Positions 1-64,000 of a DNA stretch of 64,000 nt are shown here, piece by piece (positions within the stretch are counted from its first letter, which is position 1; every line of letters starts with the position of its first letter). The notes under the pieces were generated by a model that saw only the letters and a list, made by a program, of their open reading frames with translations, was not told the origin of the DNA and made no database searches. This DNA comes from Nageia nagi. Lineage: Eukaryota > Plantae > Pinophyta. A program made the position numbers and the translations under genes. The stretch lies in contig JBITNC010000001.1 of assembly GCA_050084985.1 (NCBI GenBank), positions 60,698,001-60,762,000 of the forward strand, in the 5' to 3' direction.

Positions 1-461
1 ATTATTTTGTAGGTAGAATAGTGTTCCCCACTTACACAATTAAATAATGAAAATATTTGTAACTTAGAGTTAACTAACCATTTATGGTTAGGTTAGTTAA
101 CTACCTGAGGTTAGTTTTGAGTCTTATAAAAGGAGCTCATGTTGTGAAGAATTAAAAATGAGAATTTGAATGAAAAATATGGTTGTAAGGATGTTAGTAT
201 AGATCTTTGCTAGTAAGGTTAAAAGCATGCAAGCTATGCTTGATGCTATGGAGAGACATGGTTGAGATCCATGAGTGTACATATTGTTTGAAAGTATATA
301 GAAAAGGAGACCTTAAAGTGGAGTACTCTCATAGAGAGGAACCACTATATATCTTGTGTCACTTGTGTGATTGTTTGAGTTCCTATTTTAGATGTGTGAT
401 TTTTATATTTGATAGAGAACCTACAAGTGTTCTTGGGTTATGTAATCCACCAATTCCATCA
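1..461 (+). mobile_element. Partial LTR of the A/B Copia-type family (3' end, terminating in CA)
   Basis: Bases ~316-373 (aagtggagtactctcatagagaggaaccactata...gtgtcacttgtgtgattg) are the reverse complement of the element B LTR at 21601-21662. The segment ends caattccatCA at 461, the reverse complement of the B LTR start tgaaggaattg. Confidence 0.7.
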
Positions 462-1706
462 ATACCATTAAAAATTTTACAACGAATTTTCAATGTAGTC
501 TTTAGGTGTTGTGACTAACTATTTTTGTAGGATTGACAAATTAGTATTAAAAATAGTTTGATAAAATGTGGGCTTTTATACCAATATTAGGCCATGAATG
601 AGACTACAAGTGAAAAAGTGAAAAGTTATATTCCAAAATTTTGAATTATCTCTATAATCAATGTGAATATCTACACCAAAAATAAATGAATGAAAATCTC
701 ATCCCTTTGAAGCATCATAGAAAACCTCCTCTATGTCCCCTCTACTACCTCTTTCATTCTCCTAACCCTAAGCTTCATACCCTCTAGTATCTTACACTCG
801 CCCACCATAATCTTATACCCTTAAAGCTGGTGATTGAGGAATTGTTAATTATGTGGGCTACCATATTAGGGTAGAATCTATAATCCTCTTACTCCTCAAT
901 CCATATGATTATGATCTTCAGTACTTAAATTAAAAAGAATATGAACCCTAGGCACATGTGTGATGAATTGATAATGAGAGAAGATTTATCATGACTACTC
1001 AATCTCTAACTCACCCATAAACCTAACTATTGTGCTTTACACCTGTGTAAGATGCACCCTCAAATAATCCTTATTATTTTTTATATCATCTATATCCTGT
1101 TGTACCAATGCAAGTCAACCCCTCAAGCCATCCATCTTAAATATCACTACATCAATTTGATCTATTATTGAATGTAATCTCATTAACCAAGATAACAACT
1201 CAACATGCTATAAATCCTAAGTCAATCTCTCTCTCTCTCTCTCCCCCCCCCCTCTCCCTCTCCCTCTCTTAATTCTATCCTTCCATGACTCCTCCCTTAC
1301 TACAAGTACTAGATCCTCCATCATAAAATGAAGGTCCTCATTTCTCCCTATATCCCCAAAATATGGTCTTAATGGACCAACCTCTATTGCCTCCATTATT
1401 GTTAAACTATCCAATCCTTTTCCAAAAATATCCCCCAAGGAGCTCTCTTATCTCCTTCTATTATAACCTTCTTTGTATATTATTACACATGATACTATTG
1501 TCCATCTCCCTATCCTCCTCCACTACCTTTTTTTCTAACTCTCCTCCTACATTCACATCAATAACCCTTAAGGATCCTCCATGCCACCCACCATTAGTTA
1601 TCCTATTTAGTCGTATTTGTACTATCAACATCAAGTAATCCTTTAGGATCATCAATTGCTTGTATAGGATCCACATACTAAGCTTGATGCCTCCCATATT
1701 CCACCA
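462..1706 (-). mobile_element. LTR family X, copy 1: leader, degenerate tRNA-Met PBS (571-583) and ~1.1 kb LTR (585-1706)
   Basis: ggcttttatacca is the reverse complement of a degenerate tggtatcagagcc and lies next to the LTR start. The region is colinear with 17505-17951 plus 47821-48743, including the (CT)n/C-run tract. Confidence 0.75.
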
Positions 1707-2079
1707 TCTTTCTATAAGTTAAAAAAGGGTTTATAACCCCTTATATCAAACCAAATTGTCAAAGAATGCAATCAAATTGGTGCATCTTGCTCCTTAATAA
1801 TCCATTTCACTCTTCAAATCTTGAAAAGATAATTTGTCATATCTAGCTATGTATTTCCTCATTTATAAGTCTTCCTCATGAAATTTCATGGGTTAATTGT
1901 CTAAAACATCCTCCTATAATACTCCTTATCTCACTAATTGGGAGATGGAAAAGTGTATGTATATGATGTGTAGTAAGTGCCCAACTTGGGATTCACTTAT
2001 TTAATTATAGTTTTGTTATTATTTAGGGAGTTTGATTTATGATCACCTATAATATATAATTAATGAATAAAAATATATC

Positions 2080-3520
2080 TAATCATGAAACCATTTTTAG
2101 AAGATAGATAAATTGTATCATAAAATGTACATAATTTATAATAGAAAATGCTAAGGTGGGAAAAAGCCATTATGAAATGAGTGTAGTTTACTATTAAAAA
2201 CTTAGAACACAAAACACAAGGTTGAAAAAGCCTTGGAATGGTATAGTACCTAGAGATCACCAAATACCTTTCAAAGTATTCTCCTTCTCAACCTTGTTCC
2301 TTCCTCCAGAAATGTCTTTATTTCTCCATTTTCCTCTTCCTCTTGGAAAAAATATTACCTCCATTATATTTTTATTATTTTCTTTGATATAATGTTTTGA
2401 TACATTTACAAAATTTCATTTCCCCACAAATTTAGTTTCAAGAACCACCATTTGAGTTTCCTTGATTGTAACTATCATTTTCCCAATTTTCCCAACTATC
2501 ACAAAAGTGTTTAGATGGCATTTTATATTTCCCATAACCTTTGTATCATAAGCCCAATATATGTAAAATATTTACATGTTCTTGATAATTTCAAATACAT
2601 TCAATCAAAAGGTTAACTCATAACTCCTTATGAGTCATTCCCAGCATGTCCACCAAGATGACAATAAATGTAGATTTTCTTATATAATTTTCCAATTATT
2701 AAAAAGTATGAAAATGTCATTTTTGGGGATCCATAACTTCTAGATCATATTTTCACATGCCTTAACATTTTAACCATATTTATTAGTGATACTAAATAAC
2801 AATTATCCATATTTGAGACTCTAGATAATCTTAAATTATTCCCAATAGGTTCACTAATATAGCCTTTGACTAAGATTTACACTTGTCAATATCTCCACAG
2901 AGTGCATAAAGTATCGTAGTCTAATTAAATGTCATAGCTTACATATATCATTGTATTTTGTTTCAAGCATTGACATTTAACCAAGATTTGAAAGATGTCC
3001 AAGCATTGTATATTTCCAAGAATTGTAGTTATCTAAGCACCATAATTATCTAAGTGTTGTAGTATTATTGAGCATCATAGTCTAACTAAGCATCATAGTT
3101 TATTTTAAAGAATCATTTTATATATAAATTATCATATTTTGATAAAATATTATAGTCCACATATAATATCATAGTCTACACAGAGCATTGTAAAGTGTAT
3201 AATTTGGTCTTTTTTTAAAAGTGCTCAAAATTAGTTGAAAGTTTCAAGGTAAGTTTAAGGCAAAAATAGGTATCAAAAATAAATTTTCATTTAAAAATTA
3301 TTTTTAGATTAAAACATATGAGCCATTAAAATTTCAATAGTCTCATGCAAAATTGGATTGTATAATTAGAAAAAAATTACATTGCATTGAAAACTCCTAA
3401 ACAATAGAGCATGCATGGCTAGAAAATAAATATTTATATAAATACAAAACTAAATTTTTAATTAGGTATCTCTTATGGGAATATTTCGGATCCAAAAAAG
3501 CTTATTTAATTAGATTAACA
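2080..3520 (-). mobile_element. Probable Gypsy LTR containing an internal ~21-22 bp minisatellite
   Basis: It abuts the 3' end of a Gypsy integrase relic and is colinear with a second copy at ~50640-52092. Boundaries are approximate. Confidence 0.55.
2900..3200. repeat. Degenerate ~21-22 bp minisatellite (aagcattgtagtt.atct-like)
   Basis: Recurring aagcat(t/c)(g/a)tagt motif. A homologous array lies at ~51465-51820. Confidence 0.65.
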
Positions 3521-3559
3521 ATATGAGGTTATTGTATCTTCACCCTATCAAAGAGTAAC

Positions 3560-4195
3560 CATCTTGCATTGTTCCAACCAAAACTCTTAATTACACCCTC
3601 TCTATTGCCTCTTCAAAATATGAAACCAACTCATCCCAACATGGTAGATTTTGAGTATCTTCTTTTTCAATATCCAATAATGAAGGCTCAAACAACTAGA
3701 AATTCTCCATATTACTAACAAAATACATTAGACAAGTCAAGTTTGAATCTATTATCCCCATATTTATCCATTATCTTAAATGGTCCATAATTACTAGCTC
3801 CTTGTAACTTGTTCTTACTCAAATGCAACTACATCATGTGTCTAACATGAAATTGATGTATAACTTTATGCTTATCTTATTCTATATACTATTGTTGAAT
3901 TTTTTTAGCTTCTCCTTAATATGCTCATGAATAAGATAAATTTTCTAAATGAAACTTAAGAACCTTACTACCTTTAGACTCATTAATCACTACTACATCT
4001 ATCCCACTTATATAAACTCCATCAAAAGGTGAATATGATAGAAAACCATAACATATAAGCTTGCTATAGCAATATTTCATATAAGGTAGGCTCTCATCCC
4101 AAGTCTTTGCCATATGTTGATTAAAAATCCTTAACAAATGTGGAATGGTCCTATTGATAACTTTAGTTTGACCATTTGTTTGAAGATGAAACCAA
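3560..4195 (-). pseudogene. Ty3/Gypsy integrase C-terminal relic
   Basis: Minus-strand translation FHLQTNGQTKVINRTIPHLLRIFNQHMAKTWDESLPY matches the integrase HPQTDGQTEVVNR motif, followed by a YGPFKIMDK GPF motif. Many stops and frameshifts. Confidence 0.85.
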
Positions 4196-4446
4196 GGTTA
4201 TGCATAAGGAAATTTGGTAAAACAAAAATTGAATAAATTTAGGATTTAGTTCAAAATATTTTCAAAATTTTGGAGAAAGTGGTTTAAAATGGTCTCGAAT
4301 CAAGGCAAGATATTCTATTTTTTTAACTTTGGATTAAAAAAAAACCTATTTCATAAAATTTGTTAGGAATTTATGAAAAAAAGGTGAAAGGTAAATTCTT
4401 GTAAAAATGAAATTATCACTAATAAATTATATATTTGAATTTACTA

Positions 4447-4685
4447 TGATATCAAATATGTTAAACTAAATACCTCAAATATTTTTGACCGATAGCCTCA
4501 AACTTCTCATACTGATGATTTTAAATATGTCATACTAACAACCTTAAAGATGTCATATGAACAAACTCATGATATAATATAATGGCTTCAAACACATGAT
4601 ACTAATGATCTCAAATATGACATATCAAAAATATTAAACATGCAATACAACAACTTCAAGCAATTCATACCAATGGTCTCAAATA
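4447..4685. repeat. Degenerate ~22-23 bp minisatellite (caaatatgtcatactaatgacct-like), about 10 units
   Basis: Periodic tcaaa(t/c)atg...catac motifs are visible directly in the sequence. Confidence 0.6.
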
Positions 4686-5149
4686 GTTCAAAGGTGATTC
4701 ATACCATGAGTCTAAAGGAGATTCCACTAATGGTGATAGTGGCGAGGAACATTGCATCAAGCTTAATGTTCCAAAGGGTCTAGCATAGGCTTGAATCACA
4801 ACACCAAATGCATATGCCAAGACCTTTTTGATTGCAACTGGGGCTAGCAACCCCCATACTTCTCCCAAATTTCTTGAAGTAAGTTGCTGGATAATCCTAT
4901 GGGCACATAGTCCTCTATGCAAGACACCTCTTTCTAAGCTTATCTATCTTCCAATCTTTCCAAAAGTGGGTTATTAGGGGATTTATCCATTGTATTAATC
5001 TCATTGGACTCAACTCAATTCCATTACCCAAATATATGGGAATTATAGCTATGCAGATACCATGTTTGAGATACAAACATTATGTGGATATGGAATACTC
5101 ACAACCTAGTTTGAGTTCATATCATTCACTTTAAGTAGTAAAAAAGAAC

Positions 5150-5807
5150 TTCTATTAAAACCTAATGAACAAAAAATATTTTGATTTATTTTGAATATGA
5201 AAATACTTGCAGTTCAAGCATAATAGATAGAGGAAATTAAGGAAGCTACCATGAATTCATGTTAGAGTTCATCGATATTGAAATTGAGTAAAGGAAATTA
5301 AAACTACAAACTATATGACTATCCCAATACTCACTAAAATAAGGGATGAGGGAATAAAATATCGCCAAAATATTAAATATGATTTATGTGAAGAAAGGTC
5401 TATAATGCCTTCTTTAGCAAAATAGTAAGAATCTTCTTGCTAATAAATAATATCAATAGATGAACTTATATTCAATATTTTAATCACCTGTTAACATTGG
5501 CAATAATTTAACTTCAACTATATAAGATATTTTCAATAGTTTCCAAGTGGATAGAATTATATGAATTTTTACAAACTATGGACTATTCTAACTCATGTTA
5601 TCTTTAATGCTTTAAAGAATTAGAAGATGAGAATGGAACCAAGTCTAATTTATAATAAAGAGTAGAAAAAATCCTAAAAAAGTATAATAATATAATACCT
5701 TTAAGACATTTTCCTCTAGGTTCCAAAATTCTAAATTTGACTCCATATCAAATAACACCTTTTGAATACGAGGACATGAAGAGGTAAGTTCATAACTTAT
5801 TAGAAAT
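5150..5807 (+). pseudogene. Ty3/Gypsy pol relic (protease to RT N-terminus), interrupted by Copia T
   Basis: LGSKILNLTPYQITPFEYEDMKR*VHNLLE resembles the Gypsy PGS..PN..PYR..P.E.EE.KRQV.ELLEKG segment. The RT resumes after the insertion. Confidence 0.6.
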
Positions 5808-8800
5808 TGTTATGTTCAAGTATTTTGATATAAAGTTTGAATAAATTCTACCTCCTACTCCTTGGAAAAAGAAACAACAATATAATTGAGAAAAATAGTA
5901 AGCAATCACATAAACAAGAGAGGCAAGAGATTAACTTGGTTCAACAGATGTGGGCTACATCCATAGAGTAGAGTTCAATCCTTGTATTGCATTAATTTTC
6001 CAAGTGCTCCAAGAAACATACTAGCAGCATAACCTTACTAAAAACCCTTTCTTTAGAGTACAAGCATGATCTCTCTACAAATATCTCAAAACATCAAACT
6101 AGAGCAATATCAAAATCATTACTGCAAGCTCAAAATTACACATTCAAACTACATGTTGCAACCTCAATCCAAGATCCTCAATTTATAAGAGAGATAACAT
6201 CCCAATTTGAATCTAAAATGGTTAAGGAATCCATGGGATAATATCCCAACTTGATTGTAACTTCTAACCACTTAATTTCTTCCTAATGATCCTTTCTTGT
6301 ATGGTTCATAAACTTGCTTTCAACTCCCACTGCTTGTGCTATATTTGATCTAGTACACGTAATTGCATACATTAAACTTCCAAATGCTGAAGCATAGGGA
6401 ACCTTAGTCATATACTTTTATTCCTCTTTTTTATTAGGACATAAATCTTTAGTGAGTTTAAAATATCTTGCTAATGGTGTAGTAATAGATTTTGCATTGT
6501 TCATATTAAACTTTTTTTAGTACCTTTTCAATATAATATTCTTGAGTTAATGTTAGCATATGGTTTTGTTTGTCTTTAGTGATTTTCATTCCAATAAATT
6601 GTTTAGCCTCACCCAAATCCTTTATTACACAATTTTTAGCCAATGTTTCTTTAAGATTAATAATATCATGCTACCGATATATCATTCACATACAAACACA
6701 AGCTAACATAGTTTCCATTTTTATCTTCTTAAAATACACATAATGATCTGATTAATATCTAGTGAATTTATTAGTTACCATGAAAGTGTAAAATTGAAGG
6801 TACCATTATCTAGTAGCTTGTTTGAGGCCATATAAGATCTTTTCCAACTTAGACACATGACCTTCTTTACCTTTTATGTCAAAACCTTTAGGTTGTTGTA
6901 TATAAATCTCCTCCTCCAAATCCTTATGGAGGAAATTGTCTTTACATCTAGTTGTTCAAGAAATAGATTTTTAGTATCCATAATACTTAATGTTGCTCTA
7001 ATGTAGGTTATTTTTACAACTAAAGAAAAGATCTTATCAAATTCTATAACTTTCTTTTGAGAAAAATATTTTACCACAAGTATTGCTTTATACCTTTTTT
7101 TACCATCTCCCTCTTCCTTCAACCACTACACCCATTTATTAGTAAGTGCTCTTTTATATTTAGGAAGCTAAAACAAACTCCAAGTTTTGTTTTGAAGTAA
7201 AGAGTCCATCTCTTCCTTCATATCAAGGTCCCACTTAATCTATGTACTCAATTACATGGCTTAATCAAAACATTCAAGTTCACCACTATCAACATAAAAC
7301 ACATAATAAAGAGGAGGAGAATAACATTTAGGAGGTCTACAAGCCCTTGAAGATCTCCTCACAACTGTAGGTGGAGTTTGGTATTGTTTTTGTTGAATAC
7401 CTTGAATTTTATCTTTAGGTTTCTCATGCTCATCAACATCCTCAAGAGTTACAAACCTTGGTTCCTCTTCCTTTTTCTTTTTCTCAACTTGCAACCTATC
7501 TTTGTACATATATTTTTCATTCAATATTACATCTCTACTTAAATAATTTTTTGATTATCAACATCCCATGATCTGAAACCTAAACCATCAATACCATACC
7601 CATTGAAGTAGCATTTTGAGACTTTGCATTAAGTTTTTTTATTATTTTTTTTATCAATATGTACAAAAGTCTCACAACCAAATTTTCCCTTTTTCCTATC
7701 CACATTTCCTTTCGAATACCTCCATCTAAAGTAGTAGACAAATCCCTTTTAATCAAGTAAACACTAGTGTAAATAATATTAGCCTAAATATATAAAGTTA
7801 AACTTGCATGTATCCTCGTACTTCTATCACATTCTAAAATTTTCATATTCATCCTTTTTGCAACCCCATTTTCTTTATGTGTTCTTAGAACTACCTTTAT
7901 TTTTCTAATGCCATCAAGTGAACAAAAGGAATTAAACTCTTTACTACAAAATTTAGCACCATTGTCAAATTTGAGATATTTCAACTTTAAATATATTTCA
8001 TTTTCAAATAATACCTTGTAAATATTAAATGTTTTATATATATCTAATTTATTCTTAATGAAATATACCCATGTATTTATTGTAGATTCATTAATAAAAG
8101 TGACAAAGTGAGAAGAACCATCAAGTGAAGTTACTTATGTAGGATCCCACACATCTATATGAACCAACTCTAACCTCTACTTTTTCTTCTCTTTTCCTAC
8201 TTTTAGAAAGCTAACTTTTCTTTATTTTTCATACACATAGTCTTCACAAAATCCCTGTCAAGTTCTTTTATATTAGGAAGAAACTTTTTAGAGTGTAAGA
8301 TTTTCATACCATTTTCACTCACGAGTCCAAGTCTATTTTTTCATAAAGTTACATCTTCACATGTGGATACTAGATTCATGGAGTAATCAAAGATGTTTGT
8401 AATAAAATAAAGAGTGCCTATCATACTACCCTTTGCAACCACCATTGAACCCTTTAAAACCTTCCAATAAAAATTACCAAATGTAATCATATATCCTTCC
8501 TTATCCAATTTACTTGTTGATATGAAATTTATTTTAAGATTAAGAATGTGTCTAGCTTAATTTAAAGACCATTATGTATCATTAGGTAATTTCATTGTTA
8601 TATTACTAATACCAAAAAATCTTGCATGAATGTGCATCACCTAATACTACTTGATCATAGTCATGAAGAACATAATTTGTAATGTACTCTTTATGTGAAG
8701 TAGCATGAAAGGAAGCACCCTAATCAATAACCAATAATCACTATTCTTGTTAGTATTTCATTGACTATATTTAATTCTTGATTACTATTTCTTTCATTAT

Positions 8801-10087
8801 TGTTACCTTCCATTTCTTTTCCATTTTTATTCCTACAACCCTTTTTAAGGTGACCCTTTTTACCATAATGCCAACATTCCAATTTAGTTTTACCTTTAGA
8901 TTTTCATATTAGCTTATTTCTTCCTCTTTCCATTAATCTTTTGATTGTTTAAACCATGAGAGAATATTGGAACTTTCACTTATATATTTTCTCCTCATAT
9001 CTTCACTTAGAATGGTTTCAAAAAGTTCATCAAAGACCATCTTTGCATTAGAAGAAGAGTTACTAACATCCATAATAAAGATAGTCTAAATATTAAGAAG
9101 AGAACAAAATATTAACAATGCTAGTTTCATCATCAAATTCAATTTTAACCAAAGTGAATTATTTTTTTACTATGTTAAACTCATTAACATGATCTTGAAC
9201 TGAACTAACTTCATTCATTTTCATGTTAAATGGTTTTTTCATCAAGTATTACTTGTTTGAGGTATATGGATTTTCATACATTTTAGTAAGTTTGTATATT
9301 AAACCTTTAGTAGTTTTCCCACTTGAAATATTAAAGGCTACACTAGAGCTTAAAAAAATTCTAACATCACCCAAGGCCTTCCTATCCAACAAATTGCACT
9401 CTTCATCTTTCATGGATGAGGGTTTCTTAGATTTCTCTTCAAGAGGTTGGTAGAGGTCCTTTTGGTAAAGGTATTCCTCCATTTTCATTTTTCAAAATTG
9501 AAATCCTTTCCCATTAAATATTTCCTCCTTTAGCCTTCCTTCTTCTACCATTTGCTCCTCTTAGTCCAAATCTACAAACACAATTCACCAAGCAACCCAA
9601 AAAAATAACAATATATAATACCAATTGTTAGGTTCAAGTATTTTCATATAAACTTTGAGAAAATTAGTCCTCCTACTCCTTGGTAAAAGAAACTACAAGA
9701 TAATTTAGAAAAATAGTAAGCAATCACACAAATAAGAGAGGCAAGAGAATAATGTGGTTTACCCAATGTGGTCTACATCCATAGATAAGCTTTCAACCCT
9801 TTTATTGCATCATTGTTCCAAGTGCCCCAAAAAACATACTAGCAACATAGCCTTGCTACAAACCCATCTTTTGGAGTACAGGTATGACCTCTCTATAAAT
9901 ATCTCAAAATATCAAACTAGATCAACATCAAAATCATAACTACAAGATCAAAACTACACATTTAAACTACATGTTGTAACCTCAATCCAAGATACATAAT
10001 TTAAAGAAGAGACACCATCCCAATTTGACACTAAAATGGTCAAGGAATCCATGGAATAACATACCAACCTGACTATAGCTCCCACCA
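5808..10087 (-). mobile_element. Copia element T (Tork/Tnt1-like), internally deleted (RNase H and PPT missing)
   Basis: Two LTRs (5808-~6270 and 9626-10087) begin with tgtta. GAAAT flanks both ends (5803-5807 and 10089-10093, one extra T on the right). Gag, protease, integrase and RT relics lie between the LTRs. Confidence 0.9.
6270..9551 (-). pseudogene. Copia T gag-pol pseudogene
   Basis: Gag starts MVEEGRLKEEIFNGKGFQF*KMKMEEYLYQKDLYQPL. Integrase: DNGAKF...ENGVAKRMN. RT: RYKAILVVK...LEQLDVKT. Confidence 0.9.
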
Positions 10088-10299
10088 TGAAATTAAGGCT
10101 TGAATAGGTGTGATTTTGACTACTCAAAATAGAGTTTAGTGCTATCTATTTTCTAGTTAGCCTACATAAAATCGGTTAGGACCCCATGAGTGTCCTCCAA
10201 TAGATCGATTGATATTCCAATTCCCAGAATGCCCCCTTCATTGATAAGCCTACTGGTTGACTGATCAACTAGCTAATCCTACATGATCAACCCTTTATC

Positions 10300-10860
10300 C
10301 ATCAATTATATGTAAAGTGTGTGAAATTCAAACTTATCCTATGAATTAGGCTCCATACTAAAAAAAGACTCTCTTGATCAAAGAAAGCACGAGTCATGTG
10401 TTGTATCAACTATCTTAGCCTCCAAGAAGGGGGAATAAATGATAATCAACTAAAATATCATCAAATACAAATATTCAATTTCATGAATGGATGATTTACT
10501 TAACATTATTAAAATATTTTTGAATATTGATTTATGTAGTAGATACCATCAAATTTAAATAAAGGAAAGTGATGAATGGAATATAACATTTAAAACTAAA
10601 GATGAGTTATACTAATGATGGTTGATGCTCTTTGATATTTCCAACACTCTATTGTCATTTATATGTACTACAAATTTTATATTTATATAATAAATTAAGA
10701 GGTTTATGAATGCATCTTTTTTATGATATTATTTGTTAATTTGAAAAAATGATTTTTTACACCATAGGCATCTCACTTTGATTTTTCAAGCTCACTTTTG
10801 AAATCTATGGTGGTTGATAGCTGTTAGACCATGCTCAATGATAAAATGAATTTGAGCTAT
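10300..10860 (+). pseudogene. Ty3/Gypsy reverse transcriptase relic
   Basis: NIDLCSRYHQI*IKESDEWNITFKTKDELY matches the [32 protein letters not shown] motif. Confidence 0.85.
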
Positions 10861-12449
10861 TGATTTATTGTAAGAGTATTCAAGTTATATTGAGGACACA
10901 TGTCTTCTCTTATAGAATAAAGAAAACCTAATTGATGATAATGTTGGGGGTTTACCGACTACCTACCAATGAAAACACACACTCCTCACATCGCCAATCA
11001 ATTAATCCTTCTCTCATCAAAAAATAGGGCAACACTAAACTACAACACTTTTTAGTTATAGGGAGTGGCCATGGTGTGTCACAGATAAGTCACTACAAGG
11101 TAATTAACATATCAATGACCTACAAAAAGGGGCCAATCACATCCACATAACCTAGATAAAAAAAGACCATCAAATGGTGCATGAACCTTATGTTGGAAAT
11201 ATTTTAGCTTTTTATGTAGAATTTTCTATAAGTTCATGATTTTTGCTTGCATACACTCTTTATTTGAAGGTATTGCTCATGCCAACCCTTTTACCTATTG
11301 CCATTGCAAATACCTTACTTTGTCTAAAGCTTTGGATGTTGTACTAATGTTTAGCGATGGTAGCTAGATTCGATCATGTGATCTATAGGTTGATGGAAAT
11401 GTCTATTGATCAAAGCTACAGTATGAAGAAGAGGAAATGGGAAGAAAGTTAAGTTTTTATGGATTTTAAATGTTTGGATACTAGGGATACCTTCTAGATT
11501 TTGATGGATTGTTTCGAGATAATATTCTTGATTTCTTGCAAGATTTTGCCAAATGGGGAGCCTTAGGATATTGAAAACATACCAGCCTAGTTTGTGGTGG
11601 TTGAGATAGATGATAACCACCTGTATGATTGAATTTCACTCCTCTTCATAGAAGAAACAATAGGAAAAGCTTGTCTCTTATAGTGCAATCATTTTTATTA
11701 CATAGGTGAGGAATAAATATACATAATGTATATATCAATTTATGTTTTGTATTTATGATATGCATATGTTTTGAATGGATTTTATTAATAGGATGGAGCC
11801 ACCATTTGGTATGTAAAAAGGGGTATCACTTTGTCATATCAATATAGGGAGAGGGAGGGAGGATTTAACGAGGGCATTTTGGATATGTAGGCACATCTAT
11901 TGCATGGAATGATTCACTCCAACAATTTTGGCCATTTATTATATGTGAATGGAAGAGAGAAAGGTTATAAGTTAGACTTTGTAACAAAAGTCAAGTCTAA
12001 TAGAGAGAAATGTTGAGTCACAATCTTGGCACTCTGTACTTATGGGAAGTTTCTTGAGACTAAAAAACCCAGGATGAGTTGCAAAGACTATAATAGCAAA
12101 GCTTATATTTAAAAATGGCATAATCTTAGTATTTTATCTTGCTGAATTATATTTCTTTTGTATACCTCTTTACTATAAGATGACACTTGATAATAGTAAC
12201 ATTTATTTTTCACTTTCATCTATACCCATTTTGTACTCTAGCTGCTAGATTTGGGTGATATCAGACATGAATATTACAAAATTGTAGTCATCTCTTTAGG
12301 ATCTATATTTCTTCTTCATTTGTGTCTTCCATGATTATATTAAATGTACATGATTAATCATGTAAAGATCAAAGTTTGTAAGTCACATTAGCTGAATAAT
12401 TCTTGTTTTATTCTTTTTCCTTAAATATACTCATTTTCTATATTAAACA

Positions 12450-15400
12450 TATAAAATAAATCCTATCATCTTTATCATTACGACTTGCCCTACAATATTA
12501 GTTGGAATCTATTATATTTTATGTCTCAAACCATTATAATATGATCTTAAAATGTAAGGTTTATTTCTAACATAAAATTCAATTTCTCAGCACAAAATTT
12601 TTTTAACGCTATGATAATTTCTTTGTGTAATGTAGTAAGCATATGCATTTTCCTTTCCATCTACACCCTTTTATTTCAAGATTGCTCCTCATCCAATGTA
12701 TGAGGCATTTTACTCAATTATCTTTTTGATGATCAAAGATTGCCCCACATGAAGGAGTTATAAGCACACATTGCACCACATGCATTAGCTTAGGGAGGTT
12801 GACCAATCTTTGCTTAAGTGCTTTTGCAAAGCTAGAGGATTCCTTTTTAATCTTTCATTTAGAGCTTATCTATCACTATCATAGAATGGTGAGATAGAGT
12901 TGAGACATCATAGAAACCTTTGCAACTATATCTTATCTATCATAAAATTTGAGAATTTGTTAGCTAGAGGATTCCTTTTTAATATTTTATTTAGAACTAC
13001 TATAACATTATCATAGAGTGGAGAGACAAAGTTGAGACATCCTAGAAACCTTTGTAATTGTGTCTTATTTGTCATAACATTTGAGAATTTGTTAGAAATC
13101 TCTAACACAACTCTTTAATTCAATAGTTCCATTACCAATTTTATGACCAAGGTAGTTTATTTCTATTTGAAATAATATCTTCTCTTCACTTAAAACAAGA
13201 TGATGTTTATAGGAAATATTAATGAAGATTTCTAAATGTTTGAATTGAAATTATACCTAAGAAAATACAAATGCATAATATATGTATTAATTTTTTTTAT
13301 TAATTCCAAGTAAATGTATTAATAAAAAGATTGGGAGTTTTAAAAGGGTCTCCCAAAATGTTTTACATCCATTTTCCTTTCCATCTACACCCTTTTGTTT
13401 CAAGATTGCTCCTCATCTAATGTATGGGGCATTGCACTCAATTATCTTTTTAATGATCAAAGATTGCCCCACATAGAAGCAATTATAAGCACACATTACA
13501 CCACATGCATTAGCTTAGGGAGGTTGACCAATCTTTTTTGAAGTGCTTTTGCAAAGCTAGAGGATTCCTTTTTAATCTTTCATTTAGAGCTTCTCTATCA
13601 CTATCATAGAATAGTGAGAGAGTTGAGATATCCTAGAAACCTTTGCAACTATGTCTTGTCTATCATAAAGTCTAAGAATTTGTTAGTTTGAGGATTCATT
13701 TTTAATATTTTATTTAGAACTGCTATAACACTATCATTAAGTGGAGAGACAAAGTTGAGACATCCTAGAAACCTTTGTAATTGTGTCTTATCTATCATAA
13801 CATCTGAGAATTTGTTAGCAAACTCTTAACACAATTCTTTAATTCAATAGTTCCATTACTAATTTTATAACCAAGGAAGTTTATTTCTATTTGAAATATA
13901 ATATATTCTCTTCACTTAAAATAAGATGATGTTTATAGGAAATATTAATGAAGATTTCTAAATGTTTGAAGTGAAACTGTACTTAAGAAAATACAAATGC
14001 ATCATCTATGTATTAATTTTTTTTAATTAATTCCAAGTAAATGTATTAATAAAAAGATCAAGAGTTTTAAAAGGGTCTCCCAAAATGTTTTAGACTAAAA
14101 GATCAATCTATAAATGTATCATTAAGAATAGTATAATATATAGTCACAACAAAATTTCTAATAAACACAATAGGGTGAATAAAGTAAAATATATATAGTT
14201 AAGTTCTTTAGAAAACTATTTTTATATAATATTCCAAAATATCATCCATTCTATTTTGAAATTCAAAAGGAGCATTCTTAAGACAAATGACATGATGTTC
14301 CATTTGTGTTGACCATTAGAAATAGCAAAGGCTATTTTAAATTTATCATCTTTTTCACTTATACCAATTTTCTAGAATTCAAATTTAATATTAAACTCAC
14401 TCTATACTATAGAGTTACCATATTTTTTTAGTAGATCTCCAATTTCTAAAATAATATAACATTTTAACAACATAAATTAATTAAGAGGCCTATAGCTATG
14501 TACTAAACTCTTTTTACCTATATGCTTCTTTAAATAAAAAATTATGCAAGCTTAAGGTTAGTTAGAATGTTGTATTAAACCTTTAGAAAGCAAATCATTT
14601 ATTTCCTTTTGATATTATATCTTTCCTTCTAATATCATATGTGCAACATGGCCTTTAGTTAGTAGTATTTTTGTTGTGTTCAAAAGATATTAGACCTTTT
14701 TGAACAATATCATTAAATGATTCTTATTTTTATAGCTTCATTTTGGAGCTATAGCTTTTTCAACCATTTCTAGATTTTGTTTATTCCTTTAGTTATTCTA
14801 AATATGCCTCTAGTATTCTTTTAACATTATTTTTTTTCTTTTTTATTTCTCATCATATTCAATATAAATTACAAACCTTTTATTATTTACATTAAATACA
14901 ATTGAATACAAACCTATAATATATAGTCTAAATCTATTTAACAAATCCAAAGTAATTAACATCCCTTTTCTCCTATCAAAGACTAAGAAAATCATGGAAC
15001 AAAGTTACTCTCCTATGGTTTTCCTTCTCATTAATATATACTATCTAATATTGAACTTTTCATTTATACTTTTTTGAATCTCTTATGATTCCTCGTATGG
15101 TCTATTCATGCATATAAGAGGGATGTGTAATGGATGTGGTATGACTTGGATTAATGAAAGTTGAGGTAGTAACATTAACATGCAAAGATTTAGTATTATA
15201 TACACTAACAAAAATGTACATTAAATATTTATATACAAAATTAATTATTTGTATTTTGATTTTATCTTTGGATTTTTGAGTTATCCAAAGGTACAATTCT
15301 ATGTTGTGCCTATTCATATAGTTTAACATCCTTTCATTTTAACTTAGATGCCATTACCATATTATCCATCATGATTCTATTGGATGAGCCAAGTTCATAT

Positions 15401-16650
15401 CTTTAAATTTCTAGCTTTAAAACTCTTTTCTCAATATAATCAATTCTTTTAATATGCATTTTACTAGAGTGATGTCCTGCATTATTGCAAAAATATTAGA
15501 ATTATCCCTTTTTTTTGTGATTAGCTTTGATGATTTGATCAATAGGATATGGAACTATTGTTGGAGCTTGAAAAGTTATAGGAAACTGTTATGGAATCAT
15601 CTAGATTTCAAGAATGTTTGTATATATTTTTATAATTTATGTATTAGCTTTGAATTTTGGACCCTCGACCATTCTATAATTTTTTCTTTTATAATCCTTT
15701 CAAGAGTATGGATAGCTATATCTCTAGGATTGGGGAAATATTCTCCATGTTGTCCTTTATCATAAAAATAAATTGTTCCTCTTCTATGTAATAACCCTCT
15801 TCACACATGTAAGGTTTCTCATAATTAGAATTATTCATGTGAATGATTTATATTATATTTGTTCATGAGAAAAACTTATTTATTTGGTTGCTCTAGATAT
15901 TCATCTTCTCTATCTTCCTTTGAAATATAAATACTTTCAATATCCCATTCTATAGAATATTTATCACTAAATAAAGCATTGATTTTCTTTTAGTCTTTCT
16001 TTTGAAGGCATGCATTACGAAAGTATCCAACTTGTCCATAGTTGAAACATGTTTTGCTTTAATTTCTAGGTCTATTTTTTCAAACTATATTTTCTTTTAG
16101 ATAATTTTCTAGACTAATAAGCACAATATTTTGTTTTGAAGTTTTTATAACTTTCTTGTCCTAAAATTTTATTTTCATGGTGGTATACATATTTTGCTTT
16201 ATCCATAATATCTAAGATATATATATTTATAAATGTTATCCATGGTACCAAATTATTGTTTAGTTATCTTTTTGGCATGCTATGTCAAGCACAATCTATT
16301 TATTCCTTCTTTGATAAATTGATTTATTTCTCCTCATTAAATATCAAACAAATTATGATCTTTCCACACATCTGGCTTCATAACTTCATTTATATATATG
16401 CACCAAATCCATTAGGGTGACTTGGTAGAAACTTACATTTGTAAGCAACATCAATACTTGCACCATCCTTGTAAACAAACCTTATGTATTACCATTTACA
16501 ATTTTATTGTAGGATCTTTGTGAACAAATAAGTGTGAATCATGACTAAATGAAAAGCCAAGTCAACATCAATTCCAGTCTCTTAAAAGTTTTCATTTGCA
16601 ATATTGGCTACTATATCCTTACATAGGATAGTTCCTCTATTTCACTCACT
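12450..16650 (-). mobile_element. Endogenous caulimovirid (plant pararetrovirus) relic: coat protein/zinc knuckle, protease, RT, RNase H
   Basis: Zinc knuckle TCFNYGQVGYFRNAC (~16010-16055). Protease-like YIFVSV...TFINPS (~15150-15225). RT: KHIGKKSLVHSYRPLN, AISNGQHKWNIMSF and TNKTQLQRFLGCLNF. RNase H: IIE.NASYIG*GAILK and TLHKEI. No integrase or LTR seen. Confidence 0.85.
12648..14092. repeat. Tandem duplication (~722 bp x2) inside the viral RT/RNase H; each unit contains a ~130 bp internal duplication
   Basis: ttttcctttccatctacaccc starts both units (~12648 and ~13372). The block gaggattc.tttttaat...tagaaacctttg occurs four times. Confidence 0.9.
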
Positions 16651-16658
16651 CTGACATT

Positions 16659-16671
16659 TGGTATTAGAGCC
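16659..16671 (+). promoter_or_regulatory. tRNA-Met primer-binding-site-like motif (tggtattagagcc)
   Basis: 12/13 match to tggtatcagagcc. It is in the opposite orientation to the adjacent viral coding relic. Confidence 0.6.
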
Positions 16672-19229
16672 ATTTATATAGTTATTTGCAATCATCTAAG
16701 ACTTTATTAGATAACAAAATAAGCTCTTCAATATAAAGTGAATCTAAAAAACAAATTATAATATAATCCATAATGAATACATTCTCATATTTAACCCCAT
16801 ACTTAGCAAAAGTACAATAAGTAAATACAATCACCATTTGATGGAAAAATATGAACAAAAGCAAACCTATAGCATGTTTCAATAGATAATAATCTACGGT
16901 GTACCCATTGCACAATGTTGCAATAGCTAGTTTATTTTTCTATTTTAAATAAAGAGTTCTTAGGGAATTCTATTTCAACAAAGTGTATGAGTATGGATCT
17001 AGAGAAAGTGAGTTAGATAAGGAATTAAAATGAATGTGAAAATATAAAATTTGTATTCCAAAACTCAAAAGATTCTATATAATCAATATCAATTTAAAGG
17101 ACCATCTATGATGCTTTAGTTCATCTATAAGATGAATATTGAGCTTTGTCTACCATGACTTTTGACTTACCTACAACAATTACATGAATATTTACATTAA
17201 TGTTACATTCACATAGGATTACATCTAACATTCTCCTATTTAATTTGTAAGTTTTTGAGATGGTACAATTGGCTTTTCTTAACTAGAACTTGAGAGTTGA
17301 TAGAGTTGTTTCCTTAGGGCTATTAATATAATGAAATATTTTTGAACAAGAGTATGCACATGTGAAAAAAATTATTATACTTTCATGTGAAAATTTGAGA
17401 GTAAATACACAATTATCATATCTTGAAATGGATCATGTATAGGTTGAATTTCTAACTAGCTAGTTCTATAGAAATAAGAGGTTAACAAAACTAGAATAGG
17501 TTCCTAATACTACTAAAAATTTTACAACTAATTTTCAATGCAATCTTTGGATTCTATGAATAGCTATTTTGTAGGATTTACAAATTAGAATTAAAATTAG
17601 TTTGAAAAAATGTAGGCTTTGATACTAATGTTAGGCCATGAATGAGACTACATGTGAAAAATTCAAAAGTAGTATTCCAAAACTTTGAAGTATATCTATA
17701 ATCAACATGAGTATGTACATAAACAATAAATGAATAAAACTCTCACCCCTTTGAAGAATCCTAGGAAACCTCCTTTATGTTCTCTCTTATCTCTCTTTAA
17801 TCCTTCTAACTCAAACCTTTATATCTTGCAATATATTACACTTGCTGCTCTAATCTCATACCTCTAATACTACTAATTAATAAATTTCTATGCATGTTGG
17901 ATATCCTACTAGGGTAAGATCTATAATTATCCTACTCATAAATCTATATTATGAAGGAATAAGCCTACAAGAATAAATTCTTAATACCCAAGATAACATA
18001 AAGACTCTCCCTAAAATATCATCATAATAGCATTAATAACACACACACTCAAATATGGCATTCACCTAAGATGACACTGATATAAAGTGGCTTCCCAACC
18101 ATGGAAGTACATCCACTAATGTAAGATAATATTTCTCAAAGAGCACTCTCTTACAACAACCCTTTCTCACATATCCTACAACTTAAACAAGAGAATATAT
18201 TTTCTACAAACTTGAGTGAGTGATATCAAGGAGAGGGCCTTCTATTTATAGGCAAAAATCCTCCCTTTGATCACCCTATTAACCATTATACAATGTCATG
18301 ACATGAATCACCCTTTTACTCAAGGGCATGCTCATGAGATGGAGTGTAGGAAAAGTTACATTATCATATATATAAATACTTAAAAGGTATCTAGATAAAA
18401 TTTTAAGTATTAGTGAATTTACATTATATTGTTCACTATTAAGTGAATTACATTAAGATATCTTACAATAATACATTGTACATTCCAATAATGCAATATT
18501 GGGGTAGAGCAAAGAAGGAGATAAAGAAAGAGTAAGAGAGAGTTATCCTACATAGAGATATAATTGGAGATGATAACATTTACATCTTTGATAAATAAAT
18601 AAGATCTTATATTGAGACTCCCTACTTTACCATTTAACAAAATAGTTTACAATACAATCATTAATTGTAACTGGTTTCACTATACAAAGTATCATTCAAC
18701 AAAAAGATGATATGATGAGCCTCCATGAGTCTGCCACTCAAAGTAGGTAACCTACACTCTTAAGAAGAAAATTGCAAGCTACAAAAATCTCATAAATAAG
18801 ATCAATCAGATGCATCATACAAATATTCATATCGACATAATATAAATAAATCAATTAATTCCATCTATAAACTGATTAATGATGCATTATAAGTCATCAT
18901 GAAGATGCAAGCCAATACTCATAGTCACCTATTGTATAGAAAATATGTGTTGATCAACATGAAAAATAGAGCATAACACATATGAATTTCTCATATATGG
19001 ATAATTTAAATAGTACTAAAAAGTACATACTAGTTCCTCATATATGGATAATTGAAACAGTGCTAGCAGAAGCCATTATATGCTAAAAAATGTACATCTA
19101 TTTCCTCACTTAGAGTGAACTAAACTTGAAGGTCTACATAAAATATCAACACTATACAACTAAAAGATCCTCCTAGATGGTATGAAGTTTTCATCACAAA
19201 AATGAATTCACTAAGAATTCAACCTTCAC

Positions 19230-21492
19230 TCCCCCTTAAGGGAAACTTCACTAACATAATAGATTCCCTAAGCTTATTGAACTGAGTTTCAAGAAGGGGC
19301 TTGGTTAACAAATCAATGGAGTTGAGAAATGATAGACAATACTATAATTGTAGGATACCATCCAAAACCTTATCCCTAATAAAATATGCTTGGATTTCAA
19401 TATGTTTTATTCTCTAATGAAAATAGGATTCTTTTCCATAGTAACAACTAACTAATTATCTAAAGAAATATGAGATGGATGAGCCTGATCATACCCAAGT
19501 TTTTTTAGAATATGCTTCAAACAAATGGATTCCTAAGCTATGACTGACATGGCTCAATATTTTACCTTGATGGTGGAGAGAGAAATAGCAAAGTATTTCT
19601 TGGAAGCCTAAGAGATAGCACTTGAACCAATGCTAAACACATAACAAAAGTTTAATTTCCTATCATTTCTATTTTCCCCATAATTAGAATCTAAGTACCC
19701 TAAGAGAATAAATGAAGGAAACTTGGAATACTTGAGAGAAATATCCTTCATTCTTGCAACATACCTCAAAATTTACTTAACAACATTGAGTTGTTCAACA
19801 TATGATTTTTGCATAAATTGTGTCATAAGATTTATGAAAATGGTAATATCTAGCTTGGGTATAGTCAAATAAAGTAGACTACTAATTAATTTCCTATAAG
19901 ACATAGCATCAACCAATTGAGAGTTAGAGCTAAGAGAAAGAGTGATTCCAAGAGATATTGGGATCACATTAGGTTTGAATTATTCCATTCCAAAATTTTG
20001 CAATATGTTTGATATATACTTGGATTGACTAAGGTAGGTACAATCCTTATATTGGTATACTTGCATACCAAGATAGTAGTGCAATATACCAAGATCAATC
20101 ATTTCAAATGTTTTTTTAAGTTTGGATATGCACTCTTAGATGATTTGATCATTATTTTCTATGATAAAAATATCATCCACATAGAAAATAATCAAGACCA
20201 AGGCTTGTCTCTAATTTAACACATAAAGATCTAAATTATAGAAGCACTTAGAGAACCTAATTTCTGCAAAGTATCTTGAAATCCTTTTGTATAAGGCTCT
20301 AGTTGCTTTCTTAAATCCATACAAGGACTTCTTATTTGCCTTCCACAAAAAACCCTTTTAATTTATTCATTTAGAACTTCACATCTAAGTCACCATTGAG
20401 AAATGCACTCTTAACATTAAGTTGAAGAAATTTTCATCCTTAAGTTTTTGAAAGAGTAAGGATTAACATGATTATGGACATATTTTCCATTGGAGCAAAG
20501 GTTTCCTCATAATCAACTCCTTATTTCTCATTGAAATCCTTAGCTACTAACCTTGCCTTATATTTCTCAATTTCCCTAACTAAATTGTATTTGAACTTGT
20601 AAATCTATTTATTGCCAACCATATTCTATTCATTGGGATAGGGAACCAAATCCAAAATTTAATTTTTCATCAAGGCCTTATATTCCACTTTCATGGCTTC
20701 CATCTAACATTCATGATTTGAAGCTTCTTTGAATGATGAGGGATCATTTTTGCTATCTATTTTGTTAAAAAAGGATTTTTTTAAGATCATACTTCTTATC
20801 ATCATTTATGTTGGAGAGTTTTGCTATTGAGATGACTTATCTACACTAAAATCCAACCAGTTAGGTGCAAAATAGGATTCATCAAGATCATCCAAGTCCT
20901 CATAGGAAGTAGATTATTTGGTAAGTTTATCAAAATTTATATCCCTCAAGATGAACATGGGTATGGAGGAAGGAAAGTAGAGCCTATAGCCTCTATGCTA
21001 ACTATCATAGCCCATAATGATGCTCTTTTTGGATCTCTTATCCAAATTGTTTCTTTTCTCTAAAACAATGAAGGCATAGGCATCACATCTAAAAGCTCTA
21101 ACATGAGCAATATTAGGTTTCTTTCTTTTCCATGCCTCATATGGTGTTTTTCATTCAATAACTTTTGTAGGGAACTATTCAGGGTGTAGATCGCATTGTT
21201 TATAGCTTCACCCTATAAGAAACTAGGAAGATTTTCCAACATACAACTAGCATTTATTGAATGGTTCTATTATTTCTTTTAGTAAAATCATTTTGTTGAG
21301 GGGTGTAAGGGATCATGAACTGCCTCTTGATCTTGTATTTGGTATAATAGTAATTGAACTCATTGCTATTATTTACCTCCATTTTCAAATCTCATCATCA
21401 TAATTTTTGAGCTAGACTAATTTTCAACTAAGGCTTTGAAGTCTTTAAACCTCTCAAAGGTTTGATCCTTATGCTTGATTAGATAATAAAAT
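19230..21492 (-). pseudogene. Copia A pol 3' part (integrase C-terminus, RT, RNase H)
   Basis: Integrase PYTPQQND. RT YKARLVAK and VDYEETFAP. YRKLISSLLYLT..KLDI. RNase H IKHIEIQAYFIRDKV. Many premature stops. Confidence 0.9.
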
Positions 21493-23214
21493 TGAAGGAA
21501 TTGAATAATTCCACAACTAAGATCATTTGTATCTTTTCTAAAAATTAACACTCAAATTACTCTTCAAAAATAACAATCTCTCAAAATAAACAATAATAAG
21601 CAATCTCACAAAGTGACACATAAGAAGTATAGTGGTTCCTCTCTAAGAGAGTATTTCCACTTAAATCTAAATCTATTACTTTTGAAGCTAAAATATCTTG
21701 TATAAAATTTCCATCACTTAGATCTCTAAACTAGTAGCATAATAATGTTTCTACATGTGTGTGTTTTACAATAAGCCTAGCCTTCCTTTTATAGGCTCAA
21801 ATCCTACTTTGGTACACCCTTTTACACAAAAGGAATACCAACATCCATAGTATATCCAAATCCTCAAATTAGGTGAGAATGGTAGGTGGAAGCCTTTTTA
21901 CCCATACCCATTATATATGTCCATACTTCAATTTTAAGAATGTGGAACTACATGCATATGTGGATATACCTCTAATATAAAATATATGGGGATCCATATT
22001 TGCATACACGGATAATTTACGTAATAAATATATTATTTCATATTACAAAATATTTTTCTTCTAACTTAGGTATTTTATATGTTCCTTTGTTTTTAATTAA
22101 TTAGGAACAATACACCTAAGTTATTTATACAATAATGCATTGTAAGTTCGAACACTCCTTCTTAATGTAATATTGGAGTAGAGAGAGAGGAGAAGATAGA
22201 AAGAAAGTGTAAGAGAGCTCTCCTCCATAAGAAATCAAATCAAAGATGAGAACTTGACATCTTGAGAAGTAATAGAATTTAGATTCTAAATAAGGCTTAA
22301 CTACTTAACCATTTGAGTAAATGGTTTACAACAATATAATCATCAAACATAAATGGTTATTATTTACAAGTAGTCATTCAACATTATGTTGACATGATGA
22401 GACTCCATGAGCTTGTATACTTGAAGTAACCTACAAACTTGTAAACTGTAAGCTACAAGAAACTCATAAACAAGATTATTTATATGCATCATACATTCAT
22501 TTCAACATAAGATAAATGAATCAAATAATTTTATACATCAAATGATCACTATAATTCATGCTAAACAAGCCTATAATCACACTATAAATCATCATAAACA
22601 TACTAATAAAACCTATATTCACCTATTGTATAACAAATATATGCTTATCAATATGTACATATCAATTCATTATACTCTCTAAAGTGTATAAACAAGTTAT
22701 TTTCATGTGGATAACTTAGTATAATAGTGCACATAAGGGGATTATATAACAAAATATACTTCTAGAAGTGAAATATAAGAGTTCCTAAGAGTTTGTACTT
22801 TACTCTCTCTTAAGGAAAACTTTACCATCCTAAAATATGCTATGAGTTCATATAACTTCATCTTAAATTATTATTTTTTTACATCCTTTCTGTATACAAG
22901 TTGATATGAAGTTGACATCATTTAAGAATAATTTTCCCCCCTTGAGGGCAACTTCATCTAAAGAAAGGCTTAAATAAATGGAAAAATATGATTAAATTAT
23001 CCATATGTTGATACACATATCATTTAACATGCTTGTCTTAATGTAATTAAGCATCCATTATATTAAATAAATATCATACTTATTTAAGTACATTGATGCA
23101 CATAAGATCCTATAGAAAAGGTCAAAATCCAATTGATTTTACTATTGGGTGTTTAACATATAAACTAATTTAACACCCAATAATTAGATTTCAATTACCA
23201 ATCCTTATTTATAA

Positions 23215-23623
23215 CTACTAAGTATCCTCTTTTACTAAAATCTTGGAATGAGAGGAACTTGAGTAGTTACATGTTGCCTCAATTTCTTTAACTCCTCAAT
23301 TAACTCTTGTATACATTTAAGGAGCAATTATCTCATAGCAATGAGCTCATTTTTCTCCTTATTGATCATGTCACATGCTTGATCTTCCACTACCCTTTTC
23401 CTCTTGAATACTTTACATCAAAAACATGGTTCATTGACAAACTTATTTGCATGCTCCATTAACAAAGCATTTACCAAATCTCTTAATTGTAATGTGTCCC
23501 TAGTAGTAGTTGGAGCGAATTGTAAATCTATTGATGAATCTCTCCTAGCATTATTTTGTACAACTTATCGTACATCCCCCTCATTTGGAAGTAGCCTAAG
23601 TGAGTTGGGATCTAGTTTTCCAT
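23215..23623 (-). pseudogene. Decayed accessory ORF in the 3' region of element B
   Basis: About 135 codons: MGKLDPNSLRLLPNEGDVR*VVQNNARRDSS...CIQELIEELKKLRQHVTTQVPLIPRF, with three in-frame stops. The C-terminus looks like a coiled coil. No recognised domain. Confidence 0.4.
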
Positions 23624-24242
23624 AATTAGAATTATGTCGCTTAGTTCATATGTTGATTGCTATTTATAGAGTAAGCATTACTTTGTGAAGCAATAAATGT
23701 CATCAACTCCTTTAATTGAGTTGTTCATACTTACGTATACAATATTTATTAAAGCAATATCATGTATCTAATCATTTTGTGCCAAAGTTAAGGCTTATAA
23801 ATGATAACATCAACTATAAAAGATGAAAAACTTGTAAACTTTTTTTCCTTTGAATTTTCAAAAATAAGTGTTCATTGAAAGAATAATTTTGTATCATATA
23901 ACCAAACATAAGAAGCTAAAATTTTTCCATCATAATCTTCCAAAAGATTATGGTAATCACCAAGAATATTTTTCTTGCCTTAAACTAATTAAGGTGAGTA
24001 TTATTTTCATTAAGGTACTAATCTATGCCATCATCAAGTTAGGAAATAACATTAATTTCCAATTTGACCATACCATTAGTCAAGATGTATAACGATATAA
24101 TACATAACCATAAGCTCAAAAGTCATATTTATATGCATACATTCTTATCCCTTTTGAAGTGGAGGTTTACGGTCTCAATCAACAATATTATAAATTAGAT
24201 GAAGAACAAATCACAAAATATCATCTTAATTATATCACATAA

Positions 24243-24403
24243 TCAAGATTTACAAGTCATAAGCCACAAACTACCAACTTGACTATGCCACCTAGTCAAT
24301 ATTTACAAGCCATAGGACACAAATGCCAACTTGACTATGCCACCTAGTCAAGATTATGAGCCATAGGCCACAAATGCCAACTTGACTATTATACCTAGTT
24401 AAG
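24243..24403. repeat. Tandem repeat, ~52 bp x3
   Basis: Units tcaagatttacaagccataggccacaaatgccaacttgactatgccacctag start at 24243, 24296 and 24348. Confidence 0.9.
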
Positions 24404-24536
24404 ATGCATATGATGGAAGAAACTAACATGGATTGAGTTTTCATCAATATAAAAACATACTTCTCAATAATAGGAGTAAAATGAAATCAATTCATAATAT
24501 ATAATCTTCCTAAAATTGGAAGTATCAATAAAATCA

Positions 24537-24758
24537 TTGTAATTTTGGAGAAAGGAAAACCATGTTAACCACTCCAACAATTTTCAATCATGGAGAAGGG
24601 AAAATATTTTTAACAACTTCATCAATTTGTAATCATGGAGAAGGGAAAACATTTTTAACCACTCCATCAATTTGTAATTTTGGAGGAAAAACCTTTTTAA
24701 ACTACTCCAATAGTTTACAATTTTGGATAAGAGAAAACCTTTTTAACCACTCCATCCA
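24537..24758. repeat. Tandem repeat, ~45 bp x5
   Basis: Units ttgtaatcatggagaagggaaaacatttttaaccactccatcaat. Confidence 0.9.
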
Positions 24759-25330
24759 TTAAAACTTGCAAACAATTCATTATCATGGATATAAATTCCC
24801 AAAATAGAAGTAGAATAGTGCACTAAAAGTCATCATATAGATACCAAGCCAATACTTATAGTCACTTGTTGTACACACAATACAACAACCCTCATAAGGA
24901 TGAAGTAATTATGATAAGAATTCATACTTCAATCTTTATTGATGATAACTTTAACCACCCAAGCAATTAGGGTATAGGTAAACATATCAAAGAAGTTTTA
25001 TTTTGATGGGAAATAATCACAAAATCACATCCAAAATTCACTGCTTAATAAAACTTGCTTGAATTTTAAAAATATGCTTTGTTATGAAGTTAATAATTCT
25101 CCCTTTTAAGAGTAACTTCATTAATAATTGTAACATATTACTAAGCTCTACAAATTTAGAGAGGAATGTACACTTCCAAAAGGTACTCGTACACTTCCTT
25201 TTCAAAGCAAAAGCAATCCATATTGTATCAATGTAACAAGATTTATTAATCAAATAATAATTATTCTATACATTAATGGTGTTAAGAAAGAAGACATTCA
25301 CACTATTAACAACCAAATAGGAAGAATAAT

Positions 25331-26130
25331 TCATTATCACACTAATCAATGGTAATATGCTAGATATCCATATGATCAAATAGTATCCTCAATAACTTGA
25401 ATGTGGAGAAAGTTTTAAAATGTTTTACTCCAAAAGATATTAACCAATGTGAACAAACCAAACATTTTGAGGATCAATTTTCTATCCAAAAAAAATGTGC
25501 ACAACCATTCAAATTTGGAGAAAGTTCACAACATTCATTATCACACTAATCAATGGTCATATGCTAGATATCCATACAATCAAACAATATCCTTAATAAC
25601 TTGAATGTGGAGAAAGCTTAAAAAGTTTTTACTCCAAAAAATATATTAACCAATGTGAACAAACCAAACATTTTGAAGAGCAATTTTCTATCCAAAAAAA
25701 ATGTGCACAACCATTCAAATTTGGTGAAAGTTCACAATCTTTCTAATCCAATAAGGATATCAACCAATGTGCAAAAACCAAAAATTTTAAGGATAAATTT
25801 TCTATCCAAAAAAAATGCACAACCATTCAAATTTGGAGAAAGTTCACAACCTTTCCAATCCAACAAGGATATAAACAACCAAAAGTTTGAAGATACATTT
25901 TTCATCCAACCAAGGATATTAAAAAATGTGCATAATCATAAAGTTTGAAGAAAAGTTTCATTAATTTTAATTTCAAACAATATGCACATCCAAGCATAAT
26001 AAATTTTTCAGCCAAGGAAAAAAATATGCATAATCTTAAATATTTTCAATTTTTTTATAATTTTAAACAATGTGCACATCCAAATACCATAACTTTCAAA
26101 TTGGAATAACTTTCTCAAAAGTGCACATTG
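25331..26130. repeat. Compound tandem repeat: ~204 bp x2 followed by progressively decaying subunits
   Basis: tcattatcacactaatcaatgg at 25331 and 25535. aaccattcaaatttgg.gaaagttcacaa occurs three times. Confidence 0.85.
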
Positions 26131-28051
26131 TAAAAAATTACAAGTTGATCAAGTTGTTAACTAAATCAAGTAACTATTCAAATTGTTTGATAAACACCAA
26201 AGTAACTTAGCATATTAAATTGAACCAATTTGTGAAACAAATTAACCAAATTGTTCATTGTTGTAATTATAAGGCTTATATAACTTTGTGCAACTAAAAT
26301 AATTGTAAATTATAATTTGAACTATTAGTTGCATTGCAATTTGTAGTTTGTAAGTTAATAACTTGTAGTTTGAAAGTTAGTAACTTATTTGTATATTGTA
26401 TTAGTATCTTGTAATTGCACTTATAAACTTAGTTGTAGGTTAATATAATCTACAATTATTGGTTAGTGCACTTTACCTTAAGTTTTGAGCATAATATAAA
26501 TTGTATTGAATGAGTCATGTTTATGGCCATCAAACTCATTTGCTTGAGCTATGTGATGATTATGAGAAGTATAATAGTATGGTTTATTTGTTATGCAATT
26601 ACTGACTATTTCTTTGACTTGAATTCTTCTTCCCTCTTGTTTTCCTTCTTCCAAAGTTGATCATTCCTTTTCTCAATCACCTTTATTCTCGTAATAGGAT
26701 GGTTTATTTTCCTATGCTTAGAAGACATTATGAGATGATCCTATTTGTAATTATGAAGATAAGGTTTAGAACAACTTTATCAAAAATTAATACCTTTCTT
26801 AAAAGAAAATATTTGTCATCAAGTTGATAAACATATCTAAATCCCATAAGCTTAGTTATGATGACATCATAAGAGGTTGTATTTACCATTTTGCAAAAAA
26901 AAATAATATTAAACTTTTTAATTTTGCAAAAAAATGGTTTGTAATATATTTGATAATTTTTGGCATAGTTAAATATTACAAAAAAATAAAGGTATGCCTT
27001 CAAACTTTGTTAATTTATTAAAACTTTATCTAAATGTATCAACTATTGCAAGGTAAATTTGGTTTTAAAATTTGTAATAATTTGTAAAATTCATATAAAA
27101 CATTGTTGCATTGATAAAAAATATTTGCTTTGCAAAGTAATTTTTAAACTATGTTAAAAAAATTATAAACTTCAAAAAATAATAGGACTTATGCACCATA
27201 CTTCATAAATGTGCATTATCCATATGCATCATACCTCATAAATAGTTTGAAGTGAGCACTCAGTAATATTTTATGAAATACCCATAACACATTATGATAA
27301 TCCATTCCACTACAATGTGGGTTTTAGCCACATGAATTTTTAATAAATGATGAAAGGACATGGTTAAACTTATCATGGGTTCAAATAATGTCCATATCAA
27401 TCCAATTAAACATATTAAAAAATTCTTATTTGTAGACAACTCAGCTACGCTGTAACGGATGTCCACACCTTACTCTCGAGCTCCCATAGTAGCACTCGCT
27501 GGAAGAATACTGGCAGAGGTTGCAGAGTCTAACTTTACACTCAACAATTGCATCTACTTGAAAGTCTCATGAGCCTTTTCAGAAAACCGATTATGCCAAT
27601 ATCCTTAGATTTATGCCATCCATGTAACGGTAGCTGCATCACATATTTTGTAAAGTAGTACATGGGCTTTCTATCTGTAATAGAACTCACAACTAACACA
27701 TTCAATTTGAAACCATTTTTTGCCACTCTTTGATGAATGTTTGCTGGGTGCCACACTTTGGAAAAAAAGCTGGCAAAAGTTACAGTTTTTCACTTCTTCT
27801 TTCTGAAAAGATTTGTATCTCCATTGTTGGCTATGTGAAGCTTCATGTTTGAAGCTCTTTGATTGTAATCTTGCTCCATTGTAAGTTCAGTTAATGCAAT
27901 CTATTATCTTATGTTCCAATATTGTGTAATTATCTAAATTATTCATTTGGTATCAGAGCAAGTTGGGTCTGAGCTGGGTTTGAGAAAGCCTGTGGCTTCT
28001 AGCAATTACAAAAGTTGCTTGTAGTGTTTTGGTTTCTTGTTTGCAAGTATA

Positions 28052-28680
28052 ATGGCCAGGAACACAAGCTCATCCATTCCATTCCAGAGTTTGATGGCAG
28101 TGACTATGGATATTAGAGCATCAAGATACAAACTTTGCTCACTGGAAAAGATTTGTGGGATGTTGTTGATGATGGCTATGTAGAGCCAGCAGATTGGAGC
28201 TCTCTTTCAGTAGATGATAAGAAAGCTATGAAGGAATGTAGGAGCAAGAAATCTCTTGCCTTGTCTCATCTCCAAGTAGATCTTGATAGGAGCATTTTTC
28301 CAAGAATTACAGGCTACAAGATAGCCAAAGAGGCTTGGGCTGTGTTGAAGGCAGGATTCCAAGGGAGTGATCAAGTGAAGGAGGTAAAATTGCAGACTCT
28401 AAGGATAGAATTTGAGAATTTAAAAATGAAGGAGAGTGAAAAAGCTTTAGATTATTGTGTTAGAGTGAAAGAGATTGTGAACAAAATGCTAACTCTTGGA
28501 GAGACCTTGGAGAAGGCCATTGTAATCAAAAAAATTCCGATATCTCTTACCAAGAAGTGGCATCACATTGCTGTGATATTGATGGAGACAAAAGACCTCT
28601 CTCAAATGGAGATAGATTCTCTCATTAGCTGCCTTATGTCTCATGAAGAAATGGTTGATGATGAACCAGTCCAATCTAGT
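28052..28680 (+). pseudogene. Copia C unit 1 gag N-terminus, fused by deletion to the integrase C-terminus
   Basis: ORF 28135-28707 (GKDLWDVVDDG...KLQTLRIEFENLKMKESE), with an upstream TGG>TAG stop. Confidence 0.9.
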
Positions 28681-30956
28681 AAAGATAGCAAACTACATCT
28701 TGAATAGGTGTTCCACTAGTGCGGTTGATGGCAAGACCCCCTATGAGGCTTGGTATGATAAGAAGCCTACTGTCCAGCATTTTAGAGTTTTTGGGTGTTT
28801 GGCATATGCTCATGTGCCAAAGGAGCATAGAAAAAAGTTGGATGCAAAGAGTGAACCATGTGTGTTCATTGGATATAGTGATGAGAGTAAAGCATATAGG
28901 CTTTACAACCCAAAACCAAGAAAACACTTGTCTCCCAAGATGTCATTTTTGAGGAGGGGAAAGTGTATGGACAGTAGCAAAAATGCATTGTAGACATTGG
29001 AGGAGGAGTGACCAGCCATGAAGATACTTCACAAGTAAAGAATGTGCAGCCCAAGAGATCAAATTCTCTTCCAAACCTCCAAGTGGTGCCTCCAAGTCCT
29101 CCATCAAGTCCATCTCAAAGCTCAAAATCCACTCCCAGCTCACCTTCAAGTGGTGGCTCTCCAAATGTGATCCAAGAAGTGATGAAGATCAAGAGAGGTA
29201 AAAGACACTTTCAAAACCATCCTCCTTCTCAAGTTTTAGATCAAAATTTCCATCAAAGATTAACAAGAAGTCAATTTCATGAAATGGAGAAGTTTGTTAA
29301 GCAATTTAGCAATATGGAACTTGATGAGGATCCAAAGGGTGAGATGGTGAACTATGCTTTGTGTGCAGCCAAAAATACTAATATTTCTATTTTTGATCCA
29401 TCTTGTTATGAGGAAGCTTGCACCAAAAATGTGTGGGTGAAGGCTATGCAAGAGGAGCTTCACTCCATAAACAAAAAGGAAACTTGGGAACTTTGTGAGT
29501 TGCCCAAAGGAAAGAGGTGTGTGGGCTCCAAGTGGGTCTACAAGACCAAGTACAATAGTGATGGTACCATAGAGAGACACAAAGAAAGATTGGTTGCTAA
29601 AGGCTTCACACAAAAACATGGTGTAGACTTTGAAGAGACTTTTGCACCGGTTGCAAGGCAAGAAATAGTAAGGTTGCTCCTTTCAATGGCTGCCCAAAAC
29701 CATTGGAGTGTTTACCACATGGATGTGAAGAGTGCATTCTTGAATGGTTACTTGGATGAAGAGGTTTTTGTACAGCAGCCTCAAGGTTTTCAAGTGCAAG
29801 GTAAAGAACATCATGTGTACAAGCTCAAGAAGGCCTTGTATGGTCTTAAGCAAGCTCCAAGAGCTTGGTACACTCGCATAGATGGATACTTTCAGAATTT
29901 TGGACTCATGAGGAGCAAGAATGAGCCAACACTCTACATCAAGAGAGAAGGTAATTAGATTTTTCTTGTTCTCTTTATGTTGATGATTTGATATATATGG
30001 GAAGTGATCCCATCTTGAACAACAAATTTAAGACCAATTTGATGAATGAGTTTGAAATGAAGGATTTGGGCCTTATGAGGTACTTTCTTGGCATGGAGGT
30101 CCACCAATGTCAAGAAGAGTTTTTTGTTTGTCAAAGTAAATATGCAAGGGACATGCTTTCTAAGTATGGTATGATGAATTGTACTGCTGTTCACAATCCT
30201 GTAGCACATGGTGAGTTGCTTTGTAAGGATGATGGTGCTCCAAAAGCAAGTGTGATAGAATTTAGAAGCATAGTTGGCAGCCTTATGTTCCTTTGCAACA
30301 CTAGGCCTGATATACAATTTGCTGTCCCTTTGGTATCTAGATACATGAATGATCCTTCTATTTTGCATTTGAAGGCTGTAAAATGCATTTTGAGGTATGT
30401 CAAAGGTACCATTGGTTATGGTCTTCACTACTCTCATGTTGAAAAGTTTAAGCTTGTTGGTTTTAGTGACAGTGATTGGGGTAGCAATTTGGATGATAGG
30501 AAGTCCACTTCTGGGCAATGTTTCTCACTTAGTTTAGGAATGATAACATGGAGTTCTAAGAAGCAATCTACAGTTGCTCTCTCTTCTTGTGAGGCTGAGT
30601 ATATAGCCCTCACCATAGCTAGTGCACAAGCCTTATGGCTAAGGAAACTACTTGATGAAATTGGTGAGAAACAACATGGACCAACAATTATTTACTGTGA
30701 CAACCAAAGTGCCATTCAGTTGGCACACAATCCCATCCACCAAAATATGTCAAAGCACTTCCAACTCAAGTACCACTTCATTCATGACATGGTGGAGAAG
30801 GACCAAATTGAGCTTCACTATTGCAACACCAAGATCAACTTGGCTGATATTTTCACAAAAGGTGTTATCAAAGCTCAATATGTGATGCTCAAAGACTCCA
30901 TGGTGAGTCCTCTTTACATCAAGGGGGAGAATGTAGACAACTCAGCTACATTGTAA
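28680..30956 (+). pseudogene. Copia C unit 1 pol 3' part: integrase C-terminus, RT, RNase H (frameshifted)
   Basis: ORFs 28643-28993, 29008-29958 (KWVYKTK, HMDVKSAFLNG, ALYGLKQAPRAW) and 29988-30956 (FSDSDW, EAEY, CDNQSAI, LADIFTK). Confidence 0.95.
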
Positions 30957-31551
30957 TGGACATCCACACCTTTCTCTTGAGCTCCCATAGCAGCGCTCAT
31001 TGGAAGAATACTGGTAGAGGTTGCAGAGTCTAACTTTACACTCAATAATTGCATCTACTCGAAAGTCTCATGAGCCTTTTTAGAAAACTGATTATGCCAA
31101 TATCCTTAGATTATTTCCGTCCATGTAACGGTAGCTACATCACATATTTTGTAAAATAGTACATGGGCTTTCTATCTATAATAGAACTCACAACTAACAC
31201 ATTCAATTTGAAACCATTTTCCGCCACTCTTTGATGAATGTTCGCTGGGTGCCACACGTTGGAAAAAAGTTGGCAAAAGTTACAGTTTTTCACTTCTTCT
31301 TTCTGAAAAGATTTGTATCTCCATTGTTGGCTATGTGAAGCTTCATGTTTGAAGCTCTTTGATTGTAATCTTGCTCCATTGTAAGTTTAGTTAATGCAAT
31401 CTATTATCTTATGTTCCAATATTGTGTAATTGTCTAAATTATTCATTTGGTATCAGAGCAAGTTGGGTCTGAGCTGGGTTTGAGAAAGCCTGTGGCTTCT
31501 AGCAATTGAAAAAGTTGCTTGTAGTGTTTTGGTTTCTTGTTTGCAGGCATA

Positions 31552-33680
31552 ATGGCTAGCAACACAAGCTCATCCATTCCCATTCCAGAGTTTGATGGTA
31601 GTGACTATGGATATTGGAGCATCAAGATACAAACTTTGCTCACTGGCAAAGATTTGTGGGATGTTGTTGATGATGGCTATGTAGAGCCAGCAGATTGGAG
31701 CTCTCTTTCAGTTGATGATAAGAAAGCTATGAAGGAATTTAGGAGCAATAACTCTCTTGCCTTGTCTCATCTCCAAGCAACTCTTGATAGGAGCATTTTT
31801 CCAAGAATTACAGGCTGCAAGATAGCCAAAGAGGCTTGGGCTATGTTGAAGGTAGGATTCCAAGGGATGTGATCAAGTGAAGGAGGTAAAATTGCAGACT
31901 CTAAGGATAGAATTTGAGAATTTAAAAATGAAGGAGAGTGAAAAAGCTTCAGATTATTGTGTTAGAGTGAAAGAGATTGTGAACAAAATGCTAACTCTTG
32001 GAGAGACCTTGGAGAAGGCCATTGTAATCAAAAAAATTCTGAGATCTCTTACCAAGAAGTGGCATCACATTGCTGTGATATTGATGGAGACAAAAGACTT
32101 CTCTCAAATGGAGATAGATTCTCTCATTGGCTGCCTTATGTCTCATGAAGAAATGGTTAATGATGAACTAGTCCAATCCAGTAAAGAGGAGAAAGCCTTT
32201 GCTGCAAAAGAAGGTGATTCTAGCTCAAATGGACAAGGTAGAGGCAGAGGTAGAGGCCAGCAAAGAGGGAGAGGTAGAGGTAGAGGAAGAGGAGGCTATT
32301 CCAACACAAGAGGAAGAGGTAGAAGCAATGGTGACAAGAGGAATGCTCAATGTTACTACTGCAACAAGTATGGGCATTATGAGAGGGAGTGTAGAGCAAA
32401 ACAAGATGCAAATGGTGATGGAAAAGTGGCAAATTATGGAGAAGAAGAAGAGTATGGTGAAACTCTCTTTCTTTCCATGGAGGAGACAGCCAATATGGCT
32501 GAAACAAAACAAGAGGAGACTTGGTTGTTGGACTCTGGATGTTCAAACCATATGACCGGTAAGGGGGAGCTACTTTCATCCATGGACCATTCCTACAAGT
32601 CAAGTATCAAGCTTGGCAATAATTCTGCAATTGAGGTGGCTGGTAAAGGCATGCTTGAGGTGCCTACCAAGCATGGGATGAAGAAGATGCACAATGTGTA
32701 TCACACTCCGGATATGGCTCATAGTTTGTTGAGTATTGGGAAAATGTTGGAAAATAACTACAAGCTAGTCTTTGATGAGGGTAAGTGTGAAATTTTTGAT
32801 AAGAACCATGGGCATAAGTTAGTTTCTACTATTAAAATGTCTCCAAATCATTTATTCCCATTGAAACTTGGAGAAAAGGGGTATAATATTCTTGCAAATG
32901 TGGCTGTTAAAGATGAGTCTTGGTTATATGGCATCTTAGATTTGGACATGTAAATTTCAGTAGTTTGAAACTATCTCATGAGCTAGTTCATGGTTTACCT
33001 CTTGTTGAAAATCCAAAATCAGTTTGTGAAGGTTGTGTGTTGGGAAAGCAAACAAGGTAGAAATTTGATCATGGGAAAGCATGGAGGGCCTCATTCCCAC
33101 TACAGTTGGTTCATACTAATTTATGTGGACCAATGCAAAACAAAAGTATTGGTATGAGTTCTTATTTTATCACCTTCATTGATGATTTTAGTAGAATGTG
33201 TTGGGTCTATTTTTTGAAGCATAAAGATGAAGCATTTGAGTTTTTTAAAGAATTCAAAGAGATGGTTGAGAATGAATGTGAACATAAGATTAAATGTGTA
33301 AGGAGTGATAGAGGAGGAGAGTATTCTTCTACTATTTTTTCTGAGTTTTGCAAGCAAAATGGCATCAAAAAATAGTTTACTATAGCCTATACTCCTCAAC
33401 AAAATGGTGTGGCAGAGAGGAAGAATAGAACTCTCATGGAGATGGCAAGATGTTTGATGCAACCCAAAAAATTACATTACATGTATTAGGCTGAAGCAGT
33501 AAAGATAGCAAACTACATCTTGAATAGGTGTTCCACTAGTGTGGTTGATGGCAAGACCCCCTATGAGGCTTGGTATGATAAGAAGCCTACTGTCCGGCAT
33601 TTCAGAGTTTTTGGGTGTTTGGCATATGCTCATGTGCCAAAGGAGCATAGAAAAAAGTTGGATGCAAAGATGTGAACCAT
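31552..33680 (+). pseudogene. Copia C unit 2 gag, zinc knuckle, protease and integrase (truncated)
   Basis: ORFs 31537-31872, 31877-32953 (CYYCNKYGHYEREC, WLLDSGCSNHMTG) and 33106-33375 (FIDDFSR, RSDRGGEY). Confidence 0.95.
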
Positions 33681-33872
33681 TTATATCAATTTATGGTGAA
33701 CCATTGATAAACTGAGTTGTCTACATTCTCCCCTTGATGTCCCTTTAGGGTTTGTATGGCCCTTTGGCGTAGCTGAGTTGTCTACATTCTCCCCTTGATG
33801 CAAAGAGGACTCATTGACCCCATGGTGAGTCCTCTTTGCATAGAAAAAAGTTGGATGCAAAGAGTGAACCAT
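33681..33872. other. Patchwork filler DNA at a deletion junction
   Basis: About eight short segments copied from the Copia C PPT/LTR junction (both orientations), from the Copia C integrase and from the right flank, mostly joined by 2-4 nt microhomologies. Confidence 0.9.
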
Positions 33873-33994
33873 TGACCCCATTAAATTTTTTTAATATCCC
33901 CACTTATATCAATTTATGTTGATCTACAATAAAAAAGGAGAAGGATGCATTGAAAAAATAGTAAAGAGGATTCTGTACAACTCTTGTAAAAATT

Positions 33995-34445
33995 TCATCC
34001 CCTTGAGGGTTGGTGGCTTGCATGTCCCTTTAGGGTTTGTATGGCCCCTTTGGCCAACTTGCATGCACCTAGAAGAATTGACCCCCTTCAAGGTGGCTCG
34101 TCCTCCTTTGGATTACATGATATTCTTTAGAATAACTTGATTGCATTTATGGTGGTGATCCCCTTTAGGGAAACTCTCCTATCTTTGAGGTAGTGGCCCT
34201 CTTTAGGGAAGCTCACCCTCCTTTGAGGCAACATCCCCCTTCAAAGGTGGGTCGTAAGCCTTTACAGTGGTGGCTTGCTTCAAGGAGACTCACCTACCTT
34301 TGGGTGGGTGCCCCCTTGTAGGGTGGTCACATCCCCTTTAGGGTACACATACCCCTTAGGCAATACATGGCCCCTTGGGTGGTCTCTATAGTCCCCTTAG
34401 GGCAGCTACTCCCTCTTGGGGTGGGCGACCCCTTTGGGAACCCTA
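33995..34445. repeat. GC-rich cluster of quasi-palindromic CCCTT(T/G)AGGG-type motifs in the leader of element B
   Basis: ccctttaggg at ~34026, 34161 and 34335, plus the variants cccttgaggg, cctctttaggg, cccttgtaggg and ccccttaggg. Confidence 0.65.
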
Positions 34446-34989
34446 CACAATCTACTATTTTTTTTTAAATAATTAAAGATAAAAAATAAATTAAGACATT
34501 ATTTTGTAAAAAAAATATTTTCCCTCTTTTTTGTTATATTTCTATATTAAATACACATTTTTTTAATATTATAACTAAAGAAAATAAATACCCTTTTATG
34601 TAATAAAAAGATTTTTTTCCCTTTTTTAAATTTACAAAATATGGATAATTATCCTTTCAAAATGATAGGATCATTTGCAAATTTTTATAATAGTAAACAT
34701 TTTTGGAGAAAAAATACATGTAAAAAAATTACAAAATGTATAAATATATATATAGATATATTACAAATTTGTACTACTAACATGTGAATAACATAAAATG
34801 TTATATTTTAACACATTACTTTAGCATAAAACATGTTAGTGTAGATCTCAAATTTCAACTTCGAAAATAAGAGATTGAAATGGTATAACCATTGAAGTTT
34901 CCATAAAAATGAAACAAGTTTAGAGGTTAGATATACCTTTAATGACATTTACTAGAAATAAATTATTTAATTTACTTTGTATTAAAGCA

Positions 34990-36400
34990 ATGAGTGCATG
35001 GTAACAAATATTTAAAATTAGGCAAAATTCAACCTTGCCATGAAGGAAATTCATCTAGAATGTAGCCCAATGGTTAAAGTAATGTAGGGAACAAGGATAG
35101 AACAAGACTAGACTCAAAACCTTGTGAGAATGGTAAAGTGTGCTACTTCAGGAGAAACCATTTATATAGGCAACCATAAATAAAATTTTGGAACTAGAAT
35201 TCACTAGGAAATTGGTGAGTATTAATGTCCCTAAAATTATCACTGAAGTAGGCAAAAGTGATTTACAAAATGCCTTAGTCGGTAGGTTTGTAGGAATAAG
35301 GCCCCCAATTGAACTCATTTGAAGCTGGATTTAGGAAAGATGGAGTACCAAAGGGCCCATTTCTCTGATTTTGCTTCCCAATGAATTCTCAATTTTCAAG
35401 TTTCAATTTGAAGAAGATCTATACAAGGTCATAGAATTAGGTCCATGGTTTCTTGGAAAGAAAGGGCTTGTCATCAAGCAATGGGATAAGAGCTTCTTAC
35501 TATAAATAGAAAATTTCAACCTTATACCCACTTGGGTTTCATTTCAGGTTTGCATCCATCTTGCTAGCATTCAAACATTATAGCAAGAGTGGCCAAGGTA
35601 ATTGAAATATTGGTGATAATTGAGAGAGCCACATGATTGAGATAAAAACTCATGGATGCTAGGTTCATTGCAAACATTGACATCACCAAACCCCTACAAA
35701 AAGAAGTCAAAAAAATACTAAAGAAATCAAAGCTTGGATTCAACTGATATTCTATAATAATCTTATGGGATAATGTGGCATATGGAAGAGCTTTGATCAC
35801 TATGCTAAAGACTACCAAAAAAAAGCTAAGGATGATGATAGAAAAAGCCAAACAAATTAGACAATGCAAATAAGATGGTGCTAATGATTGGAAAATGGTG
35901 CAAAAAGGTAAGGGTTGGAAAAGTAGGGTGAACACCAATAGATAAGCAAATAAAAATCCTTGAAAATCTTAGATAAAATCCAAAAGGAAAGAAATACAAC
36001 TTCCAGACCATCTACCGCTAGAAACCCATATGCAATTCTAGGCATATTGGAGGGTATCGATAGGGATAATATTGAATATAACATATACTTGTCTAAGAAA
36101 AAAGTAATGGATATGTAAATCAATAATTAGATAGAAGGGGTGGATGAAGAAGAGGAGATAAGAAGGGTAATCAAAAAAGCTAAAAATGTAGATAGTCAAG
36201 CCATAACCACAATCACACAATAATATAATATAGGAATGGATATACCATCTAGGAACATCTTGAACACCAAGAAAGCACCAAATGTGGGGAAGAACCACCC
36301 AAAAAGACCTTCCTCTAGTTATTTGAGGAATTGATTTACTAAATAAGATATTGATAATGGGAGATAATGCACTCTAGAGCAGAGGGGAGGCCACTTAGCC
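34990..36400 (+). pseudogene. LINE ORF1 relic (DUF4283-like)
   Basis: ALVGRFVGIRPPIELI*SWI*ERW...FKFQFEEDLYKVIELGPWFLGKKGLVIKQW. Confidence 0.8.
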
Positions 36401-36409
36401 TTTGTGACC

Positions 36410-39400
36410 CTTAACGAGGTCCTACCTTGGAACATCAAGGGTTGTAATGCCCTTGGTAAAAAGAGATCCTTTAGTGATATTTGATGTGATAAAAAATAAA
36501 ACATGGTGTTGATACAAGAATCAAAAGCTAAGGAAGATAGTATAATTGACACAAAGAGAAAATTTTATAAGGATGCCAACTTTCAATGGTAGAATTTAGA
36601 TGATAACTCAGGAGGGCTAATGCTGTATGGGATCCAAACATAATGAAGCTGGGGAACTATCATTGTGAAAATTGATTGAGTAGATATATCCACACTTCAA
36701 TAATCAATGTTGAACATAATTTTGAGTTTATCATTACAAACCTATATGCTCCCAACAACTATGTGGAAAGAAGGAAAGTTTTTGGTCACTAACTAAATAT
36801 AGAATATTATTCCTAGATATCCCTTGTATCATTATGGGGGATTTCAATATAATCCTCCATCCATACAAAAATTAGGGGGAGGTAAAGAAAAAGAGAGTGA
36901 TATGGATGATATTAAGAACTTTCTGGACAATAATAGTCTAATTGATCTGGACTTGACAAGTACATATTTCACATGGAATAATATGCAAATGGAAGATGAT
37001 TTGATCCAAACCAAACTTGATAGAGAAGTGTGCTCCCCTTCATGGTTGGAAAAATTCCTTAACTATGCTTTATTGTCTCAAATCAAAATAATTTCAGATC
37101 ACCTCCCATTACTATTGCAAGCTTCTCAATGTATGAAGAAATAAGTGCCTTCAAATTTGAGATAATATGGATCACTCATCCTTAACTAGATGAAAAAATA
37201 GAGGAATGGTGAAACACAAAGATAAATGGGATAAAACTGTTCCAACTTTAGAATAAATTATGCATTGTGAAAGAAACTTTAAACCATTGGAGTAAGCATA
37301 ACTTCAAACATATTGATAGAGAAAAAGAAGAACTAAGAAGAGAACTTTATCATAACAAAACTTTAATAAAAAAATATGGTAGATCTCTTGAAATAGCCAC
37401 TAGAGAAAATATCCTTAGAGAACAATCCCAAGCTATCATGAAGAGAGAAGAAATCTTCTAGAAGCAAAAATTTAGGATATCATGGATTAAAGTAGGGAAC
37501 ATAAATATAAAATTCTTTACACTTTCTACATTAAGGAGAAGGTCTTGAATAGAATCACCATGCTGGAAAAAGAAGATAAGAGTATAACAAGAATGAAGCC
37601 AAAATCAAAGAGATGGCAGTCTCCTTATACATAAACCTCCTCATAAAATTAGTAAAAGAAAACTAAAACACTGCTAGAGAGCTTCATGACAACATCCCCC
37701 CTCTTATCAATGAAGAAGATAATATGAAATTACTAGCCCCCTTTTCTAAAGAGGAGATCATTTCTATAGTATTCATGATGGATAAGGATAAAGCACTAGA
37801 GCCTAATGGTTTTTCTACAAGGTTCTTTCACCATTTTTGGGATATAATTAGGGAAGATGTGGCAAAAGCCATCCAATAATTCCAAAGACATAATACCCTT
37901 CTCAAGAGCTAGAATTTTAATTTCTTGACTCTCATACCAAAAGTTCAAGGAGCAAATAATCTTAAAAACTTTAGGCCTATAGGCCTTTGTAACATAACTT
38001 ACAAAATCATCACTAAGCTGCATGCAAATAGAATGGCTAAAATTATTCCCAAAATCATCTCTATCAAACAAGATGGCTTTGTAAGAGATAGAAAAATATT
38101 TTATGGAATTATCTTGATGCATGAGACCACACACTCCATCAAATCTTCAAAAGAAGAGGCTATGATCATTAAAATTAACATGCAAAAAGCCTATGATAGA
38201 GTTGCATGGAAATTTCTAGATCAAATCTTGGAGAGGTTTGGATTTTAGAAATAGTGGAGAACTTGGGTGAGCAAATGCATTTCTACTACCACTTTCTCTA
38301 TCCTTGTTAATGGTGAAGCAATTAGATTCTTCAATTCCTCTAGAGGTTTAAGGTAAGGGGAATCTTTTTCACCTTACCTATTTATCACTATGGTAGAGGC
38401 TCTTGGTAGATGCCTAAAGAGAGCCAATTAGACTAGTATTATAAGAGGAATTAGACCCTCTCAAAATGACTCTCCCATCACTCATCACCAATTTGTTGAT
38501 GGTACTATCTTAGTTGGCAAAGCAAGTATAGAAGAAGCCAAAGTCATGAAACCCATATTTGAGAAATATGAATTAGCTTTAGACTAGAAAGTTAATTATG
38601 ACAAAACTAACATTTACTTCTTCAACACTCCCCCTTGGAGAAGTACACTAATGTCTCAAATCTTCCAATGTCAAATGGGTACTCTCCCATCCACCAATCT
38701 AGGTATGCCTCTATTTAAAGGCCATTTCTAGAGAAATTTTTGGAACAAAGTAATGGATAGACTAAAAAATAAAATGGTAGGGTGGAAAGGTACCCTAATA
38801 AGTATGTAAGGGAAAATCTAACATGTTAAAGCCTTTCTTCAAAGTATCCCTATGTATATGGCCAACATTTTCAAAATCCCTACATTAGTTGCTGAAAAGA
38901 TTGACAAATATGTAGAAACTTCATTTAGACTAGTACAAAAGAAAAGAAAAGGATGTCCTAGTATATGGTTTGTAGGAAAAAGAGTGAAGGAGGATTGGGA
39001 ATTAGACAAATCAAATTAGTCAATCAAGTAATGTAGATGAAATTAGCATTATGATAGAATGATGGTAGAGAATGGATCAAGGTCTACAAAAATAAATGTC
39101 TTGAAGGGATCAATAGCTTTCTGAACCTATAAAATCCTCCTACAGGCTCATCTTTCTAGAATGGACTAGTAGAAATGAGAGACCCCATTACAAAAAATGT
39201 TGTATGGGAAGTCAATAATGTTTTGGGATGAAAAATGGATTGGCCCCACCTCCCTAGCAGACCAACTAGAATGGACCTCCTTAATACTATGGAAAAATAC
39301 TAAGATTGGGCTTATAATATTTGACTACATATCTCAAAATGAAGAGAACTCTCAATGGTCCATTCCTATGCCCAACAACCCCATGTTTGTAGAATTAAGA

Positions 39401-40325
39401 ACTTAGCTTCTCCAGAGACTAGACAGAATTCCACTATATCCCACTCAAAAATTAAACTATCTATTTTAGGTGGATGAGAAAGGAAAAAAAATATTATTCA
39501 ATAAAAATTAGTTACAACTTCCTTAATCAAAATTGAATGGATAGCAAAAAATGATTATGGGAAAAGTGTCTGGATAAAAGGCTTATCCACAAAATTGCCA
39601 GCTTCCTTTAGGCAATAGTTCTAAGGAAAATCCACACAATGATGTGCTCAAAAGAATAGGAATGAGTTTCCCAAGTAGATGCATTCTATGTAATAATGTT
39701 AAAGAAACAACAAAACACATTTTCCTTTAATGTGAATATGCTAAGAAGGTATGGGTGACATCTCATTCATTAGCTAGTATGGTTGAGAAATAGAGATTGA
39801 AAGACAAACATTAGAGGTACAAATTGATTTCAGAAATGATCCCTCCACATATTTTCTAGGTAATATGGAAGGAATGGAATGAGAAATTATTCAAGGAATG
39901 CAGCCAAAACCTGGCCAAAATGTGGAAATAATACATAAGCTTACTTCAAGAGAATATGGACTACTACATCCAACTAGACCCCACCAATGATGCTGAGTCA
40001 TTCTCCCTCTAATGCCAGATCCTCCTAGAGCCCATCCTTTCCATCTCAAATGCTAAAATAAGGAAATCCCAATCTATTGGATGATATGGACTACCACAAA
40101 TGAAGTAATAGGGGATGATGTGATCATAGGCACATTGCAAATTTTGAATTGCCCCTCCAATATTAATTCCTTAACTTATGTGACTAATAGAAATGAGCCA
40201 AAACATGATGAGTACAAACTTTAAGGTGGAAGTCAGAGAGGTGGAAAACTTCACCTTACTTTAGATATCATCCTTGATCCACTACTTACACCACTTCAAA
40301 AATCCAATTTAGCTCCTCTACATGT
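36410..40325 (+). pseudogene. LINE ORF2 relic (APE endonuclease, RT, zf-RVT)
   Basis: Endonuclease: WNIKG, YFTWNN...KLDR, SDHLP. RT: LIPKVQGANNLKNFRPIGLCNITYKII, KINMQKAYDRV, THHQFVD. zf-RVT: SRCILCNNVKETTKHIF. C-terminal IWKEWN. Confidence 0.92.
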
Positions 40326-40344
40326 AAGTATTGCTACCCCGATC

Positions 40345-41908
40345 ATGGGTAAGAGTTGCATGGGTAAACCAAACAACTTTTGTGAAGTTCAAGGGGATCA
40401 CAATGTATGGGATATAATTTATAAAAAAGGGGTGCAAAGTTATATCATGAATTATCAGGGCCATGAACCTACTTTGGAAGACAAGATGGTAAGCAACTAT
40501 GATAATGGATGGATGATAATTGGAATAGTCCAAGTCCATCTCTCCATGGAAGTAATTATAGAAGATAATGCCTTAATTCTTGAGGGGAGACTATTAAAAC
40601 AAAAATCAAAGGTTAGGCCCAAGGAATTTTAAGCATTTTTTGGCCCTGGGAAATCCCTTATTAAAAAAAGGATTGGAATTGATCATGAAAGGCTCTTGGC
40701 ACTATGGATCACATCTCCAAATGGGTGACTAAATACTTCATGCTGGATGGTAGGTACACTATTATTTTTGGCCCTAACGTGGTTCTTCTATGTCATTTCA
40801 TATGGGGGGAGACATTTTGTATCTATTTCCCTTTCTTTCTTAGGGAATTGATTACGACCTTTGTTAGTTAAGTCAAGAATAGAAAATAAATCCAATTAAG
40901 ACACCTAGGCCTTATCACATTCCTCTATTGGGAAGCCTTCATGGAAACCCTAGGGAAAAAATCAATTTTAGTTAGGTAGTCAAAGGAAGTAGCTCTGGTA
41001 AAGATATCCCAATGAAATCTAGAAAGGTTAAGGAGAGAACCTATAGAAAAGAGCCCCAACGTACTCCAAGTCTAACCAAAAAGAAAAAACCAAATGAGAA
41101 ACATGATAGGAAAAAGGAAAAAATAATAGAGAAGGTTAGATCCCCTAGCAAGCCTAAGAGTAGTCATAAGTTCTTTATGGCACACACCCCTCAAACTAAC
41201 CATTGAATGTTAACTAGATCCCAAAGCTCTAAGGGAAAAAAGGTAAATCCTAAATAATATAGGGATAATGTTATGAATATTCAAGATGAAAGCCAAGTCA
41301 AGGAAACCCCCATGGACCCTACTAAAAAATAGAAAAAAACCCCTCCCTCTTATCCAAAAAAGATTTTTAGACCACCATTTCCATAGGAGGAACATCAAAA
41401 GAGCCATTAGAGCTATAAGAACCTCCATAAAAAATCCCTAAGCCTATCATGGACCCTAAGACATAGGCCATAGAAGATACCCCTAAGAAGAATCATGGGG
41501 GTGACTATGCAAAGCCTGCTACAGATAAGGAACAAAAAGTTTGAGGAATGTGAAGCTATGCCTACCCCTATTGTTAGGTCATAAGCTATACATTCTGATA
41601 ATATGCCTCCTGATATTCCATCACAGACACAAGAACAATCTAGGCAAAGTAAAAATATGGAATAAACTCAACCCAACAAAGAATGAAACCCCTTAAAGAA
41701 GAGAAATGCAGAAGAAAGGCACAACCCTAAAGCAAAAGATAAGACCCCCAAGATTCTTAATATTAAGCCTCTAGCTTGGGTCCTAACATACCATCCCATT
41801 CCCATAGATGATGCCTCAATACTATGATTCAAAGTCCAAACCAGAGTTGAAGTAAAAAAGAAACAAAAGTAGGTTACTCGTAGAAGGAAAGGGGGGAAGA
41901 AATCTTAA
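40345..41908 (+). pseudogene. Putative third ORF of the LINE: structured N-terminal domain plus K/P/E-rich tail
   Basis: ORF 40345-40632 continues through stops and frameshifts into KYFMLDGRYTIIFGPNVVLLCHF (40731), FPFFL and HLGLITFLY (40902), then basic low-complexity sequence ending VTRRRKGGKKS* at 41908. Confidence 0.6.
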
Positions 41909-42836
41909 TTTCTAGCATGTTATAAGTTATGCTCACTCGTAGAATATAGTATGTATTATAGTTTGACATATATTCTAATGAAGTTATGGAATTTTTTTAG
42001 GTACTATCTATCCTCTTTTTGGCTACCACTAAGTATAGCTAGGTAACTATTTTAATTTACTGAAATCATTTTTGTGACCATTTTTGGGGATCTAACCTAA
42101 ACTCCATGTTTTGATAATATAATTTACCTTTTATTATCACCTATAGTGAGGTTTAACTCAAGATGATAAAACTAAAATTTTAAGGAGATGACCACAAGGA
42201 GGCTCTTATACCACATGAAGGAATTGAAGAATTCCACAACCAAGATCAATTGTACAAACTCTAACAAATTAGTAGTCAAATTACTCTTCAAAATAAAAAT
42301 CTCTTGAAAGACACAACAATAAGCAATCTTAAAAAGAAGCACATAATAAGTATAGTGGTTCCTCTCTAAGAGAGTACATCCACTTGAATCTAAATCTATT
42401 AATTCTCAAGAAAAAATCTAAACTAATTGCATAACAATGCTTCTACAAGTGTACGTTTTACAACAAGCCTAGCCTTCCTTTTATAGGCATAAATCCTACT
42501 TTGGTACACCCTTTATACCAACATCCATAGGATATCCACATCCTCACATTAGGTGATAATGGTAGGTGGAAGACTTTTTACCCATACCAATTACACATGC
42601 CCATACTTAAATTTTAAGAATGTGGGACTAAATGCATATGTAGATATGCCCTAATATAAAATAGATGGGGTTCTACATTTGCATATGGATAATCCACATA
42701 ATAAATGGATTATTCCATATTATAAAATATTTTCCTTCTAACTTAGGTATTGTATATGTTACTTTATTTTTAATTAATTAGGAATGATACACCTATGTTA
42801 TTTATACAATAATGCATTATAAGTTCTAATAGAAAT

Positions 42837-44403
42837 ATCATCCTATTGAAGTCATTGATGAAGGTCAAGATGTAAGAAGCTGCCCTAAGAGACTTAGTTT
42901 CAAATGGACCTATCAAATTTGAATGCATAAGCTGAAGAGGTTATGATGCCCTTTTTTCCTTATATTTTTCAAAATTTTGTCTATTCATCTTGCCTAAGAT
43001 GCACTTCAAGACCAATTGTGGGTGATATCGATGATAAACCTTTCACAAGTTCTTGATTTTTTCATATCTTGAGTGCTCTTATGGTTATGGTATCCTAATC
43101 AATGGTGTAGAAGATTTCCCCTATAGTAAATATTTGTAGTAAGGCACATATTTTTTGGCACTTGATCTATAATGTAGAGATCATCTTTCATTGATCCTTT
43201 CACCAAAGTGGCAAGTCCATTTTTAATGCGTTAGGAGTGTGAGTTGAACTTGAATGAGTACACTATCCTTGCAACTTGAATTATGAAAAGAAGGTTCATA
43301 TTGAGTTTAGGAACATAGAGCATATTTTCAAGAACCTTCCCATGTATAAACAAATTCCAAATCCCTTGGAATTTAGGGATAGAATTATCACCTATCACAA
43401 CTACATCCTTTCTATACTTACGAAAATTTTCAAATATATCCTTTTCAAAATACATGTGATTAGTTCACCTAGAGTCAAAAATCCAATCATTCGAGAAAGC
43501 ATGAGACTTGAAGTAAAGACCAAAAATAAAAGCAAATTTATTATTCTTTTTATTTCATTTGAATTTGTTTGATTTTTTAGTTCCTTTGCCACCTTGTTCT
43601 TTCTTTTGCTTGTATCAATATGATTGCTTATGACCATAGATACCACAATTACCATCAAATTTGTCTTTGAATTTGGATTTTCCATACTTCTCTTAACAAT
43701 TCTATTATTTATTTCCACCTTTCTTGAAATCCTTTTTTGAAGCATGGGAATATTTCTTTCAATTGTGGATTTTCTTTTTGAAGTGAGTCTTCATTGGTCC
43801 AAGTTCCATAGGATGCTCCTTAGGAATGGAGATCAACAACTTTTTGTTGAGATTTTCCTCATATTTTAGGAGAACCCTTGAAATATTTTCCATGGCATTG
43901 AGCCTTGTTTCAATAACTATCATGAAGTGAATAATTTTAGAAGAGAGACTTTAAAGGATGATGAACACCATAAACTTATCATTGATCCAATTGCATCCAC
44001 ATCCCACAAGTTGGGTCCTAAGATTAACAATCTTTTTCAAGTATATTGCAACACTTTCATTTTCCTCTTGACATGATTACAATAATTTTTTAAGAATGGT
44101 GAACCTCCTAGAGAATTTGGAGTTGAGGTAGATTTTCTTCAATCTGTACCAAGCTTCTTTTATGGAGTTTAAAGAGGAGATCATGAGGAGAATTTCATTT
44201 AAAACTACATGAAAGATCATAGAGATTGCCAACTCATTCTTTGTGTTGTAAGCCTTAAGTGCCTTCTCATATATTGGATTAACTTGGTTTTCATCTATAG
44301 TTTGTCACATTTTTCATGCTTGGAGTTCTAATTTCATCTTAGGTTCCCAAATACCATAGTTGGAATAGTCTAGGATATGCTTGGATATAAAGGAGTCTCC
44401 CAT
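42837..44403 (-). pseudogene. Copia A gag, protease and integrase N-terminus
   Basis: Start MGDSFISKHILDYSNYGIWEPKMKLEL. Protease WIFDSR...HMY and ENMLYVPKLNMNLL. Integrase YILTFINDF. Confidence 0.85.
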
Positions 44404-47400
44404 TTGATACAAAAGAAGGAGAAAGAGTTAACCAATGTAACCATGATAAATTTATGAATTGAATTAATCAACCATGTTGAGTTTGTTCAAATAAATCATA
44501 CATATATGTTAAGATTTGTTCAAATTAATTAACCATACATGTTAAATTAATTAATCATACATATTGAATTTTAACCAAGGATAACCAATAAGATAAGCTT
44601 AAGTTGTTTAACCAATTTTACATATGCAAAAGGTTTACAATCAAATCAAGTGATATATCCCATACATCCAATATTTTTTCATAACCAAGTAACATAGTTG
44701 TAAGGAGGGTAAATTTGAGGCTTGTTTTCTTGTTTAAAATTAAGCCTTCACCTAGATGCCCACATAGAGCCCAAGTCCTACCAATCCTCAAATAATTCCC
44801 CTTGGTCAATAATATACTATCACAATAAGGAGTAATAATTATTTTCTAAGGGTGTTACATATGTTAGATTGACCAAATTATTATCTTGATTAGGTTTCAA
44901 GTTATCCTCCTACATTATCAAGATAATTCCTAAATGGATGTGCAGACATGTGGTATCACTACACACATGTATATCTACTTATATGTACTTATTTCTAGAC
45001 CAAAAAAGGACTTAGGGGAAATTAAGAGTAAAAAATTCATACTATTTGGATCATTAAATTGAAGGCTCCAGTCTAGCTTATCCTCCCCTCATGGATTCCC
45101 AAACAAGTTATGTTATGGAATATACATGAAGATGTGTTTATTTTAGGGGGTTCACTTTCAATTTTTGTGATTTTTGTAAAAGTAAAGAAAAGGTACATAA
45201 CATAAATTAAAGTGTATAAAAAATGATACATCATCCAAAATTGAAACTTCAAGAGTGTCCAATATGTTTTGTCACAACCCCAAGAGGACTTCTTTCCAAA
45301 AAAAATGCATGGGTTCATTATTTTGAAGTAACAAAAAATCTCCCCTTTTTACTTAAAAAAGTTGAACTAAATAATTCCCTTCATCACTATTAAAATACTC
45401 AAAAATATTTCCTTTACTTGCAAGTTTACCTTAAAAAATTACTTTAACTTAAGGAATTAAAAATTTCCACATATTTATCAATTCATCCCCTTCAATGACT
45501 TAAAAAAAACAATGCAATTTTACCTTATACAAATATTTTAGTACTAAGGGAAAGAAGTAAAATTATTCCCCTCTTTTTAACACTTAGGTAAAAAATATCT
45601 CCATAAAAAAAAATTGCTACTAAAATTTTTCTCCCCCTTTTTAAAGATAATGACTTAAAATATCCCACCCTTTTTTTGAAAGAAATTAACTCTTATATAT
45701 ATATAGTACTCCTCTTAAAAACAAGTTAAAAAATAAAACCCCTTTAATTTTAAATTTTAAGAGGAATGATGACAATGCATTAAATTTAAACTCAAGATGT
45801 TTACTCTACTTGCAAAAAAATAATTCAAATTTTGACCCCTCCTCCACTCCATGTCAAATTCATTAATGGCACAACATGATGGTTCAAAAACATTACTTGC
45901 TTGGCAAGTAAAAAAAAATGATTTGGAAAGTAATAAAAAAGGAAACCATAAAAAATAAAGATATCCTCCAACATATGGAGATAGTAGTGGTCATGGGGGG
46001 GTGGGGAGGGGGATCCTAAGTGACCATGTGAGGCATGTGGACCATGTGGGTTGGGGGCATTGCAACCTATATGTTTAGGTGGGTGGCATTCAGGCAAGAT
46101 AAATCAAGATGGTATTGGATGTGAGGGGGTCATATGGCTAGAGGAAGGTAGGTAAGGCTTCGTGTAGGAGGTAGAAATGGTAGCAGATGGTGGAGGATGC
46201 CCACAGAGAGATGAATTAGGTTTTAAGTGGCTAGTAGAGGTGGTGGGGTGGGGTTGCTAGGCCATGGAGGCCACATGGTAGATATGTGAAAGGGAGACCT
46301 AGGTAGAAATGGATGGGCAAGGTGCATTGATTTCCATATTGCAATCAATTTTATTTCCAACAAGGATTGTAAAGCTAGGGTTTGTAGAGGAAATATTGAT
46401 CAAGAGGAGCAAATGCAAAGGCAACATAACCATGTTGGCATATGGAGGCCCAAGCTAAGTGTGATGGTAGTGTCTTCCAATGATGATGGAGGTTAGAGGG
46501 CTAGGTGTGACCTTGAGCATCAATGGCAAAAGGAGGAGAGAAACTAAGGTGGTTGATGGGTCTACGCTTGATGGTGGGTCAGGACACTAGTCAAGTGTGG
46601 GGTGGTGTAGCCACCCAAAAAATTTCATTGTAATAAAAAAAATAAATGTATATATTTTTTCATTTTTTGTTAAATTTAAAGACCCTCTTTACTATATAAA
46701 TTGAAGGTTTTCAAAAAATAATAAATTCCCCTATTCCTTTATAATATTTAAGATTGAAAATAAAGTTACCCCTTTTTTTTTTTTATTTTATGCATTTAAA
46801 ATATTTCAAATAAAATAAAGCCCCTTCGCCATTTAAAACAACAAATAACATGTTTTGCAAAACAAAAAATGCAATTTTTTTGTACACTAATCTTTCTTTT
46901 GATATTCCTTTTATTTTAAAAAATTTCAAACTAAAGGTATGCCAAGCTTTAAACAAATTTATAGCAATATGTTAAGCAATTTTTGTAAAAAAACTTTTCA
47001 ACTAACATAAAAAATGTTAGTATAATCAAAATTGTATCATATTGCTACTTTTTAAGCAAGTTTTGCTAAAATAAATTGAACTAACACATAACACAAAATA
47101 TGTTAGTATCATGTAATAATTCAAAAAAATAAAGGAGAGGAAAGTTATACCTTGAATGGTTTTACCTCACAAAAAATAAAGATGAGCCTCCAAAGAAGGA
47201 GTAGGAATGACCTCCAAGATTTTAATAGGAGCCTCCAAGAATGGCTCTAGATACCAATTGAAGGAACAAGCCTACAAGATTAAAATTCCTAAAACCAAAT
47301 ATCACATGAAGACTCTCCATAATATCATCACAATAGCATTAAGAATACACACATTCACACGCACACACACACAAAGATAACATTCACCCAATATGACACC

Positions 47401-48182
47401 AATATAAAATGGTTCCTCCAATAATTGGGGTACATTCATTAATCTAAGATCATATTTTTCAAAGAACACTCTCTTACAACAACCCTTTCTTATATCTCCT
47501 ATAACCTAAACAAGAGCATAACTTTGATACAAACTTGATGAGAGTGATCTCAAGGAGAGGGCCTTCTATTTATAGGCCAAAATCCTCCCTTGGATCACCC
47601 TACTAATTATTTCACAATGTCATGACATGCATCACCATTTTACCCAAGAGGCATGCTCATGAGATGGAGTGTAGGACAAGTTACATTATGAAATTCACAA
47701 ATACATAAAAGGTATATAGGGATGCTTTCAAGTATTAGTAAATTTACATTATCATATTCATTATTAAGTGAATTACTTTAAGAGACCTTACAATAATTCA
47801 TTATACATTCCAACATATTATTATGATATTTAATACTTAAATAAGAAGGAACAAGAATCCTAGGAACATGTGTGATGAATTTAGAAGATTTATCATGACT
47901 AATTAATGGAGAAGGTTTATCTTGATTAATTAATAGATAAGGTTTATCATGACTAATAAGTTTCTAACTCACACACTAACCTAACCATTATGCTTTATAC
48001 TTATTCAAGATGCACCATCAAATTACCCTTCTTAGTTTCTATAGCATCTCTATCTTATTACACTTATTCAAGTCAACCCATCAAGCTATCCATGTCAAAC
48101 ATCACTACATCCATTTGAATTTTATTTAATGTAATCTCATTGCATAAGATTACAATTTAACATGCTTCAAACCCTAAGGTTC

Positions 48183-48206
48183 TTCTCTCTCCCTCTCTCT
48201 CTCTCC

Positions 48207-48237
<31 letters not shown>
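48183..48237. repeat. (CT)n / poly-C compound microsatellite within the X LTR (homologue at ~1225-1270)
   Basis: Direct observation. Confidence 0.9.
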
Positions 48238-48748
48238 ACTTCCAACTACCTTTACCTCTAACCTCACAACTCTTTTCCTCCATAACACATCACTTACTAC
48301 ATGTACTCGATCCTCCATTGTAAAATGAGGATCCTCATCTTTTTATATATCCCCAAAATATGATCTTAATGCACCAACCTCTATTGCCTTTGTTACTATT
48401 GAACTAATCCCTTCATTTGCCAAAAATATCCCCAAGGAGCACTCATCTTCACTTTTGTTATACCCTCATTTGTATATTGTTACAAATGATAGTGTTTTCA
48501 ATATCTCTCTCTTCATCCTTTACCTATTTTTTTTTTGTAAGTATCCTCCTAGATCCACATCAAAATACCTTAAGTCTCCTCCATGCTACCCACCATTAGT
48601 TATACTTTGGTACCTCCATGCCACTCGTCATTACTTATACTAAGGAATCATACTTGTACCATTAACATCAAGTACTACTTTAGGATCATAAGATAATTTT
48701 ATAGGATCCACACACTAAGCTTGAGGTCTCCCATATTACACCACCTTA

Positions 48749-48853
48749 TGTTAGGTTTAAATGATTTCATATAATTGAGCAAGTAATTCTCTTACTCCTT
48801 GGTAAAATAAACAACAAGTATATTAAAGAAAAATAGTAAGAAATCATACATAA
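48749..48853 (-). mobile_element. Short LTR fragment related to Copia T
   Basis: tgttaggtt...ctccttggtaaaa...aaaatagtaag.aatca matches 9626-9730. Confidence 0.75.
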
Positions 48854-48855
48854 AA

Positions 48856-50467
48856 GTATCACCAAATATTTGAATTATGGAAGAATGAATGATGCCAATT
48901 TTGTCAAGTAAATTTCAACCCAATACATCAAATAAACTGACAAAACTCACCTCTTTTGAAAACAAATTTGCATACTAGAACAAATCAAAATAAGAAACCC
49001 AAAGATCTTAGAAATTATGGATTCTTTATCTTCTCTAATCCTTGATTAAAAAAAAGTAATGGTGTGATTCTCCTTTATATAGCTTTTTGGAATATTTCAA
49101 GATAAAAATTGACTATCAAGTGTGCCAAATTTATCGAGCCTCCGTTATTGTAGTTAACATCTAGAGAAAATTAGGAAAGATATTTTATTTGGATACATTA
49201 TATAGAGGAGCATGAAAGATGACACACCACTTAGTTAAGTAAAGTGGTGCATAAGATAATCTCACATATCAATTCACAACATATGTACTGAAAATTCTTC
49301 AAAACACAATTCAGAGCCCAATTCATGGGAATCTATGTTTGTTATTTTTTTTATCATATGAGTTGATGGGTGTTTATATCATTGATAAAAACTATTATTA
49401 AAGGCGTATACTATCTAGCCTCCATAATTCTCCCTCTTTCCTTTGATAAATCTTACATCATCAGACGTGGAAATATGTATTGGTGGGGTTTATTTTTATT
49501 TTTGATACGAGGGTTAATCCCACTTCATATAACCCTATTTTTAGGGTTATACAAAGTGGGATTAACCCTCTTTCCATTTTAAATAGAAACATTGCTAGGT
49601 GTGTTCTAAGCTACGATTAGTGATATGCTAGTAAAAATAGTGCAATTTTCTAGCACAAGCATAGGTTCAAATCCATGTAAGATGATTTGATAACTTCTAG
49701 CTCCAACACTTCATTTTTTTTCAATTTTTTTATAAATGTAGTTCATATAACCTAAAATAGATAAATGTAGTTCATATAATCCTAAAATTGATAAACATAG
49801 TTTGTATAACCCTAAATTAGAAAATTGATTGATATGCTTGAAATATGCACCATATCAAATGTGTCAAGGGTATGGGGGAAATTCTAGAGGGTAAATAGCA
49901 AATGCTATTAATAAATGTTATATGAAAATGATGCTAATTTCTAATTAACATTTGATATGGGATAATATGAAAATGATCAATAGAACATGGAAAATGAATA
50001 CTAGATGTGAATTACTTTTTTATTTTTTCTAAATTTAAAAATAAAAATAAATATAAGTAATATATTAAACATATAATTTAAAAATGAGTAATGAATATTA
50101 TAATTTATCTATAATAATTTAGAAATTATATGATTTATATATGAAAGAAATTGATCAATCTATTAAACTAAGGCAAGAAGGATACATATATTTTTTTGTT
50201 AATAGTCAATTTTTTATAGATTTATCTCTTGGAATTGGATTTCATGTTTGAATACTTATCTTATGTTAAAGTCACCCAGGAGTCGCATATAGCTTCTTCC
50301 ATGCCAATAAGAAACCTTTAATTGAACTTTGTAACATATCACCAACATGTGAGGGAGGATAGTTTTGAACCTAGATCTCTCTTTTTAACACTTGAGATTT
50401 TCCACACCCACTTTCTCTCCAACTACCTTAATATGAGTTGATATACTAATAGATTTTGAATTTATAC
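48856..50467. repeat. Diverged duplicate of 56693-57699 (CpG-decayed copy) with a ~500 bp insertion at ~49405-49895
   Basis: Colinear blocks such as atcgagcctcc, aaagtggtgcata, catgggaatctatgttt and gatcaatagaacatggaaaatgaatact. The insertion contains a B-box-like ggttcaaatcc and three ~30 bp repeats (49732-49820). Confidence 0.85.
50270..50430 (-). mobile_element. Possible tRNA-derived SINE relic (homologue at ~57510-57660)
   Basis: Minus-strand tagttggagagaaagtgg ... ggttcaaaac, with A/B-box-like spacing. Confidence 0.35.
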
Positions 50468-50639
50468 TGGCTAGTTTTTTGGATCAATTGTCACTAAGTT
50501 GATCAAGGAGGATCAGTAGGCCAATCAGCGAGGATCGATAGGTCACTCAATATGATCAATCATTAGTTGAGAATTGAATCAATTGGTTATACCTATGTAT
50601 ACCAATTACATAATAGAGAACTATTTTTTATACTTAGTC

Positions 50640-52092
50640 AAAAAATTAGGCTCCATCTTTAACAAGAAGATAGACAAATTGTATCACAAAATGAATATAT
50701 AGGATTTATAGTGTAAAACCCTATGATAGGGTAAAAAATATTATGAAATGAATGTAATTTATTATTGAAAATAAGGAACATAGGAGTACAATAACCTTGG
50801 AATGGTCTAGTACCTAAATATCATCAAACACCTTCTAAATTATTCTCCTCCTTCTCATCTCTATTGCTCACTCTAGAACTCTCTCTTTCTTTTCTTATCA
50901 TTTTTTCTCTTATCTATTGGAAGAAAAATGATATCCCTAAACTCTCTTTCTATTACTTTATTTGAACTAATTCATTAATAAAGCTATAAAATTAAGTTTC
51001 AATAACCATCATTCAACTTTTCTTGATTGTACCTACCATTTACCAAATTTTCCCAACTATCATAAAAGTGTCTAGATGTCATTTTGTAGAATCCACAACT
51101 TTTGGATTAAAAATCCTATAGAATTAATTTTTTTTCCATATATTATCAATAATGGAAAGTAAATTTAGTTAAAAATTTATCTTCTGAATCCTTATGATTC
51201 ATTACATCATGTCCATCAATATGATAACTAACAATTTTTTTACACAATTTCCAACTATTAAAAAGTGCAAAAATGCCATATTTATGGACTCATAACATTT
51301 GTAGCATGTGCTCACATACCTTGAAATTTTATTTATGTATTTTTGGTAATACAAATTACCATTTTTTTTAAATTTTATATCCTAACTTAACTTGATCCAC
51401 TTCCAATGAATTCACCAATATAGCCTATGACTAAGACTTGCACCTACCATTAACTTGGTAGAGTGCATAGAGCACCATAATTTGATAAAAAATTGTGGCA
51501 TACAAAAAGAATCATAATTTAACCAAGCATAAAATTTTTATCAAGCATCAATGATTGAATAAGAATTGATGATTGACCATGTATCAAAGTTTGACCAAGA
51601 ATTGTAGTTGTCTAAGTATCATTATAATTCCAATTGCATAGATGTCAAAGTGTTGTAGTCATGCATACATCATAATTGTCCAAGCATCATAGTTTAACTA
51701 AGAATTATATTATACGTAGAAAATCATAGTCTAAATAGAGTTTCATAGTCTATAGAAAGCATCGTAATCTGACTAAGCACCATAATCTGCACAAAATACT
51801 ATAGTTTACACAAAGTGTCTAGAGTGCATAATTTGGCCTTTTTCTAATTACTAAGAATTTGATGCAAATTTTGGGGTGAGTTATTGGAAAAAATGGGTAT
51901 CTAAAATAACTTATTTCTTCCAAAAATTCCATATGGATTAAAATATATGAGTTACAAAAGTTTTTACTATTCTCATGGAAAACTGGACTATTCAATTGGA
52001 AAAACATTATAAAACACTGAAAAATTTCCAAACAACATAGTATGTGTGGTTAGAAAAGAAATATTTACATAAACTTAAAACTAAGTTTTAGA
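50640..52092 (-). mobile_element. Second copy (solo or partial) of the minisatellite-bearing Gypsy LTR
   Basis: Colinear with ~2080-3465 (for example ccttggaatggt.tagtaccta and aattttcccaactatca.aaaagtgt.tagatg). Confidence 0.7.
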
Positions 52093-52999
52093 TCATTATC
52101 ACTATCCATCTAGTTAATTAATACATTAATTATACACTAACCAATAATACCTTTTGAATTCAACAAATACCAATCTTGTTGATTTAATGCCTAGCTCGAT
52201 TGGAATAATGACCTATTATAAATCGATGTATTGATATCAAAAATCAATACCTCTATATATATAATTATAAAACCTCTCAATTTTATACTTTTATTTATTT
52301 ATTTAAAAAAATAATTTTGTTCCCTAATGTTTTTTCTTGTTTATATAGTTTTCATACTATCTATTCTTTTTTAACAACCTATATAATTTTTATACTATTT
52401 ATATTTTTTGAGTAGTCCATATTACTACAAATCCATTAGGCTCCTAATGATTTTACCTATAAAATTAGTATTTACCAAACATTTTTACAATTGTACATTT
52501 GAAATTTAAAATATACAAAATTTTAAAAAAAATCCTAAACACTTATAAAAAGTAAAAAAATAAGATTTAGATTCCTAATCTATGGCTTCATTTCATTGTG
52601 ATTTCCCTTAGAGTTTATTTTATCATTAATTTCATAAAGAGGGTTAAAATTCACCAACCTGCTCTACATACCCTTCATCAACATGAGTGAGAATATCATG
52701 GTTAGTCATCATGATCACACTAACATTCTTCCTCATGATTTTCACTCATTCTCATGATTAAAATTCTTTTGTACATTTTCTCAAAGTGATTTTTCCAACT
52801 TGCATAGTGAAAATGACTTTTGATTTTTTATTTCTATTTTTCCATTTGAAAAATGTGTTTAGACAACTCAAAATCAATTGAATGATTTGAGGTTAGTTAC
52901 ACAACTTTTCATCAAGAAATTAATTTTAAGACATTTACACAACCTAAAATAATTGTAACATTTTTTTCTTTATTTCAAAGTTTTCTTTTTTCTCTTATC

Positions 53000-54610
53000 T
53001 TTTTTTTCTCATTTTATTTATCTTTCTTAACATCCCTTATAACCTTCTAACCCTCATCCTTACAGAATAGTTTTTAAAAGTTTTGAGCTAATATTCTTCA
53101 TCAAGTGATTCTACATCATCTTCCCATCTCTCAAGGGAGAGTAACTTAGTAGAAAGCCTTCAAAACATGTGCGAGCATGGGTTTCTTAAAAAAATCCCTA
53201 TTTTTAAAACTTATTAAACCCTCATGGTAAACCCCTATATAATAAATAATAACACTTTTTTTTAAATTTACCATTTGTATGAATTTCAAATACTCTTGTA
53301 TAATCTTTTGCATGAACTTTAAATACAAATGCCCCTCCCCTTATAAAATACTTAATGATATACCAAAAGTTCAACTAGATATTAAAAATATCTCATGTAT
53401 GCTCTCATGTGGTATTTACCATTTCCTAATAGTAACTCCCTTGAGCCATTGCGTATTCATCACCTATCACTTGAGAGGGATGATACAAATAGTCATAGTC
53501 CTATTTTGACTTAACATCATCCAAATAATCAATCTTAGATGAAGTCTTATCATCTATAACTTGCATTGACAAATCTTAATATTCTTCTAAAAAGGGAAAA
53601 AGTAGAAATAAATCAATTATCAACCTACTTTGTATAGTCCAAGTCATAGAGAATGGTTACTTAAATTTGTGTATCATTGATAACTTGATAACTTAAGCCC
53701 ACATATCAAGTTGTTTGTTAGAACTTGAGGTCATTTATCATTAACCGGTTAGCTTTATAAGTAAATTAAATATGTTTAACCTATGTCATATGAAAAGATC
53801 AATGAAATTTCTTTTATCTTTCATTAATTCATTCTTCAGTATATCTAAGTAAATTCAAATCCTAAAAAAATTCTCTTCATTATCATCTAAACCAAATGAT
53901 GTAGATACTTTCTATTTGTAATCATTTTTATGCTACATCTTATTCTCTTAAGTGTATGATAATAGGAAGCACATGTAGATACCTAAAATCTACATCATGT
54001 TTCAATTAACCATTAACATTAATCATTTTAATGTTAAAACCTGAAGTGGGTATTAAGACCCACTAACTAACCACAAATTGGTTTTACCTAAAACCTACTA
54101 ACCATCCACTCCATGCTAAATAAAAGTTGAGAGGTAAACAAATCTTTTTCCACCTTGTCATCCTCGATGACTCAACCTTCCACCTCTCCATGGTCATTTA
54201 TGGCCTTATGCCACCTTTCATCTATCATTCTGAATCAAATTTGATTTGGAACATCTCCCCATTCTCCATTAACTCCTCTAACCATCCTAAAGTAGATATT
54301 TGATTATATCTTGATTGGTACATTCTGAGGCCTATTAGTAGAGATCTCATTATCCTTTTCAAATTTTAGAAACTACAATAAAAATATACTTATGTTCTTT
54401 TGTTATTTAGCATTGTTTAATGTTTCCATGATCTACTACCATTAGAATATATATAAATAAACTTAGAAGTATATCATCTAACCTTTTATCCATCCAAATT
54501 CATTTCTAAATTGTAGAAATCCTCCTCCCTTTTATTTATTTATTTATTGATTTTATCCCCCTCCCTTTTATTGACATCACTAAAATTAGCTAGTTTAGGA
54601 AGGAAGCCAT
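53000..54610 (-). pseudogene. Unidentified decayed coding relic
   Basis: Protein-like stretches broken by stops, such as RMIDERWHKAINDHGEVEG*VIEDDKVEKDLF, YHPSQVIGDEYAMAQGVTIRKW and DFFKKPMLAHVLKAFY. No family recognised. Confidence 0.3.
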
Positions 54611-56150
54611 TTTCTTGTAGGTTGCAGGTTATTTACCAGTAAAATTACATAGGAAAGACCTTGAAGATACAAAAAAAATAATAAATTATGGTGAATAAAA
54701 GCAAAGGACATAAATCATTGAATAATTATTGTAATGCTTTTCCCTAAATCGTTATCTACTAAACAATTTCCATAGAACATCAAAAATTAACTTCAAATTC
54801 TAAAATTAGTTTCAATCATCCTAGATAAAGTTAATAAGTAGGTATAACATAGGTATTTTTATTTAAAGTTTATTTTAGCTCATTCATACTTTATATTATT
54901 TATTACATTTTGTCTCAATAAGGGTTCGACCAACTCATAAAGTTGTAATATTTGGGCTTATCAATAAACCCACATCAAATGTTCTCATTTTATCTCATTT
55001 TAATTCTTGTAGGTACAAATAATGCATACATAATGGCCATTTCCTAAGCCCACTACTTACATTAGGATGAGTATTAATGTCTTAAATGTTTAAACCTTAT
55101 GTAGACCAGTTCCATTGTGTACATATATGATTAAGAATACCATATCTTAATGGTGTAATTTCAATGTTGTACAAAGAGAGTGGAGTGGTGACTTGCATTT
55201 GCATATTTTTCATGTATAGTTTTAATATGTCTAAATCCTATTAAAGGGTGTTATATGGGATATATGGTTAAAATAAAGCATTTAATAAGATGTTATGTTA
55301 GATAGGTTGTATTAAGTTTGGGAAAATAAGATAAAACTATAAGGCATGCAAAAGGTAAATGATGAATAGAAAATAAATCCCATGATATTAACAAGGGCAC
55401 TTTACATGTCACTATGGATAAATAATATTATTAGAATCATAGTACGAATTGGAAAAACCCTAACACAATTTGGATTAAATTATAGTTATATTTTAGAGAA
55501 AATTGTAATATACTTCGGTTGGATATCATTTTTAGTATTTCAAATTTCTTAATGGCTTGAAGACACTACTTCCATAATTGAATAAGGAGTATAGGTGATA
55601 GAAACAAATATTCCTAGGGTCTATTTTAGTATTTTTTTAAATGTAGAAGTGGTTTGATTTTATGAAAGAAGAGGACATGAGTAATTATTTGTGGTGGTAG
55701 TAAGGGTGGGCCTTGTGGGTAAGAAAACGTTAGTGATCCAACCAAGCTAGGTTTGTTTAGTAATCTCATATCCCTAAACAAAAAAATGCTATTTTAACTA
55801 TTGATCAAAAGAAACTGATAAGGTATTTTTAGATGTTATTCAATGTCTTCAAAGTGTATTAGTTTATCTATTTGACCCTTCACATGTTGAGATGTTGAAG
55901 GTCGATCTGTATTTTCATATTCATAATTCTTGGTTTTCCTATCTATCATAGTTTGATCATCACTCAACTTTCCATGCTTAACCTTTTTTTTTTTTCTTCT
56001 TTTCATTCTACTTATTCTAATTGGCATTCAAGGGTAAATAATCTTTTCCAAGTAAAAAGCCAAAAATTATCTTGAGAATACAAACAACAAATTTATATAT
56101 TTATTTTTACAAAATAAAATTTTATTAGTAAATAATAATGTTAACAAAAA

Positions 56151-56254
56151 AAATTCCTAGTGAGGGTAGTGTAGTGGTTGGGTATTGGGTTGTTTGCAAT
56201 TATCATCGATAGATCCTGAGTTCCAATCCCTATGTTGGATGTGTGTATAATAAT
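56151..56254 (+). mobile_element. Short tRNA-derived SINE
   Basis: A-box-like tagtgtagtgg, B-box-like gagttccaatccc and a (taa)n tail. It is flanked by the direct repeat aataataat(g/a)ttaacaaaaa (56131-56150 and 56255-56274). Confidence 0.7.
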
Positions 56255-56599
56255 AATAATAATATTAACAAAAATCTTAAAATAAATATCAAAATAATAT
56301 AAAAATAATTGTAATAATTATTAATTTGTAATTGATGATTAAAATGATAAAATGAGTGGTTTTAATCGTCAAATCCTTTCATCATAGAAAGTATTAGCAC
56401 TCTATTTATCATGATATGTTGAAATTCTGATATGTTATGCTTATCATTCCTCAAGTACAATTAATTAACAATGAAATAATATTTTTACTAGTTTTGATAT
56501 ACCTCTTTATATATCAAAAATACTGAAAGATAACATTTCTATTTTAATTTGTAAATATACATACATATTTGAAATCTACTATTTTTTTTTTTAAATAAT

Positions 56600-57160
56600 G
56601 AAATCGATTCAATTTTTTTTAAATATTGAATCCTCAACTATAAAAAAAAACGCTGCTTGACATTAACAAGAAAAATCTTGTTCTAAATAAAATGTCACCA
56701 AACATTCAAATGGCGGAAGATGGCATGATTTCAAGTAAAATGCAACCCAACACATCATACAAACCAACAAAACTCGCCTTCCATTGAAAAGAAATTTGCG
56801 TGCGGATTCTTTGTCTTCTCCTCTACTCGAATTTTAAAAAGAATAGAGGTGTGATGCTTTTTCGAAGATTTGAAGACAAAAATTGAGTACGTGGTGTGGC
56901 ATCCTTATCGAGCCTCCATTATTGCAGTTAACGTCCAAAGAAAAGCAAGAAAGATGTTTTATTTGAATACGTTATATAGACAAGGAAAGATGCACACCAC
57001 TTAGTCAGTCACGTAAAGTGGTGCATACGACAATCTCACATATCAATTCACAACGTATATCAATTCTTCGACAACACAATTCAGAGCTCAAGTCATGGGA
57101 ATCTATGTTTTGTCAACAATTGTTTTTGGTCATATGAGTTGATGGGTGTTGATTTCGTTG
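56600..57160 (-). promoter_or_regulatory. CpG-retaining island, promoter or 5' exon-like
   Basis: About 17 CpGs in ~560 bp against a strongly depleted background. ACGT cores (tacgtg, cacgta), a minus-strand ctatataa near 56975 and a donor-like aag|gcgagt at 56777. Confidence 0.45.
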
Positions 57161-57434
57161 ATAGCAACTATCAATAAATGCTGTCATTTGAAAATGATGT
57201 TATTTTCTAATTAACATTTGATATGGAAAAATATGAAGATGATCAATAGAACATGGAAAATGAATACTATGTGAATTACATTTTTATTTTTTCTAAATTT
57301 AAAAATAAATATAAATTCAAGTAATATATTATAATTTAAAAATGAGTAATGAATATTATAATTTATTTATAATAATTTAGAAATTGTATGATTTATATAT
57401 ATATGAAAGAAATTGATAAATTTATTAAATTAAG

Positions 57435-57437
<3 letters not shown>

Positions 57438-57467
<30 letters not shown>
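57438..57467. repeat. (TA)n microsatellite
   Basis: Direct observation. Confidence 0.95.
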
Positions 57468-57470
<3 letters not shown>

Positions 57471-57794
57471 ATCGTAGTCAATTCTTAGAGATTTATCTTT
57501 TGAAATTAGATTCAAGAGTCACTTCCAATTTCATCAAGGCCAACAAGAAACCTTCAACTAAACTTTGTAACATATCATCAACGTGTGAAGGAGGAGAGTT
57601 TAGAAACTAGATCTCTCTTTTAACACTTAGAGTTTTCACACCCGCTTTCTCTCCAACTCCCTTAACATGACTTGACAAAACAATGGATTTTGAATTTACA
57701 ATTTTAAAAATTGGTACAATAATTTAAAGAATATTACAATAATTTATAGTTTGCGTAGATAATCATAATATTCTTAAATAAGATAGTAATAAGT

Positions 57795-59810
57795 TATTGG
57801 ATAAACTTCTTAGAGATTTTATTTGGGCATCTAATATGCAAAATCGAGGTTTTCACATAGTGGCATCGGATGTTTGTTGCCTTCCTCATTCAACTAGAGG
57901 AATGGGCATTTTTGATTGCTAGAACCAAGAGTTTGCTCTTTGTTCCAAATGGATAATTAGAGCCATGGAGGATGTTGAGGCCTAGAAGATCCTCATTTGA
58001 CATTGTATTTCTACGGGCCTCCCTATGGCATAAAGTCTTGGAAGGGTCTATACCTTCAAATGATTCTTACTACTCAAGTCCTTATCAAGATCTTTGGTTT
58101 ATTTTTTGCAAAATGTATTTGGAAGGCATGGGGAGGCTTTCAAGCCCTAGCTTCATAGGAATGGGAAGCAGAATTCATCAAGGGCCTCCCTCTCTTCCTT
58201 GAATGTTTGGTGATCTCTTGTTCTTAAATTTTATGGTTTTCCTTTGGCAAGTGTTCAATGGGTCAGAGCCCTTCACTTTCATAGGAAGGGAATCGACTCT
58301 CTTAAGTATTTTTTTGATTTTTAAACCAAGCATTGGTTACCTTGGGAGTAGTTTTGTAAAAAACTTAATTTGTATCAGGATGATAAATCCACTTTTGATG
58401 TTATTCTTGACAAAATCTCTTTTTCCATTTGGAGAAAGTTGGGAAGATATTTTCAGAGGCCTTGGTGGGATGATTGGTATTGGCTTAAGAACATTCATTT
58501 ATAGATATTCAAACCCAAGTTAGGCTACCTTAGGCTATCACCTAATATTCCCATGTTTGAGCGACTAAACAATAGATGTGATCTTGTTTCTACCTAGTTT
58601 AGATGGTGATTAAGGTTTTTTGTAATCTGGTCCCGATGTATTAATCCTAAGAAAAGTTTTTTTGCTTGAAGTTTGTTACATCAAGGTTTACCTATTGGCC
58701 ATAGGTTACAACATTTGGGGGTGGAAAATCCTATTTATGCTTTATGTAGGGAACCTGATAGTTTTTTTCATGTTTTTTGATCATGTTCTAAAGCTTCAAC
58801 TGCTTGGGGTTGGATTTTATCCTTTTTAACCTATTCTTGGTCACTCCTTGCTCTTGGTTTCATGTACTATTAGGGGATCCTTTACAATCTTTTAAATCCT
58901 TAAGGGAATTATGGCATATTTTTTAGCTCAATATTTTATATCATCAATGAAAAGTTATAAATGATATTATTTTTGCAAGACATGAAGCTTCTTCTTTCTT
59001 TTATTTAGCTAGTAAATATGCAATTATCTCTAATGTTAGTTGCAAATAATTATTCAAGTGGAGAAAGCGAATGTGGAGGTTCAACATCAATGAAACTTAC
59101 TTGATTATTAGGAGAATGTACCTTGCTCCATCAGCTAGGTCCCCCTCAAATGATGCCCCTCAATGTCATTCCCCATCATTCTTAGTCCCATGGATGTTCT
59201 TCTTAGACTAGATACTTCTTCAATGGGCATAATTTTGTTGGATTGTTGGACCTTCACAGAGCTATCACTGGTCCTAGCATCCTTTGAATTCTAAGTGAAG
59301 TCATATTATGGATCCCATTTCTCCTCATCCCCAAAGTGGATGGGATGTCCACCCATTGCCTTTTGATCTAATTGGTTGGGGTGATGTGAGCATGTCCTCC
59401 ATGACATGGAAGGATGTTGTTAATACACATTTTATTGAGGAAGATAATAATGAGGATATCAATGATCCAAATGATGATGGATGATGTGAATCAAGCCTTG
59501 GCAACCAAGGCTAGGAGTATCTAGGTGATGTGGAAAACTTTCATCTACCCCAATCTTCTACCTAGGTTATTATCTTTTTTTTTTGTGTTAATGATTACCT
59601 ATCCCATGTTTTCTGGCTACTGTTAACTATTTTGTACTGGCAAGTTTTTTGTGTTTCTTTCTAGCCACCTTATTTCCTAACTCTAGTTAGTTTGAAGGGG
59701 TTATGTTTTCTAGCTATGTTTGATCATGGAATGTGCCTAATTCCACTCGCCCCTTTTTTGTATGAAAGAGATTTTAATTTTATACAAGGTCTTTTTCATC
59801 CAAAAAAAAA
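57795..59810 (+). mobile_element. 5'-truncated L1 LINE (ORF2 C-terminus, zf-RVT, 3' UTR, poly(A))
   Basis: LDKLLRDFIWASNMQNRGFHIVASDVCCLPHSTRGMG and INPKKSFFA*SLLHQGLPIGHRL...LCREPDSFFHVF. It ends ttcatccaaaaaaaaa. Confidence 0.85.
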
Positions 59811-62800
59811 GTTACTATTAATAACCCTTCATGTTATTTCTATATTTAATAAAAAATTTATTATTATTATTATTTATTATTCTTAAATAATTATTTACTA
59901 TTTATCCTTCATTTAGTATTTCATAAAGTTTTATCAATGTTGTTCTAATTAGCTAGATTTGTTAACTTTGTCAATTTTCATAATCCTCCATTTTAGTAAA
60001 TATAACTTCATACTATACCTATGTGATGGAAGTTCAAGGGAGTATTTTTCTATTCTTACTATATTTCATGTCATGTTTTCTCTCCTTTGCAATGAGGAAT
60101 TATATGGTGCATATCATCACACTTACAAATAGGGTGACTCTTGATACTTAAAAATAGATGCAATTATATATTTTAGATGTCTTAAAAATAAATGATGATG
60201 TATATACTTTACTTTGATATTATTAATGATGCATTATCAAATTAAGTTGAATTTAATATTATATCATGTTATTTTGTTCTTTTGTGGTATAAGGATTAAG
60301 GCATTGAGCAAGTTAACTGTGGCTAGGAGGAAATTTATCTATATAAGAAGATGTACATATGGGAAGACTATTCATATCTTTGGTATTTATAGCTCTCATA
60401 CAAACTTTTCATAATCAACATCTTTAGATACCACTTATTAAGATTTGAGATTTAGCATCACACAAGTTATTTTATCAATCTTTCACTTTGTATGCTAAAA
60501 TAGGCTTATCTTGATAGGTTTATACACATTTGAGCTTTGTTTGAGAATTTTCTCTAGAGATTTTGAAGCATGAGCATTTGAATCAATACCTAGTATTGGT
60601 GCTTGGGGATTGAATCCATTTCTTCTCAAATCTCACCAATTGAGCATCGAAGACCTACTAAGTTGATTTCTACCATCTAATCTTTTTCTTAGGTAAGAAT
60701 GATAAGTATTGTATATCTCATTTCATCTTGATAGGCCTAGATTTGATCTAATAATTAAAATACTTTTTCATGTTATATATTCTATTATTATTTTTAATTA
60801 TTATAAATTGATTGAATGCTACTCCACTTCCATATCTTTTATTATTATTGAGTACTTTCTAGGCTTGTAAAATATTTAATTATGATATATTTCTAAGTGT
60901 CAAAAACTTCATTGACAAAATGTTAATATCTGATTTCTAGGAATGAATTTTATGAGTAGAGGAAATTATGTTTGAAAATTTTTAGATTGATTGTATTTCT
61001 TGTGAAAAATGAACCTTTTCATAATTTCCTTTATTTATTAAAATTTTCAATCTTGTTTAGCTTGCCTTATTTTCAACCATCTTCTATGTTAGTTGCAAAG
61101 CATTTGAATCTCTCTCCCTCTATATATATATATATATATTTATTTATTTATATTTATATATATTCTATAAGGAAACTATAGTTGGAGACATGAAACAAGG
61201 GATTGATGGTGGATTTGAGAAAATGGATAGGTAAAAATAGTCTCTCTCCATTAATTTTCTCAAGCTACAGAACTAAAAGTGATAGAAATAAGAGGGCAAA
61301 TTATAGGTAATATTAGAACTTAAAAGATAACCAAAATTACATCCTTTTGGAAGAGATGGGATTCTTATAAAATTATTTTGGGAGGATGGTTCTTGATTGA
61401 CTAATTTAGTAATAAGGGAATTTTGATTGTTTAGGTTCTTACTTATATATAGGAATACAAGAAGTACACAAAATATAAAACAAGAGAAAAGAAAAAAATA
61501 GATATAAATCAAAATTAAAGAGTAACATGGGTCTTTATATTAATATAATATAATATAAGTATGATAAATATATATTTATAATAATAATTATGACATAAGC
61601 CAACCGACATCATTTTCACATACATGTATGTCCTTTATACATTTTTAAACTTTGGCATACATACACTCCAATCTTCCATTCTTGAATCCTTTAATTTTGT
61701 TTCTTCATCTAATAGGGATGATAATTTATCTTGAAGGGAATGATCTTTCTTAATGATTTGCATATATTTCTTGATTAACTAATTACTTAGTAGGCCTCAC
61801 TAATTGCTAAGGTCTAGAGCATATTACTAATCTCTATATGCCTCCAATATTCAATGTGGATTCTATTATTATTTTAACTCTCTCTTTCTAACATCCTCCC
61901 CAACTTAAGGCAAGAGCCTTATTGTTGAGCCTCCTTTTAATAACTTTTCCTTTATTGAGATTTACCTATTTTGGAAATCTACACAAGTCCATTCTTGGTT
62001 TTATCTTCTTATTCTAGCCATTAGTTCAACTTTGTATCAAGATGATAAATCCACTTTTGATGTTATTCTTGACAAAATCTCTTTTTCCATTTGGAGAATG
62101 TTGGGAAGATATTTTCAGAGGCATTGGTGGGATGATTGGTATTGGCTTAAGAACATTCATTTATAGATATTCAAACCCAAGTTAGGCTACCTTTGGCTAT
62201 CACCTAATATTCCCATGTTTGAGCGACTAAACAATAGATTTGATCTTATTTCTACCTAGTTTAGATGGTGATTAAGGTTTTTTGTAATCTAGGGTCGATG
62301 TATTAATCCTGAGAAAAGTTCTTTTGCTTGAAGTTTGTTACATCAAGGTTTACCTATTGGCCATAGGTTATAACATTTGGGGGTGGAAAATCCTATTTAT
62401 GCTTTATGTAGGGAACCTTATAGTTTTTTCCATGTTTTTTGACCATGTTCTAAAGCTTTAGCTACTTGGGGTTGGATTTTATCCTTTTTAACCTATTCTT
62501 GGTCACTCCTTGCTCTTGGTTTCATGTACTATTAGGGGATCCTTTACAATCTTTTAAACCCTTGAGGGAATTATGGCATATTTTTTAGCTCAATATTTTA
62601 TATCATCTATGAAAAGTTAGAAATGATATTATTTTTGCAAGACATGAAGCTTCTTCTTTCTTTTATTTAGCTAGTAAATATGCAATTTTCTCTAATGCTA
62701 GTTGCAAATAATTATTCAAGTGGAGAAAGTGAATGTGGAGGTTCAACATCTATGAAACTTACTTGATTATTAGGAGAATGTACCTTGCTCCATCAATTGG

Positions 62801-64000
62801 GTCCCCTCAAATGGTGCCCCTCAATGTCATTCCCTGTCATTCTTAGTCCCATGGATGTTCTTCTTAGACTAGATACTTCTTCAATGGGCATAATTTTGTA
62901 GGATTGTTGGACCTTCACAGAGCTATCACTAGTCCTAGCATCCTTTGAATCCTAAGTGAAGTCATATTATGGATCCCATTTCTCCTCATCCCCAAAGTGG
63001 ATGGGATGTCCACCCATTGCCTTTTGATCTAATTGGTTGGGGTGATGTGAGCATGTCCTCCATGACCTGGAAGGATGTTGTTAATACACATTTTACTGAG
63101 GAAGATAATAATGAGGATATCAATGATCCAAATGATGATGGATGATGTGAATCAATCCTTGGAAACCAAGGCTAGGAGTATCTAGGTGATGTGGAAAACT
63201 TTCATCTACCCCAATCTTCTACCTAGGTTATTATCTTTTTTTTGTGTTAATGATTACCTATCCCATGTTTTCTGGCTACTGTTAACTATTTTGTACTAGC
63301 AAGTTTTTTGTGTTTCTTTCTATCCACCTTATTTCCTAACTCTATTTAGTTTGAAGGGGTTATGTTTTCCAGCTATGTTTGATCATGGAATGTGCCTAAT
63401 TCCACTCGCCCCTTTTTTGTATGAAAGAGATTTTAATTTTATATAAGGTCTTTTTCATCGAAAAAAAAGTTACTATTAATAACCCTTCATGTTATTTCTA
63501 TATTTAACAAAAAATTTATTATTATTATTATTTATTATTCTTAAATAATTATTTACTATTTATCCTTCATTTAGTATTTCATAAAGTTTTATCAATGTTG
63601 TTCTAATTAGCTAGATTTGTTAACTTTGTAAATTTTCATAATCCTCCATTTTAGTAAATATAACTTCGTACTATACCTATGTGATGGAAGTTCAAGGGAG
63701 TATTTTTCTATTCTTACTATATTTCATGTCATGTTTTCTCTCCTTTGCAATGAGGAATTATATGGTGCATATCATCACACTTACAAATGGGGTGACTCTT
63801 GATACTTAAAAATAGATACAATTATATATTTTAGATGTCTTAAAAATAAATGATGATATATATACTTTATTTTGATATTATTAATGATGCATTATCAAAT
63901 TAAGTTGACTTTAATATTATATCATTTTATTTTGTTCTTTTGTGGTATAAGGATTAAGGGAGCATTGAGCAAGTTAACTGTGGCTAGGAGGAAATTTATC
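58370..64000. repeat. Recent direct duplication: 58370-60340 repeated at 62032-64000 (period ~3.66 kb, runs off the window)
   Basis: Near-identical sequence starting at tttgtatca.gatgataaatccac in both places and continuing beyond the LINE poly(A). Confidence 0.95.

Follow-up and report, generated by a model that had tools for sequence, protein, structure and literature searches.

This locus raises the question of whether a plant L1 retrotransposon carries a third gene downstream of its reverse transcriptase ORF and, if so, where that gene came from and what it might do. The DNA analysed (the window) is a single stretch of 64 kb, and its plus strand carries, at about 35.3 to 41.9 kb, an L1 that is decayed and nearly full-length. 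Plant L1 elements are described in passages of PMC9033089 and PMC5203782 as two-ORF elements in which RNase H is optional. The element in the window departs from this canonical plan, as a third constrained ORF, designated ORF3, is present in another frame. The third-ORF architecture and its constraint are held with high confidence.

The L1 element and its third reading frame

All features of the L1 given here lie on the plus strand. ORF1 (35281..36400, ends approximate) is decayed and has a DUF4283 domain near 35302-35505 (Pfam E 1.1e-9), and no zinc-knuckle match was obtained in the ORF1 region 35500-36400. A putative, frameshifted endonuclease of the apurinic type in ORF2 (36419..37120) is suggested by motifs read directly, in the order WNIKG, QESK, NLYAPN, GDFN, FTWNN, KLDR and SDHLP; Pfam Exo_endo_phos on this region gave E values of 0.019-0.18, which fall short of the cut-off, and the PDB gave no match. 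The reverse transcriptase (RT; 37913..38620) was matched by RVT_1 at E 7.6e-14 and 7.1e-9. Among solved structures the human L1 ORF2p was closest to it (E 4e-20 to 2e-19), with R2 at 7e-9 or weaker, and the best five of ten PDB matches were L1 ORF2p-type chains. The C-terminus of ORF2 (39626..40084) contains a zf-RVT domain at 39626-39754 (E 1e-10) and the motif IWKEWN at 39863-39880; constraint continues until 40033, and the first stop after the constrained end is a TGA at 40082-40084. ORF2 has decayed to the extent of some 12 frameshifts in 3,550 nt.

The first-pass annotation had described ORF2 as being without RNase H, and RVT_3 gave no match at E ≤ 1 in six frames of window positions 39800-42100, where a decayed trace is possible, or in three frames of positions 9500-10475 of L001, the second copy described below. 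Just past the conserved end of ORF2, the ORF2 frame of L001 (9726-9800) reads LDG..NP......G..I....N.GE. This pattern faintly resembles the start of a plant L1 RNase H; it is not kept in the window and has no Pfam match. The element is like the plant L1 clade in its DUF4283 ORF1, its endonuclease motifs, its RT closest to L1 ORF2p and its zf-RVT domain, and unlike that clade in having no RNase H match and in having a selected third sense ORF downstream of ORF2.

ORF3 occupies 40345-41908 in the sense direction and comprises about 520 codons with 14 premature stops (1 + 2 + 11) and two frameshifts, distributed over three frames. The first frame (VWDIIYKKGVQ...LEG) runs from an ATG at 40345 to about 40700, and the second (KYFMLDGRY...HLGLITFLY) from about 40710 to 40940. 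The N-terminal domain of about 200 residues (40345..40940), with a Met-Gly start and a frameshift near 40696, is the part for which homologues and pN/pS values were obtained. The tail (40976..41908) consists of 310 codons in one frame with 11 stops, is rich in K, P, S and R (K 17%, P 10%) and predicted to be disordered, and has 22% hydrophobic residues versus 42% in the domain. An NLS-like RRRKGGKKS, read by eye, is located at 41879-41905 and is followed by the stop TAA at 41906-41908. The decayed coding segment of about 1.6 kb with its own ATG that the first-pass annotation had reported was thus recovered in place, with all of the motifs quoted for it.

Between 40081 and 40725 there are 2 stops in 215 codons; the other frames have 21 and 22, shuffled sequences average 16.1, and none of 3,000 shuffles was as low. 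When frameshifts were allowed and dinucleotide shuffles were used, ORF3 as a whole gave z = -3.0 (150 shuffles), and the tail alone z = -1.5 (P = 0.06; P 0.017 with base shuffles), so that the openness of the tail is borderline. Stops are scarce on the antisense strand of the tail too (z -3.1); as ORF1 behaves likewise (z -2.5), antisense coding was rejected and the effect was taken as a shadow of the K/E-rich coding on the sense strand. No second ORF3-like segment was found within the 64-kb window.

A T-rich stretch, likely the 3′ UTR (41909..42215), precedes an unrelated LTR-like repeat starting at 42216, and this repeat copy, about 300 nt past the ORF3 stop, bounds the 3′ end of the LINE. 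The repeat starts with TG, is 614-660 nt long and is present at 42216-42829 and 21493-22152, the two copies being 81% identical. Candidate target site duplications (TSDs) of the element are only 11-13 nt long and imperfect, in an AT-rich decayed region, and there is no clear poly(A). CpG is nearly absent (observed/expected 0.01-0.09), as is to be expected where methylation has driven decay in a plant genome over a long time; the host may be a land plant with a large genome, such as a gymnosperm. Rfam gave no match in 34000-43000.

A second copy, selection and the ORF2-ORF3 junction

A phmmer search against 1.84 billion representatives gave 15 matches, of which 14 are ORF3-family fragments from Logan, ENA and JGI contigs, in clusters none of which carries a name; the other (P0013), an unrelated haloarchaeal repeat protein, was dropped. 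Pairwise identity within the family is 14-62% (median 40%; 65 pairs sharing at least 40 columns). Met-Gly is present at the start of all nine sequences that cover it (8/8 alignment rows and P0027). The first frameshift of the window is crossed in a single frame by L001, P0009 and P0027, and the first two window pieces are therefore one ORF. A contig of 2,331 nt carries both P0009 and P0010, which may represent the spacer and the ORF3 part of a further copy. Word-based protein searches for longer homologues were negative with P0001 (0 of 888 candidates) and A11 (0 of 7,182), and a search near A1 gave 5 of 672, all known before. At least one locus, L001, was confirmed among the 593 pattern matches listed from a metagenome scan. 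Locus scans of genome_contigs gave 0 of 62 and 0 of 230, and scans of viral_contigs gave 0 of 71 and, separately, no pattern matches; a single viral_contigs match (L002, 1 of 67) was rejected as an off-frame phage match.

In L001 the final ~900 nt of an L1 ORF2 are succeeded by the spacer and by ORF3, of which about 150 codons are present before the contig ends. L001 is collinear with the window from 39145 to 40790 at about 56-68% nucleotide identity in coding blocks, and its upstream flank, a gypsy element, differs. The DNA comparison of ORF2-ORF3 is thus one of two copies, the window and L001. The tail and NLS are seen in one decayed copy because L001 ends at the window equivalent of about 40790, and none of the homologues covers the tail.

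Over 121 gap-free codons (40345-40707) the differences between the two copies at codon positions 1, 2 and 3 are 52, 37 and 70 (Fisher p 3e-5), and the pN/pS of ORF3 is 0.49 (95% CI 0.37-0.63), where the wrong frames give 0.74 and 1.26. The corresponding value for ORF2 is 0.38 (three blocks) and for the spacer about 1. A duplicated or transduced segment decaying neutrally is expected to give a pN/pS of about 1; that of ORF3 is well below this, so both subfamilies diverged while active, each carrying ORF3. With a pS of 0.73 the synonymous sites are close to saturation, and the ORF2-ORF3 link therefore outlived a long subfamily divergence. Protein-level constraint on ORF3 starts at Met-Gly, in a frame that differs from that of ORF2 in both copies. 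These results bear out two points of the first-pass annotation: the segment, found at the same place in L001, is a family feature and not a one-off transduction, and the dN/dS comparison it had proposed gives, for two copies, a ratio well below 1.

The spacer (40081..40344) starts at an ATGA that overlaps the ORF2 stop and is nearly free of stops in the ORF3 frame, with 1 stop in 88 codons in the window and 2 in 85 in L001 (P 0.014 and 0.039); its pN/pS is 0.95-1.08 in all three frames, which indicates no amino-acid constraint. Relative to ORF2, ORF3 is shifted to the -1 frame in the window and in L001 alike, across a gap-free stretch of 56 nt. In each copy the motif ATGAYATGG stands 56 nt past the same ORF2 codon, overlaps an ORF2 stop and shares its frame with the Met-Gly, which comes 88 codons later in the window and 85 in L001. 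The ORF2 frame of L001 has a further stop 8 codons before this one. Coupling by AUGA stop-restart is known, and occurs in the LINE SART1 as UAAUG (PMC5972666). The junction is like the stop-starts of SART1 and caliciviruses (UAAUG, AUGA) in that the ATGA overlaps the ORF2 stop at the same offset in two copies and in the ORF3 frame, and unlike them in lacking a downstream structure signal, in the earlier L001 stop and in the 85-88 unconstrained codons that follow. Stop-restart is a fair lead, not more. As a route to ORF3 expression, an internal promoter or a spliced RNA starting at Met-Gly has an even chance, AUGA stop-restart with an unconstrained N-terminal leader is a weaker candidate, and some other means is improbable.

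Probable kinship of ORF3 with gypsy accessory ORFs

Pfam gave no family match to ORF3 when window frames, alignment members and fragments were used, and with short decayed fragments as inputs none of the 15 alignment members, nor P0027 or P0002, matched PF20167, Athila ORF-1 or PMD at E ≤ 10. No matching cluster for ORF3 was found in the ESM Atlas, and PDB sequence searches with ORF3 were blank or returned noise. Two AlphaFold2 models of ORF3 are of low confidence (pLDDT 51 and 50) and share nothing but helices, a beta-hairpin spanning residues 56-65, and a helix. With these low-confidence models Foldseek gave no match at E ≤ 0.001 against BFVD and PDB, and the best VIA-align Z values (3.0 and 6.4) were to generic helices.

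The upstream part of L001 is a Ty3/gypsy element with RT, RNase H and integrase by Pfam, and about 0.5 kb past the integrase there is a broken sense ORF (~4863-5430, in three frames), designated the gypsy accessory ORF (aORF). An unbiased six-frame hmmsearch of 8.7 kb of L001 with the ORF3 profile detected this aORF at a domain E of 0.0035; profiles of the N-terminal half of ORF3 alone found nothing in the same 8.7 kb. Post hoc comparisons of segments of ORF3 and the gypsy aORF gave E 0.045 (gap-free, Met aligned with Met) and 0.0009, and hhalign, with segments picked after viewing, gave probabilities of 1% and 23%; identity between the two is 15-23%. Scored with averaged BLOSUM values, a frameshift-aware scan did not reach significance (p ~0.1). 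With HMM emissions the frameshift-aware scan gave 37.9 bits for the whole domain versus 27.4 for the best control (Gumbel p 2e-4; local 1e-3), and none of the 170 controls (150 shuffles and 20 window tiles) was as good. The Met-to-YF spacing is 128.7 versus 129.7 codons in the ORF3/gypsy aORF comparison, and Pfam gave no match to pieces of the gypsy aORF. On this sequence evidence the N-terminal ~200 residues of ORF3 are probably homologous, distantly, to the gypsy aORF. The first-pass annotation had likened the motifs of ORF3 to accessory ORFs of LTR elements; the distant match to the gypsy aORF in L001 speaks for such a link without placing ORF3 in PF20167 ("putative plant transposon protein").

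Decayed sense coding past the gypsy integrase in L001 (~4863-7200) consists of the ORF3-like domain and then a K/E/P-rich stretch, past which a heptad-looking helical region (~5950-7150) has no Pfam match. The most distant family fragments, P0016, P0019 and P0027, could derive from LTR elements.

Sections of the literature on gypsy elements describe comparable proteins. The 3′ aORF of sunflower Athila encodes 487 aa with an internal PF20167 domain and a predicted NLS, RGGKRKL (PMC11728184), the protein of the Grande aORF is located in the nucleus (PMC7264820), and PMD, Transposase_28 and Athila ORF-1 occur as lineage-specific domains in eORFs (PMC6317226, PMC11963269, PMC7156037). ORF3 is like the 3′ aORFs of non-chromovirus Ty3/gypsy elements, as portrayed in parts of PMC11728184 and PMC6317226, in its location 3′ of the replication ORF, its length of about 500 aa, and its predicted build of a folded domain, a low-complexity part and an NLS-like motif. 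It is unlike them in being carried by a non-LTR element and in having no match to the four Pfam families compared (Athila ORF-1 PF03078, Transposase_32 PF20167, PMD PF10536 and TRP28 PF04195).

Alternative readings and proposed role

The segment might also be read as a 3′ transduction that happened once, as a nested insertion or as a 3′ UTR without coding function. This reading would be consistent with the heavy decay, with the lack of a clear element TSD or poly(A), and with a tail that is present in one copy only. The identical junction in an independent, synonymously near-saturated copy, the codon-structured divergence and the lack of a convincing TSD around the segment argue against it; it is largely refuted for 40345-40790, survives only beyond about 40790, and is very improbable overall. 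ORF3 might instead be a long C-terminal extension of ORF2 that replaces RNase H, read in frame or through a programmed -1 frameshift, and serves in target-site or chromatin tethering. The segment does occupy the position of the plant L1 RNase H (as placed in a passage of PMC5203782), few stops interrupt the ORF3 frame between the ORF2 end and Met-Gly in either copy, and P0010, P0014 and P0016 are open upstream too, although P0010 and P0014 came from a search in that frame. Against the extension stand the same -1 offset across the gap-free 56 nt in both copies, a spacer free of amino-acid constraint, and an invariant Met-Gly that aligns with the gypsy aORF Met. Moreover, no in-frame slippery heptamer was seen by eye, and the RNA structure of the spacer is unremarkable (z -0.6 and +0.8). 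A separate ORF starting at Met-Gly is favoured; fusion to ORF2 would call for a programmed frameshift or for the same decay shift in both copies, and the latter, as estimated from the frameshift load of ORF2, is an event of a few percent. The extension is considered unlikely.

If ORF3 is a real constrained gene, it might act inside the L1 ribonucleoprotein as a chaperone, as a scaffold of the RNP or in insertion targeting. Such a role would suit the basic, disordered tail, the cis-linkage that survived long divergence, and the DNA binding predicted for the aORF domain TRP28 in a portion of PMC11963269. It is opposed by the presence of a DUF4283 ORF1, which is normally RNA-binding, and by the gypsy aORF kinship, which would argue for a function independent of replication; it is judged unlikely, if slightly less so than the extension. 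LTR elements, with their particle and integrase, and L1 elements, with target-primed reverse transcription, have no common replication machinery. A gene of use to both would most likely act on what the two classes have in common, namely transcription, silencing and RNA export, and a host-facing role is therefore preferred.

The proposed course of events is that an L1 lineage took over from a Ty3/gypsy retrotransposon the accessory ORF that follows the integrase and, under purifying selection, retained this ORF as a separately framed third sense ORF beside its ORF2. A gypsy-aORF origin of ORF3 is considered likely; the direction of capture, from LTR element to LINE, is suggested because aORFs are common in LTR elements and, to our knowledge, have not been reported for L1. 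The product would be a protein of about 520 residues, made up of a folded domain of about 200 residues and a tail that is basic and disordered, with an NLS at the C-terminus. It would be nuclear and would help the element against host silencing or in RNA handling, not in DNA copying. Judged from sequence, this nuclear, host-facing role is somewhat better than an even proposition; within it, counter-silencing or transcriptional activation would take about two thirds and RNA export or RNP import one third. By analogy, the published aORF proteins (the 487-aa product of Athila and the nuclear protein of Grande) would fit the role. The reading as a whole, in which an L1 lineage kept a captured LTR aORF as a third cistron encoding a nuclear helper, is moderately probable. 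The fully joined version, a captured gypsy gene in the RNase H slot, expressed by AUGA stop-restart and acting as a nuclear anti-silencing factor of both retrotransposon classes, is doubtful; if true, plant genomes with heavy methylation would contain a counter-defence gene that works across retrotransposon classes.

The third-ORF L1 is a real feature and a new L1 variant; no plant L1 with a third ORF downstream was found in the literature searched, Repbase lying outside its scope. Primate L1 ORF0 is an antisense ORF of the 5′ UTR, and plant accessory ORFs are usually treated as a feature of LTR elements. Additional ORFs are described, in passages of the sources named, for rotifers, in which ORF3s are common to LTR and Athena elements (PMC5408684), for an insect R1 LINE with a viral helicase (PMC6338049) and for primate L1 with its ORF0 (PMC5203782), and Dictyostelium TREs are described as having two ORFs (PMC5633606). 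The present case is like those of rotifers, the R1 helicase and ORF0 in that accessory coding modules move between retroelement classes. It is unlike the R1 helicase, which is fused to ORF2, and ORF0, which lies in the 5′ UTR, because ORF3 is separate, sense and 3′, and the rotifer cases are LTR and Penelope-like elements, not L1. If an L1 lineage has kept a gene of this kind under selection, coding modules have been exchanged between LTR and non-LTR elements. The possible functions of aORFs are narrowed because the function must serve two elements with different replication machinery, and the question of aORF function becomes testable in a second, simpler context.

Other repeats occur elsewhere in the window. 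Two Ty1/copia-like units at 27431-33700, arranged head to tail about 3.5 kb apart, are 92-98% identical over matched blocks, hold long open frames (29955-30956 and 31856-32953) and are much younger than the LINE. At 58369-60102 and 62031-63760 there is a recent tandem duplication (period about 3.66 kb), whose copies are 96-99% identical.
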